This document shows positions 1 to 52,925 of a stretch of 52,925 nucleotides of DNA, piece by piece. A program made the position numbers and the translations under genes. The notes under the pieces were generated by a model, which worked only from the letters and a program-made list of their open reading frames with translations, had not been told where the DNA came from and did no database searches. This stretch comes from a virus (taxonomy: Duplodnaviria > Heunggongvirae > Uroviricota > Caudoviricetes). Positions within the stretch are counted from its first letter, which is position 1. Every line of letters begins with the position of its first letter. The DNA is taken from IMG/VR virus record IMGVR_UViG_3300041409_000458, one strand, 5' to 3'.

Positions 1-874
1 CAACACAGCACACACAGGTAAGTTTGGGATAAATACTAATGCGCCTGATGTCGCATTAACTGTTTTTGGGGATACTAAAATATATAATTCAACATACGGT
101 GATGGTTTTTTATCTGTATATCCGAGTGCTGGTACAGCAACTATAGGAGATGGTGGTTCTTTTGTTAACGGAACTCAATTAACTATAGTTGATGGGGATA
201 ATAAAGGTTTTTTTACTAACGGGGCTACCACAGGTAAGTTTGGCATAAACACATCTACACCATCAGTAGCTTTAGATGTGGTGGGTAGCGGTAAATTTGA
301 TATCACTGGTGCAAATAGCTTTAAAGTTATTGAAACAGGCAATGGCAATAAATTTATTTTAGCTGATTTGACCGTAAATCAATACGGTATTGGGGATTTA
401 GATGGGAATAATAATAATACCTCTTTATTTATAGACGATGCTACTGAAACATATGTATTCTCTAACAGTTCGGCAACAGTACAGGTAAATAATTTATCCG
501 GCACAGGTTCCCGTGCAGTATTAGCAGATGCAAGTGGGGTATTGAGTGCTTCAGGAGCTTCATTCCATTCTTATAGAACTACTTCTATAAGTGGGAATAT
601 AACAAGTAATGACTATACTGTAAGTATTAATAATACAGCCGCTACAGTAACTTTAACATTGCCTGATGCCACAACTAATATAGGACAAATATTTGTAATT
701 AAACGTAAATCTTCTACAGATATAGGAATTATAACAATTGATACTGCTGGTGGTAATATAGAAGACCCTACAAGTGGTGTTTATGCTTCTACATTTTTAC
801 TTCCTACTAAAGGAAATCCATATTCAACAATACAAGTTCAGAGTAACGGAACTGATTACGAAGTTATCAATTAA
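1..874 (+). CDS. Tail fibre / receptor-binding-like protein, 5' truncated
   Basis: Frame is open from base 2, upstream of the called GTG at 278. Two GKFGINT-x-P-x3-L-x-V-x-G repeats (bases ~17-70 and ~230-290) typical of beta-rich fibre modules. Gly/Asn/Thr-rich. Confidence 0.65.
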   Translation, partial: NTAHTGKFGINTNAPDVALTVFGDTKIYNSTYGDGFLSVYPSAGTATIGDGGSFVNGTQLTIVDGDNKGFFTNGATTGKFGINTSTPSVALDVVGSGKFDITGANSFKVIETGNGNKFILADLTVNQYGIGDLDGNNNNTSLFIDDATETYVFSNSSATVQVNNLSGTGSRAVLADASGVLSASGASFHSYRTTSISGNITSNDYTVSINNTAATVTLTLPDATTNIGQIFVIKRKSSTDIGIITIDTAGGNIEDPTSGVYASTFLLPTKGNPYSTIQVQSNGTDYEVIN

Positions 875-890
875 AAAATAATATAAATAT

Positions 891-2276
891 ATGAAAAAAA
901 TTCTTTTAGGTTTAAGTATTCTCTGTAGTTCTTTTATAATAAAGAAAGTAGCTCCAATATTTGTAGCTGCTACAGCAATTACAGAGGTAGTATCTGGACA
1001 AGCTTATAATATTATAGTAAATAATCCAACAGCTACAAGTGCCATACGTAAAACAACAGCACCAAATGATACTATTGCTGTATACAAAGCTAATACTTTA
1101 GAATGGTGGGCTGGTAATTTATGGATGAAGCAATTTGCACATCCTCATACAGATGGTTTGCCAACAACTAATGCAGCTATGAATTGGATAGATGCTAATG
1201 GCTATCAAAAGACTACTCCAATGATCACAATGCTTTATCCTAATGGACCAATAATGCAAAGTGATTCAGCAGTGGCAGCTATAGCTTCTATTAATGCTGC
1301 TATTGCCTTAAAATACAATGCAAGCAATCCTTCTAATTACATAGATAATAATACAAGTAGTTTAGCTAATTATTATACAAAAACATTAGGTGATACAAGA
1401 TACTTGCAATCCTATACAGAGACAGACCCACAATTTGATACAAAATTTGCAGCTAAAACTACTAATGATTTAGCAGAGAATATTAATCTCTACTGGACTA
1501 ATGCAAGAGGAGATGCTCGTTATCCACAATTAACAGGTAGCTATGGTAATCCAGCTTGGATAACAGCTTTAGCTTATAGTAAGCTCTCTGGAGCACCTAC
1601 AGTAGTATCTTCATTTACAAATGATGCTGGGTATTTAGCATCTATAACTAGTGGAAATGTTACAACAGCTTTAGGATATACCCCTGTAACCAATGCAAGA
1701 ACTATTAATATAAATGGTACTACTCAAGATTTATCAGCTAATCGTACTTGGACTTTAGCGAAAGGAGATATTGGATTAGGTAATGTAGATAATACCACAG
1801 ATGCTAATAAACCCGTTTCTACAGCCACACAGACAGCTCTAGATCTTAAACAGAATGTCATTACAACTGGTACAACAGGACAATATATAAGAGGAGATTT
1901 ATCGTTAGCTACATTTCCAACGCTTTATACACCAAATTATACAGCCTATGAAGCTATAGTTACTCAATCTGGTGGTTCTGCACCTTCAGCAGTTAGAAAA
2001 GATGCTAACTTTGGAGCTACAACATTTACTTGGGCAAGAAGTTTAGCTGGACAATATACAGTAACAGCTTCAACACCAACTTTTACAGCAGGTAAAACAG
2101 TGGTTATAACATCATTAGAAGCCAATGGTTTGCAAAAATATACTGCTGCTGTAACTTCTACTACAGTAGTAACATTTAATTCAACAGTACAGAGCGTTAT
2201 TACCTTAATACTTTCTTTGACAGGTACAGATGGCTTATTTACTAATACTTTGGTAGAAATCAGAATATATAATTAA
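891..2276 (+). CDS. Tail-fibre-like structural protein with signal-peptide-like N-terminus
   Basis: Fibre-type segments (ITSGNVTTALGYTP, RTININGTTQDLSANRTW, IGLGNVDNTTDANKPVSTATQTALDLKQ). N-terminus MKKILLGLSILCSSF is basic then hydrophobic. Confidence 0.6.
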   Translation: MKKILLGLSILCSSFIIKKVAPIFVAATAITEVVSGQAYNIIVNNPTATSAIRKTTAPNDTIAVYKANTLEWWAGNLWMKQFAHPHTDGLPTTNAAMNWIDANGYQKTTPMITMLYPNGPIMQSDSAVAAIASINAAIALKYNASNPSNYIDNNTSSLANYYTKTLGDTRYLQSYTETDPQFDTKFAAKTTNDLAENINLYWTNARGDARYPQLTGSYGNPAWITALAYSKLSGAPTVVSSFTNDAGYLASITSGNVTTALGYTPVTNARTININGTTQDLSANRTWTLAKGDIGLGNVDNTTDANKPVSTATQTALDLKQNVITTGTTGQYIRGDLSLATFPTLYTPNYTAYEAIVTQSGGSAPSAVRKDANFGATTFTWARSLAGQYTVTASTPTFTAGKTVVITSLEANGLQKYTAAVTSTTVVTFNSTVQSVITLILSLTGTDGLFTNTLVEIRIYN

Positions 2277-2387
2277 ATGGAAAATCCCATCTGGTTTAAT
2301 TTAACAAAAAAGACTTTCAGTTGGGTTACCAACATAGCAATATTGATATTATTAGCATGTGAGTTTAAAGATGATGCGTTAATATAA
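2277..2387 (+). CDS. Possible 36-aa small hydrophobic protein (not in ORF track)
   Basis: ATG directly follows the TAA of the previous gene. MENPIWFNLTKKTFSWVTNIAILILLACEFKDDALI contains one hydrophobic stretch. Confidence 0.3.
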   Translation: MENPIWFNLTKKTFSWVTNIAILILLACEFKDDALI

Positions 2388-2463
2388 AAATAGCACAAAG
2401 TTCTATAATGGAGTTTTTAGATACAATTTTAGTAGATTTTTTAAAACAATTAAAATAAAAATT

Positions 2464-2646
2464 ATGGAATATTCATTTTTTCGTGTAAGTGGTGATTCTT
2501 TAGAATATATCAAGACACTTTCACCAAAAACAACAACTTTTGTAAATGAAGAAGCTTATTATACAACAGGATTAACTGTACCTCAAGCTGAGGAAGAATG
2601 TCCAAATGGATTTTCAGTAGGACCAAGACCTCATCCACATAGCTAA
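2464..2646 (+). CDS. Hypothetical protein (60 aa)
   Basis: A-rich leader, and its stop overlaps the next start (TAATG). Confidence 0.55.
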   Translation: MEYSFFRVSGDSLEYIKTLSPKTTTFVNEEAYYTTGLTVPQAEEECPNGFSVGPRPHPHS

Positions 2647-2990
2647 TGAAAACTGCAAAATACTTAATTGTTATTGGTGTAATAATACAAATACTCACTA
2701 GTATGTTTTGGTTTCATATACCAAATATACAAATAGCTGAAATAGTAGAAGCATTAGGACAAATTGTAGGAGAGATATTATATTTTATAGCTTTTACGAG
2801 ATTATTTATAGAAGATAAAACCTTCAAGTATTTTCTTAGCTTTGTTAGAGATTTAATTATATTTGATATATTTGATATATTATTCTTAAATCCCTTTGAG
2901 ATAAGTACTCCAAAATATAGTAATTTTTATTTTGCAATAATTTTACTATTATATAAATTAATCAGAAAATTCTTAAAAAAAGAAGAATAA
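2646..2990 (+). CDS. Small multi-pass membrane protein
   Basis: About 4 hydrophobic segments and a basic C-terminus. TAATG coupling on both sides. Confidence 0.65.
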   Translation: MKTAKYLIVIGVIIQILTSMFWFHIPNIQIAEIVEALGQIVGEILYFIAFTRLFIEDKTFKYFLSFVRDLIIFDIFDILFLNPFEISTPKYSNFYFAIILLLYKLIRKFLKKEE

Positions 2991-3109
2991 TGGCTTGTGA
3001 AATAGTAATAAAACCGAAGGATGTACCTGTAAAACCTATTTACGTAGGAGCAGTAATGGAAAATTGCAGCTGTGATTCAACAACTACAACAACTACGGCT
3101 GCCCCATAA
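2990..3109 (+). CDS. 39-aa Cys/poly-Thr microprotein (not in ORF track)
   Basis: Translates to MACEIVIKPKDVPVKPIYVGAVMENCSCDSTTTTTTAAP. TAATG overlap with the upstream gene, and the same CxC...T(n)xAP ending as the next gene. Confidence 0.7.
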   Translation: MACEIVIKPKDVPVKPIYVGAVMENCSCDSTTTTTTAAP

Positions 3110-3119
3110 ATAATAATAT

Positions 3120-3521
3120 ATGAAAATAACTTGTAATAATTGTGAGGAATTAATGCAGAAATATCTATGTGATTTGCCTTCTGCGTGGTCAAAACAGATG
3201 GCTAAGGTTATCTGTAAGTTCATCAATCCTACTGTTCCTCTTGACTGTAATAGTGTTAAGAATTGTGAGACTTTAACCTCCTTATCCGCATTTACTGTGG
3301 ATGGAAGTGAGGTATGTATTACATACACTGATGAGAATGGTACAGCAGTTACTCGTTGTTTTGATATGAATGACGTAGGATTAGATTTGGACCCAAAATG
3401 TATAATGGACCAAGAAGATTGGGATTTGTTATCATGGAGAGACCAGATACAGGCAATTATTGACTATGCATGTACTTGTCAGCAGCACACTACAACCACA
3501 ACAACAACTATAGCTCCATAA
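3120..3521 (+). CDS. Cys-rich protein with C-terminal poly-Thr tail
   Basis: Paralogous to the N-terminal domain of the next gene (CETLTSLSAFTV vs CETVTSLSTFTV). Ends CTCQQHTTTTTTTIAP. Confidence 0.75.
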   Translation: MKITCNNCEELMQKYLCDLPSAWSKQMAKVICKFINPTVPLDCNSVKNCETLTSLSAFTVDGSEVCITYTDENGTAVTRCFDMNDVGLDLDPKCIMDQEDWDLLSWRDQIQAIIDYACTCQQHTTTTTTTIAP

Positions 3522-5200
3522 TGACTTATAATAATTGCGTAAAACAGGTAATAGAAGAATTAGATGCTCTCCCACAAGTGTGGGCAGAGAAGTTGGCATG
3601 TAATATATGCAGTTTGGTAGAAACTGAGGATGAATGTGCAACAACTTCGGACTGTCAGGATATCAGTGAGTGTGAGACAGTAACCTCATTAAGTACCTTT
3701 ACAGTAATTGATGACAAGATATGTATATCTTTCAAGGATGAAAGAGGAGTTACAGTAAAGCGTTGTTTTATAGCCTCTCAATTTACAGATGAGATAAACG
3801 AAACGGATGGTTTATGTATAGATTCGGATTGGAATACTTTCTCCTCAAAAGAGAAGTGGCAAGCAGTAATAGATAAAATCTGCAACTGCTGTAATCCAAC
3901 TACAACAACCACAACAACTTCTACCACAACAACTACCACAATACAAGAATGTCCTGATTGTTACACAATTAGATTCGTTAATCCGGATAATGAAGACCAT
4001 GATATTGATTATGTAAACTGTGATACCCTTAGTCCATCAAATATTACTCTTGGTGCAGGAGAAAGTGTAACTATTTGTGGATGTAGTGATAGTTTTGAGT
4101 ATGATAATGAAATTATAGCTGAGTTTATCAGTGACACTTGTAACGCTGAATCATGTGAGAGTTGCAATAAGTATACATTAATAAATAATTTAGATGAACC
4201 ACAGCAGATTCATTATATAGATTGTGCTACACAATTACCTGCATTTGTTTGGGTTCTTCCTAATGAAGAAACGATTATTGATTGTGCTTGTACTGATAGT
4301 GTTGTTATTCCAGACAGGAGTCCTGTTGAAATAATAGCTGTTGCTGACTGTGATGAAATAACTACTTCTACAACAACTACTACTACATTACCACCTTGTA
4401 GATGCTATAATGTTCAAAATCCGGGTGCTGTTGATAGGGTTCTTAATTACACAGATTGTGATGGTGATATACAACAGGAGGTTGTTCCTGCCGGAACAGG
4501 AGTACTCAGATGTGCTCCAAATGGTTTCATTAGTGGATTTGGATTAACTATCACAGACCTTGCTGCCTGTGCTGATATAGATGCTTGTAATAACGACCTT
4601 CTTACAACGACAACTACTACTACATCTACAACAACTACAACAACGGCAGCACCCACCACAACGACCACAACTACATCTACGACTACAATAACTACTGTTC
4701 CTATAGAGGAAGATATAGTATATTTCACCAATAGTCCTACAGTTGGAGATAGAGGTGCAATCGTATGGTTCTCAGCAAATGATTACTATACACCAAATAC
4801 TCCGGCTTCTTTAATACCAGCTAATTGCTTGAATATCAGTGATTTAGGACCTTCACCTGCTATTGAAATAGAGTTAAATTATTGGACAGATGATGATGAA
4901 GCTACAATTGATGATGGATTTGGAGACGTAAGAACACCTGATGGAACTAAGACAATTAATGTATCTACAGATTTATTAACATATAATGGAAGTAGTGGAG
5001 CTTGGCAGAGAGGAAATGGATTATTCACTTTACTTGAAGGAGCTAATATTGCAGCTTTTGAGATTACAAGTGTAACATCTGGTCTTACTTATAATGGAGT
5101 GAATCACCAGTTTAACTTACCACCAGCCAATCATTTTATAAGAGTTCATAATACATTCTCTGCAGGTGCAACAGGTGTAATATGGTTTGATTTAACATAA
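3521..5200 (+). CDS. Cys-rich, mucin-like poly-Thr repeat protein (probable virion decoration or fibre)
   Basis: Likely start is the ATG at 3521 (TAATG overlap; track start is 3470). Three poly-Thr tracts separate an N-terminal Cys domain, three ~60-70 aa Cys-containing repeats and a beta-rich C-terminal domain. Confidence 0.7.
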   Translation: MTYNNCVKQVIEELDALPQVWAEKLACNICSLVETEDECATTSDCQDISECETVTSLSTFTVIDDKICISFKDERGVTVKRCFIASQFTDEINETDGLCIDSDWNTFSSKEKWQAVIDKICNCCNPTTTTTTTSTTTTTTIQECPDCYTIRFVNPDNEDHDIDYVNCDTLSPSNITLGAGESVTICGCSDSFEYDNEIIAEFISDTCNAESCESCNKYTLINNLDEPQQIHYIDCATQLPAFVWVLPNEETIIDCACTDSVVIPDRSPVEIIAVADCDEITTSTTTTTTLPPCRCYNVQNPGAVDRVLNYTDCDGDIQQEVVPAGTGVLRCAPNGFISGFGLTITDLAACADIDACNNDLLTTTTTTTSTTTTTTAAPTTTTTTTSTTTITTVPIEEDIVYFTNSPTVGDRGAIVWFSANDYYTPNTPASLIPANCLNISDLGPSPAIEIELNYWTDDDEATIDDGFGDVRTPDGTKTINVSTDLLTYNGSSGAWQRGNGLFTLLEGANIAAFEITSVTSGLTYNGVNHQFNLPPANHFIRVHNTFSAGATGVIWFDLT

Positions 5201-5769
5201 TGATAGGGATATACAAAATAACAAGCCCTTCTGGTAAAGCCTATATTGGACAGTCTTGGAATATTCTTAAGAGGTTCATAGATTACAAATATTGTAATAA
5301 GGCACAGCGTTACATATATCATTCTTTGGCAAAACATGGGTATACAAATCATATATTTGAGATAGTTCATGAGCTTCCAGAGGACATAACACAGTCAATA
5401 CTAGATAGTTATGAACAATTGTATATTGATACACACAGGGATTGTGGGATAATTTTGATGAATATCAGAGAAGCTGGGACTGGAGGAAAACATAATGTTA
5501 GAACTAAGGAGTTAATGAGACTTGCATCATTAGGAAAACCTAAGTCGAAACAACATTGTATAAATAATGGTCTCGCAAAGAAGGGACAATATCCTAAATC
5601 AGCCAAGATAGTTGTTGACCTAATTACTAAGGAAATTTATCCTTCTGCTAGGGTTGCAGCTGACTCAATTGGAGTAACACATAGTACTCTAAAGAGTTAT
5701 TTAAATGGTACAAGAATAAATAAAACCAATTTACAATATGAACATAGCTATAACTTTGGTAGCAACTAA
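5200..5769 (+). CDS. GIY-YIG homing endonuclease (free-standing)
   Basis: GIYKITSPSGKAYIGQS motif, conserved E (SYEQLYI) and N (MNIREAG), C-terminal HTH/NUMOD1-like tail. Confidence 0.9.
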   Translation: MIGIYKITSPSGKAYIGQSWNILKRFIDYKYCNKAQRYIYHSLAKHGYTNHIFEIVHELPEDITQSILDSYEQLYIDTHRDCGIILMNIREAGTGGKHNVRTKELMRLASLGKPKSKQHCINNGLAKKGQYPKSAKIVVDLITKEIYPSARVAADSIGVTHSTLKSYLNGTRINKTNLQYEHSYNFGSN

Positions 5770-6499
5770 TGCTTACTTTATTCTTGGGTTGAGGTTTATG
5801 AAGAAGTTCATGAATCACTATAAGGGTAATAATACTATAACTTTTTATATATTTAGTGATGAAGACCCAAAACCATACCTTTCAGATAATATAAGGTTCA
5901 AGTATTTCTATAGAACTCATAAATGTTGGCAAGATGGAACAAATTCTAAATTTGCTAATATAATATCAATAGAGAAAGATTTAAAGGACGAAGATTATAT
6001 GTACCAATTCGATGCAGATACAAATATCACTAAAGATTTTACTGATGAATGGTTCCTTGGAGATTTGGTGGGTGGCGAACATTATGGAAACAGGAATTAT
6101 CTTAAAGATGGAGTAGGTTTTGACCACAATCCGAAAAGCAAAGCCTATGTTCCTTACTTCAGCAAGTTACCTTGTACTTACTATTATGGAGCATTCTTTG
6201 GAGGTAAGAAAGACAGAATGATAGATTTCTGCCAAACATTATATAATAATCAACTGGAAGATAAGAAGATACCTTATGAGCCAGTTGTTAATGATGAGAG
6301 TTACATTAATCAATATTTTCATTATAATCCTCCCACTTTAACAGTTCCTTGTGATAAGTTTGAATTTTTAGTTAGTGACAAAGGAGGAATAGGAGAAACC
6401 CGTAATACAAAATTAAATACGGATGAGTTCAGAAAACGCTTGCGTGAAAATACTAATAAGTTATTTGACATACAGCATAACAAGCTTATCTTTGTATAA
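5738..6499 (+). CDS. Glycosyltransferase family 6 (ABO / alpha-1,3-Gal-transferase-like)
   Basis: N-terminal IxLVATNAY, DxD motif (FDAD), YYYGAFFGG (human GTB YYMGAFFGG) and NDESYIN (human HDESHLN). Confidence 0.9.
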   Translation: MNIAITLVATNAYFILGLRFMKKFMNHYKGNNTITFYIFSDEDPKPYLSDNIRFKYFYRTHKCWQDGTNSKFANIISIEKDLKDEDYMYQFDADTNITKDFTDEWFLGDLVGGEHYGNRNYLKDGVGFDHNPKSKAYVPYFSKLPCTYYYGAFFGGKKDRMIDFCQTLYNNQLEDKKIPYEPVVNDESYINQYFHYNPPTLTVPCDKFEFLVSDKGGIGETRNTKLNTDEFRKRLRENTNKLFDIQHNKLIFV

Positions 6500-6510
6500 A
6501 ACCAACAAAC

Positions 6511-7455
6511 ATGATATATTTAAGTTGTCAGCCAGTGGATAGTTATTTCCTTTGGCAAGTAGAAGTACAGATTACAAATTTTCGTAAATTCGGAGTATCA
6601 GGAAAGATGCATATATTAGTTTGGTACCCTGAAAGAAGGGCTGCAGAACTGGAAGCATGGAGAGCTTTACAGGATAAATACCCGGAAACAAGATTCTTTT
6701 TTTATAAAGATGAAGGTGTTAATCTTGGATTATATATCTCTCAGCTTCGACCACATACTATAAAGAAGCATTTTGCAGCTATTCCGTCTCTCAAGAGAGA
6801 GACTATATTTTACCACGATAGTGATATAATATTCAATTATCTCCCTGATTTTGAGTCACTTTTGGACGATAATATCAATTGGCAATCAGATTGTTCAAGC
6901 TATCTTGATTACAATTACCTCAAGAGGAAAGAAAAGGAAGGTAATATTCCTGATGACGAAGCTGTAAAAATATTGGCTAATATCGGAAATATTCCGATAG
7001 AAGTCATTCAAAGTTACACAAATAAGACAGGTGGAGCTCAATGTATCCTCAAAGAAGTCGATTCAGCCTTCTGGTCCGATGTAGAAAGACAATGTATAGA
7101 GATAAGGAAAGCTTTCTGGTTTAATTCTCCTAACTCTATCAATAAAAAGTACTTTGAGAGTGAAAATAAGGGCTTTCAGAGCTGGTGTGCTGATATGTGG
7201 GCTCTTAACATGGCTTTGTGGAGTAGAGGAAAAATAACGAACGTAACACCACTTCTGGACTTCTCGTGGGCAACTTCAAGCATCGAAGAGTTTAATAAGA
7301 AGCCAATTTATCATAATGCCGGGGCAACCAAGGATAAATCTGAACTGTTCTATAAAGGAGATTGGATTCATAAATCTCCAATTGGTCAAGTTATTATCAC
7401 CAAACCTAACTCAGCATCCGAACAATATATCAAAGCTATACAAGAAGTAAAATAA
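6511..7455 (+). CDS. GT-A glycosyltransferase resembling plant peptide O-glycosyltransferases (HPAT/SGT1, GT95/GT96)
   Basis: Motifs in colinear order: SCQPVDSYFLWQ (cf. plant YFDWQ), YISQLRP (cf. INKP), FYHDSDIIF (DxD), GGAQ, WCADMWA (cf. WISEMY), IYHN. Confidence 0.65.
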   Translation: MIYLSCQPVDSYFLWQVEVQITNFRKFGVSGKMHILVWYPERRAAELEAWRALQDKYPETRFFFYKDEGVNLGLYISQLRPHTIKKHFAAIPSLKRETIFYHDSDIIFNYLPDFESLLDDNINWQSDCSSYLDYNYLKRKEKEGNIPDDEAVKILANIGNIPIEVIQSYTNKTGGAQCILKEVDSAFWSDVERQCIEIRKAFWFNSPNSINKKYFESENKGFQSWCADMWALNMALWSRGKITNVTPLLDFSWATSSIEEFNKKPIYHNAGATKDKSELFYKGDWIHKSPIGQVIITKPNSASEQYIKAIQEVK

Positions 7456-7502
7456 CGTACAGAATTATTTTAATATTTCAAATTTTTTAATTATATTATA
7501 TT

Positions 7503-8147
7503 ATGGCACTATTAGATACATTAAAGACGACAGGTGAAGTATTAGGTAGCGTTATAGCGGTGGGAACCATTATTTGGAAAACCTTTGCTAAGAAGTGGTG
7601 GAATAGATACAGAGCTTCGCTACATGCTCGCTGGGACAAGTTAACTGCGGAGTTAGCTTCTCAGAATAGGGAAATTGCATCTATTAAGCACATGCTTTAT
7701 CCGAATGGTGGTAGTAGCATGTTTGATACCCAAAGAAAAATGTTATCTCAAGTAGAAAGTGTCATATTAAAATTAAATAGCTTACAAGTATCCAACAGAA
7801 ATACTTGGGATATTTTGGATATTGCTTCATGGGAATCTGATAGTGAAGGTAGAATTACTTATGTATCAATAGCTTTTTGTGATTTGATTGGTGCATCACC
7901 TTTAGAGGTAATGGGAAATTCATGGGTAGGAAGAGTTGCTTCATGGGACAGGGATATGGTTGTAAAACTATGGAGAGAATCAGTAGCAAATGGCTCCGAA
8001 TTCATATTAGTACATTCACTAAGAAGAAATGATGGTAAATATCAAATGGTACAGCCAATCGTTATACACAATAAAGATAAAGATGGTAAAGTTTTAAATA
8101 GTTTGGGTAGGCTTCTGAAAATTGGAGAACCTTATATACACGAATAA
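7503..8147 (+). CDS. Membrane-anchored PAS-domain protein in lysis cassette
   Basis: N-terminal hydrophobic helix followed by basic residues, a coiled coil, the PNGGSS motif, then a PAS signature (WESDSEGRITYVSIAFCDLIGASPLEVMGNSW ... RRNDGKY ... DKDGKV). Confidence 0.75.
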   Translation: MALLDTLKTTGEVLGSVIAVGTIIWKTFAKKWWNRYRASLHARWDKLTAELASQNREIASIKHMLYPNGGSSMFDTQRKMLSQVESVILKLNSLQVSNRNTWDILDIASWESDSEGRITYVSIAFCDLIGASPLEVMGNSWVGRVASWDRDMVVKLWRESVANGSEFILVHSLRRNDGKYQMVQPIVIHNKDKDGKVLNSLGRLLKIGEPYIHE

Positions 8148-8569
8148 TGAAGAGAATTTTTAAATATATAGAACCTTTATGGCAGGGTGCAGATGGTAAA
8201 ATATCTGTAAGGTCTGCTTTGGCTATAGCCTTCTCTATTGATTTTATTCATAATTTATCTCATGCCATCTTTAAATGGGATGGTGGTAGAACTCTTGAGG
8301 GTTTATCACTAGTTCTTGGTATTGAAGCTGGTCTAATAGTAGCTTTATTAGGTTTAACTACTTATCAGAACATGGCAGCTCAGAAGATTGACAGTCTTGC
8401 AGCAAATCCTACAGCTCCTGCCATCACAATTGAGAAGGTTGAGAACGTAAATACAGCTACAAATACAACTACAGCTAAAACTGTAAATGCTGCTCAAGTA
8501 GATACTGTTAATACAACAAACACAAATATTACATCAAAAGTACAAATCGACAATCCAGATGGTCAATAA
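8147..8569 (+). CDS. Putative holin
   Basis: Two predicted TM segments. Lies directly upstream of, and overlaps, the endolysin. Confidence 0.6.
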   Translation: MKRIFKYIEPLWQGADGKISVRSALAIAFSIDFIHNLSHAIFKWDGGRTLEGLSLVLGIEAGLIVALLGLTTYQNMAAQKIDSLAANPTAPAITIEKVENVNTATNTTTAKTVNAAQVDTVNTTNTNITSKVQIDNPDGQ

Positions 8570-9011
8570 AGCAACAGTAGACTTAATTAAGTCATTTGAG
8601 GGTCTGGTTCTGAAAGCCTATGTAGACCCCGGAACAGGTGGTGAACCAATAACAATTGGCTATGGAACCACTATATATAAAGGTATTCAGAAAGTTAAAC
8701 TGGGTGATAGTATCACTCCAGAGCAAGCTGAAATGTTCCTGACATACGATGTTAATACTTTCTCTGAAGGGGTAAAAAAGCTGATAACCAAGAACCTAAC
8801 GGAAAATCAATTTGGTGCTTTAGTATCTTTTGCTTATAATGTAGGTCTAGCAAACCTCAAAAACAGTACTTTACTTAAGAAAGTAAATGTTAATCCAAAT
8901 GACCCAGCTATTGCAACTGAGTTTGGAAAGTGGGTAAGAGCAGGTGGAAAGGTGATGAATGGATTAGTTAGGCGTAGAAATGCAGAATCAATGTTATACT
9001 TTAAAAAATAA
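8559..9011 (+). CDS. Endolysin, GH24 lysozyme
   Basis: FEGLVLKAYVDP...TIGYG catalytic E-x8-D-x5-T pattern; ALVSFAYNVG; GLVRRR. Confidence 0.93.
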   Translation: MVNKATVDLIKSFEGLVLKAYVDPGTGGEPITIGYGTTIYKGIQKVKLGDSITPEQAEMFLTYDVNTFSEGVKKLITKNLTENQFGALVSFAYNVGLANLKNSTLLKKVNVNPNDPAIATEFGKWVRAGGKVMNGLVRRRNAESMLYFKK

Positions 9012-9053
9012 AACCGTTCTCCTATTCCGGATACAGAAATAGGTGCTTAAATT

Positions 9054-9971
9054 ATGAAAGACAAAGGTTTAGACATGGGTCTCATCAGAGAGTTGAACAC
9101 TTCTGAGAGAAACAAAAGAGGTTGGTCAAAGAACTTTTACGGATTCCGTAAGATGTTCCATTCCTATCTGAACAAATTGGAAGTTCCATTTTATGACATT
9201 TGTTGTGCAGAAGCCAGTGAAAATCCGGGTCCTGTACGTTTCAATGTTACAACTGGCTCTCTTGAGTACTTCAATGGTACTGCTTGGGTAGAAACAGTTG
9301 GTGGATTTGGTGCTGCTGCAACAGGTATAACAGCCTTTGCAGGTGGTGGTCAAGGTTCAGCTACAGCTCTAACTGCTGGTTATAATGAAGTTACTACTGT
9401 AGCAACAGCTGGTGACTCCGTTAAACTACCAACAGCTGCAGCCTCAACTGTAGTAATTGTTAAAAATGAAGGTGCTGCAGCAATGAATGTATTTCCTTTC
9501 TTGGGAGATACAATCAATGATGGTTCTGCGAATGCAGCTTATGCTGTACCAGCAGGTGCAACAGTTACTTTCGTAGCTCTGAATGCTACAAATTGGGAAA
9601 CAGATAGTGAACTCGTTATCGCTAGTGGAATTAAGAACTCCGCAGGAACAATGATTGCTGCTTTCTATCCTCAGGTAGCTCAGACTAACATTACTGCAGG
9701 TACAGGTGGTGCTATTCCAGTAACTAATTACCTAACTACAATTAATACCGATGCTGGTGGTGATGCTTTCACTCTGGCAGCTGGTACACAGGTAGGTCAG
9801 ATGAAGAAAATCCTTCTTGTGGCTGATGGTGGTGGTGATGGTGTTGTTACTCCTGCAGCTTTAGCTGCTGGTACAACAATTACCTTTAATGATGCAACAG
9901 ACTATGTAATTCTACAGTGGAATGGTGCAGCATGGGTAACATTAGAAAATTCTGGAACTACGATTGCGTAA
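9054..9971 (+). CDS. Probable virion structural / decoration protein
   Basis: Ala/Gly/Thr-rich beta-type repeats (GDSVKLP, GDAFTLAAG) in a late-gene context. Function not assignable. Confidence 0.5.
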   Translation: MKDKGLDMGLIRELNTSERNKRGWSKNFYGFRKMFHSYLNKLEVPFYDICCAEASENPGPVRFNVTTGSLEYFNGTAWVETVGGFGAAATGITAFAGGGQGSATALTAGYNEVTTVATAGDSVKLPTAAASTVVIVKNEGAAAMNVFPFLGDTINDGSANAAYAVPAGATVTFVALNATNWETDSELVIASGIKNSAGTMIAAFYPQVAQTNITAGTGGAIPVTNYLTTINTDAGGDAFTLAAGTQVGQMKKILLVADGGGDGVVTPAALAAGTTITFNDATDYVILQWNGAAWVTLENSGTTIA

Positions 9972-9982
9972 TCCTCCGTGAA

Positions 9983-10020
9983 GAAAAAGAAAAACCCTCC
10001 TAATTGGAGGGTTTTTTATT
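9983..10020. terminator. Bidirectional rho-independent terminator between convergent arms
   Basis: aaaaaccctcc-taatt-ggagggtttttt: a perfect inverted repeat with A/T tracts on both sides, where the + and - gene blocks meet. Confidence 0.9.
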
Positions 10021-10317
10021 TCCTTTATCTCTGAACCATAGTGTCTTCGTGCCTCCGTCAAATGGGTTAAATGCTATAAATAGATATTTACTTGCATTAT
10101 AAACCAATCTTACTACTACGCTATTCAGTTTTGTTCCATCCTCTGTTTTTGCAGAGTGGATGTTGTCTTTTGTAACCCTTATGAGGGTAGGAATACAATC
10201 AAGTCCTAACCCTCTCTCATCTAATCTCTCTATAAAATGCTTCGTAGGATGCAATTTTACCAACTCATCGGGATAGACAAAGTTCCCTTTTAGAATCTGT
10301 GTTCTCGTCAGTTCCAT
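10000..10317 (-). CDS. Small alpha/beta protein, possible BECR/RegB/DUF4258-like RNase fold
   Basis: HPTKHFIERLDER motif followed by alternating beta-strands ending in KTLW. Confidence 0.35.
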   Translation of the reverse strand: MELTRTQILKGNFVYPDELVKLHPTKHFIERLDERGLGLDCIPTLIRVTKDNIHSAKTEDGTKLNSVVVRLVYNASKYLFIAFNPFDGGTKTLWFRDKGNKKPSN

Positions 10318-10438
10318 CTATCATAATTTTAAAATCGTTGAGAGATGGGTCAGACCGTACATCACATACGGCCTGACACAATTCCTCAAGAGAAGGATTA
10401 TCCAAATGGACCTCCTTCTTTTCATTAATAATCATCAT
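10265..10438 (-). CDS. Possible 57-aa hypothetical protein (not in ORF track)
   Basis: ATGA overlap with the stop at 10435. Fills the gap 10317-10435 but overlaps the next ORF by 53 nt. Confidence 0.35.
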   Translation of the reverse strand: MMIINEKKEVHLDNPSLEELCQAVCDVRSDPSLNDFKIMIDGTDENTDSKRELCLSR

Positions 10439-11013
10439 ATAAGAGTTTCTTTTTCTTTACTATAAATACCTCCAATTTCTCCGAGTTTCCTCAGTTCCTC
10501 CAGAGGCAATTCATAAGTTTCTGCTACGTACTCAATTGGAGTCAATCCTCCGAGGACTTCGTACTTTGAATTTGGTTCTAAAGCAGCTTGTATATCAATA
10601 CTGATGTTGTTCTTCCTATTAGCATAAGTGTAGTGATAAGTTGTAATGAGCTCCTTGGCTTCTCTGGACATTTTTGAATACTTCCCTTTCAGGAATAACT
10701 CAATATCAAGTGCCCACTCAGAAATGTCAAGAACCATAATACATGTGTTATCAACGTCATGTGTTTCAATGAGATATCCACTTTTGTCTAAGGCAGGAAA
10801 TATAACCTTGTTGCAGTTTTCTACAAATTCATCATAGTTATCATAGGTAAATTTGACTATCAGGTGATAATCTTCAATGGAGTACTTCTCCCAGAATAGA
10901 TAGGATTCAAGCTTATATATTTGAGTCTTCGCCAAGCCTGACAATGGTAGTAGAAATGCCTGACTTTTACTCCAATACTCTTGTTTAAGAAATTCTTCTT
11001 TAAGTTCCTTCAT
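10435..11013 (-). CDS. Hypothetical phage protein
   Basis: 192-aa ORF coupled to its neighbours. No motif recognised. Confidence 0.7.
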   Translation of the reverse strand: MKELKEEFLKQEYWSKSQAFLLPLSGLAKTQIYKLESYLFWEKYSIEDYHLIVKFTYDNYDEFVENCNKVIFPALDKSGYLIETHDVDNTCIMVLDISEWALDIELFLKGKYSKMSREAKELITTYHYTYANRKNNISIDIQAALEPNSKYEVLGGLTPIEYVAETYELPLEELRKLGEIGGIYSKEKETLI

Positions 11014-11350
11014 ACCTTTCTTTTAGTTTTAAACGTCTCTTATTCACCTCTTCATAAAACGTAGGGTCTTGTTCAACCTTCTGGTGTTCATCAAAGGTAA
11101 GTAAGATAATGTTATCTTTATCAAAAATTCCTTCAGGACACTTTGACTTAGGTAATATGTGATGAAAAAATGTAGTCAGTGCTTCTTGACCTAACCACCT
11201 TCCAGAAACTTCTGATTTGTGTGGTCTCTCCATCCAGATATCCATAAAGACACTCAACATCATTTGAGTAATCTTCTTTTTATCCTTGATGTTCTGCAGT
11301 CTCTTTTGAGAAGGCTGATTAAGCTTATTTGAATACGTTCTTTTTAGCAT
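11000..11350 (-). CDS. Small HNH-fold nuclease
   Basis: HHILPKS...DNIILLTFDEH, an HNH-like pattern. Confidence 0.55.
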   Translation of the reverse strand: MLKRTYSNKLNQPSQKRLQNIKDKKKITQMMLSVFMDIWMERPHKSEVSGRWLGQEALTTFFHHILPKSKCPEGIFDKDNIILLTFDEHQKVEQDPTFYEEVNKRRLKLKERYEGT

Positions 11351-11353
11351 ATT

Positions 11354-11677
11354 TTATCTATTATCTCCGTCTCCTTTTTGAACTCCTCTCTCTTTACGAG
11401 AGCTTAATTTTGCTACATTGGCATCAACTACATCTTGTAGTGTGTATCCAAGGTCATCAGCTAATGATGTGAGGTACCAAAGAACATCTCCAGCTTCTTT
11501 TAAAAGCTCTACCTTGTCCAATTCCTTGTCACCACGTAGCCATTTTTTAACCTTTTCAGCTATTTCTCCACCCTCCCCTGTAATTCCAAGGGTAGGATAG
11601 ATGATAGCATGTTTCTCAGGATATACTTTCATCCCTTTTACAAACTCATTATATTCATTAAACTGCATCTGCTTCAA
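11354..11677 (-). CDS. mazG: MazG-like nucleotide pyrophosphohydrolase
   Basis: LGITGEGGEIAEKVKK...KEAGDVLWY (ExxE...ExxD), NVAKLSSR. Confidence 0.9.
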   Translation of the reverse strand: MKQMQFNEYNEFVKGMKVYPEKHAIIYPTLGITGEGGEIAEKVKKWLRGDKELDKVELLKEAGDVLWYLTSLADDLGYTLQDVVDANVAKLSSRKERGVQKGDGDNR

Positions 11678-12716
11678 TTTTTTCTTCTACAAGTACAATC
11701 TCCTGACCCATTTTGTCTTGGATATTGGCAGAGATTTTACTGTAAAATTCAGGATTATCAATAAGAAGTGATTTGAACTCAGATTCAGAATACTTCGTTC
11801 CCTCATAAGTGATGTAAGGAATTAACTTCTCTTTTCTCACCGTAAGCAAACCAAGGTCCTTTCCAAGGTCAACAACTTCCTGTAGTTTGTCAATACCAAC
11901 TCCATAGAGTACATTAAATTCAGCTTTTTTAAATGGTGCTGAAAGTTTGTTCTTTATCACCTTAGCAATCGTCTGATTACCAATTTTGATTTCTCCATTG
12001 AACACAGAGTTATCTTTTGATATTGAACGTGTTGTCTCAATACGAACGTGAGCATAGAATTTCAGTGCATTACCACCTTGAGTCGTATCTGGTGAACCAA
12101 ACATAACACCAATTTTCTGCCTAAGCTGACCAATAAACACAAATGTAGTTCCATGTTTCATGGATAGATAGTTGGCTTTCATTACAGCCTGACCAAGCAT
12201 ACGGGCATGTTTACCAATAGCTGAGTCACCAACTTCACCTTCCAGTACTGATTTTGGCTGCAGAGCATTGTAGCTATCATAGATAACCATATCAATCTCT
12301 CCAGTTTCAACCAGTTTATCAACCTTATTATAGGCTCCTTCTCCTGCAGTATCATCCATCTGAATAATATACAGGTCTTCCATATCAACTCCAAGAGCTT
12401 TGGCATAATCTCTATCCAGAGAGTTCTCAGCATCTACATAGATACATTTTAATCCTTTCTTTTGAGCATTACCTATGATTGTCTGACATAAGGTACTTTT
12501 ACCTGTTGATTCCCAGCCAATAATTTCATAGATTTTTCCGGTAACAACTCCACCAATACCAAGAGCATAGTTCAATCCTATCGAACCTGTGTCGATAATT
12601 GGACCTGATACTTGTACTGTGGGATTTTTACCATGAATTACGGTTCCTTTTCCGTAAGTCTTTTCGAGCTCAGCGATTGCTTGAGCTAATGTTTGCTGAC
12701 CTTTTTTCTCTGCCAT
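11658..12716 (-). CDS. recA: RecA recombinase
   Basis: Walker A (GWESTGKS), DAENSLD, FIGQLRQKIGVMFGSPDTTQGGNALKFYA, KNKLSAPFK. Confidence 0.97.
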   Translation of the reverse strand: MAEKKGQQTLAQAIAELEKTYGKGTVIHGKNPTVQVSGPIIDTGSIGLNYALGIGGVVTGKIYEIIGWESTGKSTLCQTIIGNAQKKGLKCIYVDAENSLDRDYAKALGVDMEDLYIIQMDDTAGEGAYNKVDKLVETGEIDMVIYDSYNALQPKSVLEGEVGDSAIGKHARMLGQAVMKANYLSMKHGTTFVFIGQLRQKIGVMFGSPDTTQGGNALKFYAHVRIETTRSISKDNSVFNGEIKIGNQTIAKVIKNKLSAPFKKAEFNVLYGVGIDKLQEVVDLGKDLGLLTVRKEKLIPYITYEGTKYSESEFKSLLIDNPEFYSKISANIQDKMGQEIVLVEEKIEADAV

Positions 12717-12995
12717 TTAGAATGTTTTAATCCAGTTATTTAATTGGAGTGCTTTTGCCTCCTTCCTTGCCTGAACTTCTTCAGTTATTCCCATCTTTTT
12801 GCATAGGGCTTGTACTCTGAAAAGAACATCACCCAGTTCCTCTACTATCTTCTCCCTTGGAGGCTGTCTCTCTGGGCTTTTTGTCAGAACTTTAAGTAAA
12901 ACTTCTGATGATTCTGCATATTCCTCTAGAGTTTTCAGAATGAATTTCTCTACAGAAAACTGCTCAATTAAAAGGTCTATTGTTTCTTCTATCAT
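12717..12995 (-). CDS. Second MazG-like protein
   Basis: LEEYAESSE...IVEELGDVL (EE-x2-E...EExxD). Confidence 0.7.
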   Translation of the reverse strand: MIEETIDLLIEQFSVEKFILKTLEEYAESSEVLLKVLTKSPERQPPREKIVEELGDVLFRVQALCKKMGITEEVQARKEAKALQLNNWIKTF

Positions 12996-12999
12996 AATG

Positions 13000-13031
13000 T
13001 AAATTTACAACTCTTTTTCAAATCTTCCAAA
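13000..13031 (-). promoter_or_regulatory. Bacteroidota sigma70-type promoter upstream of the MazG/RecA block
   Basis: Minus strand reads TTTG-N20-TAAATTTA. Confidence 0.6.
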
Positions 13032-13589
13032 TTATGCACGTCTGTTTTCTGCAATTCTTTTACACATATCAATGAAGTAATTTTCGGAAAATTTATTCTT
13101 CATAATATTAACATGTTTATGAACCCATTGAACATTATCTATTGAATAATCTTTATCTGAATCAATTCTATCCAATGATGCATTATAATCTCCTTTCCAC
13201 TTTTCAGGAAAGTGCAGAGGTAAACCAGTTAAAGCGCATTTTCTATCTTGTTTAAGAAATAGTGCCCACGCTTGGTCTATTGTTATTGTTACTTCTTTAA
13301 TTCTTCGACCACCTTTTTCACCAGATGCATTCCTTTTGATTTCGTACCAAAATCCACCAGATATTTCCCCAGAGCCTGTCCACTGATGATGATTTTTACC
13401 TATTGTTTTAATACAGCCACAATTAGTTATAGACATTTTTCTGAGATGGTGACCTAATACATTATGACTTTTACCACAGTCACAGACACATTCATATTTT
13501 ATATGTGTTTTTTGCCTATCTTCAATCTCTTTAACTACCGTTAAATGTCCAAACTTCTTTCCAATCAAATCAATTTTACTCTTACTCAT
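13032..13589 (-). CDS. HNH homing endonuclease with N-terminal Cys-rich DNA-binding module
   Basis: IGKKFGHLTV...CVCDCG...NCGC, and SLDRIDSDKDYSIDNVQWVHKHVN. Likely start is the ATG at 13589 (track start 13670 runs through the promoter). Confidence 0.85.
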   Translation of the reverse strand: MSKSKIDLIGKKFGHLTVVKEIEDRQKTHIKYECVCDCGKSHNVLGHHLRKMSITNCGCIKTIGKNHHQWTGSGEISGGFWYEIKRNASGEKGGRRIKEVTITIDQAWALFLKQDRKCALTGLPLHFPEKWKGDYNASLDRIDSDKDYSIDNVQWVHKHVNIMKNKFSENYFIDMCKRIAENRRA

Positions 13590-13610
13590 AGTATATAACA
13601 TTTTATAACA

Positions 13611-13642
13611 CAAATATACGAAATAAAATGTTATATACCAAA
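13611..13642 (-). promoter_or_regulatory. Bacteroidota sigma70-type promoter of the HNH gene
   Basis: TTTG-N20-TATATTTG, a perfect consensus match. Confidence 0.75.
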
Positions 13643-13648
13643 TAAGTT

Positions 13649-15916
13649 TTACATCCTTACAATTTCGCATTGGCCGCCGCTACAAGCGGTTGCTGCATAG
13701 TCACTCACATCCTTATATTCAGGCTTTGTTAAAATTTTCGATAAATCAATATCCTTATACTTTTTACAAATTGTTTCCCACTTATGTAAGATGTGAATAT
13801 CCTTAAGACAGCTAACCATCTTTTCAACATCACCTTTGAAGTAGTTCTTAGCAAACTTCTTACCTCTGTCCAGCCAGTATTTCTTAAGCAGAACTTGTTC
13901 TCTTGTTCCTGTAATAGGAATTTCCTTCTTGATATCCAAGATTGTAGAACAAGCAAGCCAAAGATTTTCATCGAAATAATGCAAGGCATCAACGATTAAT
14001 CCAGCTGCAAACATACTTCCCACTCCATAGAGCTTAATGATATCTTCCATAGGAACAACTTCTGTGTATGGTGCCTGAGCCCATCCTCTACTACCCATAT
14101 TAGATAAAAATGATATAGCTGTGAAAGATTCTCTATTATCCCATATGTAATTAATTACATCTGTCTTATCATCTTCTACAATTACAGTACATGATACATT
14201 ATGAGTGATACCTTCATAAGCACATCTCTCAGGTACAGTTCCCGGAATAACCCAGTTCTCTTGTACCAGTTTGATATACTCCAAATGCTTAACTCCTATA
14301 ATGTCATTCTTCAGGATTGCTCCTTCAGGAACACTAATAGGAACATATATTACATAATCACTCTTTGTGTCACTATGAACACTTTCTTCAAGCATGAATG
14401 GCATGTTTTCCTGCATATATTTGGCTACCGTAGACTCTTTGTTAATTTGCATGACTCTAAGGTATCTTGCAGCCTCCTCAGCTTTCAATCCTCCAGTTGT
14501 CATAGCAATAGTACCACTATTTCCTCCGGGCTTCACACAGGTTGTACGGGCTGCTGGATTGATTCCAATTATTTTGGCTATCTTCTCATTGGTCTCGATT
14601 ACCACCTGAGCTCCCTTTTGCAACCACTCTGGATTAAACAATTTAGGATTATTCATCCAACCTATTATAGAAACTCCTAATAAGCTCTCTCCTGCAAAGA
14701 TTTGTTCACTGATTTTTCCCAGATAAGGGAAAGAAACGTATCCTGCCTGACAGGTTCCCAGTACAGCAGCATCCTGACAAGCTCTTAGGAACTGTTCTAG
14801 GGTCTTAATTCTTTCAGCTACAATCTCATTAAGGTTACAACCTTGGACTCCAAAAAGGTCTTTATTAACCCTTGTAAACTCTTCTACGTGCTCATAGAGT
14901 ATCTTCTTGAGGTCTCCTCTGTATAGAATTGGAAGCTTGGAGATTTCATAACATGGATTGAACATATCAAACCAGCTATTGGCAAACACGAATCCTACAT
15001 CATTCATTCCATTATTCAGGTTCACAATCCTTTCGAATTGTTCCTTTGTAACATCACCCCTGATTAATAGAACACTATTGTTTGTACGTTCTCTTTGCTT
15101 ATTTTCCTGATACCAGTTACCTGTCTTGGACATTATCATTTCCTCATCATAAGGGTCAATGATAAAGTTTAGAGCTGCTCTTCTTACACCTCCAGAGAGA
15201 ACTGCATTGGACATGTGACAAATAATATCACCGACAGCAATAGGTCTAAGTTTATTTCCCTCTTTGGCTATCCAGTTATCCATCAACTGTTCAATCTTCT
15301 CCAGACAATTCTTCAATGGTTCGTATCCCGGAGCCTTGAAACCACCACTGATGTATGAACCTTTTTCCCTGATTTGACTTCCATCAAACCTGATTTTGCA
15401 ATTTGCGAATTGCGGAAAGGGCTGATTATCAACAAAGTAAGAGGACATTAGAACACCAACGGCATCTGCCCATCCTTCAATACTATCTTCGATGATATAG
15501 GTCACTGTTCCATTCTCTCTGGCTTGTACACGAGAGATATTATTAACGAATGGAATTAATAGTGATGTACCAACTCCACAGCCATTCAAAGCAAGATAGA
15601 AGACTTCCTGAAATACAGTGTTCCTCATGGCATGTGTTGAAACACAATTGTACATACGTAAATTACTTCTCTCAATTTGAGGATATCTATACTGAAGATT
15701 CCTCTGACTGGCTAAGACGCTCATATCTTTTACACTCTCGAGAGCTGAGAGTAAGTATGGTTCCAATTCCGGATTATTACCATACTTCAACCTGTGTCCA
15801 TTAATAATGTCCTCTGAGGCATCTTCCCATGTTTCGTAAGAACCCTTTTTTTCGTCCCACTTGAAATAGTCAGTATGCAATTTCAAATCTGACAGAAATT
15901 TTTTTCCAGTTTTCAT
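13649..15916 (-). CDS. nrdJ: Ribonucleotide reductase, probably monomeric class II (AdoCbl-dependent)
   Basis: YNC, NPCYE, GCNLNE and TCVKP motifs; IEDSIEGWAD effector region; C-terminal CSGGQCE. No beta subunit in the window and no intein. Confidence 0.8.
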   Translation of the reverse strand: MKTGKKFLSDLKLHTDYFKWDEKKGSYETWEDASEDIINGHRLKYGNNPELEPYLLSALESVKDMSVLASQRNLQYRYPQIERSNLRMYNCVSTHAMRNTVFQEVFYLALNGCGVGTSLLIPFVNNISRVQARENGTVTYIIEDSIEGWADAVGVLMSSYFVDNQPFPQFANCKIRFDGSQIREKGSYISGGFKAPGYEPLKNCLEKIEQLMDNWIAKEGNKLRPIAVGDIICHMSNAVLSGGVRRAALNFIIDPYDEEMIMSKTGNWYQENKQRERTNNSVLLIRGDVTKEQFERIVNLNNGMNDVGFVFANSWFDMFNPCYEISKLPILYRGDLKKILYEHVEEFTRVNKDLFGVQGCNLNEIVAERIKTLEQFLRACQDAAVLGTCQAGYVSFPYLGKISEQIFAGESLLGVSIIGWMNNPKLFNPEWLQKGAQVVIETNEKIAKIIGINPAARTTCVKPGGNSGTIAMTTGGLKAEEAARYLRVMQINKESTVAKYMQENMPFMLEESVHSDTKSDYVIYVPISVPEGAILKNDIIGVKHLEYIKLVQENWVIPGTVPERCAYEGITHNVSCTVIVEDDKTDVINYIWDNRESFTAISFLSNMGSRGWAQAPYTEVVPMEDIIKLYGVGSMFAAGLIVDALHYFDENLWLACSTILDIKKEIPITGTREQVLLKKYWLDRGKKFAKNYFKGDVEKMVSCLKDIHILHKWETICKKYKDIDLSKILTKPEYKDVSDYAATACSGGQCEIVRM

Positions 15917-15919
15917 ATT

Positions 15920-16561
15920 TTATTTTATTTTAAAGTTAGTTTTAATAAGCTCATTGAGTTTTTCAAGTTTCCTATTAAGGAATAGATTTGCATCCTTATA
16001 GAGTAAATCTTTAAGCAAAAGAATATCTTTCCTCTTCTGAATAGCAATTACATATTGTTGTAAATGACCCAACTGTCTTATTTTAGGTTTTGTTATTGTA
16101 GGATTTAGATTATTATCTATATAAAAATCATATATCTGTTTAGAGAATGCTTCAGATACAGTAACTATATTACACCTGATACCAGTACTTTGACTATTAG
16201 AAAAACAACCATCACCGTCTATAATCCCTCTCATAATATCTCTGTTCATAGGAATTTTGAGATTAAGGGTGCCAGACTTTCTTTCAGTGATACCATAGTC
16301 ATTTAGAGTTTTTACACAATCCTGATTGCTGAACGCAACTTGATATAAGATTTTGTTAAATCTTTTATCATTTATTGTATGAATATTTAGTGGATAATTG
16401 CTCCACTTTACAAATTTTTCTAATATCTCCTTATCTTTTTCCTGTAAATTAAAGGTTAATTTACCTTTGTGGATGCAACCGTCTGTTGCAATAAGACCAA
16501 TCCAGTAACAGGTATCTGAATCTAATGTTTCAAATAAATCATGTTTTACTATTCCATTCAT
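15920..16561 (-). CDS. Free-standing LAGLIDADG endonuclease
   Basis: Two motifs, YWIGLIATDGCI and IMRGIIDGDGCF. Confidence 0.88.
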   Translation of the reverse strand: MNGIVKHDLFETLDSDTCYWIGLIATDGCIHKGKLTFNLQEKDKEILEKFVKWSNYPLNIHTINDKRFNKILYQVAFSNQDCVKTLNDYGITERKSGTLNLKIPMNRDIMRGIIDGDGCFSNSQSTGIRCNIVTVSEAFSKQIYDFYIDNNLNPTITKPKIRQLGHLQQYVIAIQKRKDILLLKDLLYKDANLFLNRKLEKLNELIKTNFKIK

Positions 16562-16571
16562 ATAATAAATT

Positions 16572-16601
16572 AAAAAAGGGTAGGGAAAATCCCCTACCCT
16601 C
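16572..16601 (-). terminator. Rho-independent terminator
   Basis: Minus strand agggtagggg-attt-tccctaccc followed by a U-tract. Confidence 0.85.
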
Positions 16602-16607
16602 GGTGTA

Positions 16608-16638
16608 TAAATATACGAAATTCTACTGGATTCTCAAA
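16608..16638 (-). promoter_or_regulatory. Bacteroidota sigma70-type promoter
   Basis: TTTG-N19-TATATTTA upstream of the LAGLIDADG gene. Confidence 0.6.
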
Positions 16639-16671
16639 GAAAATACCCTTAATTCTGTATGTTATTTTTCC

Positions 16672-17046
16672 TTAAAAAGGAAGTATTTCGATGCGTTCTT
16701 TACTCTTCTCTTGCTGCTCTCTATAGCAACAATATGCCAATTTAAAGTAATTGATACCATCTAAGAAACTATCATCAATACTCTCATTATTTGGAGTTTT
16801 TCCTGCACTAATCAAGTTACCTAACCGTGCTAATTTCAAAACTACCATAAATAAAGCATAACCTGTGGGATTGCTAACATCTATTCCTAATTCTTTAGCA
16901 GCATTGCTAACTGACTTAAAGTTGGATAACACATCTGCTCCTGCATAATCATGAGCTTTTGACTTGGTAATTTGCATTATCTTGTCATGTAGTTCTTCGT
17001 AAATTTTTGCTTGTTCTTCTGACTTCATAAAATTGTATTTAACCAA
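16672..17046 (-). CDS. DUF1599-like (nucleotide-modification-associated) helical protein
   Basis: KAHDYAG...SNFK...KLARL...DSFLDGINY pattern. Confidence 0.55.
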   Translation of the reverse strand: MVKYNFMKSEEQAKIYEELHDKIMQITKSKAHDYAGADVLSNFKSVSNAAKELGIDVSNPTGYALFMVVLKLARLGNLISAGKTPNNESIDDSFLDGINYFKLAYCCYREQQEKSKERIEILPF

Positions 17047-17294
17047 TGAGAAATTACATATCCTAATCCTGTACCTGCCATTGCACCTGCAGAATAAGAA
17101 ATCCTATCCCACCAACTACCAATAGATATTCTTTTGACATTAATAGTCCATATCAAACTAATCATAAAACCTGTAAGTAACATTGGAATAATCATACCAT
17201 GTGCAATAAAATTTACATTCATAGCCACAAATGTAACTTGAAGTAATCCTGTTAGGAATAAGTGTGTTTTGGGGTTCTTAAATAATCTTTTCAA
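17025..17294 (-). CDS. Small membrane protein
   Basis: About 3 hydrophobic segments. Confidence 0.6.
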   Translation of the reverse strand: MKRLFKNPKTHLFLTGLLQVTFVAMNVNFIAHGMIIPMLLTGFMISLIWTINVKRISIGSWWDRISYSAGAMAGTGLGYVISHWLNTIL

Positions 17295-18274
17295 TTTTTC
17301 TTTTTAACTCTGTCATCAATCTTGTTTTCTCCCTTAATTGTTTTCCTGTACTGAACAAATCCTCTAAAGTTACCACTCCATCCTTCCTGAGAAGGATTCT
17401 TAGGTTGATATTCAGGATTTTCAGATGTTACTCTAGTATAATCCGTACCTTGTTCATGAGTACCATGTATCATTTCTGTTTTGGTCATAGCCCGAGCACA
17501 ATGTTCAAACGGTGACATATGACCACTTTTGAGTAAGGTATCGTGAAGTTTGATATCAGCTTCGTAGTCATCTTTACCTTCAAAGTTTAAGTACGATACT
17601 CTTGCACAACGTGCAGTTGCAATCTTCACCATAGCATCTTGTATCCTCTTAGTCCAAGGATTTAGTAAATCTATAGTATTTAATGATGTCATACAAGCTA
17701 ATCTAACTGTATCCATCTTATCACCAAAAGGAATATGCCACTCACCAGCTTTCAGTTGCTTTGGAGTACTTTGGTTATAAGCATCCAACATTTGATATGC
17801 TAATTCTTGTATATGTATTTCAGCTCCGTCTTCAGCTCTCAGTGCAAAGAAGTTTTCCCATTCTGTTCCGGTACAAATACATTTGTGATATAGATAAGGT
17901 TCTAATATTCTATTGCATATTTGTTTTGTGACTCCTGAAGCTTCACTTAATTGATAAGCTGCTGAACAAGCTGCATCCCTCGCAGCTAACCACTCTATCT
18001 CGGCTTGTTTTGAAAATATATCATCTAAATACTCATTACCCTGCATTCCCTTATGCTCTTTCATCCAACGTATTGGAATAAAAGGTTCATTTTTTACCTT
18101 TTCAAGCATTGTCTTGAATGGTATTGCTCTACTACTTGCTGAATTTCGTGATATCATTCTGTGAGTATTAAACTCAGATAATATGATTCTCGGAAAATCC
18201 AAAACAAAAGTAGTTATTCTCTGACCAAATTCATTAATTGAGTCAGCAATTATCTCAGCCTTTATTCTATTCAT
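17291..18274 (-). CDS. thyX: Flavin-dependent thymidylate synthase (phage type)
   Basis: EFNTHRMISRNSASSRAIP, KQICNRILEP, TARCARVSY, HMSPFEH. Confidence 0.88.
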   Translation of the reverse strand: MNRIKAEIIADSINEFGQRITTFVLDFPRIILSEFNTHRMISRNSASSRAIPFKTMLEKVKNEPFIPIRWMKEHKGMQGNEYLDDIFSKQAEIEWLAARDAACSAAYQLSEASGVTKQICNRILEPYLYHKCICTGTEWENFFALRAEDGAEIHIQELAYQMLDAYNQSTPKQLKAGEWHIPFGDKMDTVRLACMTSLNTIDLLNPWTKRIQDAMVKIATARCARVSYLNFEGKDDYEADIKLHDTLLKSGHMSPFEHCARAMTKTEMIHGTHEQGTDYTRVTSENPEYQPKNPSQEGWSGNFRGFVQYRKTIKGENKIDDRVKKKN

Positions 18275-18719
18275 TTTTGTAAGTTTTTAAAATCCATTCA
18301 GCATATTCAATTAAGTCTTCTGGTCGTTGTCCTCTTGGTTGGTGAGTAATCCACAATTCAAGATTAGGTAAATTATTATCTTGTTTATTACCATTTTTAT
18401 GATGTATACTCTCGTACTTGTGTAGTTTTCTACCTAAGTATTGTTCCATTACATATCTATGTTCTTTTACCCAATCTTTGTTACCCTTTCCAAAACCTAT
18501 TTTTATTCTAACATATCCATATTCATCAATTCTTTTAGATAACAAAGGAGCCAAAGTATGCTTTTTGGCTCCTCTCCTATCCCTTTCGTGTTCTTCATAA
18601 TGAATTTTTCTGTAACAAGCTCTACAAATACCTCTTGCATGTATAGGTTTATCACAACCATTTGAACAATTTCCTACTCTTATTACTTTTCTTCCCATAA
18701 TTGTACCATTTGAATACAA
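18267..18719 (-). CDS. HNH homing endonuclease
   Basis: Zn-ribbon (CSNGC...CRAC), EHRYVME, HHKNGNKQDNNLPNLELW. Confidence 0.9.
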   Translation of the reverse strand: MYSNGTIMGRKVIRVGNCSNGCDKPIHARGICRACYRKIHYEEHERDRRGAKKHTLAPLLSKRIDEYGYVRIKIGFGKGNKDWVKEHRYVMEQYLGRKLHKYESIHHKNGNKQDNNLPNLELWITHQPRGQRPEDLIEYAEWILKTYKNE

Positions 18720-19287
18720 TATACGAAAGATTTACCAGAATTACATTACCTGTCTGAATAATACTTCCACATGCTACATAACTTGGGTCTTCCAAGAGAT
18801 GTGGAGGAAAAGTTTCTGCACTACCACAAATAGTCCTGATTCCATATTGGAAAGGCATAATCATAGTATTCCATCTTTCGATATCTTGCTTTCTCCATGT
18901 ATCATATTCACCAAGTAATAGAATTGCTGCTGGGAGCTTTTCATCTGGAAAGAAATGTTTCCATCCAATTTCACAGGCTGCAATTCCTAATTGGTAAACG
19001 TAGGTAATTTTATCCTTTCGCTCATCTACCAAGATGTCAAATTCGACCTTTTGAGATAAGTGATGGTCAATCCACGTTACATCATTCTCATCGGCTAATT
19101 TCATCATATCTTCCATGGGAAAACATATATCAATGATAATCAGCTTGGAACCTTTTGGTATTTCAGGAACAGGATTTCCATAATCCCAACCAATAAGTTC
19201 ACAATCAGGGAATTTTCTTTTTACTATAGCTCCTGAACTATAGCCATCCAAATCTTTGTTGTGATGGACACATATTGTTTTAGTCAT
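18652..19287 (-). pseudogene. DHH-family phosphoesterase, apparently C-terminally truncated
   Basis: HNKDLDG, IIDICF, WIDHH and GEYDTW motifs are present. No DHHA1 domain; the last ~25 codons run through the HNH promoter and start. Confidence 0.6.
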
Positions 19288-20389
19288 AATTTATATTTAA
19301 TTTCATTTTACCCTTGTTATCAAAAGCTTCTTTACTACAGTCCCAAACTTCATTTTCTTCAGCCCAAGCTATATCCATAATCAATTCATGAACTCCTCTG
19401 TAGTGAGTTCCTCGTAGGTCAAAACCAAACATTCCATTAACCACATCCTGAGATGAAGTTTCATAGAGTAAAGGGCGTCTGTTGTTTGACGAGGTATCAC
19501 CAACTATAAAATGCATAGGCATAACAAGAAAATCTCCCATACCATTTTCTTCTGCCCATACTTTAACTGCTTTATGGTAAAAGGCATTCTGAAGATAGTA
19601 ACTATTTTTAATATACATAAAATCAAAAGACTCATTGTCATAGGTAGTTTTTAAATCCATAGGTTGGATAATCTTAGCATCGTGGTCTATGATAAGCATG
19701 TCCACTTCACTCTTACAGAGGATGCTTTTATCTTCACCAAGTTCATATCTCCATTCAATAGGAAAATGAGTAAAGTAATCATATTCAGTATGCTTAAATA
19801 AATGTCGTGTAAAGTCATCCCTTAGAAGGTTATTACCAACAATCTTGGCTTTATCCATGAGTGACACATCTACAACAGTTTTGCCAATATTATCCATTAA
19901 CATTTGAAAATAAACTAATCCGTTCTTTTCAAAGTCATCAAGAATGTAGGCGTCATCTTTCTTCTTATACTTTCCATCTGCTCTTACTCTTGACAGAGCA
20001 GCATTAAATCTGGTTTCAAAGGAGCATGTTATTTCTCCTCTTTCGTTAGCACAGAGTTTTGTTTCTTCAAATAGAGCATCTGCAAGTTCAAAAACTTGTC
20101 CGGTGCCTTTTACTCCAGAGAAAAGAGCAAACTTCTCATCAAATCGAGAAGCAAATTCTACTTCATCTCCTTTACATCCAAGGACATAAAAATCTACAAG
20201 GTCTCCAATTATGAGAGCTGTACCTTTCTTTTCCTTTGCTGGTTTACCTAATTTGAATTCATTGTAGAATCTTATAGGGTCAGTATCGAAAGTTTTCAGC
20301 ATGCTCTGATTGAGTGCATCTAACTTTCGATAATTCATTACAGGCTTGTCTACAAACGCCTTTGGTTGGATTTGTTTTCCTTTTATCAT
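19280..20389 (-). CDS. PD-(D/E)XK exonuclease (RecE/Cas4-like)
   Basis: LNQSMLK, KSEVDML...MDLKT, YYLQNAFY. Confidence 0.8.
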   Translation of the reverse strand: MIKGKQIQPKAFVDKPVMNYRKLDALNQSMLKTFDTDPIRFYNEFKLGKPAKEKKGTALIIGDLVDFYVLGCKGDEVEFASRFDEKFALFSGVKGTGQVFELADALFEETKLCANERGEITCSFETRFNAALSRVRADGKYKKKDDAYILDDFEKNGLVYFQMLMDNIGKTVVDVSLMDKAKIVGNNLLRDDFTRHLFKHTEYDYFTHFPIEWRYELGEDKSILCKSEVDMLIIDHDAKIIQPMDLKTTYDNESFDFMYIKNSYYLQNAFYHKAVKVWAEENGMGDFLVMPMHFIVGDTSSNNRRPLLYETSSQDVVNGMFGFDLRGTHYRGVHELIMDIAWAEENEVWDCSKEAFDNKGKMKLNINYD

Positions 20390-20913
20390 GGTGATTTAAT
20401 TAAGTCCCTAATATCATGTAAGTTAATGATTTTTACGTTGTAACAATCAGCTTTTACAGTAAAATTGTTGGATGGGTCTATTTCTCCCTTTTTCATAAAG
20501 ACTGCTTGTTCATAGTACTCTTTAGGGGTCATGTAACCAAGTATCCAAGCTTTTTCCCAAAACTCATGTACCCGAGCAAAAATGTAGTAATCACATTTCT
20601 GATTAGGATTAAAGTTGGCTACTGAACAATCATAGCTGCTCTTGGGCTGAACAGTCGTAAGTTTTGTCTTAACCTCAAATTTCTTACCATTGAAGATGAA
20701 GTCAAAATCATAATGATTTCCTCTTTCAATCTCTCCAGAGGTATTATCCGTAAGATACTTCTTAACCACTTCTTCTCCTATAAAGCCTACCTCATTCCCT
20801 TTTCCTACAAGGATAGAATTATTTAGCTTACCCATCTCGTCAGATTTGGTATAAGCAATATTCCGGGTCTCAATAGACACCGGAACTTCAATTATCTTAC
20901 TTGTTTTTATCAT
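20386..20913 (-). CDS. PD-(D/E)XK restriction-like endonuclease
   Basis: GFIGEEVV...YDFD...FEVKT. Confidence 0.65.
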   Translation of the reverse strand: MIKTSKIIEVPVSIETRNIAYTKSDEMGKLNNSILVGKGNEVGFIGEEVVKKYLTDNTSGEIERGNHYDFDFIFNGKKFEVKTKLTTVQPKSSYDCSVANFNPNQKCDYYIFARVHEFWEKAWILGYMTPKEYYEQAVFMKKGEIDPSNNFTVKADCYNVKIINLHDIRDLIKSP

Positions 20914-21206
20914 ATCTTAATAAACGTTTTATCATCAATAGCTTTCCTAATCCACCTCATGAAAAGCATCGCTTTATCACGAGTACGAATTGTAGATGTT
21001 CCTATATCTCCAATAGGAACTGGGAATTTGTAGAGGTTAAAACGATAATCTTCCTCTGAGTCATAGTGGTCATACCAATCTTCATGAATTTCTTTATCTC
21101 TCTGAATATCCCTTACGACAAAGTAAAATATACCTTGACGAAAACTATCAAAGTCAACAAAATTATCTTTAACAAGATTTTTAATTTCTATATTATACCC
21201 TTTCAT
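20910..21206 (-). CDS. Hypothetical phage protein
   Basis: 98-aa ORF with ATGA coupling. Confidence 0.65.
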   Translation of the reverse strand: MKGYNIEIKNLVKDNFVDFDSFRQGIFYFVVRDIQRDKEIHEDWYDHYDSEEDYRFNLYKFPVPIGDIGTSTIRTRDKAMLFMRWIRKAIDDKTFIKI

Positions 21207-21634
21207 GCTATTATAAATTGTGATTTAAAGGCTTTTATTCCTATCCATTTATTGTAGGATTTATCTCCCATTTCTAGGACTCCTCGTGAAAACTGCTCTT
21301 TGGCTTCCATGTAATTCATTTGAGCTTTGTTCTTACATAGATGAAGAATTTCTCTTTTAAAGGAACCTTCTCCAAGTAAGGCAACATCAGCTTTTAGGTC
21401 AATAGAGCTACCAAAATACTTAAGCCATTGACTATCAATTTGTTCTATCTTAACTCTCTTTCCTGTAGCCTTCTTAGCTTTCTTGGAAAGTCTTGTCTTT
21501 TTGTTATAAAGAAAAGCTTTTTTACCTACATAGATTCTTCCATTATTAAGGTTTGTTATGAGATAAACGAATCCATAGATATTATCTGGTTGTTTATTTA
21601 CACATTTTCCACTTTGGTCAATCCAACAATTCAT
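21203..21634 (-). CDS. GIY-YIG nuclease domain protein
   Basis: GFVYLITNLNNGRIYVGKK...YFGSS...EAKEQ...YN. Confidence 0.8.
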   Translation of the reverse strand: MNCWIDQSGKCVNKQPDNIYGFVYLITNLNNGRIYVGKKAFLYNKKTRLSKKAKKATGKRVKIEQIDSQWLKYFGSSIDLKADVALLGEGSFKREILHLCKNKAQMNYMEAKEQFSRGVLEMGDKSYNKWIGIKAFKSQFIIA

Positions 21635-21647
21635 GTTTTAAAGGTTT

Positions 21648-21673
21648 AAAAGAGAGTAGGGTTTCCCCTACTC
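21648..21673 (-). terminator. Rho-independent terminator
   Basis: gagtagg-ggaaa-ccctactc followed by tctttt on the minus strand. Confidence 0.7.
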
Positions 21674-22367
21674 ATCTATTACAAATTTTGTTCTTTCGTA
21701 CTTAACTCCTCGTGGAACTTTATACTTTAATCCTACAATAATTCCCTTATCTCCAAGGAACCTTTCGTCAGTTTCGTCTCCGTTAATTACACTAAATCCA
21801 TTCCACGTCGAAGGTACAACTTTTTTGAATACCACAGCAACGTTTGCAACTTTATTTGTTAAAACTTGCTCGCAATATTTCCAATTGTGACCTGAGAATG
21901 AAAGAGTCAAATCATAATTATGAAGATTGTTTAGCATAGCCTTCCTGTGGTCTTTGGTATAGTCATAGAATTGGATATTATTAAAGCCACGTAAATCACG
22001 ACCTTGTTTCCTAAACTCTAAATCCCAATCTACATCACTCAAGAGGTTCAGTTCTATTGGGCTTAGCATTGAGTTTACATAATTCATTCCATAACTGCTC
22101 AAGAAATTCTGTCCTGTGATTTACAAAATATTCTGTCTTTCTTGACCTACTGGTTACCACATTATCAAATGATTGTCTACCTGCAAACTGGAGGCAGGCT
22201 GTTCTACATTCCTTAGTTGAAAACTTACATAAGTTCTCTCCTTTACTGTTAAGGTCTGTCGGCTGCAAAGATAAGTAATATGTTGGCATACTATTCTTTG
22301 CTGTCTTAGTGTTACTCTTGCCATCTGTCAAGAGGTTTCTTTTTCTAAAATATTCTATTAAGTCCAT
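21668..22367 (-). pseudogene. Gp88-like protein split by a frameshift (ORFs 22035-22367 and 21668-22102)
   Basis: N-half has LC-x7-C-x3-CL..AGR. C-half has LNLLSDVDW, FYDYTK, LTLSFS, NVAVVF, INGDETDERF and GLKYK. The halves overlap in different frames near 22050. Confidence 0.7.
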
Positions 22368-22400
22368 AAAAAGAAGAAGGAGAGCTGTATAGGCTCTCCA
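22368..22400 (-). terminator. Rho-independent terminator
   Basis: ggagagc-ctataca-gctctcc followed by ttcttctttt on the minus strand. Confidence 0.75.
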
Positions 22401-22416
22401 ACTACTTGATTATCAA

Positions 22417-23094
22417 TTACTTCACGTTATATTGGGTACTACCCACTACAATACTTGCTATTCTTCCTATTTTTGGACTAATGTAACCTAAAGGTGATTT
22501 CTTTTGACCTTTAATTGCATCCTTATCTAATGTTTTACCATTGATTAAAGTTACAGATTTAAATGTAGGATTTTGAGCAAATCTTAATACATCAGGCCAA
22601 TCAACCTTCTTGGCTTGAGCCTTAATGCCAGTATTCTGAACTGTATTTGCAGTTCCACTTCCAGCAACAACATTTTTAGTTATTGTTTTCTTTGGTCTTG
22701 GAGTTACAGGCTTTACAACCGGCGAACCAACTAAGGAATAAGTACGATAAGTACCATTGTCAGTGTAAGTAAATACACCATCACCAGCTAACTGGTCCAT
22801 AAATTTGCTTACAGTATCCTGTGTCCAGAAAAAATAAGGATAATCTCTCCGTAACTCAGTCTTAATTTCTAGAGTTGTTACGGTGTTGTTGGCTTTAGCC
22901 AAACTTGTTGCCACTGTTAGGCAAGCATCTTTCATTGCTTTCATATCTGTTGTTTTTAATTTTACTTGATTTGAGTTTACGGATATACAATTTCCTTCTG
23001 AATCACAAATATCCAGTCTACCATCCTTAAGGAGACGGAATACTTTAAAGGGTTCTACTAGAACCACTTCATCTCCGATTTTTATTTCAGCCAT
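22417..23094 (-). CDS. Hypothetical protein coupled to PARP (possible winged-helix core)
   Basis: Overlaps the PARP stop. Helix pattern TTLEIKTELR...TVSKFMDQL followed by a beta hairpin. Confidence 0.55.
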   Translation of the reverse strand: MAEIKIGDEVVLVEPFKVFRLLKDGRLDICDSEGNCISVNSNQVKLKTTDMKAMKDACLTVATSLAKANNTVTTLEIKTELRRDYPYFFWTQDTVSKFMDQLAGDGVFTYTDNGTYRTYSLVGSPVVKPVTPRPKKTITKNVVAGSGTANTVQNTGIKAQAKKVDWPDVLRFAQNPTFKSVTLINGKTLDKDAIKGQKKSPLGYISPKIGRIASIVVGSTQYNVK

Positions 23095-24278
23095 ATGATA
23101 TATTTTATGCGATTTTGTTGCTCATTATAAGCAATAATCTCGCTGTTAAGTAATCCATTACCAGCTTTAACAAAGGTACTATCGAATCCTCTTTTCTGTA
23201 ATTCTGAATAATTCAGTGGAAATGAGTTTCCCCGGAACCAGCCATCATAAACAAAAGGGTTTCCTGTGTGTACTTCATACACGAGAATTATTTTATCAGG
23301 GTCACTACCCGTATAACCTAAAGATTTCTGCATGTGCTCAGAGAAATAGTTACCATCACCATAAGCTTTACCTGAGAACTGAAAGTTTCCACCTGTAGGT
23401 CGAATCTTTAATCCTATCTCAAGTATGGGAATAACTGAAGTACAACGTGTACCATGAATTAAATGTTTCGTTGATTTGTCCTTCTGTTTGCCAACCCAGC
23501 CGTCAAACGTACTATCTTCTGCAGGTTTGTTAACCTCGAAAATAGCATGAACTTTTCTACCATGGCTTTGCTTTAATAGGTAATCAATCTCCTTGTATAC
23601 CTTGGCCTCAGCCATTGTGAGCCCGAGTTTGTCTAGCATGGTTTGAGATTTTTTAGTCTCGGCTTTTTTCTCTTTAGCTGTTTTAGGTTTGATTAAAGAT
23701 ACTTGAGCAGCCATAGCATCCAGATTATCCTGTTCACTTACCAAGGTCTTATTAAGTTTGATATTTGGCAAAAGATAATCATTTACTTGTCCCATTCTAC
23801 GAGGAATAACCGTGTAAAGTTCTACCAGTTTATCATTTACTTTTTTAGCTCCTGTCATTGTAGAATCGTCCATCTTATTTAACTCATCAATAATCTTCTG
23901 AGCTGCGTCTACTTGTTTTTGACTTACTGCCTCAGCTTTAACAGAATATGTAGTAGAAACCAGTCTATCTGTGTAAGCTTTCATTAAAACCAAGAAGTCA
24001 TTTACCAGCTTTTCCTTAACGTTCTCTAGAGGTGTATTATCCTTGGCTACCTTTGTCACTTCAACTGTTACAAAGTCTGTGACGTCTTTATATCCTTTTC
24101 TAATCTTCTCATTATATTTTGTACTCCACATGTGCATTGGGTAACTTGCAGTTTGTACAGTACTTTCTACTCTTCCGTATTTAACGTTAAAGTTTGAACC
24201 ATTGGCTTGCATTTCATAAAACTTATTGTTATTATTAGTGCTAACCATTATCAGTTTAGCATATTTTTCGTTGCTCAT
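23082..24278 (-). CDS. PARP-family ADP-ribosyltransferase (WGR + regulatory HD + catalytic)
   Basis: WGR: NNNKFYEMQ...KYGRV. HD: SQKQVDAAQKII...ELYTVIP. Catalytic: HGT, GDGNYFS, KSLGY, NSEIIAYNEQQNRIKY. The H-Y-E triad is intact. Confidence 0.92.
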   Translation of the reverse strand: MSNEKYAKLIMVSTNNNNKFYEMQANGSNFNVKYGRVESTVQTASYPMHMWSTKYNEKIRKGYKDVTDFVTVEVTKVAKDNTPLENVKEKLVNDFLVLMKAYTDRLVSTTYSVKAEAVSQKQVDAAQKIIDELNKMDDSTMTGAKKVNDKLVELYTVIPRRMGQVNDYLLPNIKLNKTLVSEQDNLDAMAAQVSLIKPKTAKEKKAETKKSQTMLDKLGLTMAEAKVYKEIDYLLKQSHGRKVHAIFEVNKPAEDSTFDGWVGKQKDKSTKHLIHGTRCTSVIPILEIGLKIRPTGGNFQFSGKAYGDGNYFSEHMQKSLGYTGSDPDKIILVYEVHTGNPFVYDGWFRGNSFPLNYSELQKRGFDSTFVKAGNGLLNSEIIAYNEQQNRIKYIIWLK

Positions 24279-24840
24279 TTTCTAGAGTTTTTAAGTAAAC
24301 CAATTTAATTGCCTGTCGAGCTGAATCAGTAAGATTCCTAGAACCTATACCTGCATAATTTTGAGTTAAAATAGGAATAAGTTCAGGTTTAAATTCAGTT
24401 CCATTCCAATAAAACCAGAATCCTTTAATAATATCAAAAACATGTACAGGTTTTCCCATCTGAATAGCCATTTCACAAGCCCAAGCTGTACCTCCAGCTA
24501 CTATTTGTTTCCCTGTAAGGTTTGAAAATCCTTTATCTTTATCAAAAGGTTGTACAATTCTGGAAATAGCAAATATAGCATCAGCTCCATTAGCTTGAAA
24601 CCAATTCCTTCTTACTAAATCCTTTCCGGGAAATTCCTCTGTTGGTCGTTGTAAAGCTGAAGCAGCAGCAAATACATCAGTTTCAATGAGTTGTTTTACT
24701 TCAGCTGAAGCACGTTTTAAGTCAGAGGGACGATAGTGCTTATGATTATTAAACCCATGCTCTCTACCGATTCTGTCCCATTCCATATCTGCTCCTTCAC
24801 AGCCTCCGCTGTGGTTAATATAGTTATTCATATTCTTCAC
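24256..24840 (-). CDS. SLOG-superfamily (YspA/DprA-like) nucleotide-binding protein
   Basis: HSGGCEGAD, RRN...ADAIFAI, GGTAWACEMA, AGIGSR. Confidence 0.7.
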   Translation of the reverse strand: MKNMNNYINHSGGCEGADMEWDRIGREHGFNNHKHYRPSDLKRASAEVKQLIETDVFAAASALQRPTEEFPGKDLVRRNWFQANGADAIFAISRIVQPFDKDKGFSNLTGKQIVAGGTAWACEMAIQMGKPVHVFDIIKGFWFYWNGTEFKPELIPILTQNYAGIGSRNLTDSARQAIKLVYLKTLENEQRKIC

Positions 24841-25909
24841 GATTTAATTTGATGATGTATGGAAAACGTGGAATGTCATCAGGAGTTCTGTTAAAGTATT
24901 TAACAGTTGCCTTAGTTCCAATATATTTTGCTCTTTCATTCCAGATAGTAGCAAGATATTCAAAATCTCCTTTTACATTACTCTTAAAGGTTTTATCCTT
25001 CTTATCATGTTTCATAACGAAATATCCAATTGTTCCTGCACGTCCACCTTCACCTTCAATGGCATCAAGAATTACAAACTCTTCATCTATGAAATCTTTC
25101 TTCTTAAGTAACTGTTTACTTCTCTTTTTCTCATAGTTTCCCAAATCGAGACGGATAATTGAACCTTCGAAGCCCATTTCCAAAAATTGGTCATGGTAAC
25201 GGTCAATATCTTTCTGATTTTTAACTTCGTAAGTTGGAACAAGTACAAGATTAGGATTAGGATTAGCTGCTAACCATCTCTTTAGAGCGATAAGTCTATC
25301 TGAGAATTTACCTTCATGGTCTGGAAAATCATAAACCCACATTTGAACCACGTCCTTACTTTCCTGAAGCTCTTCCTTAGTTGGAGTTTGTTTCTTACAA
25401 AGGCTTACAATCTTATTGAAATCATCGTGATATTTGTGATTATACAATTCTCCATCTAGAGTGACTTTATCCTGATACAAGTGAGGAGCAGCAAGATAAG
25501 CCTTACCATTTCTACTCATTAGAGTATTATTAGCATTAACAGCCCGTAGTCCATCAAGCTTAGGCTGTATGAAAGTTGGGACAGTAAAGAGTAATTTCTC
25601 GTACTTTCCCAACTCATGAGCCAACATAGGTTCAAAGAATTTCTTTTCATCTGTTAAAATTTCATTATAACCTCCATCAATCTTCTTCTGCCATTTGGCT
25701 TGTGCTTCCGCCAATGCCTGTTGTTCTGGAGTTGTTTCATTACTTCTACCAACGTTTTTTGCTTTACAAATAGTTGGTTTTGAGGTTGTTATTGTTCCTC
25801 CTTGAATACCTTCTTCAGTAAAGAAGTGGTCGTCCTCAGCTGTTATCTGCCAAGTCTGTATTTGTCCCTTCTGGGTGTACTTCAGGAGGAGTGGGAATGT
25901 TTTCTTCAT
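24824..25909 (-). CDS. ATP-dependent DNA ligase
   Basis: QPKLDG (motif I), SRNGK, LDGELY, EGSIIR, LLKKK, PRFP. Confidence 0.93.
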   Translation of the reverse strand: MKKTFPLLLKYTQKGQIQTWQITAEDDHFFTEEGIQGGTITTSKPTICKAKNVGRSNETTPEQQALAEAQAKWQKKIDGGYNEILTDEKKFFEPMLAHELGKYEKLLFTVPTFIQPKLDGLRAVNANNTLMSRNGKAYLAAPHLYQDKVTLDGELYNHKYHDDFNKIVSLCKKQTPTKEELQESKDVVQMWVYDFPDHEGKFSDRLIALKRWLAANPNPNLVLVPTYEVKNQKDIDRYHDQFLEMGFEGSIIRLDLGNYEKKRSKQLLKKKDFIDEEFVILDAIEGEGGRAGTIGYFVMKHDKKDKTFKSNVKGDFEYLATIWNERAKYIGTKATVKYFNRTPDDIPRFPYIIKLNREEYE

Positions 25910-26102
25910 TTGTTTTCTGTTTTATTTCTGAATATGCATAATATTTTCCATTGAACTGCATTGCCTTTTTAGGGGCGGGCATGAGATGTACAGGACCTTC
26001 TCCAGTTAGTGCTTCATTTAAGTCACTTTTAAGAAGGAAGGTTCTCACATTAATCTCCCACAATCTATATGAGATATTATCAATCATCATTACATTTTCC
26101 AT
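25836..26102 (-). CDS. Hypothetical protein
   Basis: Fills the gap between the ligase and the phosphoesterase remnant. Confidence 0.45.
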   Translation of the reverse strand: MENVMMIDNISYRLWEINVRTFLLKSDLNEALTGEGPVHLMPAPKKAMQFNGKYYAYSEIKQKTNEENIPTPPEVHPEGTNTDLADNS

Positions 26103-26103
26103 A

Positions 26104-26409
26104 TCATATTTCTATTATTAAAGGTTTGGTTATTAATTGAGTATAATCATTCGTCAGAACTGCTCCATTAGAGAACATTACTCTTCTGCTATTAGATACG
26201 CTTTTAAGATGAACTCCAAAATTGTCATGAATGTGACCAGAACAATGAAGTTTAAGACTTGTAAGCCTCTTTTTGATTACTTCAAATAAGTCTTCACATC
26301 CGACATGTCCATCTTTATGCCAAGCAGTTCTGTTTGCAGCGTCAACCATATCTAAGATTCCGAATGCTGGTCCATGAGTGTCTGATATGTGAACAATTTT
26401 TAAACTCAT
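26104..26409 (-). pseudogene. Metallophosphoesterase with in-frame internal deletion
   Basis: Motif I (ISDTHG) joins directly to motif IV context (THGPAFGILD). GD and GNHD motifs are missing; HVGC and GHIH are kept. Confidence 0.7.
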
Positions 26410-26843
26410 TTGTGTATTATATTTTTTGTTGAAAGGTTGTTATCTAAATAGTGAATAGCTTTTGTAAGTAGGTCCTTTCTATCATCAAAATAGCCTATTC
26501 CAAAATTGCATTTAGTGCATAGTAAACCTCTGATAATTTTGCTATTATGACAATGGTCTATGGATAAATTTCTTCCATTTTCTCCAATAGTTTTCCCACA
26601 AATAGCACATTTACCTTGTTGTTCATCAAGTAGAATCTGATAGGTGTTTTTTGAAATGCCTGTTTTGTGTTTCAGACTATTCCAATTCCTTGAAGTTCTA
26701 TTAATTTTAGCACGTTTGACACATTGTTTTGTGTTACAAACTCTGCAGTCAGGTCTTAAGCCATCTTTCTTCTGCTTATCTTTATAAAATTCACTAAGTG
26801 GTTTTGGTACACCACATTTTGTACATGTTTTTAAATCTTCCAT
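26406..26843 (-). CDS. Endonuclease VII-like HNH homing endonuclease
   Basis: CTKC...CRVC N-terminal zinc finger; QQGKCAIC...IDHCH...RGLLCTKCN. Confidence 0.88.
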   Translation of the reverse strand: MEDLKTCTKCGVPKPLSEFYKDKQKKDGLRPDCRVCNTKQCVKRAKINRTSRNWNSLKHKTGISKNTYQILLDEQQGKCAICGKTIGENGRNLSIDHCHNSKIIRGLLCTKCNFGIGYFDDRKDLLTKAIHYLDNNLSTKNIIHK

Positions 26844-26861
26844 ATATGTGTATGTTTTTAT

Positions 26862-26892
26862 TAAAGATACACATTTTGGTCAAATTACCAAA
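26862..26892 (-). promoter_or_regulatory. Bacteroidota sigma70-type promoter
   Basis: TTTG-N19-TATCTTTA. Confidence 0.6.
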
Positions 26893-26921
26893 TTTAATTC
26901 GAGCCCCGAAGGGCGTTTAAG

Positions 26922-28307
26922 TTAAACAATATATTTAATACGTGTCTTTAGCATATCAGTTATTGACCTCAAATCAACTAAACTAACTGCTGGACTATTA
27001 CTTTGAACACTCAGACCTTCAAAACTATTAGCTTCAGCTGCTTTTTCCAGTTCCTCTAAGGTTAAATCATGATACTCTTCATCAAAAGCTGATAAAGCAG
27101 ATTCATCAAAATGACTCCCTTGAGGCTGGCTGTTAATACAAGCAATGAACATTTCTGTAGTCCTAAGCTTTCCAGTTTCTCCAAGTGGGACTGTAATAGC
27201 TTTGGAAGGATTTACAAGAACAACAACCATAGTATCTCCAAACCCTGAGTAATTATAATCAACAGCAGCTGCATGCAATCCACCAGCAGCACAAATGCTA
27301 TTATCCAAGTTAATCTTGTCTTCTGGAATACGATATATTCCTCCAACTTTGATTTTCATACTTCTATCATGAGATGCAGTGAAGTTATTATTCTCATAGT
27401 CTGGTAATTCTATATACATTTGTTGTAGATTACCAATCAATTCTGGGATTATATAGTTTTCTTCCCTCAAATCTACAAAGTAGAATGTACCTTGTTTATT
27501 TTTACCAATTGCATAACTTCTTGTGTCTTCACCTTTCTTTTTTAAAGAGTAATAGGTTTGACTGATGAATCTTATATAATTGATATCTGCTCCAGTTTTA
27601 CTAACAATTCTCCTGTAAAGAATAAGATTACCATTATTGGTAATACGTACATCATTTTTCTTACAGAATATTAGTAAATCCTCTCTACTTCTCGGTAGTG
27701 GATTAAGAGCTAGTTTGAGCCAGAACATTTTTAAAGCTTGATACTGACAGAACAATTCTTCTTCATCAATAACTAAGTGGTCAATGTTTTCACCTTTTTG
27801 GATTTGTGCAGATATTGCATCTGCTTTTTCTAGGATTTCAATAAATGATGCTAATACTGGAGCTGGCATTAATAGACTCACTCCTTTCATACTTACATCA
27901 TTTCCATTAATAATGAAGTCTTTGTGACCTCTAAGAGCACCAAGATTGTCAGTAACAATCTGTCTTTCCTGTTGTGTTTCACTTACGTTTACAACTACAG
28001 GAACTGGAATTACTCTGTCTATCATCAAATCTTCTATCTCAGTCTGAGTCTTTGCATTCTTTATTTTCTCAAAGAATTCTCTATCTACACTCATTTTATC
28101 CAATGTATTTCCATTCGGAAAGACAACTGTAATGTTTCCATTAGAGAAGATAATATTTTTATAAGGAGTAGATAGAGGCTCAGGAACTTTTGTCACTACA
28201 GCAAGTACATCTTGCAGAGTTTTTTCTACACGTTCAACTGTTTCCGTGTTTTTCTTTAGGTTTTCCCTGTCTTTAGAGGTAAACCAGTTAAACTTGAACC
28301 ATTTCAT
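26922..28307 (-). CDS. rIIB: RIIB-like protein
   Basis: ILYRRIV...H...VGG...ICAAGGLHA...VNP. Downstream of rIIA. Confidence 0.75.
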   Translation of the reverse strand: MKWFKFNWFTSKDRENLKKNTETVERVEKTLQDVLAVVTKVPEPLSTPYKNIIFSNGNITVVFPNGNTLDKMSVDREFFEKIKNAKTQTEIEDLMIDRVIPVPVVVNVSETQQERQIVTDNLGALRGHKDFIINGNDVSMKGVSLLMPAPVLASFIEILEKADAISAQIQKGENIDHLVIDEEELFCQYQALKMFWLKLALNPLPRSREDLLIFCKKNDVRITNNGNLILYRRIVSKTGADINYIRFISQTYYSLKKKGEDTRSYAIGKNKQGTFYFVDLREENYIIPELIGNLQQMYIELPDYENNNFTASHDRSMKIKVGGIYRIPEDKINLDNSICAAGGLHAAAVDYNYSGFGDTMVVVLVNPSKAITVPLGETGKLRTTEMFIACINSQPQGSHFDESALSAFDEEYHDLTLEELEKAAEANSFEGLSVQSNSPAVSLVDLRSITDMLKTRIKYIV

Positions 28308-30600
28308 CTGTTTCTGTTTTAGTTTTAAATATTATTGTTGCTCCTTCAAGGTCATCATATTTTTTCTTTCTGAACAGTAAAACTTGATTAATCAGAGCGT
28401 TATACCTGTTCATAGTTTCGGTATCTGTATGCTTTGGTTGTTCCAAAAGGTTGACAAAGTCATACTTTTTGATGTTGTTCTGTACTCTTTTGTATACATC
28501 CCACAATTGCATATCGAATAGATTATTGTCCTGTGCAACTTGAAGAATCATACTTTCCACGGGTTCATCTCCACAATCAACAAAGTTCTCATTTGCAAAA
28601 TCTTCAAGTTTCTTAACATCATCTACAAAGGATTTTAAGCATAGTTCAAATACTCCTCCTTTGTGTTTAGATAGGTCTTCAAACTCTCCAACTGTTCGGT
28701 TGAATAGAATAGAAGAAGCTAATCTCATGAATGGTTTACTATCCATACTTATATACTGTTTAAATGTGATAAATTGGTTACTTTCTGGAATTCTTTTTCT
28801 CTCCAGTTTTCCTATACGTGCAAATTTCACGTTTGGATTATTACTTCTCTCCATAATACTCTTTGCAAGCTCTACATCTCCATCCGAGACAATTATAGTT
28901 AGGTATTTGTTACTTTTTAGAGAAGAAATTGGATAAACATCCTTTTTAAAGTGGATTTTTCCATATCTTTCGTATGCATAAGCAATAGTAACATCTCCAG
29001 CTTGCTTGTTAAGACCTGTATATGAACCACTTATATATCCAGAAGCTCTGGACATTTTCTGAGATTCTCTCTTTTTTTCAAGCCAATCCAGATAATCCTT
29101 TGTAGTTGCAACATTTGTCTCATCCTTAAAGGTACTAACTGTAGTTGAAACTACCAACTGCCATTCTTTAATGTAATCTCTCCATGTTTGCTTAGGAAAT
29201 CTGGATAATTCTACTATATTATAGTAACTATCTGGGGCAATTTCTCCATCATCAGCATATCGTTTATTCTCAACTTTTCCTCCCAAGCTTCTTGTAAATG
29301 AGTTCTTACGAACGTATAGTTTGTCAGCACCATATTTCCTCGAAAGGTACTCCCTAACATTACCTTTATAATCATCACCAACTACAATAACATCCTTTTT
29401 AAGGTCAAAGATTAAATTATCCTTGTTGATTTTATGTGACTTTGTAATTCGTTTACCATTAGGAAGAATATGTACACAAGGACTATATTCCTGAACTAAA
29501 TGTTTCTTCTTGCTTTTGTACCAATCACCAGTCCTTTTAGTAACACCTTTAATCTGTATCTCAAGCTGTCTAAAACTAGCGTATTTCAGTAGAGGATTAA
29601 TTGTAAAATCTCTGTCTTCAAGAGGAACTACATAATCACTTTTTCCTATATATGGATAAGCTTCCATAAAAGTGGGAAATTCTGTGACTTTTTCATTGTA
29701 TTTCTTCACGAACCAGTCAGCTACTCCTTTAATCTTTTCTAATAGTAGCGTTCTAACCTTGTCATTTGTAATATATGATTCTCTGGAAGGAGTTGGTGTT
29801 AAACCATCACCTAAACCTAACCTTATTGCAATAGGTAAGTTGATTGGTTGTATCCCAAGTGCTTCATAATCAATGGTATAATACACATCTTTAAGAGCAA
29901 TATGAATCTGAGAGTTACTATTGAGTGATGAATATTGAAATAATGGGTGTCTATGAATATCATTTTTAACTATAACACCATCAATTACAAGAACTGCAGT
30001 ATCATAATATGCTAACTTAGACTTAGCTTTCTTAACAAATAACTCTCTCTCTCCCCAGTCTTTAATAACAAGCTCTGCAAGTACTCCATTTTCTTCTTTA
30101 GTATCTTTTTGATGAATAAGGTCAAAGTTTACGAACTCATCACCTTCATAAACGAGATATTTCCTTTCAATCCCTCCTTTACGACAAGTAAAGGTAGCTG
30201 ACCTCTCGAGAGATAGAAATGACTTCATTCCGATACCAAAGTGTCCAATAGTATCATTATCATTCTCTTTAGTAGATTCTAAGTAATTCATGCAAATATC
30301 TTCAAAATCCCTGTCATCTAATCCACAACCCTTATCTTCTACAGATAAGCTTATAGCTCCTCTGTCATTCTTAGTTATATTAACCATTACAGGATTCTCA
30401 ATAGAATTCTTACCTGCCTGAACGACACCATCAACTCCATTGTTTGTCCACTCAGCTATTACAGCTGTGATTGGGTCCTTATAAAGTCCCTTCGTAAGAA
30501 GATATTGGAGCTTCTTCATTTTATCCACACTTATCTTAGCCTTCTTACTATCATGTTCTCCAACTATCTCTAAATCTTTTACTCTTTCTGCTATAATCAT
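28288..30600 (-). CDS. rIIA: RIIA-like protein (N-terminal GHKL ATPase)
   Basis: LYKDPITAVIAEWTNNGVD, EDKGCGL, IGHFGIGMKS. Confidence 0.8.
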   Translation of the reverse strand: MIIAERVKDLEIVGEHDSKKAKISVDKMKKLQYLLTKGLYKDPITAVIAEWTNNGVDGVVQAGKNSIENPVMVNITKNDRGAISLSVEDKGCGLDDRDFEDICMNYLESTKENDNDTIGHFGIGMKSFLSLERSATFTCRKGGIERKYLVYEGDEFVNFDLIHQKDTKEENGVLAELVIKDWGERELFVKKAKSKLAYYDTAVLVIDGVIVKNDIHRHPLFQYSSLNSNSQIHIALKDVYYTIDYEALGIQPINLPIAIRLGLGDGLTPTPSRESYITNDKVRTLLLEKIKGVADWFVKKYNEKVTEFPTFMEAYPYIGKSDYVVPLEDRDFTINPLLKYASFRQLEIQIKGVTKRTGDWYKSKKKHLVQEYSPCVHILPNGKRITKSHKINKDNLIFDLKKDVIVVGDDYKGNVREYLSRKYGADKLYVRKNSFTRSLGGKVENKRYADDGEIAPDSYYNIVELSRFPKQTWRDYIKEWQLVVSTTVSTFKDETNVATTKDYLDWLEKKRESQKMSRASGYISGSYTGLNKQAGDVTIAYAYERYGKIHFKKDVYPISSLKSNKYLTIIVSDGDVELAKSIMERSNNPNVKFARIGKLERKRIPESNQFITFKQYISMDSKPFMRLASSILFNRTVGEFEDLSKHKGGVFELCLKSFVDDVKKLEDFANENFVDCGDEPVESMILQVAQDNNLFDMQLWDVYKRVQNNIKKYDFVNLLEQPKHTDTETMNRYNALINQVLLFRKKKYDDLEGATIIFKTKTETDEMVQV

Positions 30601-30824
30601 AAGAATTTATTTAATGCGTTAATGACTGATTGTAAATCCTCCTTGGGTATTTGTAAGCGTAAATGACTTGTTATCATTCCATCCTTTGAATTAATGGAAT
30701 TTAGGGTTACTACGTCTTTTGTTCTCCAGTCCTCATCATTATTTATACTTAAGCCAGCTTGTTTGGGAGCTTTACTCATTGCTTTAGCATCAACTACTCT
30801 GCTATATTTAACATTTTCTATCAT
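30597..30824 (-). CDS. Hypothetical protein
   Basis: ATGA-coupled ORF. Confidence 0.55.
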   Translation of the reverse strand: MIENVKYSRVVDAKAMSKAPKQAGLSINNDEDWRTKDVVTLNSINSKDGMITSHLRLQIPKEDLQSVINALNKFL

Positions 30825-31027
30825 AGTTCTAATTTTGATTGTTTGAATTTAGATATTGGTTGCAATTCTTGTAATTTTGATTTGTACAATTTCTTTTGTA
30901 CTTCTACTTGTCTTCTGACATCTGTGAGAGGACCAATAGCCTCAGCCAAATCTTCTACGAATTGACTGAAGCCGGGAGTGTCCCACAAAGCAAGTTTATT
31001 TCTTAATCTTTGTTCCTGTGGACTCAT
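30821..31027 (-). CDS. Hypothetical protein
   Basis: ATGA-coupled ORF with coiled-coil character. Confidence 0.5.
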   Translation of the reverse strand: MSPQEQRLRNKLALWDTPGFSQFVEDLAEAIGPLTDVRRQVEVQKKLYKSKLQELQPISKFKQSKLEL

Positions 31028-31611
31028 CTGTCTGATTTTCCGTGGTGGTCAATAGGTTGCCAGTTCTTTGTTAACATATGCTTCTCTACTTGATTGTAGC
31101 TCAGCACATTATAATCATACCAACTTCCATTAATACCGACGTCCATACATCTTGCTGTAGGTCGTTCAGGTAATGAATGATGTGAGTGTCCATGAAGATG
31201 CCAAACTCCGTGATGAGACTTATCCCAAACATCCATTCTGTAGTGATTTAACACTATTTCCTGATATCCATTAGATTTGTCTTTATCTGGAATTCTTACT
31301 TTCTTCTGCTCACCAAGATAAATACCGTATTTCTTGTATAATTTAATGGTATCATCTTTATCATGATTTCCCTTTATAAAGAACAAGTTTGCTCCTGTGT
31401 AAGAGATTGCTTTCATGTGACCTTCCATAGTATTAGAACCTCTGGTCAAAGCAAAATCTCCTAAAAAATAGAGATTATCTCCCTTTTTAAGGGTTGAACA
31501 AACATTATGAATAATTGTTTCATTCATTTGTTCAACCGTTTTAAAAGGTCTTCCATCATATTTGATGATATTGGCATGGTCAAGATGCCAGTCTGCACTA
31601 AAATAATCCAT
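31024..31611 (-). CDS. Calcineurin-like metallophosphoesterase (intact)
   Basis: ADWH, LGD, GNHD, NHY, HGHSH. Confidence 0.9.
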   Translation of the reverse strand: MDYFSADWHLDHANIIKYDGRPFKTVEQMNETIIHNVCSTLKKGDNLYFLGDFALTRGSNTMEGHMKAISYTGANLFFIKGNHDKDDTIKLYKKYGIYLGEQKKVRIPDKDKSNGYQEIVLNHYRMDVWDKSHHGVWHLHGHSHHSLPERPTARCMDVGINGSWYDYNVLSYNQVEKHMLTKNWQPIDHHGKSDR

Positions 31612-31620
31612 ATTAATAAT

Positions 31621-31776
31621 TTAAGGTTCGTAAATTTCACAGCCTTGTAATTCAAGTGCTTCTTTTTCAGCGTCAGTTATAGCTATCTCAACTATTTCCA
31701 AGCCTTCTCCATCTTCTGGTGTAACATTTAACACCCAATTGGTTCCATTGTGTTGTAATTCTAATATTGCTGTCAT
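31621..31776 (-). CDS. 51-aa acidic protein (not in ORF track)
   Basis: MTAILELQHNGTNWVLNVTPEDGEGLEIVEIAITDAEKEALELQGCEIYEP. TAATG overlap with the upstream gene. Confidence 0.6.
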   Translation of the reverse strand: MTAILELQHNGTNWVLNVTPEDGEGLEIVEIAITDAEKEALELQGCEIYEP

Positions 31777-32603
31777 TACTCAAGGTTTATTTCTGGTTCA
31801 ATTTCATCAAAATCTGCCTGAGGAATAACATCCAAATTCAGATATATCTGTCTTCCGAGGTCAAACTCAGGTAAACAAGGATATAATCCTCTACTGCCTG
31901 ATAGTTTGAATTTGTCACAGATATATGTGTGAAATTTAACATGTTGTTTATCAAATATTGCCGGATGATTTTCCTTAAAAGCTTCTGTACAATTGTTATA
32001 GAAGTCCCAAAGGCTATCTCCTGAGAAATAGATGGATTTCTTCATCTCTTTTTTCAGGATTGCTAATTGACTAAGTGTCAATAGTCCCTCATTCACAATC
32101 ATATCTCCTATTAAAGAGGACCTTATGAGTGGATTGAGAGTTATAGCTTTCATTTCCTCCTTGTTCTTTACTAATCTTTCAAACTCTTCCTGCAATCCTC
32201 CAATAACCGTTTTTATATGGTCACGAAAGTCAGTCAGAGCATCTCCAGAGTGCTTTCTGGCATAATAACCATTAGCAATATTCCCCATCATTCCATTCTT
32301 ACAGACTAAAACAACTGCTGTAGCTCTGATTTCTGCCTTTCTTGTCTTGTTGTAAGAATTCACGAATGATATAGCTGGAGATAATTCTCCTCCAATATCT
32401 GATTGAATTCTATACATTCCGGTAAGAACATTACAATTATGCAGTGAAAGATACCTTTCATCAGCTATTGTATATCCTTTATCCTTCAATTCTCCCGTAA
32501 TCTCTTCTAAGAAGACTTTGTGGGGTATTACTGTATATGTCGCTGTTGCCTGAGGCAATGGACAATCAAGTAGTCTTTGTTTGGTTGATTCCCAATTTTT
32601 CAT
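31776..32603 (-). CDS. DUF932-family protein
   Basis: YTVIPH...FVNSYN...VLVCKNGM...KHSG pattern. Confidence 0.7.
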   Translation of the reverse strand: MKNWESTKQRLLDCPLPQATATYTVIPHKVFLEEITGELKDKGYTIADERYLSLHNCNVLTGMYRIQSDIGGELSPAISFVNSYNKTRKAEIRATAVVLVCKNGMMGNIANGYYARKHSGDALTDFRDHIKTVIGGLQEEFERLVKNKEEMKAITLNPLIRSSLIGDMIVNEGLLTLSQLAILKKEMKKSIYFSGDSLWDFYNNCTEAFKENHPAIFDKQHVKFHTYICDKFKLSGSRGLYPCLPEFDLGRQIYLNLDVIPQADFDEIEPEINLE

Positions 32604-32821
32604 ATATTATCTTTTTCTATTTCTTCCTGTAATTCATTTCTTGTTTGACTTCCACATATCAGGCAAACGTGGTCACCTTTGATAGTTGGTACTTCGGTGT
32701 CACAGAAGTTACATACTTCATATGAGCATATTTCATGTTTGTTAGCCTCATTACAGGCTGCAGCTACTCCGTCTTTTTCATATGCATCACGGATTGTAGC
32801 TTCAATTTTCCTAGTATTCAT
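32600..32821 (-). CDS. Hypothetical Zn-ribbon protein
   Basis: CNFC...CLIC. Confidence 0.55.
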   Translation of the reverse strand: MNTRKIEATIRDAYEKDGVAAACNEANKHEICSYEVCNFCDTEVPTIKGDHVCLICGSQTRNELQEEIEKDNI

Positions 32822-32838
32822 ACTAATATTTTAAAGGT

Positions 32839-33012
32839 TTACCAATAATCTGCCCAATAATCTCGTTCTTCTTCATCTGTCATCCAGTGAATAACTCCCT
32901 TTCCATGACATTCTGGACACTTGACTGTTTCTTTTTTATCGTCGTGCATACTTACAAGAGCTTCTATAGTTCCTTTTCCCTTGCAAGTCCCACATGTTTC
33001 CGTGTTAGGCAT
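32839..33012 (-). CDS. 57-aa DnaJ-type zinc-finger protein (not in ORF track)
   Basis: MPNTETCGTCKGKG...CPECHGKG: two CxxCxGxG repeats. Confidence 0.75.
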   Translation of the reverse strand: MPNTETCGTCKGKGTIEALVSMHDDKKETVKCPECHGKGVIHWMTDEEERDYWADYW

Positions 33013-33022
33013 AATTTATGAT

Positions 33023-33547
33023 TTAAAAGGGTAATACTTGGCTCTCTTCCCATTTATCTTTATCCCAGTAGATATGAAAACGGTTAGCAGACCAGATAAT
33101 CTTGTTAATTTCCTCAAAAACTCCTTTGGAGTCCCAATCTGTATGAGTGTGAGATGCAGCTGCCGGATGACTCAACTTGATAATCTTACAAAAAGGATTA
33201 ATATATTTCTCCATAGCTAATGAAGCCTGTCCACATAACACATAAACTATATGTGTTTCACTTCTAAGAACTTCTTCGAGGAGATATTTCTGGAAAGGTT
33301 CCCATAATTTGCTATGAGAAGCTGTTTTACCCAATTTGCAGGTTAAATCTGTGTTTAGGAGCATTACCCCTTGTTCATGGAGATAGTCCAAGGATTTGTC
33401 GTATTTGACCCTGTAGCCCATCTCTTTGGTTATGGCATCATACCAGTTAACTAAGGATGGCTGTAATTTGCCATCTGGACTATTAGAACAGTCCATTGCG
33501 ATGCCGGATGCTTGAAAGGCACCATTCGAGTACTTACGTGGGTAAGG
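33023..33547 (-). CDS. ung: Uracil-DNA glycosylase, exon 2
   Basis: Begins PYPRKY...ASGIAMD and contains QPSL, QGVMLLNT, H..LW.PF and SHPAAA. Follows the intron's terminal G at 33548. Confidence 0.9.
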   Translation of the reverse strand, partial: PYPRKYSNGAFQASGIAMDCSNSPDGKLQPSLVNWYDAITKEMGYRVKYDKSLDYLHEQGVMLLNTDLTCKLGKTASHSKLWEPFQKYLLEEVLRSETHIVYVLCGQASLAMEKYINPFCKIIKLSHPAAASHTHTDWDSKGVFEEINKIIWSANRFHIYWDKDKWEESQVLPF

Positions 33548-34522
33548 CAGTATTGTTATCGTTGGTCTCTTTATACCAACTTCTACACTTTCTTTTGTTA
33601 TTTGTGTAGCTCAGACTATATCATCACTTGTTTCACTACAAGTGTTGGGAGCTCGTGGATATATTATATTCTAAGATGTTATTGTCCTCTGAGCAATTAA
33701 CTAGTGTATAGCCTGTCAATAACTACTATACATCATTTCTTAGTTTCAATATCTAGTCGTTGAACCCACTAGAGTTATTAAGCTCTAGGTCGGCTGCTGA
33801 TTGTCTGCTTCCAGAGGTTCCAGCAATTCACCCAATTTTAGATGGACCATCTTATACTTAAAACATTCTAGTATGTAAGGTCGTACTATTTCGATTAATT
33901 TTTCACAACTTTTAGAGGACACTCTTATTGTATTATCACTTTTATTATAGGTAGATATAATCTCCCACTTTCTTTTGAGTAAATCAATAAGAAATAGGAT
34001 ATCTTCCTTGGTAAAAGACTGAGTATTAATGGTTATACAAGAAGACCTATTCTTCCTGTTCCATATATTCCCATCATCCATATACCAAATAGCTAAACCA
34101 AAATCATCTAGCTTTTCAACATCTTCTCTATTAACTCCCTTGCCATTTTCTCCGTAGTACTTTTGACGATATTCAGAAAACAAAGGGTGTGACCTAGATG
34201 TGAAGCTATGAGATATACATTCTCCACTTTTGTAACGTGGAGATTTATGTGTATATGTTCTCATTTTACACAAAATACCAAAGCTTTCAAGGAAATTCCT
34301 CTTCCACTTTAAGTAATCTAGTTGTTTTGTAGAGTGTGTAAAAGCCATATAACTCATGGTCTTTGATGTTTTTTGTGGGGATAGCCATCCATCTCCTAAA
34401 AGTGAACCTCTTATAAATTGTTCAAGTTGTTCTTTCTCAGTAATTTGTATGTATTTCATACAATAAATATACTGAAATTATCTGATAGTAGACTATCCAA
34501 AATGTTAAGCAATTGTTATTTA
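33548..34522 (-). mobile_element. Group I intron (975 nt) in UDG, with LAGLIDADG ORF in the P1 loop
   Basis: 5' exon ends in U and the intron ends in G. IGS GUCCAUC (33841-33847) pairs with exon GAUGGAU, with a U.G pair at the splice site. P4 UGCUG/CAGCA (33821-33825 / 33795-33799). P7 GACUA (33754-33758) / UAGUC (33614-33618). Confidence 0.92.
33785..34459 (-). CDS. Intron-encoded LAGLIDADG homing endonuclease
   Basis: FIRGSLLGDGWL and LAIWYMDDG. The ORF's 3' end overlaps the intron core. Confidence 0.9.
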   Translation of the reverse strand: MKYIQITEKEQLEQFIRGSLLGDGWLSPQKTSKTMSYMAFTHSTKQLDYLKWKRNFLESFGILCKMRTYTHKSPRYKSGECISHSFTSRSHPLFSEYRQKYYGENGKGVNREDVEKLDDFGLAIWYMDDGNIWNRKNRSSCITINTQSFTKEDILFLIDLLKRKWEIISTYNKSDNTIRVSSKSCEKLIEIVRPYILECFKYKMVHLKLGELLEPLEADNQQPT

Positions 34523-34744
34523 ATCCATCAAATAGAAGACAACCTTCAGATTCTTAGGGTCAACTGTCTTAAAAGCACGGAAAGTGTCCGTGCTCTTAGG
34601 AACAATTGTCTCTTTAGCTGAATCTGCTTTTATCTTCTGATAGATTTCCCACATTTCCTTACCTTCGATGAAGGGCTTGAACTTTGGTGCCCAAGCCCCC
34701 ATTTTGTCTTTAAATGTGTTGTAGTCTAATCTTTCCATGGCCAT
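34523..34744 (-). CDS. ung: Uracil-DNA glycosylase, exon 1
   Basis: W...F...P...FRAF...LKVVFYLMD. Splicing restores LMD|PYP (GQDPY equivalent) and gives a 248-aa protein. Confidence 0.9.
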
Positions 34745-35118
34745 ATTAAATTATCTGTTACTATGTTTCCACTACCATCAATGAAATATTCGGCTCCCTT
34801 AGGAATTATCATTTGTATCTTAGCAGAGCCCATTTTACGTTGTGCTTTTTCTAGTGTTTCACAACAGTGAAGTCCTGCAAGAATACGTATATACCACTTA
34901 CTTCCAGTTTTTGATACCCTTACATCAAACTTTTTAGGGTCTTCTTGATAGTAATGCTCACCTTCTTTATATTCCATACCTTGATATGGAGCATAAAATT
35001 GAGTTCCATCTGTTTTTAATGATTTATAAACCTTCATCCTTCTCTCTGCTATGAGTGGTATTGCTGCAGCCAAGGCTTCCTTCTTAGTTTTAAAACTTGT
35101 TGCTAATGTTAAACACAT
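34726..35118 (-). CDS. Hypothetical protein, paralog family A (MC...KVYK...GLH...IPKG)
   Basis: Likely start MCLTL at 35118. Shares motifs with 39101-39463 and 43874-44266. Confidence 0.65.
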   Translation of the reverse strand: MCLTLATSFKTKKEALAAAIPLIAERRMKVYKSLKTDGTQFYAPYQGMEYKEGEHYYQEDPKKFDVRVSKTGSKWYIRILAGLHCCETLEKAQRKMGSAKIQMIIPKGAEYFIDGSGNIVTDNLIWPWKD

Positions 35119-35128
35119 ATAATTAAAT

Positions 35129-35641
35129 TTAAAGTGTGATTTTTGTATCTTTTGAATGGTCAATTATTACTGGAGTAAAGGTAACCTTTGGAGCTACATA
35201 AGTTCCGTCCAGAACATCATGAAAATCCTGAGGAAGCCAGATATTCTTTTGGTTTCTACAGTCTTTGAACATTGGAGCTATTTGCTCTGGAGTGAAACCA
35301 GCCAACCCACAACCTACCTTTGTTACCATAAAATTCCATTTCTTGTGGTAATGACCATTTGTAAAGGTAATAAAACGCTTTACATAAAATTCGATTACCT
35401 TTAGAGGTAAAGGAATTACTTCCCAATCTTTGGTAGGAATGGCAAATGATGTTCCTGCAAATCCAAATCCAAGCCCTAAATGAGCTCCAAATCGTTTAGA
35501 GGCATATAGAGCTGCTCCAGCTCCGTGAATACCTGCTTCATTAGCTCCAAAAACAAAAACCTGATTCTTCTCCAACTCTCCGATATCCTCAGGTGTGACC
35601 CTTAAATTATTTTTAGGTCCTTTAATTTCTGTTTGTTCCAT
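35129..35641 (-). CDS. A1S_2505-like macro-fold phage protein
   Basis: VFVFGANEAGIHGAGAA...SFAIPTK...VTKVGCGLAGF...IAPMF. Confidence 0.7.
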   Translation of the reverse strand: MEQTEIKGPKNNLRVTPEDIGELEKNQVFVFGANEAGIHGAGAALYASKRFGAHLGLGFGFAGTSFAIPTKDWEVIPLPLKVIEFYVKRFITFTNGHYHKKWNFMVTKVGCGLAGFTPEQIAPMFKDCRNQKNIWLPQDFHDVLDGTYVAPKVTFTPVIIDHSKDTKITL

Positions 35642-36171
35642 ATTTTTATATTTATTTGTAAATAATCTTTTTCAAATTGTTCAAACTTTTCTCTTGCATT
35701 ATCCCTCCAATACCCTTTAACTTCTATATAACAATTCTGAATTGGTAGATAGAAGTCAGGTGTATAGGTATAATTTTTACCATTTACAATGATGGGAAAC
35801 GCTCTGGGTTCATATTGCCAAGTAATTCCTTTTGAGTCAAAATATTTAGCAACTGCTATCTCCCAAGAACTTCTCATAAAGATTCCAGCATATATACCTC
35901 TCTTTCCATGACTTATTTTACCAAGTCTTGGATGTAAATTCTTACTATGCCATGTTTTCATGTTTTCTCCCCTTTGTTCAAGGGATGTATTAGCATTAAC
36001 TTTATTTGAACATTTTAAGCATAACTTATTCCTTTTTGCCATTCTAAATTTTCTTTCTAGAATATTAGAGCAATGTTCACACATACATACAACCAGTTTT
36101 TCACTGCTTGGACGTAATTTACTTGGCTCATAGCCAAATTTGTCTTTAGTTTCTCTTTCAAGAATTATCAT
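35602..36171 (-). CDS. PD-(D/E)XK homing-type endonuclease with N-terminal zinc finger
   Basis: CEHC...CLKC; MRSSWE...YEP...YTPDF...IEVKG. Confidence 0.75.
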   Translation of the reverse strand: MIILERETKDKFGYEPSKLRPSSEKLVVCMCEHCSNILERKFRMAKRNKLCLKCSNKVNANTSLEQRGENMKTWHSKNLHPRLGKISHGKRGIYAGIFMRSSWEIAVAKYFDSKGITWQYEPRAFPIIVNGKNYTYTPDFYLPIQNCYIEVKGYWRDNAREKFEQFEKDYLQINIKIWNKQKLKDLKII

Positions 36172-36187
36172 AATAATGTATTTGGTA

Positions 36188-36218
36188 CAAAATACGAAAA
36201 ATTTCTGAAATTACCAAA
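36188..36218 (-). promoter_or_regulatory. Bacteroidota sigma70-type promoter
   Basis: TTTG-N20-TATTTTG. Confidence 0.6.
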
Positions 36219-36225
36219 TACAAAA

Positions 36226-36951
36226 TTAAAGATTAATAAAGTGAGGAATGAACATACCTTGAGTACATCCGGGAACAGGAATCATTTGGTCTCCGTTCTG
36301 GTCTGCCATCTTACTAAGACCTACATAAAAAGTCTTCTTAAATTGTTCTTCGACCTTATTAGGGTCTATTAAGCAATGAAGTCCTCCTCTGGTTTTAAGT
36401 AAAGTAACAGCATCACCATTTACATGCTGTGATATTCTATACTTTATGAATTCAGTATAGTCAGTGTATTTCTTGTCTTCATAAGTTACCACTTCAGGTA
36501 TCTCATTTGGATAATCAATATCAAAATCTATCCAGCAAGTTCTGCTCTTTGACTTCTGAATCTCAGATAAGGCTTCCTGATGAGCATTCATGTTCACATT
36601 TTGGTCTCGGATTGAGTTTGCCAGTTTACACATTGTATTAACAGTAGCCTTGAACATATTTCTGGGATTAACAGTTACATATAATGCTAAAGCACTTTCC
36701 GGAACTGGAAACTCTCTCTGCATATACCAACCAACCTCAATCTCTAACTGTTTGATTTTCTGGAACATACGTTCCTTATCTGTAACAAATCGTTTTAGCT
36801 GAGCTTTATCACTTTTGATGTGACTGAGTTCTTTACAATATTTGTTACGGGCAAAGAGACAGAAGTAATACTTCTCGTGCTCTTTCAATTCTGGGAGCCA
36901 TTCAATGAAATCTCTCAGAAGTTTTTCATCCTTTACTATTTTGTAGTTCAT
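36226..36951 (-). CDS. AEP-like primase-polymerase-fold protein
   Basis: hhDhD motif (WIDFDID) and KTRGGLH. C-terminal DQ...PVPG. Confidence 0.5.
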   Translation of the reverse strand: MNYKIVKDEKLLRDFIEWLPELKEHEKYYFCLFARNKYCKELSHIKSDKAQLKRFVTDKERMFQKIKQLEIEVGWYMQREFPVPESALALYVTVNPRNMFKATVNTMCKLANSIRDQNVNMNAHQEALSEIQKSKSRTCWIDFDIDYPNEIPEVVTYEDKKYTDYTEFIKYRISQHVNGDAVTLLKTRGGLHCLIDPNKVEEQFKKTFYVGLSKMADQNGDQMIPVPGCTQGMFIPHFINL

Positions 36952-37314
36952 TTATTTCTTAGTTTTTTGTTGTGTAATACTTTCAAATTCTCCATCCTTA
37001 TGTTCTGATTTAAAGTAGAGGTAGCTATTAGCGGAAGTTGAATCATCAAATTCAGCCATAGCCTCCATTAGTACATTTAATGCGTTTTGAACTTTCTGAG
37101 AAGGATGAATATGAATATTACATTTGTGTGGACTATCACATGTACAATAATGAGTATCTACATGCTTAATTACCTGTTTATATTCCGTAGTTTTCTTCAT
37201 TCCAAACAATTCTAATAGGTATTTAAGTTTTGGGAAGTTTTTTGAACCTCTTGCATAAGCAAGTTGCCTTTCTTTGAAATCAGAGCTACCTAATATTTGA
37301 TGTCTTCTTACCAT
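36952..37314 (-). CDS. Hypothetical protein
   Basis: ORF contiguous with its neighbours. Start codon uncertain. Confidence 0.45.
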   Translation of the reverse strand: MVRRHQILGSSDFKERQLAYARGSKNFPKLKYLLELFGMKKTTEYKQVIKHVDTHYCTCDSPHKCNIHIHPSQKVQNALNVLMEAMAEFDDSTSANSYLYFKSEHKDGEFESITQQKTKK

Positions 37315-37315
37315 T

Positions 37316-38011
37316 TTACTGATATTTAAAATGTGATTTATATATAGATTTTAATCTTCCTTTACAACAAGCTACTATATGAGTAGATAAAATTCCTGTG
37401 GAATCTGAAGCCTCTTTTACTGAATTGTAAGGAGTTTCTTTACCGAGTGGACTTATATAAAGTACTGGTTTAAGCTTGGCTTCTAACCACTTTTCTGTGA
37501 GAGTAGGACCTTTTCCTTTTCTTATCTTACTATGATTTTTCTTCCTCTCTTGAGTCCATTCACCTTTCGGTTTACTCATTCTCTTTTTTGTTAAATCAGA
37601 GAGTTTTTTTCCCATATGTCTAATAGAAATTAGTTGTTTTGTTTCCTCACTCAATTTCTTTCCTCTATGAGCATCACCAATCTTCTTCCTACCTTCTTCA
37701 GTAAGAGTATATTTCTTAGAATCTGAAGTTATGGTTAGATTATATCCTTTCTTTCTATCATATGATTGAAAAGTTCGGCACCAGAAATTCTCTCTTATAC
37801 ATAGCTTCTCCTTATTACACTCCTCTATTAGTTCCATTCTAAAGGATTTCTCTCCATACTTATTCCAAGAACTTTGGAGATGAGGATTTGGATGAGTTTT
37901 ACCCTTAAGTCTACTTAGGTGATATTTCCATCTTTTTTCCACATTAACAGATTGTCCAACATATATTTTACTGTCCAGCAGGTTTGTTATCTTATAAATT
38001 CCACATTTCAT
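37316..38011 (-). CDS. GIY-YIG homing endonuclease with NUMOD3 repeats
   Basis: GIYKITNLLDSKIYVGQS; repeated HxGKKLSEETK. Likely start is the ATG at 38011. Confidence 0.9.
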   Translation of the reverse strand: MKCGIYKITNLLDSKIYVGQSVNVEKRWKYHLSRLKGKTHPNPHLQSSWNKYGEKSFRMELIEECNKEKLCIRENFWCRTFQSYDRKKGYNLTITSDSKKYTLTEEGRKKIGDAHRGKKLSEETKQLISIRHMGKKLSDLTKKRMSKPKGEWTQERKKNHSKIRKGKGPTLTEKWLEAKLKPVLYISPLGKETPYNSVKEASDSTGILSTHIVACCKGRLKSIYKSHFKYQ

Positions 38012-38057
38012 AGTTACTTGTTTTATACAAGATACAAAATAAAATGTTAACAAAGCG

Positions 38058-39095
38058 TTAAAGTATTATTCCTTTTGATTTAAAGTGATTGGTTACGATA
38101 TCCATACCATGATAATAGCACAAATCTGCAAAATCTGTACATTTAGGTAAGTCTATTAGGTAGTTATCAGGAACATTTATATGCTTAAAGCCATGCTCCT
38201 TTGTTAGCCACCATGAAAACTCCTTACCTTTCTTATCATTATCAGAGATAATATATCTTCTATCAACCTGTTTGAATTTTTCCAGATTATCAAACGATAA
38301 ACAGCCAGCATCTTCTGCCTGTACATCAGCAATACAGTCTGTTTGGAGGGCATTCTGTAATACTAACCTGTCTTTCTTGGACTTGGCCAAGTATACAGCC
38401 GGGCATTCTCCAGTAATTGCCTTCATGTTATCGATATAGTCAAATGGTACATTACTATCCCACTTCCATTGGTTGATAGGAGTATCATCCTGTCTCCTTG
38501 GAGCAAATGGGCGATAAATCTTCCAGCTATCTATATCTGGATAGTGATAGGCAAATGTTAGTAAGTTACCCATTGGTATCTTCTTCCTATTCCTCCAAAT
38601 CTCTGCAGGATAATATATATTCTCCTTTTTCAGCATATCAGCTCCCACTCCAAATTTATCCCAATAATCTAATGCCTTTTTAGGCATCGTTGAGTAGTAG
38701 ATAACTTGGAAGAGAGGTGGACGCTTTTCCTCTATCTCAGGTTGTTCCCATGTAATTACCTTCCTATCTTTCTTCACTTTTCCATCAGTAAATCCCAATC
38801 CAAAATCTCTATCAATGATACGTAATGCTGTTGGAAAATCACATGAGAATATCTGCTGTACAAAATTAAAACAATCACCACTCCAGTTCTTATCACCGAA
38901 ATCCTTGTGCTTTAAATTGACAGACAGCCTGCTTGATATAATAAGGGAAGGATTTGTCTCACCACGATGATAGTTTATACATACTTCGTTGATGTTAAAA
39001 GGACCTTGATAAAAACGATAAATATCATAGGTCGTGATTTTAGAGAGAATATCATCCTTCTCTAGAGTGCTACTTTTTACTTTCCCCTTTACCAT
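38058..39095 (-). CDS. dnaG: DnaG-like DNA primase (TOPRIM)
   Basis: N-terminal degenerate zinc-binding region (E.NPS...KDFG...GDCF). TOPRIM: SKKD...SDNDKKG...TDFAD. Confidence 0.8.
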   Translation of the reverse strand: MVKGKVKSSTLEKDDILSKITTYDIYRFYQGPFNINEVCINYHRGETNPSLIISSRLSVNLKHKDFGDKNWSGDCFNFVQQIFSCDFPTALRIIDRDFGLGFTDGKVKKDRKVITWEQPEIEEKRPPLFQVIYYSTMPKKALDYWDKFGVGADMLKKENIYYPAEIWRNRKKIPMGNLLTFAYHYPDIDSWKIYRPFAPRRQDDTPINQWKWDSNVPFDYIDNMKAITGECPAVYLAKSKKDRLVLQNALQTDCIADVQAEDAGCLSFDNLEKFKQVDRRYIISDNDKKGKEFSWWLTKEHGFKHINVPDNYLIDLPKCTDFADLCYYHGMDIVTNHFKSKGIIL

Positions 39096-39100
39096 AAATA

Positions 39101-39463
39101 TTATTTTAGAGGTATACCAGATATTAATTTCAATGCACTGGAGATATATTCTTTATTATTCTCCCAATATAGAGAGCCTTTAGGAATAACTGCAGTAAAC
39201 ACTTTACGACTATGCTGACGAGCTTCAGTTAAAGTCTTAGCAGAGTGTAAACCCCTATTTAGGATATAAGGAATCCTCGTGGTGGATTTTGCAACGCTTG
39301 ACGTCTTCACAACTCCCTTCTTCCATTCAACTGCATGATAATATGGAGAAACAAGTTTAGTTGTACCTGCTTTACGTGATAGTATATCAAGTGCTTTGTA
39401 TACTTTAATTGCCGTTTTGGCAACCTTTACACCCTTTTGTTTATTATTATTATAAAAACACAT
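39101..39463 (-). CDS. Hypothetical protein, paralog family A
   Basis: MCF...KVYKAL...SPYY...GLHS...IPKG. Confidence 0.65.
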   Translation of the reverse strand: MCFYNNNKQKGVKVAKTAIKVYKALDILSRKAGTTKLVSPYYHAVEWKKGVVKTSSVAKSTTRIPYILNRGLHSAKTLTEARQHSRKVFTAVIPKGSLYWENNKEYISSALKLISGIPLK

Positions 39464-39487
39464 AATAGTAAATTTTAATAGTTAAAT

Positions 39488-39520
39488 AAAAAAGGAGAGC
39501 TGATTTCTCAGCCCTCCTCT
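39488..39520 (-). terminator. Rho-independent terminator
   Basis: ggagggctga-gaaa-tcagctctcc followed by a U-tract. Confidence 0.85.
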
Positions 39521-39539
39521 AAAAATCCCGTACAATTCC

Positions 39540-40514
39540 TTAATATTCAGAGGTCTGAGGAGCAGCAATTTCTTTACCGGTCTCAGAACCAGCTGCAAGA
39601 TGAGCAGCTTCATCATAATCTTTTAAAGGTACCAGTTCTGTGAATCCATTAAAGCCATATTCTCCAGTCACTTCTTCTTGGAATTTCTTCCATACTTTCT
39701 GTGAATAAGGTGTTGGGAATTTCATCCCGTTATTAATGTACTTCATAAAACCTGCAGGTAAGAATGACTTAGCCCACACTTGCTGATATTTCTTTGTAGG
39801 GTCCTCTTCGTCAATTCTAACTCCAAGTAATACTACAAATTCTGTATCTAATCCTCCTGCTGTGAATTTGCCTTCTTCATCCAGACTTATTAACTCCCTT
39901 AACTCTTTAAAGTCTTCTTTGAACAATTTACTTGTATCAACGAATACTTCAGTCTCAGGGTCCATAAAGTCAAGACGTCCAAGCCAGCTTCTTAGCAATG
40001 TTACCAGTTCTTCCTCACCTGATAAAGCCTTCCTCCATTTCTTTGGTCCAAGAACTTCCTTCTCCTTGGTTGTAAAGTTGGCAAACCAATCCTGAATTAG
40101 GCTTTCATTAACCTCTTCAGAGTAAGTTGGTTTTCCGTCTTCATCTAATACTGGTTTTCCCTTTTTATCCACTGCTGGAATTAAAGGAGCCCATGATGTA
40201 GAACAAGTTGAATTGACAATTTGACATTTGTCCTTATCCTTATTCTTCCTAACCTTATTGGTCAGATTGAATGAATGAAAGAATGTTTTGTCATTTTTGT
40301 CATCTTTAAGAACAAATAGCATTCTCATTCTGTCAGCACCTTCTTGGTCAGTGCCTAAATAAGTGATTTCCTTGTCACCTTCAGTGTCCTCTTTGCCTAA
40401 GATTGCATTAAGCTCTGCCCTGTTTGGGTTTACTGCAACAATTTTCATGGATGTGAATCCTACTGATAAACTGTTAAACTCTGTTACTTTTTTCTGTTTT
40501 CCTGTTACTGCCAT
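39540..40514 (-). CDS. Putative single-stranded DNA-binding protein
   Basis: Position beside the primase, aromatic-rich beta core, acidic C-terminus. Weak call. Confidence 0.45.
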   Translation of the reverse strand: MAVTGKQKKVTEFNSLSVGFTSMKIVAVNPNRAELNAILGKEDTEGDKEITYLGTDQEGADRMRMLFVLKDDKNDKTFFHSFNLTNKVRKNKDKDKCQIVNSTCSTSWAPLIPAVDKKGKPVLDEDGKPTYSEEVNESLIQDWFANFTTKEKEVLGPKKWRKALSGEEELVTLLRSWLGRLDFMDPETEVFVDTSKLFKEDFKELRELISLDEEGKFTAGGLDTEFVVLLGVRIDEEDPTKKYQQVWAKSFLPAGFMKYINNGMKFPTPYSQKVWKKFQEEVTGEYGFNGFTELVPLKDYDEAAHLAAGSETGKEIAAPQTSEY

Positions 40515-40526
40515 ATAAATGTGTTT

Positions 40527-41096
40527 TTAATTTGCTGACTTCATTGTCAGCCGAGGACTCATTCGAGTCGCTTTTCTTCCTAAGAAAGGAAGTCTTTGTT
40601 CTACACACATGTCATACAAGAAAATTTTACCTTTGTAGGTTTTTAAGTAGCCTAGACAACAGGATTGTACGCCTTGTCTTTCAAAGGTAGGATATTTATT
40701 TTTCAAATCTAAGTATCCTTCAAATTTTTCCATAAATTTACCATCTTTAGTAAACTCGTAAATAGGAATCATTCTTTTATTCTTACCAGATAAAATAACT
40801 CCTTCTCCTCCTTCTGTTTCATTTAATAAATTGAAGTTCCAAGTTCTTAATTGAGAAATCCAATATTGTTCTGTCTGAATCCAATTAGATTCGTTACATT
40901 CATCTATAACTTCAAGAACTGGAGAGAATCCTGCATTAAGAATTCCTTTTATCCAAGCATTTTTACGACACTTGGTTGATTTCTTTGCAGTACAAATATG
41001 TTTAGCTAATCTATTGTATAAATCAACAGATTTACCCACATATCTAATCTCTCCAGTTCTTGGGTCTGTTATAGTATAAATAAAAACTTTCCTCAA
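40527..41096 (-). CDS. GIY-YIG homing endonuclease
   Basis: FIYTITDPRTGEIRYVGKS...R...EQYWI...LLN; C-terminal NUMOD1-like domain. Confidence 0.88.
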   Translation of the reverse strand: MRKVFIYTITDPRTGEIRYVGKSVDLYNRLAKHICTAKKSTKCRKNAWIKGILNAGFSPVLEVIDECNESNWIQTEQYWISQLRTWNFNLLNETEGGEGVILSGKNKRMIPIYEFTKDGKFMEKFEGYLDLKNKYPTFERQGVQSCCLGYLKTYKGKIFLYDMCVEQRLPFLGRKATRMSPRLTMKSAN

Positions 41097-41678
41097 TTAC
41101 TTTACACAATATTTCACACCACGAAGAATCAGGCAACTGATTGTACGTGTATCTACTAACCTTTGACGGGTATCATAGTCTTTCTTAGGGTCTTTTGTAA
41201 TTTCCATATCAATGAAACGTACACGACCAAATTCATCCTGATTGCCATAATGACGTCCTACCATCGTCCTCTCTTCACCATCCAAGGCAGTCTTTAACAA
41301 ACTACTTACTTGTTTTTTGAAGTCAGCTTCTGAAAGGATTTTACCACCTTTATTGGGATAAAGGGCAGCAACAGCTTTCTCAACCTCTTTTTCATCAACT
41401 TTCTTGTTGTAAGTTACTGTCATTACCACATTTGAAGAGGATAAGAAAAGATTTGTTAAATCTGTTCTGCTCATAGTTTGTGTGGTCTCAACATTATCTG
41501 ATGTTACAAGACATTTTTCAACGTACTTCTTTGGAAGTTCAATACGTTCGTTGTCTTCATTAACAACGTATAATTTATCTCCTACAATTTTATCAATGCT
41601 GTAAAATTGGGTTTCTGAAAGTTTTGTCTTTGGTGTTATTTTACTAAAAGTTGTCATATTTGTTGTTTTATTAGTCAA
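41097..41678 (-). CDS. Hypothetical phage protein
   Basis: 193-aa ORF coupled to the vWA gene. Confidence 0.65.
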   Translation of the reverse strand: MTNKTTNMTTFSKITPKTKLSETQFYSIDKIVGDKLYVVNEDNERIELPKKYVEKCLVTSDNVETTQTMSRTDLTNLFLSSSNVVMTVTYNKKVDEKEVEKAVAALYPNKGGKILSEADFKKQVSSLLKTALDGEERTMVGRHYGNQDEFGRVRFIDMEITKDPKKDYDTRQRLVDTRTISCLILRGVKYCVK

Positions 41679-42546
41679 TTAATTTTTTACTTAATGCAGA
41701 GTAAGTTGCTCCAAGTTCAGCATCTTCCAGAATATCTGCTGATGCTCCTCTTGCAGAGAAAGCTGCTTTGGACATACTTGAACCCCTTACAGAAGTAACT
41801 GCATAGATAGCTTCCTGAGTTTTACTCTGTGTAGAGAATGGTAAGTTAATACCGTCAGTCATATTTGACAGAGGTTTGTAGAAGGTTTCTACAGCTGAAT
41901 TACCACAGTTCAATGTATCAATTTGGATACCCAGTCCAACAGCTTTAGCAGCTTCTTCTTTCCAATCAATTTGAGCATTTCTTACTTGAGGAGGGTTGCT
42001 GTAACCAACTGCGTGAGGTCCACAATCTCCAATTAATAGTAAAGCTCTTTTAGAACCTTCTCTCCAAGGAGTTTCTTCAACTACCTTCTTAAGTACTACT
42101 TCATAGAACTCATCAAGGTCTCCACCTCCAGTGCTTTGAGCTTTAAGTACAAAATCAATCAGTTGATTAGGATTATCGGATAATCCGGAATCCTGATATG
42201 CTCTTCCAAAGTTGTCTGCACTTGGCATATCACAATAATCTCCGAAAGCTACGATTTTAAGACGTAACGAAGGGTTTTCTGCAAATAAACGTGGAATAAG
42301 GTCTTTCACATGAGTTTTTACAGCCGAGATGTAACTGTCCATACTGGAGGTTGTATCAAATGCTATCACTTGGTCAAGCATATCTGTCCCTGAGGACGGT
42401 AAAGGAGCAACTGAAACTGATTCACTCTGGAGAGATTTGAGATAGCGTGACTCTGTTTTCAGACCACTTTTTGCAACAATTCTTTCTCTCCGATTAACAT
42501 TAGCCTTTTTGTAGGCATTACGGAGTTGTTCGTTGGTTTTTGACAT
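41671..42546 (-). CDS. von Willebrand factor A domain protein
   Basis: MIDAS DxTxS (FDTTSSM), GGGD..E, LLIGD. Confidence 0.85.
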   Translation of the reverse strand: MSKTNEQLRNAYKKANVNRRERIVAKSGLKTESRYLKSLQSESVSVAPLPSSGTDMLDQVIAFDTTSSMDSYISAVKTHVKDLIPRLFAENPSLRLKIVAFGDYCDMPSADNFGRAYQDSGLSDNPNQLIDFVLKAQSTGGGDLDEFYEVVLKKVVEETPWREGSKRALLLIGDCGPHAVGYSNPPQVRNAQIDWKEEAAKAVGLGIQIDTLNCGNSAVETFYKPLSNMTDGINLPFSTQSKTQEAIYAVTSVRGSSMSKAAFSARGASADILEDAELGATYSALSKKLID

Positions 42547-42560
42547 TTTGTTGATTTATA

Positions 42561-42917
42561 TTATGAAAGAAAATAAAAACTTAGTAGAAGCTGGACATAA
42601 TGTAAATATTGGTCGAAACCAATAGAGACAAAAAATTCCCACCTCTTTTCCTTTTGCCACAATTTGGCATTCAATCTGCTAGTAAAGTAATCTGTAGCTG
42701 TGTGACATATTAGAGTAATAGGTCCAAAGAACAACATTCCCCAGCTTTCAGTAGCAACTGCATAAATAATAGAAAAGATAGTCATTACACAAGAGTATAG
42801 AACTGTATGGTTCAACAAATCCTCCCAATTACTTGACTTTCCAACTGCCATCTTATTAGATTGCATGACGAAATCAGCTACCCAATGAAGAAATAAAATA
42901 ATCAATATTGTAATCAT
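42561..42917 (-). CDS. DUF3307-like membrane protein
   Basis: HWVADFVMQ...H...H...D...GFDQYLH. Confidence 0.8.
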   Translation of the reverse strand: MITILIILFLHWVADFVMQSNKMAVGKSSNWEDLLNHTVLYSCVMTIFSIIYAVATESWGMLFFGPITLICHTATDYFTSRLNAKLWQKEKRWEFFVSIGFDQYLHYVQLLLSFYFLS

Positions 42918-42944
42918 ATTCGAGCCCCTTTCGGGGACTTGGTT

Positions 42945-43751
42945 TTAAATAAAAATCTTAGACCAATCAGCTACATCATTGTAGCCTTGCAGATGAACAG
43001 CACGACTGCCACCAACTCTTTCCTCACTACCAGTAAAGTTTACTTTGATTGTACCTTCATCATTATACACATAACCAATAGCATCAACCTTACGAGGTAA
43101 AATGTTTCTCAGTTTTCCAGTTAAAGCTAATTGCTTGGGAACTAACACATCTGTGTTCTCCTTCAAAGCAATATACTTATCTTCTACGTGACAAATAAAG
43201 AATACACATTTCTTAGCAACTTTAGTGTACTTCTCAAAGACACGCAAGGTATCTTCTCTTGACCATCTGTAACCAAAACCTTCTCCAATGGTATGAACAC
43301 TTTCATAAGCATCATCCAGAGGTTTTAGCATAGTTCCACCTTTCTCACCATCAACTCTATTGAAGGATTTTCCCTGTGGAGAATTCATGTAACGGTAAGT
43401 TCCACTCCATTCTGCCATGTCATTCACTTCGCTAAAAGTGTCTATTGCTACATAATCATAAGGTCTTCCCTGTGCAATAAGATAATCAGCAAATTCATCC
43501 AGCCATTTCATTTTTCCTACTGGTCCCCTATCATCAGGAACCTTCTTAATTAATCCACTGATTTTATCACTACCGTTCTCGGTATCAATAATTAAACAGT
43601 TTGGAAGCTTTGAAATAAGAGTGGTTTTACCACATTTAGGAAGTCCGAATAAGATGCAGGATTGCATGTTAATCTCTGGTGTGGTTAATTCAGTTGGTAA
43701 TTCGAAAATGTTGTCTGCTTGCTTTGTTTCTACAATTTGTTTTACTGCCAT
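42945..43751 (-). CDS. AAA / Sak4-like P-loop NTPase
   Basis: GLPKCGKTT, IIDTENG, AIDT, FFICH. Confidence 0.8.
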   Translation of the reverse strand: MAVKQIVETKQADNIFELPTELTTPEINMQSCILFGLPKCGKTTLISKLPNCLIIDTENGSDKISGLIKKVPDDRGPVGKMKWLDEFADYLIAQGRPYDYVAIDTFSEVNDMAEWSGTYRYMNSPQGKSFNRVDGEKGGTMLKPLDDAYESVHTIGEGFGYRWSREDTLRVFEKYTKVAKKCVFFICHVEDKYIALKENTDVLVPKQLALTGKLRNILPRKVDAIGYVYNDEGTIKVNFTGSEERVGGSRAVHLQGYNDVADWSKIFI

Positions 43752-43783
43752 ATTATATAGTTATTGTTTACTTAATCGGACAA

Positions 43784-43815
43784 CAAATATACAACTTCTT
43801 TGTGAATTTACCTAA
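43784..43815 (-). promoter_or_regulatory. Bacteroidota sigma70-type promoter
   Basis: TTAG-N20-TATATTTG. Confidence 0.6.
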
Positions 43816-43873
43816 CTTTTCTAAAACTTTTTAGTCGTTTTTTCTACTAATTTTGCTATCAGTTGATAGTCAA

Positions 43874-44266
43874 TTAGTTACCAATTTTGCCTACGTAGAC
43901 GATGGTTTCTGACACATAATTTGGAACACTTTTGTTACCAAACCCATATTGACCTTCGATATATCTCGTTCCCTTAGGAATGACAAATTTTGCATTACAA
44001 TCTTGAATTGGAGTTAGGTATGAATGATATCCTTCGTCAACTGAATATTCAGATTTATCTCTGAATAAAGAGCGAGGCTGAAGTGTAACTTTTGGCTGAG
44101 TAACCCCTTCCTCATATAAATATCCGTTAAACATCGAAGTAGGACATTTTGATTTCGGTTTAAATAAACCCTTAAGAAAAGATACTCTGGGATAGCACAA
44201 GTTCTTAAAGACTTGGATATCCTGCTCTGCAATCTTAATTGTTGCATCTCTTGTTGTTAAACACAT
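43874..44266 (-). CDS. Hypothetical protein, paralog family A
   Basis: Likely start MCLTT at 44266; QVFKNL...GYHS...IPKG. Confidence 0.65.
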   Translation of the reverse strand: MCLTTRDATIKIAEQDIQVFKNLCYPRVSFLKGLFKPKSKCPTSMFNGYLYEEGVTQPKVTLQPRSLFRDKSEYSVDEGYHSYLTPIQDCNAKFVIPKGTRYIEGQYGFGNKSVPNYVSETIVYVGKIGN

Positions 44267-44276
44267 AATTGTATAT

Positions 44277-45674
44277 TTATTTGTTGTTAATACGTAAAAT
44301 TTCATCTAAAACAGGACCTGTCTTAGCTCCTCTCTCGAGGTTAATCAGAGCCCAATCTCTCCACCAAACAGGAGTCTCTTCTACCAGCTTACCTTCAAAC
44401 TTACCAAATGTAACAAGAACCTTCCCATCCTTCAAAGCTGTGCTAATTTTCTCCTTCCGGAGAATCTCCTTCTTGTCAGATTCTTCAGTAACAGCACCAA
44501 TGGTATGAATTGGAATCCCAGTCAATAAAACGCCTCCAGTTCCATACAATTTCCACAGTCCTAACACTTTCTTAAACATAAAGTCATCTATCTTGCCAAA
44601 CTTCACAGTATTCCCAACAAAATCTACTATCAGGCAATTCTTCTTATTGGGATGAATCCTTGTTCCACGACCCAACTGTTGATAATTTAAGGATAAAGAA
44701 GCTGTCGGTCTGCCAAGAATGATACAATCAATCTCTTGATAGTCAAATCCTATTGACAAAACATTAACATTTATAGCTACTCTTACGTCTCCAGAACGAA
44801 ATAGCTCAATAGCTTCATCTCTCTCTTTGACTGGCATATCTCCATAGACTGCTACTGCACTTGGAATCCTCGAAGCAAGGCTTATTGCATCACTTACAGA
44901 AGGCACAAAGACTAAAATACTCTTTCTATCAGTTAGTTCCCTAACCTTCCGAATGATTTTCTCATCAATATTCTGGTCTTCATAAGCACTTTTAATAGAA
45001 GCGTCTGTATACTCAGCCTTAGTTGAATTGTATATCAGCTTTCCAGTATCAAAGTCATACTGTTCATATAACAATTCCGTCCAATACTTATCTTTTATGA
45101 TATCACAGATTTGTGTTATGTGAATAATATCTTTGAAGAAATTACCGTGTTTGCTTCTGGCTGTGAGCATTTTTGTCAAACTATAGGCTTGCATTTCAAA
45201 ACTGTTGGTCTGTAGCTTGAAAGGTGTGGCTGTAAATCCAAGTACTGACTTAATACCTGAGTCTTTTAGAAACTTCCCAAACATAGAATCATTGGCACGA
45301 GGATATCTATCAGCTTCATCAACTATTAGATATTTATACCCTTTCCGTTTGAATTCACTCCCGAGGTTCTTAATGGTGCCAATAGTAGCATAAGTTATGT
45401 CTCCAAATTCCTTCTGCTTAAAGGAGGCTGAAAATATACTTGCTGACCCTCCAATAGACACTAGTTTGTTGTAGTTCTGTTCAAGTAACTCTTTAGAGGG
45501 CTGAAGACATAATGTTTTTCCTGAGTCCTTAATGGCATGAGCTATATGAGCTATTACCACGGACTTTCCAAAGGCTACAGGTTCAACCATCAAAGAAGGT
45601 ATTGACTTTCCTGACAGGAAATAGTCTGTTCCTATTTTGACGGGTTCCTCTTGGTTTTTTCGAAGAGTAATCAT
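44277..45674 (-). CDS. Superfamily 2 DEAD/DEAH-like helicase
   Basis: Q motif (LRKNQ), AFGKS, DEAD, GFTATP, GFD, QQLGRGTR. C-terminal FGKFEG module. Confidence 0.92.
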   Translation of the reverse strand: MITLRKNQEEPVKIGTDYFLSGKSIPSLMVEPVAFGKSVVIAHIAHAIKDSGKTLCLQPSKELLEQNYNKLVSIGGSASIFSASFKQKEFGDITYATIGTIKNLGSEFKRKGYKYLIVDEADRYPRANDSMFGKFLKDSGIKSVLGFTATPFKLQTNSFEMQAYSLTKMLTARSKHGNFFKDIIHITQICDIIKDKYWTELLYEQYDFDTGKLIYNSTKAEYTDASIKSAYEDQNIDEKIIRKVRELTDRKSILVFVPSVSDAISLASRIPSAVAVYGDMPVKERDEAIELFRSGDVRVAINVNVLSIGFDYQEIDCIILGRPTASLSLNYQQLGRGTRIHPNKKNCLIVDFVGNTVKFGKIDDFMFKKVLGLWKLYGTGGVLLTGIPIHTIGAVTEESDKKEILRKEKISTALKDGKVLVTFGKFEGKLVEETPVWWRDWALINLERGAKTGPVLDEILRINNK

Positions 45675-45907
45675 AATCCAAACTTTTTGTTATAATGCCC
45701 ATAAAACTTCCTCAAAGCAGTCTCGAGACTGACCCATTTAGGACCAGTTTTGGAAACTATACTGACACCCATAAGCATATTTGTGAATATATCAACAAAT
45801 GCTTCAAGTCCAATATTAGCTCCACCCTTTTCGAGGAAAAATTCGTACCAGAGTTCTATTGGAATCTCTGGTTTTGTTATTAATAATTGATATTGTTCTT
45901 TATTCAT
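45671..45907 (-). CDS. Hypothetical protein
   Basis: ATGA-coupled ORF. Confidence 0.55.
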   Translation of the reverse strand: MNKEQYQLLITKPEIPIELWYEFFLEKGGANIGLEAFVDIFTNMLMGVSIVSKTGPKWVSLETALRKFYGHYNKKFGL

Positions 45908-45908
45908 G

Positions 45909-47012
45909 TTATTCCGTTAAAAAGTAACTTCCGTCTATAATAGACTGATAATCAAGGTCAGTCATATCTTTTGACTTCTTGGGCATGTCTTTAAACATAC
46001 CGAAATAAGGGTGAAAGGCTAGAGGAATAAAGATACCATTACTATCAAAGGAATTCTTTAATATGTGAAGACTTCTATAGAATTTGGCTCCTCTTTCGTC
46101 TCTCATCTTTTGTAGATTGTAACCTGCAACGTCCATATTTGTTCCCTCAGGCAAGATTGCATAAGGGTCAAGTAGTGCTAAAACCACGTCACTATCATGT
46201 GCAGTAGTTGAAGTTTCAGCAAAGTCAGCAAGTTTTGGAAGAGTATCACCCAATTTTAATCTACTCACATCACTTACACCTCTGTTCAATTGCTGAACAA
46301 TCACTGGACTAAATCCGTATAAGTCACGGGCATCTCTCATGGCAGTTGAGAATTTGTCCAAATTTGCTTTGGTTTTACCATCAACCTTCTCAGGTTTCAA
46401 TATACCAATGTGGTCAGTGATAATTATCACTAAATGGTTATCATGTTTGGATTCATAACTTTTTGATTCCAGTTCTCCATCCTTACGAGGAATAACTTCC
46501 CCGTGTCTTTTGGCAAAATTATCTATAAAGATACTAATTCCTGTAGGATTCTTAGTACCTTCAAAAACAATAAGAGTTTCATCTTTCTGCCACAGTTCAA
46601 ATTGGTCCATATAAATATCAACCAGTTTTTGTTCTTTTTCATCAAGACTCTTACCTCTTCTATGAAGAATTTTCATATATGGAATATTAATCCCTTGTTC
46701 TTTGAATATAGCTCTGGAAATCCATTTTGCTGCATACATGAACATTTTCCTCTCCATTCCAAAATAGATAACATTCAGCTTAATAGTGGTTGTTTCCTGA
46801 TTCTTTAACCACCAATCCATTACACTCAGAAGAAAAATCTCCTGAACGATGGTTGATTTACCGGAACCAGTAATTCCTCCAACAGTGTACATAGTATTCC
46901 TTCCAATCTCAATATAATCACCAAGTTTTGTCAAGTTTATAGGAATAGTCATGTTCTTTCCTTCCTTACCTCTCTTTATCTCTGCTTTTAGGTTATCTTT
47001 TAATTGTATCAT
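45909..47012 (-). CDS. dnaB: DnaB-like replicative helicase
   Basis: GGITGSGKS, GME, DHIG, QQLNR, DSD. Confidence 0.85.
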   Translation of the reverse strand: MIQLKDNLKAEIKRGKEGKNMTIPINLTKLGDYIEIGRNTMYTVGGITGSGKSTIVQEIFLLSVMDWWLKNQETTTIKLNVIYFGMERKMFMYAAKWISRAIFKEQGINIPYMKILHRRGKSLDEKEQKLVDIYMDQFELWQKDETLIVFEGTKNPTGISIFIDNFAKRHGEVIPRKDGELESKSYESKHDNHLVIIITDHIGILKPEKVDGKTKANLDKFSTAMRDARDLYGFSPVIVQQLNRGVSDVSRLKLGDTLPKLADFAETSTTAHDSDVVLALLDPYAILPEGTNMDVAGYNLQKMRDERGAKFYRSLHILKNSFDSNGIFIPLAFHPYFGMFKDMPKKSKDMTDLDYQSIIDGSYFLTE

Positions 47013-47656
47013 ACAATATGAATTGAAGGGTTAGCATCATTGTTTTCTTCTTCCTCTGTATTTCCCATATCAGTTACTAAAGCTGAAGCTCCATCTTTCA
47101 TTATGTAATAATTAAGTAAAGGAGTCCAGCTATTTTCCCTGACTTTTCTATCAAGGAATCTTATCAAGCATTTGTCAATTTTATCAAAATCTTTTAATTT
47201 GTAAAGAATAATAACCTTTAACAAAACTTTAGAGAAATCCGCAAGATTGGGAAAAAATGAATATGCTGTACCTCTGACAATAGGTCTTTGTTGTTTCTTA
47301 CCAGTCTTTTCTATTAACCTGTCTTGTAATTTCTGATGTAGAACCTTCGCCCATTCAAGGTAATCATCACTCACAGTTGGTGTTTTTAACAATCCTTTTG
47401 TAGTTATCACTGGAACAGTAGACTCTATAACAGGTGGCTTAGGACAAACTACACTATCACTATCAATAAGTTCAATTGCCTTGGAAGTCAGTTTGTCTTT
47501 GGATAGATAACCTTTTTTATGAAGAAGATTTATAAATCCTTTTATCCGTTTACTTTTAGGAAGCTCTTCTCCATCCCGAAGGCAACAGAGGAGAGAATAA
47601 TGGTCTAGAAGCAAACCTTGCTCTAAAATAGAGGCATATTTCTCAATGTTAATCAT
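47009..47656 (-). CDS. Hypothetical protein (replication module)
   Basis: ATGA-coupled to dnaB. Confidence 0.6.
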   Translation of the reverse strand: MINIEKYASILEQGLLLDHYSLLCCLRDGEELPKSKRIKGFINLLHKKGYLSKDKLTSKAIELIDSDSVVCPKPPVIESTVPVITTKGLLKTPTVSDDYLEWAKVLHQKLQDRLIEKTGKKQQRPIVRGTAYSFFPNLADFSKVLLKVIILYKLKDFDKIDKCLIRFLDRKVRENSWTPLLNYYIMKDGASALVTDMGNTEEEENNDANPSIHIV

Positions 47657-47861
47657 GATGACGGTTTTTTATATACAAAGGTACAAAGGTTCCGTCAAAC
47701 TCAAATCCGTCTAATACAAACTTGGTGTGACGAGGATACTCATTACGAAGCCATTTAATGGCATCTTGTCCATATCCTTCAATAACTTCTTCTACCTGTT
47801 CTCCTGTTCTGAAATTAGTAACTGTAAATACAGATGCTATTTCTGTTGTTTCTTTTTCCAT
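47649..47861 (-). CDS. Hypothetical protein
   Basis: ORF directly downstream of the promoter at 47866-47897. Confidence 0.55.
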   Translation of the reverse strand: MEKETTEIASVFTVTNFRTGEQVEEVIEGYGQDAIKWLRNEYPRHTKFVLDGFEFDGTFVPLYIKNRHHD

Positions 47862-47865
47862 AGTA

Positions 47866-47897
47866 CAAAATTAAATTTTTTATGTGTCAGTTCCAAG
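47866..47897 (-). promoter_or_regulatory. Bacteroidota sigma70-type promoter
   Basis: CTTG-N20-TAATTTTG. Confidence 0.55.
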
Positions 47898-47907
47898 TGA
47901 CGATTTG

Positions 47908-48330
47908 TCATTTAGATAAAAATGACTCAATCTTGGTGATTAATTGCTCTTTTTGAGCGTGAATTCTGCTGTAGTTCAGTTTGCTTGGATGTAGAGTCTC
48001 TAATATTTCAAGGTTGCAACTCCAAGTTTTAGGCTTTGAATAAAAATAATCTCGTGCCACATTACCCAAAAGCCAAACTTTGTCTGCAGCCTGTACTTTA
48101 CTCTCGAGAGTGCTAGACCAATGTTTGTCCATATCTTCCTGAGAAGGTGTTTTATGTCCTTTTTCAAGAAAACCGGGAAATTTATCACTAACAGCTTCAA
48201 ATTCAAACATTTCCTGAGCTTTTTCCTTAGATATACCAACCCAACTTAATATTTCATAAAGAAGGGTTGTATCGTAAGGTACTCTTTGCTTGGCTGCTGG
48301 AGGAGCTTGTCCTATTAAGAGTATTTTCAT
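47908..48330 (-). CDS. Small UDG-superfamily fold protein
   Basis: ILLIGQAP, VWLLGNVA, LHPS. Confidence 0.7.
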   Translation of the reverse strand: MKILLIGQAPPAAKQRVPYDTTLLYEILSWVGISKEKAQEMFEFEAVSDKFPGFLEKGHKTPSQEDMDKHWSSTLESKVQAADKVWLLGNVARDYFYSKPKTWSCNLEILETLHPSKLNYSRIHAQKEQLITKIESFLSK

Positions 48331-48608
48331 GATGGTTCTTTAGTAAAAATGTTGGTGTCACACCAATCTTTAGATTCTTTCAAACCCATTCCCGTCATCT
48401 CCTTAAAGAATTTAAGTACAGACAGCTTGTTTTCACCGTTCCACATTTCATTACACTTTCTAATTATTGCTTTTTCAGCTGCATCTCGGTCAATCTCAAG
48501 TTTTGGAGTCTGCTTTAGTTTTTCTGTAAGGATTCTATCAACCTGATTAAGCTCATGTAAAGGAGCTTTGTCTTGCAGGTACTTTTTTATTACTTCTATA
48601 AATTCCAT
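48327..48608 (-). CDS. Protein with ribosomal protein bL12 C-terminal-like domain
   Basis: KLSVLKFFKEMTGMGLKESKDWCD matches bL12 K..VIK.VR..TGLGLKEAK..VE. Confidence 0.7.
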   Translation of the reverse strand: MEFIEVIKKYLQDKAPLHELNQVDRILTEKLKQTPKLEIDRDAAEKAIIRKCNEMWNGENKLSVLKFFKEMTGMGLKESKDWCDTNIFTKEPS

Positions 48609-48856
48609 TAGTGTTCTTTTATGAGTGATTGTTTATATTTGCTTTCACCAATCTTAACAGAATGAGTTCTCCAATCAGTGACATTATGAGGTTTAACTGG
48701 TAGAACTAAGATTTTAATATTCCTAGCTGTTGTTCCTCTGACTCTTTGGATTTCGTTGAAGATTTCCTCTAGGTTATTGAGACTCAGTTCTAAACCGACC
48801 CTTCCGGATGGTAACTCTAAGAGTTTACCGTATCCAATGTATCTGTCTTCATCCAT
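48608..48856 (-). CDS. Hypothetical protein
   Basis: Coupled ORF. Confidence 0.55.
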   Translation of the reverse strand: MDEDRYIGYGKLLELPSGRVGLELSLNNLEEIFNEIQRVRGTTARNIKILVLPVKPHNVTDWRTHSVKIGESKYKQSLIKEH

Positions 48857-49392
48857 GTGGTTTTAGCAGCCGAGTTTATATCTGGTGACTGTCCCAGTTT
48901 CTTTTTGGTCTGTTGATAGCTCCTTTCCCAAAGTAAATCATAGACTCTTTCAGATATTTTATCATACCAAGCATGAGCTAAGTGTAAAACACCCTTAAAA
49001 CCTACTTTTGCATAGTATCCAAGCCCTAGTTTTTGGGTAAACATTAACATTGGATGTGGAGTTCTTCTGGTTGGAACATGGCTGTCAGGTCCAAAATATT
49101 GCACCCAACTCGCTCCTTGTTCACATTTAATACGGAGTCCTTCAGTCTTCTCTGAAGTGTCTTCAAGATAGAATCCGTTTAATAGAGCCCATTCTTTCAC
49201 ATTATTCTTATTCCAGAAATCTGCTTCAGCATCCACAAACTCAATAGATACCATCAGAAAGTCTTTATGTGCTCCAAAGAGGAAATCTACAGGAGTAAAA
49301 AAGCCCCAACCGACTGATTGGGGCTCTTTAGCAAATAATGTTGCAAAGGTACATCCTGTGTGACCTTTTGCTATCCATTCTCGATTTGTCAT
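48817..49392 (-). CDS. Hypothetical protein
   Basis: 191-aa ORF. GCTFA and RRTPHPMLMF weakly recall YqcI/YcgG-type proteins (unverified). Confidence 0.55.
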   Translation of the reverse strand: MTNREWIAKGHTGCTFATLFAKEPQSVGWGFFTPVDFLFGAHKDFLMVSIEFVDAEADFWNKNNVKEWALLNGFYLEDTSEKTEGLRIKCEQGASWVQYFGPDSHVPTRRTPHPMLMFTQKLGLGYYAKVGFKGVLHLAHAWYDKISERVYDLLWERSYQQTKKKLGQSPDINSAAKTTWMKTDTLDTVNS

Positions 49393-49898
49393 TTCTTGTC
49401 TGGTTTAAAAGTACCATTCTTAAGAATATTATTAAGAATAGCAAGTAATCTATTTTTATCAGATTTGAACCTCTTACCAAACCTTACACAACTCTTAGCA
49501 AGAGTATTTTCATTGCCATATTCATTACGTAAGGCACCTTCATTATCGGTTATAATCTCCTTCTCGAACGCAGTCTCTATCATATCTAACTCAAGGTAAG
49601 AAAACCATTTCTTTAATTTATTACTTTGGAATGATTCAGAACCGAGACTGTCTCTCGTACTAACTTCATTTGTACTTATGACACATGACGCAAAAAGTGA
49701 ACCTTTTGCACATGCTTCACAGGTATAAGTTTCCCCACGCTTAAGAATAGTTTGTAAATCTTTCTCTCCATGAGTATCAGGAAGATAGAAATATTCTCCT
49801 TCTGTAGGAACAATTACTCCTGCTTGTATTTGTGCTATCGCATCTCTTACTATTCTCTTCTTTTGAAGAGGTATAGATAATTCTTCGAACTTTTTCAT
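49389..49898 (-). CDS. Hypothetical protein
   Basis: 169-aa ORF with CEACAKG. Confidence 0.6.
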   Translation of the reverse strand: MKKFEELSIPLQKKRIVRDAIAQIQAGVIVPTEGEYFYLPDTHGEKDLQTILKRGETYTCEACAKGSLFASCVISTNEVSTRDSLGSESFQSNKLKKWFSYLELDMIETAFEKEIITDNEGALRNEYGNENTLAKSCVRFGKRFKSDKNRLLAILNNILKNGTFKPDKK

Positions 49899-49899
49899 A

Positions 49900-51453
49900 T
49901 TATTGTTTTATACGTTTACGAATTTCCTCCAAAGTGTATTCTTTGGTGGTTTTACCATCCAGATAGACGGTTTGAAGGTAACCTGTAGCCTCTTGTACCC
50001 ATGTTTGTTGGTCCTTGGCTATTAATTGCCCTTCTACGCTCATTTGGATGCTTATAAGACCCTTTAAGGACTTTTTGGTACCATCATCAGTGATTGGGTC
50101 TTTGAAGATTTCTCGGGGTTCTATCCATGTTTCTCCTAATGAAGGACCACCTTGGTCAAACATATCTTCAGTAGCTACATGAGTAAGTTCACCATAGGTA
50201 GCTTTTACAGCAAAACCAAAGGTATCTCTGGTATTCATCTGGTAGGTGTAAGAACCAATACCAAATACTATGTTTGTAGAAGCAAAACCTTTGGCTTTTA
50301 GACGTTCGCATATCTGAGTAGCCCTTTCGAGTGTAATAGAATCTCCGTAGATTGCTCCAATGTGGCTATCCAGCACTTTGTACTCATTACCATCAGCTCC
50401 TTTTACAATTGTACCTCCGAAAACATCCCACAGAAGCTCAACTACACCTTTTTCGACTGGAGAACCTTTCTGCTGAGGAGTTACTCTACTTGCACTACCA
50501 TTTTCATTAGTGATTCTATCTATCAAGTCCTCAAGTTCTGAAGTACCACAAATAATATCAACTGGGTCTCCAGAGTCAGGACGAATCACCAGTTTACCAT
50601 CTCTGCTAAGGATTTGCTCCTTTAAAGCAGGTAAATACTCTGTTAAAACTTTCCACAAATCCCAAGTGTCAGATACAACTGATAGAATACCAGTAGGATA
50701 TATATCAAGTAAATTCTTAAATGTACCAATTTCATCATCTTTGGTTCCCATGCACATCACCGAGTGTTCGGTGGCAGGCACAGATGCACCAATAAGACCA
50801 GTAGCTTTATAAGAATTACGCAAAGCATAGATAGCAGGAATAGTGTCGGTACCAGTAAAGGACGTAAGATGACCCATTCCTGATAATATAGCTGTCTCCA
50901 CAGAAGACATGCCACGCATGCTAAAATCGTGACCTTGCCACTGAACTCCAGCATCTGAACCAGTAGTTTCTTTTGCATATTTAGATAGTATTTTCCAGTA
51001 TTCTGCAGCTATGGTAGCTGAAGTTATTGGCTGCCACAGTTGACAACTCAAGAGTGTCTCAAGATAGTTTGTCAGCCAGTAAAATTCTGGTTTGGTGTTA
51101 CAAATGGTCATACAAGGAACCCTGATTGGAACCCTTGTTCCTTCAGCTACTGCTTTTATACAAATCGGAAGATATCCTAATTCATGTAAAGCCTTAATAT
51201 GTTCTGTAGAAGTGTTAATTGCAAATTTATATTCTTCTTCTACTTGTTCCCAAGGCGTATCAAAGAATTCCTTTTGGAATTTACCTTGTAAATACTTGTG
51301 AAGAAAGTGCTGTAATCCAAAGAATATGATTGAATTCACTCCTTTTATTCTACTCTTTCGAGCCGTAAGATTACTATAAATCATCGAAGTATGTTTAGGA
51401 TATTGCCTAAAATGTTCGACCTTATAATAGTCCGTTAATATTATCGGATTCAT
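49900..51453 (-). CDS. nadV: Nicotinamide phosphoribosyltransferase (NAMPT)
   Basis: TDYYK, HDFSMRG, GTDT, PATEHSVM, SVVSDTWD, IRPDSGDP, IYGDSIT, FGIGSY, KKSLKG. Confidence 0.96.
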   Translation of the reverse strand: MNPIILTDYYKVEHFRQYPKHTSMIYSNLTARKSRIKGVNSIIFFGLQHFLHKYLQGKFQKEFFDTPWEQVEEEYKFAINTSTEHIKALHELGYLPICIKAVAEGTRVPIRVPCMTICNTKPEFYWLTNYLETLLSCQLWQPITSATIAAEYWKILSKYAKETTGSDAGVQWQGHDFSMRGMSSVETAILSGMGHLTSFTGTDTIPAIYALRNSYKATGLIGASVPATEHSVMCMGTKDDEIGTFKNLLDIYPTGILSVVSDTWDLWKVLTEYLPALKEQILSRDGKLVIRPDSGDPVDIICGTSELEDLIDRITNENGSASRVTPQQKGSPVEKGVVELLWDVFGGTIVKGADGNEYKVLDSHIGAIYGDSITLERATQICERLKAKGFASTNIVFGIGSYTYQMNTRDTFGFAVKATYGELTHVATEDMFDQGGPSLGETWIEPREIFKDPITDDGTKKSLKGLISIQMSVEGQLIAKDQQTWVQEATGYLQTVYLDGKTTKEYTLEEIRKRIKQ

Positions 51454-51937
51454 AATTTTTTAAATATTTAAGTGCCTTTTTTAATAACTCAGGGTCATCG
51501 TTGAAATTACCCAAAGCTGAATTACATTTAAAACATAATAAAGCCCTAACTTTTCCCGTTTTATGGTCATGGTCAACGGCCATAACTTTATGCTTATCAC
51601 GAGTCTCAGTTCCTCTACATATAGCACATTTTCCTCCTTGATTCTTCAACATCTTGTTGAAATCATCAAGAGTGATACCATACATTCTCTTAAGATGAGC
51701 TTTTCTTGAACAAACAATTCCTTCAGGAGAACTATAAAATTTCTTCCTTTTGTCCCTATTTAAGAGGTTGGCTTCTTTGACCTTATCAGGATTTTTAAGA
51801 TTCCATTTTCTGCTAGTCTCATTTCTACAGATTTTACATCTATATGTAAATCCTGACTTGTCATATTTGTCCTTGGTGAAATGGTCTGAATCAAGGGGTT
51901 TCTCCTGATTACAACCTGTACATATTCTTTTTTCCAT
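51422..51937 (-). CDS. Endonuclease VII-like HNH homing endonuclease
   Basis: CTGC...CKIC; QGGKCAIC...VDHDH...RALLCFKCN. Confidence 0.88.
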   Translation of the reverse strand: MEKRICTGCNQEKPLDSDHFTKDKYDKSGFTYRCKICRNETSRKWNLKNPDKVKEANLLNRDKRKKFYSSPEGIVCSRKAHLKRMYGITLDDFNKMLKNQGGKCAICRGTETRDKHKVMAVDHDHKTGKVRALLCFKCNSALGNFNDDPELLKKALKYLKNYESDNINGLL

Positions 51938-51941
51938 ACCA

Positions 51942-51973
51942 TAAAGATACGAAATTCTGGATACATTTCCAAA
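51942..51973 (-). promoter_or_regulatory. Bacteroidota sigma70-type promoter
   Basis: TTTG-N20-TATCTTTA. Confidence 0.6.
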
Positions 51974-51975
51974 TC

Positions 51976-52296
51976 TTATTTTTGCAATGTATCCTTATTT
52001 TTGAAGATATATGGTTTAGCTATACTTCTTTTGTTCTCAGCTGGTTTAGTTATTATACCAAAATTTTTGAGTGTTGCCATATAGTTCCTAACAACTTGTT
52101 CAGAGAATACAATCTTTCTCTCAAGAGCCATTTTGCATATCTGCTCTGTTGTTGCGAATTCTTGTACTTGTGATATAAGTGCAAGAAGTTTAATATAACT
52201 ATGTGGAACAAAAAACCCTCTTTCGAGGGTTCTAACTGAGAAATGTATAATTGCTGCCAATTCCTCTGTATCAGCTTCAAATTTAATTATTCTCAT
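51976..52296 (-). CDS. Hypothetical protein (possible winged HTH)
   Basis: SEQVVRNYMATLKNFGII pattern. Confidence 0.45.
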   Translation of the reverse strand: MRIIKFEADTEELAAIIHFSVRTLERGFFVPHSYIKLLALISQVQEFATTEQICKMALERKIVFSEQVVRNYMATLKNFGIITKPAENKRSIAKPYIFKNKDTLQK

Positions 52297-52334
52297 GTCT
52301 TGTAATAATCAGTTAATAATATTGGGTCCATTAT

Positions 52335-52799
52335 TTAAACTTTTGTGTGTAAAATCTCAACAAGTTGAGAAGGTCCCCACAATTGGGGTATTTGATATCT
52401 GTGGCAAAATACGTCAACGTTTCCCTTTCTTTGATAATTTGTGTTACAAATAATATAAGTATTAGGTAAATTGCCAAATTTTCCTAGTTCCATAAGAGTA
52501 ATAGGTGAAATGGTATCAGCGGCAAAGTAGAAAACTCGTGCTGTTGCTCTTTCGAGATAAGTGAGTTCCCAGTCTACTTGCTGATAAAAGCTTGGATTGC
52601 TTATATCCTGTTTCCATGTACTATCCCAATCTTTTCTTCTAGGATTAAGGAAAGTCCATGTTCCATAATTCTTGGATTTTTCAAATAAACCTATTAAATG
52701 TGCTTGCCAGTTGTCAGCTTTCCCCATTTCTATACTTCCACCAAGGAATAGTGAGGGTCCATTAAGCTGAGGATAATCTGGAGGAGTAAATATTTTCAT
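52335..52799 (-). CDS. Nucleoside 2-deoxyribosyltransferase-like protein
   Basis: FLGGSI...W...NPRR...QVDWE...SPITLMELG. Likely start is the ATG at 52799. Confidence 0.85.
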   Translation of the reverse strand: MKIFTPPDYPQLNGPSLFLGGSIEMGKADNWQAHLIGLFEKSKNYGTWTFLNPRRKDWDSTWKQDISNPSFYQQVDWELTYLERATARVFYFAADTISPITLMELGKFGNLPNTYIICNTNYQRKGNVDVFCHRYQIPQLWGPSQLVEILHTKV

Positions 52800-52803
52800 A
52801 AGT

Positions 52804-52925
52804 TTATCCAAGGAATTTTACATATGTTTCTTCAAAGATAGCTGGGTCACAAGGATAATATTCTCCTTTGACTCCTCTAATTATAACATAACCTTTAGGA
52901 ACATTGTAAGAAGTTCCTTCTAAAG
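52804..52925 (-). CDS. PGDYG-like phage protein, C-terminal part (5' end outside window)
   Basis: LEG...GYVIIRGVKGEYYPCDPAIFEETY. Confidence 0.75.
   Translation of the reverse strand, partial: LEGTSYNVPKGYVIIRGVKGEYYPCDPAIFEETYVKFLG

Follow-up and report, generated by a model that had tools for sequence, protein, structure and literature searches.

A candidate phage-encoded O-glycosylation module of poly-threonine proteins and two GT-A glycosyltransferases

The locus considered here raises the question of why a phage keeps a series of Cys-rich proteins bearing poly-Thr runs beside two glycosyltransferases, and whether these enzymes act on those proteins or on some other substrate. It lies in a window of 52,925 nucleotides (the whole stretch of viral DNA that was analysed, IMGVR_UViG_3300041409_000458), in which the relevant features are the following.

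2990..3109, plus strand: 39-aa Cys-containing peptide, a candidate acceptor with 3 Cys and a poly-Thr tail (S-T6, residues 30-36) followed by AAP
3120..3521, plus strand: 133-aa Cys-rich protein, a candidate acceptor with 11 Cys and T7 at residues 124-130, its C-terminal end being T7-IAP
3521..5200, plus strand: 559-aa Cys-rich multidomain protein, a candidate acceptor with 31 Cys and four poly-Thr runs between its domains
5200..5769, plus strand: GIY-YIG homing endonuclease (PF01541, 3.2e-6; phrog_314, 1.2e-17), a mobile insertion
5738..6499, plus strand: GT6-family glycosyltransferase of 253 aa (PF03414), the proposed glycan-extending enzyme
6511..7455, plus strand: 314-aa DxD GT-A glycosyltransferase (phrog_4417, HPAT/SGT1-like), hereafter GT-314, the proposed initiating poly-Thr O-glycosyltransferase
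8559-9011, downstream of the cluster: phage lysozyme (PF00959, 2.7e-40)

The original prediction had described three closely coupled Cys-rich poly-Thr genes followed, apart from an inserted GIY-YIG gene, by two GT-A glycosyltransferases within a late/structural block, and this layout held up throughout. TAATG overlaps couple the genes at 2990 (there with the gene upstream), 3521 and 5200, and the remaining junction, at 3109/3120, has a gap of 10 nt; the inserted gene is recognized by PF01541 and phrog_314, and the two enzymes by PF03414 and by the DxD motif and fold of GT-314. The module sits between tail-fibre-like genes, with tail-fibre PHROG matches in the proteins at 891-2276, and the lysis genes marked by the lysozyme.

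The three candidate acceptors together hold six poly-Thr runs, or the five that had been predicted if the last two, with only 'AAP' between them, are merged. In the 559-aa protein the runs occupy residues 127-140, 281-289, 362-375 and 379-389 (nt 3899-3940, 4361-4387, 4604-4645 and 4655-4687), and in its AF2 model they appear as disordered stretches (pLDDT about 30) between small beta domains. Because the Thr codons are mixed (ACA 28, ACT 18, ACC 6, ACG 5), the runs must be maintained as protein sequence; they are no slippage repeat of the DNA. Gene order and run positions are conserved in close relatives of this locus: relatives L003 (40 aa) and L004 (39 aa) each have a counterpart of the 39-aa gene in the equivalent place, its 'VGA..ENCSC' core and T6 tail conserved, the L004 orthologue of the 133-aa protein retains the C-terminal poly-Thr tail, and in an alignment of seven full-length homologues of the 559-aa protein (53-72% identity) the positions of the runs, and nearly their lengths, are kept. 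In the whole 146.7-kb record, poly-Thr runs are confined to five ORFs of 60 aa or more, and the 133- and 559-aa proteins account for five of the nine runs found in ORFs of at least this length; the run of the 39-aa gene, which falls below the 60-aa cut-off, is a sixth run of the cluster. Besides the three Cys-rich proteins, this genome has two further poly-Thr carriers, encoded in its tail/baseplate region, and no capsid or tube protein has been recognized among the five.

The assignment of GT-314 to the GT-A enzymes is made with confidence. Its AF2 model has a pLDDT of 97.8, the D103-x-D105 motif is invariant across 68 homologues, and residues 1-314 align to profile positions 1-292 of 293 in phrog_4417 (E 2.7e-53), an uncharacterised phage family with homologues in 77 cultured-phage records. 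When the model was searched with Foldseek against Swiss-Prot models, ranks 1-8 were SGT1 and seven HPAT/RDN entries (TM 0.59-0.64, E about 1e-9 over the whole protein, with just 13-17% identity), compared to a TM of 0.47-0.50 for GT8 enzymes. Among AFDB clusters, HPAT-like entries come next after the enzyme's own family and one generic nucleotide-diphospho-sugar transferase entry. GT-314 itself has no Pfam match at E 0.1 or better, and hence none to the HPAT model PF23452, which is matched weakly by 2 of the 68 homologues (best E 1.8e-4). We consider the modelled resemblance to SGT1/HPAT to be moderate and prefer to treat GT-314 as a family of its own, phrog_4417. Its nearest characterised folds, SGT1 (CAZy GT96) and HPAT/RDN (GT95), are likewise DxD GT-A enzymes, and the plant and algal members, a peptidyl-serine alpha-galactosyltransferase and hydroxyproline O-arabinosyltransferases, start O-glycans on peptides with repeated hydroxy-amino acids, extensins for example, which parallels the association of GT-314 with poly-Thr. 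The presumed acceptor differs, being Thr for GT-314 and Ser or Hyp for SGT1/HPAT, and GT-314 is without a hydrophobic segment, unlike the plant enzymes, which are Golgi membrane proteins. Relatives of GT-314 carry additional GT2-like, Glyco_transf_7C and methyltransferase domains by fusion, a combination expected of enzymes that build glycans. The poly-Thr neighbourhood of GT-314 speaks indirectly for a putative role in priming repetitive peptides, with the first sugar placed on their hydroxylated residues.

The second enzyme is, judging from its sequence, a bona fide GT6 family member, with retaining alpha-1,3 Gal/GalNAc transfer to a glycan acceptor as its putative activity. It exceeds the PF03414 cut-off of 25 with 58.4 bits (E 6.7e-16), and PF03414 is precomputed on 120 of 120 homologues among the matches listed. 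Over about 200 residues it aligns to the human ABO A/B transferases (2e-13) and to Bacteroides ovatus BoGT6a (4e-12), its 'DAD' falling on the human DVD and its 'NDES' on the 'HDES' that holds the catalytic Glu; D92, D94 and E187 are invariant in 15 homologues. It is related to the NCBIfam subfamily NF041524 ('family 6 glucosyltransferase') without belonging to it, as its 93.4 bits (E 1.5e-26) lie below the cut-off of 250. The protein is short and soluble like bacterial GT6 members, while its DxD is that of the vertebrate enzymes, a comparison which also includes bovine alpha-1,3-galactosyltransferase; the Bacteroides enzyme is deposited as 'metal-independent'. Aligned to ABO, the donor-selecting positions are Tyr and Ala, where ABO A has Leu and Gly and ABO B has Met and Ala, and this pair does not settle the donor. 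The original prediction that one glycosyltransferase would be GT6 and the other HPAT/SGT1-like is thus upheld, in the first case by family score and active-site alignment and in the second by fold.

Whether glycosyltransferase and poly-Thr genes occur independently in relatives had been put forward as a check, and the outcome strongly favours linkage. We examined 80 IMG/VR viral loci with GT-314 homologues of 35-83% identity; the IMG/VR samples used here were obtained via two exact peptide patterns and include near-duplicates, so that all frequencies are indicative only. Within the first kb upstream of GT-314 there are 4.2 poly-Thr runs/kb, followed by 1.8 runs/kb in the next kb and about 0.02/kb at distances of at least 5 kb, and nearly all runs near GT-314 are on the strand of the glycosyltransferase. 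A run is found within 3 kb at 74 of the 80 loci and in 15 of 18 clusters at 70% identity (binomial p about 4e-12 against the distal background); six loci have no run within 3 kb, four of these having none in the fetched flank. The same pairing is present in all six cultured isolates examined, which are phages of Chryseobacterium, Lactobacillus (two), Clostridium, Enterococcus and Staphylococcus, where many of the runs form tails of capsid and tail-tube proteins. The carriers are a capsid protein, a small head protein and a tail protein in Lactobacillus phage iLp84; proteins at the tail-tube position in Clostridium phiCTP1, Enterococcus VPE25 and Staphylococcus RQ1; the products of two ORFs without annotation that immediately precede the glycosyltransferase in Lactobacillus phage Lpa804; and two other proteins in Chryseobacterium phage MA9V-3. 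In this window they are Cys-rich and fibre-like. Since these carriers are unrelated proteins, GT-314 is linked to poly-Thr as such rather than to any single protein family. The fact that GT-314 is nearly always beside poly-Thr in the phage sequences sampled makes a phage glycosylating its own proteins the most likely reading. The relation does not hold in reverse: of 63 randomly drawn viral loci whose Thr runs have at least 7 residues, just 4 have GT-314 in the fetched flank, so poly-Thr also occurs without it, for example as a plain linker or as a substrate of other glycosyltransferases.

Glycosylation of DNA is the commonest textbook role of phage glycosyltransferases (PMC13326640; PMC12619734), and the enzymes could accordingly be thought to modify hydroxymethyl- or hydroxy-pyrimidines in the phage genome as a protection against restriction. 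We regard this as extremely improbable here. No ThyA-family pyrimidine hydroxymethylase or hydroxylase was found in the 146.7-kb record, which is about 76% complete, and both glycosyltransferase genes are in the late fibre/lysis block, apart from the replication genes, which are on the opposite strand. In the siphophages iLp84, phiCTP1, VPE25 and RQ1 the GT-314 homologue is within the head/tail module, and the linkage to poly-Thr would be left unexplained.

The relation between the two enzymes can be followed through the GT6 gene, which we traced in 62 viral loci likewise sampled by pattern. GT-314 is also carried by 34 of these, with the two genes adjacent on the same strand in 26 of the 34 and in both gene orders, and at one locus (L267) the two domains are fused in a single ORF. 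Poly-Thr tracks GT-314 and not GT6 alone: it is present at 27 of the 34 loci with both enzymes compared to 2 of the 28 with GT6 alone (Fisher p 5e-9; p 4e-4 after dereplication at 80% identity), the other seven of the 34 showing no run within 3 kb. In other lineages the neighbour of GT-314 is a GT2-like gene instead of GT6 (14 of 80 loci), and adjacency, fusion and this replacement fit one core enzyme plus a variable extender. From such genomic context GT6 appears to be a genuine partner of GT-314; we know of no described pairing or fusion of GT6 with a peptide-type glycosyltransferase. That GT-314 glycosylates the poly-Thr proteins while GT6 is a mere neighbour acting on host lipopolysaccharide, capsule or another phage glycan seems decidedly unlikely in light of the shared strand, the fusion and the replaceable extender. 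This alternative does draw on the 28 loci without GT-314, nearly all of them without poly-Thr, which imply that GT6 is able to function without the system, and on the presence of GT6 at just 3 of the 80 loci in the pattern-limited GT-314 sample. Characterised bacterial GT6 enzymes also use oligosaccharide acceptors in O-antigen-type glycans.

A further alternative is that both enzymes modify host envelope glycans, for superinfection exclusion or release of progeny, with poly-Thr serving as unmodified flexible linkers common in these structural proteins. Serotype-altering phage glycosyltransferases are well known (cited in PMC12619734), and poly-Thr linkers are widespread without GT-314. We nonetheless consider this explanation very unlikely, as it leaves unexplained the roughly 200-fold poly-Thr enrichment beside GT-314 on unrelated carriers across host phyla, and also why poly-Thr follows GT-314 rather than GT6. 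A simple hydropathy scan shows no clear transmembrane or signal-like segment in either enzyme or in the acceptors, so nothing points to export; one N-terminal stretch of GT6 is near the usual threshold, and in the alignment it falls on residue 1 of the Bacteroides BoGT6a chain.

We consider it probable that the cluster encodes a cytoplasmic protein O-glycosylation module in which poly-Thr is the acceptor, GT-314 initiates, GT6 extends and the products are late, probably virion-associated, proteins. GT-314 would use a nucleotide sugar to place the first sugar onto Thr within the runs of the three co-transcribed Cys-rich proteins, and probably also within those of the two other poly-Thr-tailed proteins from the tail/baseplate region. 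GT6 would next add a second hexose or N-acetylhexosamine, probably alpha-linked, to the first sugar. The outcome would be mucin-like glycosylated spacers and tails, and the resulting glycan coat could contribute to shielding, adsorption or mimicry. More tentatively, and as a possibility that we would place somewhat short of probable, poly-Thr may be a portable 'glycosylate-me' tag read by the soluble viral phrog_4417 family, a distant kin of HPAT/SGT1. Mucin-like glycans would then cover the capsid, tail and fibre proteins of some very large viruses and of phages infecting Bacteroidota and Firmicutes, and in this lineage the ABO-family GT6 would cap them with an alpha-linked Gal or GalNAc-type sugar, giving blood-group-like epitopes on virions.

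The poly-Thr proteins could also be glycosylated by GT-314, with or without GT6, and yet be released or soluble late products instead of virion parts, for instance glycopeptides or adhesin-like proteins that lysis sets free or, for the 39-aa product, a glycocin-like modified peptide. Consistent with this, none of the three Cys-rich proteins matches any known virion protein family; profile searches give no Pfam or PHROG family for the 559-aa protein, and a fold search with its model returns just weak beta-sandwich matches with Z below 5. The 39-aa product is small and contains Cys, which is loosely glycocin-like. We still judge release to be unlikely given that poly-Thr carriers in cultured relatives are annotated capsid and tail proteins and that the cluster is located between fibre-like genes and lysis genes. 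The 133-aa protein is moreover a paralogue of the N-terminal domain of the 559-aa protein (36% identity over 125 aa, E 3e-20 by BLASTP), and a common N-terminal domain may be likened to the virion-anchoring domains of fibres. A glycocin-type RiPP (sublancin or glycocin F) was considered separately and rejected: the neighbouring genes scanned, a set that leaves out the 60-aa ORF at 2464-2646, have no match to a SunS-type GT2, leader peptidase or ABC exporter, and the 39-aa peptide has no recognisable leader, its family-wide conserved feature being the poly-Thr tail.

The virion-associated module has its closest counterpart in mycobacteriophages. Virions of Che8, Corndog and Myrna are glycosylated (Freeman et al., 2023, Cell Host Microbe 31:1216, as cited in PMC12619734 and PMC12363180), and the two citing papers describe phage-encoded glycosyltransferases that modify the phage's own capsid and tail-tube subunits at their C-terminal ends. 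Relative to these accounts, the poly-Thr tails on capsid and tail proteins of the cultured relatives would follow the same logic, and glycosyltransferase genes within the late/structural block are shared both in this window and in iLp84, phiCTP1, VPE25 and RQ1. Ser/Thr-rich C-terminal capsid and tube tails as described there are present in the cultured relatives, whereas the carriers here are Cys-rich and tail/baseplate-region proteins. The hosts and lineages differ as well, with a large soil phage and relatives infecting Bacteroidota and Firmicutes on our side. The acceptor here is a near-pure poly-Thr run that also forms internal linkers of Cys-rich non-capsid proteins, unlike in the mycobacteriophage system as described, and the GT6 partner is a further difference. 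On this analogy, the module is most likely an uncharacterised analogue of mycobacteriophage virion glycosylation. To our knowledge, self-glycosylation of phage particles has been shown in mycobacteriophages only, where it blunts antibody recognition. Chlorovirus PBCV-1 and giant viruses also use their own cytoplasmic glycosyltransferases to glycosylate their own structural proteins, independently of host secretory glycosylation; the chlorovirus system differs in its atypical N-linked glycans, eukaryotic virus, lack of a poly-Thr tag and other enzyme set.

If the proposed module acts as described, virion glycosylation would be a widespread trait among phages whose bacterial hosts come from soil, gut and dairy, with a very simple acceptor tag and a putatively different enzyme family. 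Adhesion of phages to mucus, capsules and hosts would be affected, as would the way in which the immune system sees therapeutic phages, for example among the Enterococcus and Staphylococcus relatives, and such glycosylation would bear on the reading of structural proteomics and cryo-EM of such phages. A soluble enzyme with a poly-Thr tag is a possible compact tool for cytoplasmic glycoengineering, and kinship to HPAT/SGT1 together with the pairing to an ABO-family GT6 raises questions on the origin and spread of eukaryote-associated enzyme families.

The GIY-YIG endonuclease does not belong to the proposed glycosylation system. Its gene is missing between the orthologous genes of relatives L003, L004, L006 and L010, which identifies it as an insertion, and in this window its 3' end overlaps the start of GT6 by 32 nt.

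The window corresponds to the reverse strand of positions 24211-77135 in the 146.7-kb IMG/VR virus record, with which one DNA sequencing run (from a soil metagenome that may be the source sample) and no RNA run are listed. The gene cluster is arranged as the original prediction described it, with three coupled genes for Cys-rich poly-Thr proteins (the candidate acceptors) followed by a GIY-YIG gene and then by two glycosyltransferases, a GT6-family enzyme and the 314-aa DxD GT-A protein referred to here as GT-314:

891-2276, + strand: fibre-like gene with several tail-fibre PHROG matches
2990-3109, + strand: ORF for a 39-aa protein with 3 Cys and a C-terminal poly-Thr tail
3120-3521, + strand: ORF for a 133-aa protein with 11 Cys and a C-terminal poly-Thr tail
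3521-5200, + strand: ORF for a 559-aa protein with 31 Cys and four poly-Thr runs
5200-5769, + strand: GIY-YIG/NUMOD homing endonuclease, an insertion separating the 559-aa gene from GT6
5738-6499, + strand: GT6 enzyme, 253 aa, PF03414 above threshold
6511-7455, + strand: GT-314, 314 aa, covered end to end by phrog_4417
7503-8147, + strand: PAS-domain protein, 214 aa (PAS_3, 1.3e-7)
Downstream of the PAS gene: putative holin-like protein, then phage lysozyme (PF00959, 2.7e-40)

The three candidate acceptor genes are tightly coupled, through TAATG overlaps or a 10-nt gap. The poly-Thr tails of the 39-aa and 133-aa proteins lie at the end and are followed by AAP or IAP, and the four runs of the 559-aa protein (T7-S-T6, TTS-T6, T7-S-T6 and T7-S-T3) are placed between domains, the N-terminal one of which has the 133-aa protein as a paralogue (36% identity, E 3e-20). 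The five tracts originally predicted are recovered if the last two are merged; counted separately there are six. Since the Thr codons within the runs are mixed, selection acts on the runs at the protein level, and an artefact of DNA slippage is ruled out.

Close relatives preserve this arrangement. Every poly-Thr run is in place, with its length almost kept, in seven full-length homologues (53-72% identity) of the 559-aa protein, and the related loci L003, L004/L005 and L010 share the order small peptide, N-domain protein, large protein, GT6 and GT-314, the 39-aa peptide being conserved in L003 and L004. The GIY-YIG gene, whose last 32 nt are shared with the start of GT6 in the window, is absent from these loci and from all relatives examined, and we therefore place it outside the system. 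In the more distant L006, the genes upstream of GT6 and GT-314 encode two Cys-rich poly-Thr proteins and a protein of 1509 aa, and directly downstream lies one for a 285-aa protein with some ten mucin-like Thr repeats. Among cultured phages there was no match to the region by megablast, nor to the 559-aa protein by tblastn. Small conserved ORFs (39-46 aa) with a common "ELIDYL" start and paired Cys were also seen between fibre genes in two of the relatives (L004:5248-5388 and 6643-6762; L003:7201-7338).

Judged by its sequence, the 253-aa protein is a real GT6, as had been claimed: besides the PF03414 match, it resembles human ABO transferases at 2e-13 and Bacteroides BoGT6a at 4e-12, with the DAD motif present and the catalytic-Glu region aligned. 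GT-314 has no match in Pfam or NCBIfam, phrog_4417 is a family of unknown function, and a sequence search against solved structures returned chance-level matches only. Its predicted structure, built from a 68-sequence alignment in which D103-x-D105 is invariant, is a GT-A domain with a pLDDT of 97.8. The best characterised fold neighbours are the Arabidopsis peptidyl-serine alpha-galactosyltransferase and seven hydroxyproline O-arabinosyltransferases (TM 0.59-0.64, E about 1e-9), with GT8 lipopolysaccharide transferases and glycogenin ranking lower (TM 0.47-0.50). Because the plant folds rank first and 2 of the 68 relatives weakly match Pfam HPAT, the suggested kinship with HPAT/SGT1 enzymes is borne out as a resemblance, while membership in GT95 or GT96 is not demonstrable. 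Elsewhere in the family, the enzyme occurs in fusions with methyltransferase, GT2-like or Glyco_transf_7C domains. A complex prediction for GT-314 with the 39-aa peptide scored 0.01 and carries no weight either way.

The connection between GT-314 and poly-Thr was examined across viral loci, with a run defined as at least 6 S/T residues, at least 5 of them T, within an ORF. A GT-314 profile brought up 80 IMG/VR loci (35-83% identity), which fall into 40 clusters at 90% identity and 18 at 70%; since the profile was built from the closer 21-sequence alignment, this sample is limited to genes with two exact peptide motifs, and the IMG/VR samples in general depend on exact peptide seeds and include near-duplicates. 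Over the 80 loci, the density of runs is 4.2 per kb in the first kb upstream of GT-314, 1.8 per kb in the next, and about 0.02 per kb at distances of 5 kb or more, with nearly all runs on the GT strand. Rather than occurring independently in relatives, the enzyme and the runs are linked: a run lies within 3 kb of GT-314 in 74 of 80 loci and 15 of 18 clusters (binomial p about 4e-12 against the distal background), the remaining 6 loci having none within that distance. The carriers vary by lineage and include 50-90-aa proteins with a poly-Thr end, Cys-rich multidomain proteins and very long fibre-like proteins. Poly-Thr is not exclusive to this enzyme: when 63 viral loci with a Thr run of at least 7 were sampled at random, GT-314 was nearby in only 4. 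A literature search on poly-threonine and phage found no paper linking poly-Thr tags with the GT-314 family.

The same pairing is present in all six cultured phages examined. In Lactobacillus phage iLp84 the major capsid and major tail proteins share a T7-SK end, and gp8 carries five Thr runs, with the GT (gp9) between gp8 and the head-tail connector. Two Thr runs end gp18 of Clostridium phage phiCTP1, in the tail-tube position, and gp19 is the GT. The major tail protein of Enterococcus phage VPE25 ends in a T10 run, and a poly-Thr ORF absent from the GenBank annotation lies directly upstream of its GT (L007:7750-8000); two such ORFs, likewise unannotated in GenBank, occupy this position in Lactobacillus myophage Lpa804 (L210:6500-7000). 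The major tail protein of Staphylococcus phage RQ1 has T7-P at its end, and a second ORF that begins inside its gene, carries six further Thr runs and precedes the GT (L209:6229-6931) looks like a long form of that protein, extended by frameshifting and bearing a mucin-like appendage. The pairing also holds for Chryseobacterium phage MA9V-3, whose GT shares only 33% identity and is preceded by two genes with long Thr/Ser runs. Given unrelated carriers and hosts from two phyla, what GT-314 associates with is poly-Thr itself, and such an association is the signature of an enzyme-substrate pair.

It is GT-314, and not GT6, that poly-Thr follows. Among 62 IMG/VR loci with the GT6 subfamily of the window, 34 also have GT-314, directly adjacent on the same strand in 26 of them and in either gene order. 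Runs occur in 27 of these 34 loci (7 have none in the fetched flank) vs. 2 of the 28 with GT6 alone (Fisher p 5e-9; after dereplication, 9e-7 at 95% identity and 4e-4 at 80%), so GT6 is a frequent but dispensable partner. The two enzymes, which the window encodes as separate neighbours, are naturally fused on a 596,785-base contig, where a single ORF of about 563 residues (L267:9053-10744) combines a GT-314 domain carrying HDSD and WCADMWA with a complete GT6 domain carrying DAD, GGEH and NDES. Of the 80 GT-314 loci, 14 have in the neighbouring slot a different, conserved protein of about 240 aa, labelled GT2-like from its N-terminal "ITAT..R" and "DDDD" motifs alone, which is found beside GT-314 at these positions among others:

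L015:9195-9917
L012:9273-10004
L017:8747-9478
L079:6079-6834
L013:8693-9412

This protein gave no family in a Pfam scan and has no homologue in the window's genome, where GT6 fills the slot; it is probably an alternative second glycosyltransferase. The pattern fits one conserved initiating enzyme with lineage-specific extenders and supports the idea of priming and capping, the order of action of which we infer.

Under the mechanism that we consider most likely, late in infection soluble GT-314 would transfer a sugar in the cytoplasm from a nucleotide donor to Thr residues of the disordered runs, and GT6, by family analogy, would add an alpha-linked Gal, GalNAc or Glc-type residue to it. The products would be mucin-like spacers and tails on fibre-like proteins, stiffened, hydrophilic and resistant to proteases. 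That the two enzymes modify host glycans seems very improbable, as it leaves the poly-Thr linkage unexplained and a simple hydropathy scan gave no clear membrane or signal-like segment in either. Glycosylation of phage DNA is also unlikely, given that the record (only 76% complete) contains no ThyA-family hydroxylase or hydroxymethylase, that the GT genes lie in the late block, and that siphophage homologues sit inside head/tail modules.

A third alternative is glycoproteins that lie outside the virion, in line with the absence of any virion-family match for the three Cys-rich proteins and with the poor quality of fold prediction for them. For the 559-aa protein, the AF2 model has a pLDDT of 57.9, with only three middle beta domains at 75-85, and the fold searches returned nothing above Z 4.8 (VIA-align, 48,161 chains) and no usable match (Atlas), so we assign no fold to the acceptor domains. 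Two further proteins of the genome carry double poly-Thr tails:

L090:7758-8528 (125757-126527 of the whole record), - strand: 256-aa protein
L090:11468-11710 (129467-129709 of the whole record), - strand: 80-aa protein

They lie among Cys-rich paralogues of about 400 aa without a known family, and among their neighbours are proteins with baseplate, fibre and virion-protein PHROG matches, including one of 754 aa that matches baseplate/tail-fibre PHROGs. This neighbourhood favours a structural role, and we give the non-virion reading a rather small chance. Phage enzymes are known to glycosylate the virion in mycobacteriophages (Freeman 2023, as cited in PMC12619734 and PMC12363180). Distinctive here are the lineage, that of a soil phage; candidate acceptors that are Cys-rich and multidomain, with poly-Thr as internal linkers; the conservation of the 39-aa peptide; and the partnership with GT6, including its natural fusion.

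The PAS-domain protein at 7503-8147 of the window adjoins the glycosyltransferases on one side and the holin-like and lysozyme genes on the other. Its N-terminal stretch is moderately hydrophobic, and a sensor domain within a lysis cassette is unusual.

Follow-up and report, generated by a model that had tools for sequence, protein, structure and literature searches.

Glycosylation of the virion has been described for the mycobacteriophages Che8 and Rita by Freeman et al. 2023 (PMID 37329881, as cited in PMC11256854 and PMC12619734). According to those papers, phage-encoded transferases are involved, as proposed here, and the glycans are located on the C-termini of the capsid and tail-tube proteins. 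No virion glycosylation was found when ten other phages were surveyed (PMC12894461), and in the literature that we found the phenomenon was confined to mycobacterial phages.

The nearest characterized relatives of the enzyme studied here are the hydroxyproline arabinosyltransferases HPAT1-3 (GT95, PF23452) and SGT1/SERGT1 (GT96), members of two related plant families (PMC8012813). HPATs reside in the Golgi as type II membrane proteins and have hydroxyproline as their acceptor (PMC8012813), whereas the phage enzyme has no membrane anchor. SGT1 acts directly on a peptide hydroxyl of repeat-rich structural proteins, and in this respect resembles the proposed phage enzyme, which differs in being a single soluble domain with no signal or anchor and in its proposed acceptor, hydroxyproline-free poly-Thr. 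We found no solved structure for the HPAT/SGT1 superfamily.

The enzyme gene and its neighbourhood

We analysed a 52,925-nucleotide stretch of DNA (the window) belonging to a 146.7-kb virus record that is 76% complete. The record encodes proteins of 4,705 and 1,742 aa as well as portal, terminase, and capsid genes. The best matches of the terminase were crAss-like phages (26–27%); therefore, the host is likely a member of Bacteroidota. On the + strand, a tail-fibre-like gene is followed by three poly-Thr ORFs, a GIY-YIG endonuclease gene, a GT6 gene, the phrog_4417 gene, and PAS, holin-like, and endolysin genes (Table 1). Promoter matches were at chance level.

Table 1 Coordinates of the enzyme gene, its motifs, and neighbouring features.
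Feature	Position	Strand	Remark
Candidate acceptor, 39-aa Cys-containing ORF	2990..3109	+	Thr-rich; ends CDSTTTTTTAAP
Candidate acceptor, 133-aa Cys-rich protein	3120..3521	+	T7-IAP tail at its end
Candidate acceptor, 559-aa Cys-rich protein	3521..5200	+	Four Thr tracts; presumably in the virion
GIY-YIG homing endonuclease	5200..5769	+	Inserted between the acceptor genes and the two transferases
GT6 (ABO/alpha-3-GalT-like) glycosyltransferase	5738..6499	+	11 nt upstream of the phrog_4417 gene
GT-A glycosyltransferase gene, phrog_4417	6511..7455	+	314 aa, ATG to TAA, intact ORF
DxD motif, D103-S-D105 (DSD)	6817..6825	+	Both Asp invariant
WCADMW, aa 225-230	7183..7200	+	Aligns with WISEMY/WVLEMY of SGT1/HPAT
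HNAG, H268	7312..7323	+	Aligns with HY of HPAT/SGT1
Poly-Thr ORFs outside the window	L398:1761-2528; genome G000:C1:129467-129709		256 and 80 aa

The public assembly carries the same call for the phrog_4417 gene. The whole length of its product matched phrog_4417, a family with no annotated function (E 2.7e-53), and single-sequence searches of Pfam, NCBIfam, and PDB gave no match. Its predicted fold is a confident GT-A Rossmann-like fold, which together with the conserved DxD motif and C-terminal His places the protein among GT-A enzymes. In an alignment of 214 sequences (213 homologs and the query), Y75, D103, D105, Y131, G175, and Q177 were 100% conserved and H268 and K282 99%; D228 in WCADMW was D or E in 97%. 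Judged from this alignment, the (near-)invariant residues match what would be expected of an active enzyme. We take the DSD motif, as in GT-A enzymes generally, to bind metal and diphosphate; H268 is a candidate C-terminal metal ligand, and D228 would be the acidic residue on the acceptor side. The protein starts at the catalytic domain and contains no hydrophobic segment (maximum 19-residue hydropathy, 0.86), and is thus presumably cytoplasmic.

The Thr-rich neighbours pointed out by an earlier reading of the letters alone (the sequence-only reading) are real. The longest ORF of the third opens at 3470, but 3521 is the likely start because its ATG overlaps the preceding stop codon (TAATG), and the gene as called in the public assembly and its ortholog in L001 agree. 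Its Thr tracts lie at 3899-3940, 4361-4387, 4604-4645, and 4655-4687. Two more poly-Thr ORFs are found approximately 55 kb away, in a Cys-rich gene region downstream of the capsid operon. The major capsid protein of this phage is untagged, and none of the tagged proteins is annotated to a family.

The GIY-YIG gene is lacking in L001, the closest relative. The GT6 product matched PF03414 (E 6.7e-16) and the ABO transferase (E 2e-13); it has a DAD motif, and its YYGAFFGG lines up with the loop that sets donor specificity in the blood-group B transferase. A conserved partnership of the two transferases was rejected, as a GT6 gene occurs at only three other phrog_4417 loci (L001, L005, and L007). 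The GT6 enzyme is perhaps an accessory, elongating one. By eye, GT2-like and methyltransferase-like genes occupy its slot in other crAss-like carriers (L002:6524-7240, L008:6747-7989), which suggests exchangeable glycan-capping enzymes. No GT2 was found in the virus record.

Other features of the window were also noted. The PAS gene product (7503-8147) has an N-terminal hydrophobic segment, and the gene directly precedes the holin-like (8147-8569) and endolysin (8559-9011) genes; relatives have other small membrane genes in its place. A bidirectional terminator-like hairpin (9989-10017) separates the late genes on the + strand from the replication arm on the − strand, and the GC skew switches there. 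Further homing-endonuclease-like ORFs lie at 13032-13670, 15920-16561, 26406-26843, 33785-34459, 37316-38053, 40527-41096, and 51422-51937; the one at 33785-34459 adjoins a uracil-DNA-glycosylase-like ORF (33023-33496), which it possibly interrupts. PARP-like (with a WGR-type N-terminus), DNA-ligase-like, and nicotinamide phosphoribosyltransferase-like ORFs, recognized by eye at 23082-25909 and 49900-51453, suggest putative NAD salvage and ADP-ribosylation genes.

Kinship with HPAT and SGT1

The sequence-only reading had proposed a homolog of HPAT/SGT1 and named four motifs. All four are present in the phrog_4417 ORF, namely YFLWQ (aa 12-16; 6544-6558), LRP (aa 79-81; 6745-6753), DSD, and WCADMW, in an order colinear with HPAT/SGT1 over 238-249 HHalign columns; GGAQ (174), HNAG (268), and FYKG (280) are present in addition. 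Colinearity was checked on real PF23452 proteins taken from metagenomes. The two-domain SGT1-like protein L274 shows the same order (YFDWQ / YPAINKP / LDADM / GGVI / WISEMY / LHYG / F[DS]K), and plant HPATs read Y..WQ / YIVLNRP / EPDH / GNSP / WVLEMY / IHYT / FDK. The phage enzyme thus shares with SGT1 the ordered motifs YFxWQ, YxxxxxP with R/K, DxD, GG, WxxE/DM, H, and FxK, whereas HPATs have ExD in place of DxD.

HHalign of phrog_4417 against HPAT/PF23452 profiles gave colinear blocks across the whole catalytic domain (233-249 columns; E 4e-6 to 3e-5 at 238-249 columns). One such alignment had 238 columns, E 4.3e-6, and a probability of 87%; profile identity was about 18%. A reversed-profile control reached 35-38 columns, and GT8, GT6, GT2, and GT60-like controls at most 58 columns each. 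Eukaryotic HPAT/SGT1 sequences were fetched with one short degenerate motif and were then verified by Pfam; on our own HMM of these, the query as a single protein scored E 0.096. The SGT profile, whose set consists of two domains of one protein, aligned weakly with phrog_4417, over 96-98 columns (E 0.004-0.007).

Structural comparison agreed with the profiles. The predicted model gave TM 0.74 against a PF23452 model, and TM was at most 0.51 against solved GT8, GT24, and GT6 chains; these values come from different programs, and both sides of the Atlas comparison are predicted structures. Among named families, PF23452 was the closest neighbour and PF11397 was near (TM 0.72 between predicted models, to a viral PF11397 fusion). 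PF11397 comprises the GT60 Skp1-hydroxyproline GlcNAc transferases, likewise peptidyl O-transferases; GT60 had no profile support, but the PF11397-like set used holds marginal matches only and is a poor stand-in. For GT8 (PF01501), no Pfam match was found in 110 family members, and its profile aligned over 19-51 columns only. The 314-aa protein is therefore remotely homologous to HPAT/SGT1.

Membership in GT95/GT96, which the same reading implied, did not hold. The query had no match at the curated PF23452 cut-off of 23.9 bits, the orthologs L005 and L003 scored 13.9 and 15.5 bits, and a single, sub-cut-off match was obtained among 48 carrier records. The HPAT and SGT1 profiles match each other at E 1e-17, compared with 4e-6 for phrog_4417 and HPAT. 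PF23452 was not found in 301 genomes of the phylum Bacteroidota, a search in which the positive control gave no match either. Because it falls below the cut-off, phrog_4417 is better regarded as a sister family. A true GT96/GT95 enzyme acquired from a plant or alga could account for the likeness to the SGT1 motifs (YFDWQ, DAD) and for the PF23452 assignment on 10–40% of members in some Atlas clusters of related phage proteins; with the scores below the cut-off, the low profile identity, and a family that is both sizeable and varied among phages and Bacteroidota, we consider such an acquisition very improbable.

Nor is the gene an isolated plant-like import, as the sequence-only reading had implied. 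Its relatives form a large prokaryotic and phage family that numbers 1,473 after clustering at 90% and 760 after clustering at 50% identity; it is represented in 77 phage-collection records, nearly all annotated as hypothetical, and at 74 loci in prokaryotic genome assemblies.

Poly-Thr tags and the enzyme across phages

The hosts of carrier phages include Lactobacillus, Enterococcus, Staphylococcus, Lactococcus, Clostridium, and Chryseobacterium, and the cultured carriers include iLp84/PLE3, phiFL1A, VPE25, phiCTP1, and MA9V-3. No Mycobacterium actinobacteriophage was named among the phage matches listed or in the host tallies. Poly-Thr proteins were encoded nearby in all seven carrier phages inspected, and a poly-Thr ORF lay within about 8 kb at 77 of 87 phage loci, with none nearby at the other 10. 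Among those of the inspected Bacillota phages are proteins annotated as capsid, tail tube, or small head protein that end in Thr runs. The tracts did not arise as microsatellites, an origin that was rejected since their codons are mixed (single-codon use in 0/630). In the L010-L073 group of large aquatic phages (records up to 271 kb), the enzyme gene adjoins that of a protein of 800-1,100 aa containing long repeats of the TTTTTAAP type.

Paired controls were available among Lacticaseibacillus prophages that have one capsid in common (identity of 94% or more). The capsid protein had a poly-Thr tail in 33/33 prophages with the enzyme and 0/16 without it (Fisher p 3e-13, a value that overstates independence), and the tail-tube protein in 32/33 and 2/16, respectively. 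The capsid tail and the enzyme gene are adjacent, so the counts are not independent and linkage inflates them. The enzyme gene is inserted between the capsid and adaptor genes as a segment of about 0.6-1.2 kb and underwent at least three state changes on the capsid tree.

The crAss-like phages gave a second comparison. The enzyme is missing from two complete relatives, whose capsids are 83% and 65% identical; the phage's own genome served as the positive control. This enzyme-less pair of the same clade has zero poly-Thr ORFs in 155 kb each, yet still encodes homologs of the tagged proteins. Five related records, fragments 11–90% complete, have tags on different proteins within the same module, with no enzyme in the record. 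Thus, the poly-Thr tag moves between unrelated proteins and tracks gain and loss of the enzyme.

This co-variation bears on two other roles. The enzyme might instead be a moron that modifies the host surface for receptor masking or serotype conversion, the Thr tracts being co-inherited linkers. The carriers include many temperate phages, the gene is inserted at the capsid/adaptor junction, and the usual substrates of GT6 are glycans. However, the enzyme lacks a membrane segment, C-terminal tracts cannot be linkers, and the tags occur on non-homologous proteins, some more than 50 kb from the gene in this phage, and are lost genome-wide when the enzyme is absent, which makes this role improbable. 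Glycosylation of modified phage DNA bases, as by T4-type and other viral hypermodifying transferases, has precedent in phage enzymes that glucosylate DNA (PMC12619734) but would leave the co-variation with Thr tags unexplained. Moreover, the gene sits in structural/late and not replication modules, and no hydroxymethylase of the thymidylate synthase fold was found in the 76%-complete record; we give this role hardly any weight.

Proposed function and bacterial relatives

We propose, with a probability of roughly 0.75, that the 314-aa enzyme initiates glycosylation of virion proteins by attaching the first sugar to their poly-Thr tags. Late in infection, during assembly, it would act as a cytoplasmic, metal-dependent GT-A transferase, binding a host nucleotide-sugar via DxD, H268, and a metal, and would move the sugar to Thr hydroxyls within the poly-Thr tracts that structural proteins of the phage itself carry. 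By analogy with GT95/GT96, the mechanism would be retaining. Since the motifs are nearer to SGT1 than to HPAT, our guess for the donor is a host UDP-hexose or HexNAc. In this lineage the adjacent GT6 may extend the glycan by a second sugar. Particle stability, shielding, and surface adhesion are candidate purposes. This crAss-like phage and the other carriers very probably sugar-coat their own particles, and genomic evidence here links a phage transferase to hydroxyl-rich structural tags. Unlike in the mycobacteriophage system, the hosts are Bacteroidota and Bacillota, the tag is multi-site poly-Thr, and the crAss-like phage carries it on accessory Cys-rich proteins and not on the major capsid protein.

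The sequence-only reading had also suggested Thr peptides as acceptors, and the genomic context (the phage loci, the Lacticaseibacillus set, the crAss-like pair, and the bacterial clade described below) gives strong though indirect evidence for this. The enzyme could still act on the tags without initiating, either elongating on Thr primed by the host or transferring another group such as a sugar-phosphate. Among solved structures, it is best matched by GT8-type elongating enzymes and by glycogenin, and phosphotransferases rank 30 and 36 among the GT-A fold matches. Nevertheless, its nearest full-length relatives are initiating peptidyl transferases (PMC8012813), phages of Bacillota and of Bacteroidota alike show the pairing of enzyme and tag, frequently without a second transferase adjoining, and the bacterial clade adjoins peptide precursors. 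A non-initiating role is thus unlikely, and we retain transfer of the first sugar.

For the family as a whole, we lean toward a broader interpretation: phrog_4417 would be an undescribed prokaryotic family of initiating peptidyl-Thr O-glycosyltransferases, sister to GT95/GT96, with which Bacteroidota (crAss-like and larger) and Bacillota phages glycosylate virions via a portable poly-Thr tag, some with a blood-group-type GT6 cap, while a fused Bacteroidota clade glycosylates RiPPs. No paper on the family or on phage poly-Thr tags was found in a search that left most subscription journals outside; broader searches yielded papers that, by title and abstract, do not deal with this family. If true, virion glycosylation would reach beyond mycobacteriophages, to crAss-like phages and to Lactobacillus, Lactococcus, Enterococcus, Staphylococcus, and Clostridium phages relevant to dairy, the gut, and therapy, and the joint presence of enzyme and poly-Thr tag would let it be read from sequence. 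The HPAT/SGT1 superfamily would gain small soluble prokaryotic relatives, and a cytoplasmic single-enzyme tag system is a possible glyco-engineering tool. As cultured carriers exist, the pairing is directly testable.

Glycocin glycosyltransferases such as SunS belong to GT2, and their clusters contain C39-ABC exporters and double-glycine precursors. Similar neighbours surround the bacterial relatives of phrog_4417, although the GT2 profile does not align with it. Fusions of more than 400 aa account for 56 of the 74 bacterial loci and group together in a midpoint-rooted tree; the second domain of the Bacteroidota fusions is GT7C in some. C39-ABC exporters adjoin 34/74 loci, and HlyD, radical SAM/SPASM, grasp-with-spasm, and LanC also occur. 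Thr makes up 20% of the first 15 core residues of the adjoining double-glycine precursors, versus 7% in the background. With virion tags and RiPP precursors, the family adjoins Thr-rich peptides in two settings. A search for RiPPs with Chitinophaga glycosylation, with most subscription journals outside it, returned no paper. The chromosomal Bacteroidota clade is a candidate source of glycosylated RiPPs and hints at a possibly unrecognized class. Bacteroidota examples (L176-L246) include L194:1994-2230, L222:5615-5863, L190:1832-2032, and L193:2417-5953.

Follow-up and report, generated by a model that had tools for sequence, protein, structure and literature searches.

We propose, from a comparison of genomes, that P0001, a phage protein in which a predicted membrane anchor is joined to a PAS domain, may be an accessory and signal-responsive regulator of the phage's holin, acting in either direction, a reading to which we give an even chance. 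Its gene lies in a stretch of 52,925 nucleotides (hereafter the window), part of a 146.7-kb IMG/VR virus record with an estimated completeness of 76%, and is followed there by the genes of a small holin-like membrane protein (P0002) and of an endolysin (P0003). The features on which the argument draws are listed by their positions in the window.

7503-8147, + strand: P0001 gene, 214 aa, ATG start (listed open reading frame, translated)
7539-7589, + strand: N-terminal hydrophobic helix of P0001, residues ~13-29 (Kyte-Doolittle mean 1.68 over 17 residues, moderate)
7701-7718, + strand: PNGGSS motif, hairpin turn of P0001, residues 67-72 (sequence and AF2 loop 66-72)
7815-8135, + strand: PAS domain of P0001, residues ~105-211 (Pfam, AF2, Foldseek)
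8147-8569, + strand: P0002, holin-like 2-TM protein, 140 aa (hydropathy, AF2, homology)
8559-9011, + strand: P0003, soluble GH24 endolysin, 150 aa (Phage_lysozyme 138 bits; phrog_7 endolysin 5e-47)
9989-10017, no strand assigned: strong bidirectional terminator-like hairpin (12-pair perfect GC-containing stem, T runs on both strands)

The three-gene unit of the window

The stop codon of P0001 (TAA, 8145-8147) shares one base with the start codon of P0002 (ATG, 8147-8149) within a TAATG at 8145-8149, and the P0002 reading frame (8147-8569) overlaps that of the endolysin (8559-9011) by 11 nt; both overlaps had been described in an earlier reading of this DNA (the sequence-only reading). No terminator-like site was found inside the unit on the + strand, from 7455 to 9011, and P0001, P0002 and P0003 are coupled by the TAATG, the 11-nt overlap and the terminator-free interior. 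The spacer between the preceding gene and P0001 is 47 nt long and very AT-rich, and 5' of P0001 are a tail-fibre-like gene, a GIY-YIG homing endonuclease, a family-6 glycosyltransferase and a phrog_4417 protein. At the other end, the hairpin at 9989-10017 closes the + strand block, which ends with the lysis genes and an open reading frame at 9054-9971, and stands at the meeting point of this block with the converging block of - strand genes; it is likely a bidirectional terminator. A sigma-70 promoter scan gave no excess over the shuffled expectation, with a model that is probably not applicable to the host group.

There is no hydrophobic segment in P0003 and hence no signal or SAR sequence, and as the endolysin lacks an export signal, a hole-forming holin is needed for its access to the wall. 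The cassette encodes no small multi-TM protein other than P0002, which has the features of a holin, being small, with TM segments, a hydrophilic C-terminal tail and an adjoining endolysin devoid of an export signal, and we infer that it is the holin. Its hydropathy peaks lie at residues 24-42 (1.38) and 52-70 (2.19), and as the first of the two segments is only marginally hydrophobic, the topology and role of the protein are uncertain. AF2 predicts helices at residues 2-12, 21-44 and 50-86 and a disordered, N/T-rich polar tail at 95-140, and the protein has a single Met start, with no further Met before residue 76. Against Pfam and PHROGs, P0002 matched no holin family, the only hit being DUF2570 at 20.6 bits, under the cut-off of 26.6; its Atlas neighbours are unnamed viral proteins, none of its 135 detected relatives is named, and tblastn of its N-terminal part found no match in deposited phage genomes. 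In those 2-TM relatives whose two TM segments are both strong, the tail should lie in the cytoplasm together with the basic N-terminus.

Architecture and family of P0001

The C-terminal half of P0001 scores above the gathering cut-offs of three Pfam models, PAS_3 (32.2 bits, cut-off 25.6), PAS (28.3, cut-off 22.6) and PAS_4 (24.1, cut-off 23.1), at residues ~105-211. AF2, run with a 39-sequence family alignment (mean pLDDT 93.2), models residues 105-211 as five strands and four helices with a pLDDT of about 97. Foldseek against the PDB returned PAS/LOV domains only, namely LOV, FixL (1d06), NifL (2gj3) and hERG PAS (E about 1e-8 to 1e-7, TM-score by target 0.65-0.78, probability 1.00), a profile search of PDB sequences matched the PAS domains of MmoS and ARNT, and 38 of the 39 relatives match PAS_3. 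As P0001 ends 3 residues past the PAS domain, it carries no output domain. A complete PAS fold with nothing behind it is what the sequence-only reading had seen, and the identity of the C-terminal domain, on which that reading had staked its case, stands by Pfam, by the relatives and by Foldseek alike. A fold like that of the T4 holin T was also considered for P0001 and was rejected, as Foldseek yields PAS domains only. Outside the P0001 family, the best PAS-domain matches are the PAS repeats of long multi-PAS proteins.

The NCRFL-like motif of LOV domains (GxNCRFLQ) occurs nowhere in the 214 residues of P0001. Its sole cysteine, C126, belongs to the first PAS helix (123-129), where it stands within AFCDL, and not to the later helix of the LOV motif, and the family-conserved segment that corresponds to the LOV-motif region reads GNSW. 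The proximal His of heme-PAS domains of the FixL type is absent from the predicted F-alpha helix (residues 147-163). LOV and heme sensing by P0001 were both rejected, since the signature residues are missing. With neither a LOV cysteine motif nor an F-alpha His, no cofactor can be inferred for P0001, and for this reason the claim of sensing rests on the general behaviour of PAS domains.

The hydrophobic helix of the N-terminal part is preceded by 12 residues of net charge -1 and followed by a net charge of +5 in 15 residues, in agreement with the N-terminal TM and basic patch recorded from the sequence before. Among the 39 relatives the Kyte-Doolittle hydropathy of the anchor runs from 0.68 to 2.86, all but two lying within 1.4-2.9; the N flank is short and neutral or acidic, and the next 15 residues carry a net positive charge, mostly +3 to +7, with a single exception. 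The positive-inside rule, applied family-wide, supports the prediction of a single-pass anchor, N-out/C-in, with the hairpin and the PAS domain in the cytoplasm, and thereby favours, as a prediction, the cytoplasmic placement of the domain that had been set against the periplasmic T4 RI.

In the AF2 model of P0001 a continuous helix (2-65) is followed by a loop (66-72) and a second helix (73-104), which together would form a helical hairpin of ~90 residues. The PNGGSS motif, already noted from the sequence, is the turn of this hairpin. The consensus of the turn across the family is PNGGxSxxD, with S72 and D75 conserved in at least 90% of all 39 members, and in the close set of relatives P67, G69, G70, S72 and D75 are invariant. 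Over the whole family alignment S72, D75, W110, G116, W141, W157, F167 and V183 are invariant or at least 90% conserved. The phage family phrog_9869 (98 residues) weakly matches the turn-motif region in 13 of the 39 members (best E 8.9e-6), with P0001 itself below threshold; it has the NGG.S..D turn region in common with P0001 and differs from it in having no PAS domain, and no function is annotated for it. These matches suggest that the N-terminal module may occur on its own in phages too. A search with this module alone (residues 1-104) returned close relatives only, an Atlas search with the same residues returned generic long-helix look-alikes only, and a phrog_9869 search of the phage's own genome gave nothing, control genomes being matched non-specifically at E<=1.

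An exhaustive profile-free search with P0001 found 4688 library proteins at E<=0.001, most of them long multi-PAS proteins that match the PAS part only. About 35 of the matches (cluster representatives, 190-235 aa) are full-length relatives, seven closer ones are 50-90% identical to P0001, and the family alignment holds 39 members. Given 4688 matches, the full-length relatives among them and the conserved motif, the P0001 reading frame is not a product of chance. Searching 50,697 deposited phage genomes by tblastn with P0001 and its divergent relatives P0081 and P0100 gave no match, blastn of the region against deposited sequences matched nothing but a stretch of 8%, in a metagenomic phage that bears no annotation, an IMG/VR scan with the PAS-family alignment gave no relative, and a metagenome scan for the family gave two loci only. 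As the family is missing from deposited phage genomes, it has so far gone unstudied; in the literature on PAS domains together with antiholin, holin, endolysin or lysis timing we found only unrelated papers and no published account.

The PAS gene in related cassettes

The loci of the closer subfamily are the window and ten others (L001-L008, L010 and L011), whose P0001 relatives are about 30-90% identical. In 11 of these 11 loci, which come mostly from related soil or sediment phages, so that the adjacency is partly inherited and not independently evolved, the PAS gene directly abuts the gene of a small protein (61-153 aa) with at least two TM segments. The arrangement varies among them as follows.

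Multi-TM partner downstream of the PAS gene: window, L002, L004, L006, L007, L008, L010, L011
Multi-TM partner upstream of the PAS gene: L001, L003, L005
Endolysin near the pair, window and L006: GH24
Endolysin near the pair, L002: Amidase_3
Endolysin near the pair, L003: Peptidase_M15_4, past an inserted homing endonuclease
Endolysin near the pair, L004: GH25
Endolysin near the pair, L008: NlpC/P60-like (21.1 bits, below the cut-off of 23)

As the partner is upstream in some loci and downstream in others, the pair of PAS and 2-TM genes survives rearrangement. In L001, L003 and L005 the PAS gene is followed by a gene for a 208-258-aa protein with an N-terminal TM. The endolysins found within three genes of the PAS gene belong to four or five different classes, and since the pair persists through both the change of order and the swaps of endolysin, it is tied to lysis and not to one enzyme. 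The 2-TM partners of L002 to L006 are homologous to one another and, by profile-profile comparison, to P0002 (hhalign, 98.5%, E 3e-15); in L008, L010 (92 aa) and L011 (61 aa) the partners are small 2-TM proteins of other kinds. The link of the homologues to lysis genes, on which the sequence-only reading also depended, is thus seen by synteny as a neighbouring multi-TM gene in every locus of the closer subfamily. Of the relatives examined, that of L023 (27% identity) is the most divergent, and it has soluble neighbours, with no adjacent 2-TM gene and no evident lysis genes.

Several other genes recur in these cassettes. A family of 208-223 aa (L012:4507-5178, L015:993-1649, L001:6639-7265 and L005:1675-2307) stands before the holin-like gene in some loci and after the endolysin in others. 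In its members an N-terminal TM that ends in Cys is followed by a stretch rich in P and Q, a short coiled part and a C-terminus rich in beta structure; the L012 member weakly matches Porin_4, and a related 258-aa protein of L003 weakly matches an Rz-like spanin. These proteins may be a one-piece spanin for envelopes of the Bacteroidota type. The genome record of the window, complete to 76%, yielded no counterpart of the spanin-like protein of the related cassettes. The gene directly 3' of the endolysin (window 9054-9971; L002:7702-8013; L004:6731-7717; L015:2546-3226; L003:4327-5187) encodes a protein with a conserved N-terminal part of ~80 residues that includes a CC pair, followed by a variable region, which in L002 is a pure poly-Thr run. 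Homing endonucleases lie in or beside the cassettes, of the GIY-YIG type at 5200-5769 of the window and at L003:3213-3785 and of the Endonuclease_7 type at L005:2304-2741, the L003 insertion being placed between the spanin-like gene and the endolysin.

In L012 the PAS domain and the membrane anchor are on separate proteins. A P0002 ortholog of 67% identity is followed there by an Amidase_3 and a spanin-like protein, and is preceded by a 98-aa protein of TM and coil and by a separate, soluble PAS protein of 158 aa (PAS_9, 30.4 bits, cut-off 27). No relation of this soluble protein to P0001 is detectable by BLAST or by the family HMM, and the 98-aa protein is the best non-family match of the HMM of the N-terminal module, though a weak one (E 0.009). 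Relatives of P0002 are also found with no PAS gene nearby, in L013, L015, L016, L017 and L022, where other small membrane proteins occupy the neighbouring slots; in L015 the P0002 relative is followed by a GH24 enzyme. Since relatives of P0002 occur without the PAS protein, the latter is a dispensable accessory of a conserved core of holin-like protein and endolysin. By analogy with the known antiholins, which are dispensable, such an accessory distribution would be that expected of a timing regulator.

The PAS-less cassettes have membrane proteins of their own. After the P0002-like gene, three or four extra small membrane proteins are encoded at L013:3876-5790, L016:3866-4958 and L017:3823-4751, among them a lipoprotein-like one with a C-terminal TM (L013:4210-4557) and one of 225 aa (L013:5113-5790) that has a TM segment at either end of a long coiled middle part; we regard them as candidates for spanins or additional partners of the holin. 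In L015, a 94-aa protein (L015:507-791) encoded three genes upstream of the P0002-like gene combines an N-terminal coiled coil with a C-terminal TM, a layout which we take to resemble that of XhlA.

The tail of the 2-TM proteins carries a motif, AETVNAxxVxTVNTQNTNI, that recurs at 8430-8566 of the window (P0002 ~95-140) and in the tails of L002-L006, L012 and L015, and so is common to two branches of the 2-TM family that have otherwise diverged very far. It occurs together with the fused PAS protein (window and L002-L006), with the split one (L012) and once with no PAS protein (L015); in the other PAS-less relatives of P0002 the N/T-rich tail is short or absent. We regard this tail as a candidate docking site for the PAS protein. 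A complex prediction for P0001 and P0002 from their own alignments scored 0.00 against a mark of 0.32, with the partner poorly folded, a score that weighs on neither side of the question of binding.

Proposed function, alternatives and significance

The sequence-only reading of P0001 as a regulator of lysis stands as regards the PAS fold, the lysis-cassette adjacency and the predicted cytoplasmic side, and is weakened in that P0002 falls in no holin family. As is the case for a holin regulator, P0001 is encoded in a lysis cassette beside a holin-like gene, overlapping it in the window and abutting a multi-TM gene in each of the 11 loci. In the mechanism that we propose, P0001 would be made together with P0002 and the soluble endolysin, and its single N-terminal helix would anchor it in the inner membrane, the short N-terminus outside and the helical hairpin, with its PNGGSS turn, and the PAS domain in the cytoplasm. 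It would most likely associate with P0002 through the membrane helix, the cytoplasmic parts of the holin or both, and the state of the PAS domain, set by a bound ligand or by a redox or energy signal, would decide when P0002 forms holes, lysis being either delayed, as by an antiholin, or released. By analogy with known antiholins we have a slight preference for inhibition. As the soluble PAS protein of L012 is unrelated to P0001 by our searches and stands in the same slot, it is conceivable that PAS sensors were recruited into lysis cassettes at least twice, once fused to an anchor and once soluble, and gate the holin by a signal from inside the cell, for example redox state, energy charge, oxygen or a metabolite, a wider reading that we hold tentatively, at somewhat less than an even chance.

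Two-component holin systems have a second membrane protein, as XhlA with XhlB in PBSX, and P0001 could be such a structural co-holin or accessory subunit of the membrane lesion, with the PAS domain serving mainly for oligomerisation and not as a sensor. PAS domains commonly dimerise, that of P0001 bears no cofactor signature, P0001 is always beside a 2-TM protein and translationally coupled to it, and the PAS-less cassettes have other small TM proteins in the adjoining slots, all of which would fit a subunit. However, relatives of P0002 function in cassettes that have no PAS protein at all, a full and well-conserved PAS fold would be an elaborate route to a dimer, and an unrelated soluble PAS protein in the same slot of L012 suggests selection for PAS itself. 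We consider a purely structural part for P0001 unlikely.

It is also conceivable that P0001 has nothing to do with lysis and is a late-expressed membrane PAS protein that manipulates host signalling, for instance as a decoy that heterodimerises with multi-PAS sensor kinases of the host, or acts in superinfection exclusion, and that in both cases only rides along at the end of the late operon. The ends of late operons often gather accessory genes, the closest PAS domains outside the family are repeats of long multi-PAS proteins and the divergent relative in L023 is not beside obvious lysis genes, as this explanation would have it. The constant adjacency to a multi-TM gene despite inversion of the order and swaps of endolysin class, the overlap of the P0001 stop and P0002 start codons, and the independent PAS protein in the same slot of L012 all argue against it, and we hold it to be quite unlikely. 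That P0001 is itself the main holin, built of one TM and a large globular domain on the formal pattern of T4 T (218 aa, one TM plus a large domain), and P0002 its regulator or a second holin, is very improbable: size (214 aa) and layout do resemble T4 T and P0002 matches no holin family, but the predicted orientation is opposite, with the globular domain cytoplasmic, the fold is PAS, and Pfam, PHROG and Foldseek show nothing similar to T4 T, and cassettes with a P0002 relative and a soluble endolysin, such as that of L015 with its GH24 enzyme, lack P0001.

As a putative holin regulator P0001 may be compared with three kinds of known systems. RI and RIII of T4 are, like P0001, separate and dispensable proteins encoded with the lysis genes, and binding of the holin and timing set by a signal would be further likenesses if our proposal holds; RI also has an N-terminal membrane segment, and RIII acts on the cytoplasmic side. 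Neither has sequence or fold similarity to P0001 or a PAS domain, RIII is small and soluble, and RI has a periplasmic sensing domain and a releasable SAR anchor, whereas the globular domain of P0001 is predicted to be cytoplasmic. P0001 does not qualify as a protein of the RI type, as its Pfam and PHROG matches are to PAS only and the charge distribution places the C-terminal domain, by prediction, in the cytoplasm for almost all of the 39 members. The signal of RI and RIII is superinfection, whereas the PAS domain of P0001 suggests an intracellular ligand, redox or energy cue.

The second comparison is with S107 of lambda and S71 of phage 21, regulators made from the holin's own transcript, which keep the holin from acting before a change of membrane or energy state, as P0001 may do. 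These are holin isoforms made from an alternative start, with an extra charged N-terminus, whereas P0001 is a separate gene with a sensor domain. Bacterial PAS sensors (Aer, and the PAS domains of FixL and NifL) have the same fold as P0001, with a cytoplasmic PAS domain held at the membrane, and read oxygen, redox or energy status. Unlike P0001, they have an output (a kinase, a HAMP/signalling domain or a partner regulator) and a cofactor (heme or FAD), and the presumed output of P0001 would be the neighbouring membrane protein.

For phages, the timing of lysis sets the burst size and is a trait central to fitness. To our knowledge, the known regulators of lysis timing read superinfection, as in T4, or else, by way of the holin itself, the membrane potential, and the novelty suggested by our comparative genomics would be a holin regulator with a sensor-type input. 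If this is true, phages read the physiology of the host directly, through a cytoplasmic sensor on the holin system, when timing their burst, and the family would represent a lysis clock of a new class, gated by a signal and different from the superinfection sensing of T4 RI/RIII and from isoform antiholins. PAS proteins that lack an output would likewise gain a function, with a membrane pore-former as the effector. The sensor, the holin-like protein and the endolysin would make up a small, defined and testable module of three genes, from which a ligand-switchable lysis device for synthetic biology could follow.

Follow-up and report, generated by a model that had tools for sequence, protein, structure and literature searches.

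A phage-encoded compact relative of PARP1/2 and a genetically linked gene for a probable winged-helix partner

The open reading frame at 23082..24278 of the window (the whole analyzed stretch of DNA, 52,925 nucleotides, from a large soil phage) encodes a complete WGR-HD-ART protein, which was confirmed far beyond chance. The protein is compact and related to PARP1 and PARP2, the sensors of DNA breaks in human cells. Taken alone, it is a further sound example of the already catalogued phage PARPs. More notable is that a gene for a small winged-helix protein, a probable DNA binder and partner of PARP, travels with the PARP gene in phages and Bacteroidota.

Domain architecture and NAD site of the phage PARP

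The PARP gene and its domains were located as follows.
23082..24278, minus strand: PARP gene P0001, 398 amino acids with an ATG start, WGR-HD-ART
24069..24266, minus strand: WGR domain of P0001, about residues 5-70, with NNNKFY at 16-21, YGR at 34-36, and KGY at 61-63
23649..24017, minus strand: helical domain (HD, PARP_reg-like) of P0001, about residues 88-210, placed by the PARP1/PARP2 HD alignments and the model
23085..23639, minus strand: ART catalytic domain of P0001, about residues 214-398, with H275-G276-T277, Y311, K318-S319, Y322, and E380

P0001 matched the Pfam PARP catalytic domain PF00644 with an E-value of 1.2e-14 (54.8 bits, cut-off of 26.7). The matches to Pfam WGR (8e-4, 19.9 bits) and PARP_reg (0.013, 16.1 bits) were below their respective cut-offs of 22 and 26.8, and they were found in the correct domain order. 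In a phmmer search against the PDB, residues 92-343 were aligned with a PARP1 fragment comprising the HD and the catalytic domain (5.6e-11), and the alignment to the PARP1 HD started at residue 92 or 113. This alignment paired SQKQVDAAQKII with SKRQIQSAYSIL and LYTVIP with FYTLIP, recovering both of the HD pairs quoted in an earlier note on this DNA. A profile built from 76 family sequences matched the WGR-HD-CAT region of PARP2 at 2.8e-37; the PARP2 WGR was aligned, the PARP2 HD corresponded to profile positions 75-210, and the family motif NDEiIVY was aligned to YNEYIVY of PARP2.

The AF2 model of P0001 (pLDDT of 91.5 and pTM of 0.89) had strands (E6-47) followed by a helix (48-60) in the WGR and a helical bundle of 5-6 helices at residues 90-206 in the HD. 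The top Foldseek matches of the model were the PARP1 WGR-HD-CAT chains 4dqy_C and 4opx_C (TMq 0.71) and PARP2 6x0l_P, which are chains bound to DNA breaks, and the Foldseek probability was 1.00 for PARP1, PARP2, PARP3, and PARP4. The WGR-HD-catalytic architecture that the earlier note had proposed for 23082-24278 was thus upheld by sequence (Pfam and phmmer), by the PARP2 profile, and by the fold.

All 76 relatives matched Pfam PARP, and 49 of them matched Pfam WGR at E<=1e-3 (best 1.6e-10); no relative matched Pfam PARP_reg at 1e-3. In bacterial PARPs, the HD is usually undetected by Pfam and visible in models, and Tyr is the commonest residue at the W position of the WGR (PMC5966428); P0001 shows both of these traits.

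The NAD-site residues of human PARP1 and PARP2 (H, G, Y, K, S, Y, and E) were all present in P0001, as H275-G276, Y311, K318-S319, Y322, and E380. H275, G276, Y311, and Y322 were invariant in the 76-sequence alignment, while E380 and K318 were each kept in 74 and S319 in 71 sequences; N18, K19, Y21, G35, R36, and Y63 of the WGR were also invariant. The family profile aligned E380 with the Glu of YNEYIVY in PARP2, which bears out the H-Y-E triad of the earlier reading.

From the retained Glu, the synthesis of poly(ADP-ribose) had been considered plausible. The conservation of Glu was verified, and it is not sufficient for this conclusion. Human PARP3 also has H-Y-E. As PARP3 is a mono-transferase (PMC8385414), retention of the Glu is necessary yet insufficient for polymer formation, and the domain architecture by itself does not settle the type of product. 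In the profile alignment, the ~18-residue insert preceding the catalytic Glu in PARP2 was absent from the P0001 family, and the Tyr located two residues before the Glu in YNEYIVY was replaced by Asn in P0001 and in 65 of the 76 relatives. Because of these two differences, polymer synthesis by P0001 is uncertain.

Human PARP2, the C-terminal module of PARP1, and PARP3 show the same collinear WGR-HD-ART order as P0001, whereas zinc fingers, BRCT, and an N-terminal tail are lacking in P0001, which shares about 20% identity with PARP1/PARP2 in the Foldseek alignments. Judging from published descriptions, the same plan of WGR, helical domain, and H-Y-E ART in about 400-450 amino acids is found in HaPARP (Herpetosiphon aurantiacus) and CdPARP (Clostridioides difficile CD160). 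These two enzymes automodify with PAR in vitro in a DNA-dependent and PARP-inhibitor-sensitive manner (PMC5966428, PMC8120803). The T4 enzymes Alt, ModA, and ModB are phage-encoded NAD+-dependent ADP-ribosyltransferases, as is predicted for P0001; in contrast to P0001, they are mono-transferases of the R-S-E, cholera-toxin type that lack both the WGR and the HD and act on host proteins (PMC8120803, PMC7824862). P0001 has the PARP fold with H-Y-E (the diphtheria-toxin/PARP type) and no R-S-E motif, and the contrast previously drawn with the T4 enzymes was correct (PMC8120803, Table 1).

The P0001 family consisted of prokaryotic and phage PARPs of ~400 amino acids, forming 1,552 clusters at 50% identity. 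Hundreds of close relatives (60-85% identity) retained the full length, and the PARP module was strongly conserved throughout one clade of large lytic-type phages. The megablast search of positions 22000-26000 against the phage collection gave no match. Among sequencing runs, one DNA run from a soil metagenome, which may be the source sample, and no RNA run was listed. Phage PARPs are on record for Aeh1 and Cellulophaga phage phi4:1 (Perina 2014, PMC4245714) and were also catalogued by Iyer 2021 (PMC7824862), and the nearest cultured-phage homologue is already annotated as 'poly (ADP-ribose) polymerase'; the novelty implied by the earlier note was therefore overstated. Literature searches found no assay of any phage PARP.

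The linked winged-helix gene and the surrounding gene block

The PARP gene was found together with the following features.
22379..22399, minus strand: terminator-like hairpin and T-run right after the P0271 stop (7 pairs, 5 of them G-C, with a T-rich tail; a consensus match only)
22417..23094, minus strand: partner gene P0271, 225 amino acids, overlapping the PARP stop by 13 nt
24256..24840, minus strand: SLOG/DprA-like gene, 194 amino acids, overlapping the ligase and PARP genes (phrog_768, 3e-10)
24824..25909, minus strand: ATP-dependent DNA ligase, 361 amino acids, first gene of the block (DNA_ligase_A_M, 4.8e-12, and OB_2; phrog_114, 2.8e-68)
49900..51453, minus strand: NadV/NAMPT-type nicotinamide phosphoribosyltransferase (NAPRTase, 3.3e-37; NAMPT_N, 9.2e-13)

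P0271 has a winged-helix fold in its model and is predicted to be DNA-binding. It was composed of a small N-terminal beta domain, a winged helix (49-121), a disordered linker (131-155), and a C-terminal alpha/beta domain. The model elements H49-69, E71-73, H74-84, H92-104, E108-112, and E117-121 correspond to the H1-S1-H2-H3-S2-wing-S3 fold, and many winged helices were matched with a VIA Z of 9-10 and an rmsd of about 2 A over 64-70 residues. BlaI and MecI were among the Foldseek matches, and most of the signal in the fold searches came from the winged helix rather than from the N-terminal beta and C-terminal alpha/beta domains. K78, R82, Q92, S96, R117, and Y119 were invariant in the partner family. 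Some homologues carried AT-hooks or SWIB fusions (the matches to AT-hook and WYL_2 were weak), and an extra WGR domain was found in three long bacterial forms of the partner.

A P0271 homologue adjoined PARP in nine of 10 phage loci. Beside the PARP of phi4:1, which is only 35% identical to P0001, it was still found (gp030). The partner was by far the most recurrent neighbor of PARP at the cellular loci, being present at 48 of 80, with zero other matches among 5,166 ORFs, and it was confined to the PARP locus in five whole bacterial genomes of 6-11 Mb. Among 121 Spirosomataceae genomes, all 17 PARP carriers had the partner adjacent to PARP, and 99 of the 104 genomes without PARP lacked it. In the PARP tree, the partner was carried by all members of the phage clade and by the Bacteroidota clade; this adjacency represents genetic linkage, which is distinct from physical interaction. 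The human PARPs differ in their accessory protein, which is HPF1 in place of the winged-helix protein. The complex prediction for PARP and residues 46-128 of P0271, run with unpaired alignments and without controls, gave a score of 0.00 and no verdict, and it counts neither for nor against a complex.

The genes of the block were arranged in the order of ligase, SLOG, PARP, and partner, and all four overlapped by 13-23 nt, which suggests from the gene layout an operon forming a single transcription block. Genes of early/middle type, rIIA, rIIB, and endonuclease VII among them, were found around PARP. The ligase was located upstream of PARP at loci L002-L006, and a ligase was also found near PARP in phi4:1, L086, and L078; at L007-L009, no ligase adjoined PARP. 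The SLOG/DprA-like gene, for which no Pfam or PADLOC match was found, was considered as a conserved, ADP-ribose-handling partner of PARP and was rejected, being absent beside PARP in the related loci. Its only other occurrence among them was at L008, ~5 kb from PARP, and its slot was variable.

The phi4:1 phage belongs to the same phage clade, and its gp031, annotated as poly(ADP-ribose) polymerase, is homologous to P0001 over 98% of the query. Its gene order of PARP (gp031), partner (gp030), and DNA ligase (gp029) differs from that of the P0001 phage, and its ligase is of a different and longer type. As it is cultured on Cellulophaga baltica, phi4:1 provides a practical experimental model.

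NadV would recycle the nicotinamide freed by PARP, a connection suggested by the presence of both genes. The same phage genome also has a NADAR gene; NADAR enzymes strip ADP-ribose from DNA bases. Searches of the 146.7 kb record (~76% of the genome) for PARG (including the bacterial type), macrodomain, and ARH gave no match, and thus a reversible PAR cycle was not evident in this record; the genomes of HaPARP and CdPARP, in contrast, encode a reversing PARG. NMNAT (PF01467) and Nudix (PF00293) were also not found in the 146.7 kb record, so a full phage route for NAD salvage was not evident there.

Proposed action of the pair and alternative explanations

The reading that we favor, with a probability of about 0.45, is a break-activated ADP-ribosyltransferase that acts with its winged-helix partner on breaks in phage DNA and is coupled to sealing or end protection. 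We infer enzyme activity, DNA dependence, a polymer or mono product, a role for the partner, and a biological purpose as follows. P0001 would be an active ADP-ribosyltransferase of the compact prokaryotic and phage PARP family, the N-terminal WGR of which would bind DNA nicks or ends. The binding would release the HD that blocks the NAD+ site, and the H-Y-E ART would then transfer ADP-ribose as a short polymer or as single units. The acceptors may be PARP itself, the winged-helix protein, and/or phosphorylated DNA ends, and the winged-helix protein would be a dedicated DNA-bound partner serving as target or cofactor. The pair is presumably co-transcribed, as one block, with the ATP-dependent DNA ligase gene of the phage. 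Its likely task is to signal or mark breaks that arise in phage DNA during replication or recombination or through restriction and to couple them to sealing or end protection, with phage NadV helping to restore NAD+. Protection or marking of DNA ends, modification of defence proteins, and drainage of NAD, the options offered in the earlier note, are kept as candidate functions.

[quoted passage not shown] Phage PARPs were suggested by Iyer et al. to act like other phage ARTs, with chain transfer being possible (PMC7824862); the intact catalytic site is equally compatible with take-over, and PARP sits amid the early/middle-type genes. Enzymes of the Alt type, however, need no WGR or HD, yet the break-sensing apparatus was strictly conserved (N18, K19, Y21, G35, and R36). 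The recurrent ligase neighbor also argues against take-over, as do the chromosomal copies of PARP and partner in Bacteroidota, where take-over would be senseless.

The bacterial loci bear on another explanation, to which we give little credence, that of a conflict module. Here, PARP would sense foreign or broken ends and burn NAD+ or heavily modify proteins, thereby halting replication; Bacteroidota would thereby gain abortive infection, and phages would exclude superinfecting phages or compete with other phages, with the winged-helix protein regulating PARP or restraining it like an antitoxin. Divergent WYL-WCX regulators were observed at 13 loci and genes matching the PADLOC model pPIWI_RE_Z at 13 loci, both of which are typical of defence islands. 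On the tree, the PARPs of Bacillota branch as a clade of their own, in which a DarG-like macrodomain gene located upstream of PARP replaces the winged-helix partner in a toxin/antidote-like layout. The scattered occurrence of the family (in 17 of 121 genomes) also fits a conflict module, and the phage's own NadV could shield it from the loss of NAD+. The WYL-WCX and pPIWI_RE_Z context nevertheless suits conflict systems and repair equally. In PADLOC-DB v2, no match at E<=0.01 was obtained for the phage PARP, the bacterial PARP, or the partner, and the PADLOC matches at the bacterial loci were only to neighbors (pPIWI_RE_Z and the DarG-like macro); literature searches found no paper on defence by a PARP. 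The ligase neighborhood in phages would not be expected of an exclusion toxin, and strong conservation across the whole clade of large lytic-type phages also speaks against a conflict role.

It is rather improbable that DNA ends are the main substrate, with single ADP-ribose units being placed on 5'- or 3'-phosphates as by PARP3, either as caps against host exonucleases or as primers for the ligase, and with protein modification being secondary. In vitro, PARP1-3 attach ADP-ribose to phosphorylated DNA ends, in some cases better than to themselves. The adduct blocks phosphatase and was proposed to serve ligases, and a 5'-phosphate modified by PARP3 was suggested to feed ligation (PMC8385414). 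A ligase in the same gene block, the shortened loop preceding the catalytic Glu, and the NADAR gene in the same genome are consistent with such chemistry. However, it has been described entirely in vitro and with eukaryotic enzymes, an eraser of phosphate-linked ADP-ribose (macrodomain, PARG, or ARH) was not found in the 146.7 kb record, and the dedicated winged-helix partner is left unexplained. An inactive or purely structural PARP-like protein, to which no specific observation points, is highly implausible, given that the NAD-site residues are all kept with strong conservation across 76 diverse relatives and that hundreds of relatives at 60-85% identity stay full length.

Implications for PARP biology

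PARP1 and PARP2 are central to DNA-damage signaling in eukaryotes and are drug targets. The P0001 family offers a very large and uniform set of proteins that have the break-sensing core without the eukaryotic extras, together with a linked partner and, in phages, a DNA ligase. We tentatively suggest that PARP and the winged-helix protein may constitute an undescribed, self-contained two-component ADP-ribosylation system of the large-phage clade and Bacteroidota, in which a break-sensing PARP would have the DNA-bound winged-helix protein as its dedicated substrate or as a cofactor at the active site, making this protein the functional counterpart of histone/HPF1 for PARP1/2. If this is true, the system would be a minimal prokaryotic model, and possibly an ancestor-like form, of eukaryotic PARP break signaling. 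If the two proteins work together, the pair would also be a minimal, genetically tractable system (gp031/gp030 of phi4:1 and the Spirosoma/Larkinella strains), opening the questions of how WGR-HD-ART is switched, what is targeted in chromatin-free cells, and whether ADP-ribosylation serves repair, end protection, or conflict in phages.

Domain plan and family of the phage PARP

The PARP open reading frame reported in the earlier note was found at exactly its claimed position, as the third of four minus-strand genes with overlaps of 13-23 nt:

24824..25909, minus strand: ATP-dependent DNA ligase, first of the block
24256..24840, minus strand: SLOG/DprA-like gene, second
23082..24278, minus strand: PARP (P0001), 398 aa, ATG start, third
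22417..23094, minus strand: winged-helix partner gene (P0271), 225 aa, fourth
22399..22379, minus strand: terminator-like hairpin and T-run, after the partner gene

In P0001, the Pfam PARP catalytic domain was matched at E 1.2e-14 (54.8 bits, cut-off 26.7), and WGR (residues 14-68; 19.9 bits, cut-off 22) and PARP_reg (residues 117-205; 16.1 bits, cut-off 26.8) were sub-threshold and in the correct order. Residues 92-343 were aligned by phmmer with a helical-plus-catalytic fragment of PARP1 among PDB sequences (5.6e-11), and the PARP1 motif pairs quoted in the earlier note are present in this alignment. The AF2 model (pLDDT 91.5, pTM 0.89) comprised a beta-rich WGR (6-60), a helical bundle (90-206), and the ART sandwich; its top Foldseek chains were 4dqy_C and 4opx_C, which are PARP1 WGR-HD-CAT on a double-strand break (TMq 0.71), and 6x0l_P, which is PARP2 with HPF1 on a break. 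As the model and the top chains have the WGR-HD-CAT plan of PARP1 and PARP2, the architecture proposed from the sequence (WGR, helical domain [HD], and catalytic domain) is correct, and it was also upheld by Pfam and by the PARP2 profile alignment.

At E<=1e-3, an exhaustive HMMER search retrieved 1,552 representative clusters (50% identity), of which 277 also passed E<=1e-30; almost every one is about 370-435 aa long and is matched from end to end. A word-indexed search retrieved 765 relatives, many of them 60-85% identical and on 130-170 kb contigs; a protein identical to P0001 is present on a 169.9 kb contig. In an alignment of 76 sequences with 28-61% identity to P0001, N18, K19, Y21, G35, R36, Y63, R160, E182, H275, G276, P294, G303, Y311, and Y322 were invariant, while E380 and K318 were each kept in 74 and S319 in 71, and the catalytic H-Y-E triad (H275, Y311, E380) is thus retained as claimed. 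The conserved NAD-site residues lie in the motifs HG[ST], G.YF, KS..Y, and E.I.Y, which were aligned with the NAD site and catalytic Glu of PARP2 in a profile comparison with the PDB (2.8e-37), with WGR and HD in order. Pfam PARP was matched by all 76 relatives, WGR by 49, and PARP_reg by none at 1e-3. The same Pfam-invisible HD occurs in bacterial PARPs, for which Garcia-Saura et al. saw it in modelling and found Tyr to be commonest at the W position of WGR (PMC5966428).

The gene is not new in kind, because it is another member of an enzyme class already recorded in phages and bacteria. Perina et al. (2014) listed four dsDNA viruses that carry PARP genes, Aeromonas phage Aeh1 and Cellulophaga phage phi4:1 among them, and described the majority of bacterial PARPs as WGR plus PARP with H-Y-E (PMC4245714). 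PARPs were noted in jumbo phages by Iyer et al. (2021; PMC7824862), and a gut jumbo-phage survey listed 'PARP1' among phage NAD-dependent genes (PMC11662467). By tblastn, 'poly (ADP-ribose) polymerase' is annotated in Cellulophaga phi4:1 and phi17:2 (35% identity to P0001 over the full length), Xanthomonas XacN1, Xoo-sp13, and others. The bacterial enzymes HaPARP and CdPARP undergo DNA-dependent, inhibitor-sensitive PAR automodification in vitro (PMC5966428, PMC8120803); our literature search found no published assay of a phage PARP.

Genomic setting in the phage

The window belongs to a 146.7 kb IMG/VR virus record (~76% complete), and a sequencing run from a soil metagenome contains the phage DNA. 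Genes for rIIA, rIIB, and endonuclease VII lie upstream of the four-gene block. Two features concern NAD or ADP-ribose:

49900..51453, minus strand: NadV/NAMPT gene
G000:C1:21769-22158, about 2 kb past the window end in the same phage: NADAR gene (PF08719, 3.3e-24)

No candidate for ADP-ribose processing other than the NADAR gene turned up in the record, in which searches for a macrodomain, bacterial PARG, ARH, NMNAT, and Nudix were negative. A 143-aa ORF (21203..21634, minus) had as its best PHROG phrog_447, labelled 'NAD synthetase'; since it begins with a GIY-YIG-like motif and also matched a homing-endonuclease PHROG, the label is probably a misnomer, and the ORF is probably not part of the phage NAD functions.

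Several other minus-strand genes were observed. There are two endonuclease VII-type genes (26406..26843 and 51422..51937), the second directly adjoining NadV. The coding sequence of a GP88-family protein (PF17338) is broken into two overlapping ORFs that use separate frames (22035..22367 and 21668..22102), which may be due to a frameshift or to misassembly, or may mark a pseudogene; in four related phage loci (L002-L005), the halves lie head to tail, 0-6 nt apart, and resemble one gene. A 101-aa ORF (26104..26409) with no Pfam or PHROG match carries metallophosphoesterase-like motifs at its two ends (ISDTHG near the N-terminus, GHIHD later) and is far shorter than metallophosphoesterases; L003, L004, and L006 have a counterpart of equal size next to the ligase (56-68% identity). 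Genes of nucleotide metabolism that resemble nucleoside 2-deoxyribosyltransferase (52335..52811), the UDG superfamily (47908..48330), and ThyX (17291..18274) are also present, and 13649..15916 weakly matched a class II ribonucleotide reductase insertion domain (22.8 bits, cut-off 27).

The winged-helix partner

Among ten related phage loci searched by tblastn with the window's neighbours, the partner gene directly followed PARP in nine, including phi4:1 (gp030), where the pairing is kept though the PARP is only 35% identical to P0001; the SLOG gene was not conserved beside PARP. When every ORF of 92 loci (5,166 in total) was searched with a partner HMM, matches were confined to ORFs beside PARP, at 9 phage and 47 cellular loci (48 after one iteration), making this by far the commonest recurring neighbour family. 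The partner lies directly downstream on the same strand at all but one locus, a Pacearchaeota locus (L022) where it is directly upstream; five of the other cellular loci break off at PARP, which leaves the partner not assessable there.

In five of five whole bacterial genomes (6-11 Mb), the family was confined to the PARP locus, as one copy or, in Fibrisoma, a tandem pair. Among 121 Spirosomataceae genomes, PARP was present in 17, all with an adjoining partner, and the partner was absent from 99 of the 104 without a PARP match. At the four loci examined from the five partner-only genomes (L093-L096), no PARP was found within 3 kb of the partner: at L095 two pPIWI_RE_Z genes precede the partner, and at L093 and L096 it is surrounded by genes of carbohydrate metabolism. 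One of the 17 genomes (L097, G011:C1:6054000-6060500, ORF 2463..3293) encodes, ahead of the partner, a 276-aa WGR-ART PARP lacking the whole HD; this PARP may represent a naturally 'HD-deleted' form that is constitutively open. The genome-wide exclusivity and phyletic co-occurrence strengthen the pairing, of which we found no description in the literature searched.

In a 90-row PARP tree, the phage proteins formed one clade (SH-aLRT 96) with a partner in every member, and the Bacteroidota clade had one in 47 of 63 rows. The partner was absent from the Bacillota/Spirochaete clade (14 rows), in which 10 rows instead had a macro/DarG-like gene of about 140 aa directly upstream on the same strand (PADLOC DarG macrodomain 2.9e-7, Pfam Macro 7e-4; L013, L019, L036, L039, L064, L071, L079, L080, L086, L089). 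Judged from sequence, this is a writer plus eraser layout in place of the winged-helix partner.

In the AF2 model of P0271 (pLDDT 85), a small N-terminal beta domain precedes a canonical winged helix (49-121), which a disordered linker (131-155) separates from an alpha/beta domain at the C-terminus. The winged helix resembled a large number of solved structures of this fold (VIA Z 9-10 over ~68 residues; Foldseek BlaI and MecI) and is the portion common to all partners, most bacterial ones being just 82-120 aa; in this shared part, K78, R82, Q92, S96, R117, and Y119 (P0271 numbering) are invariant or nearly so. Homologues carry extra AT-hooks or SWIB, and three long bacterial forms carry their own WGR above the Pfam cut-off, which suggests a DNA-associated protein.

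Candidate activity and role

The retained Glu would allow polymer synthesis by P0001 and does not by itself establish it, because the ~18-residue insert just before the catalytic Glu of PARP2 is absent from the family, 65 of the 76 members have Asn in place of the Tyr two residues before this Glu (YNEYIVY in PARP2), and PARP3, with the same domain plan, is a mono-transferase (PMC8385414).

The best-supported reading, at a probability of roughly 0.45, is a repair or end-marking model in which a break-activated ADP-ribosyltransferase acts with a dedicated DNA-bound partner on phage DNA. P0001 would be activated by DNA breaks and transfer ADP-ribose, the winged-helix protein would be DNA-bound and dedicated to it, and both would be expressed in one transcription unit with the ligase. 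Likely acceptors would be the enzyme and its partner, with phosphorylated DNA ends as a possible third; PARP1-3 ADP-ribosylate such ends in vitro, an activity for which a connection with ligation has been proposed (PMC8385414). L002-L006 each have a homologous ligase immediately upstream of PARP. In phi4:1 an ATP-dependent ligase of another type is two genes downstream, and PARP is flanked by ligase-like genes in MAG loci from Bacillota (L086) and Nanoarchaeia (L078); L007-L009 have no ligase near PARP.

A conflict module or NAD-depletion role is unlikely and stays alive because of the bacterial context, namely patchy distribution, pPIWI_RE_Z genes (one or two often flanking Spirosomataceae PARP-partner modules; 13 loci, L026 and others), and divergently transcribed WYL-WCX regulators (13 loci). 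Host take-over by a host-modifying enzyme like T4 Alt appears comparably improbable. A reading in which DNA ends are the principal substrate is less probable still. Of these findings, the conserved pairing of PARP with the winged-helix protein is the one that merits experimental work.
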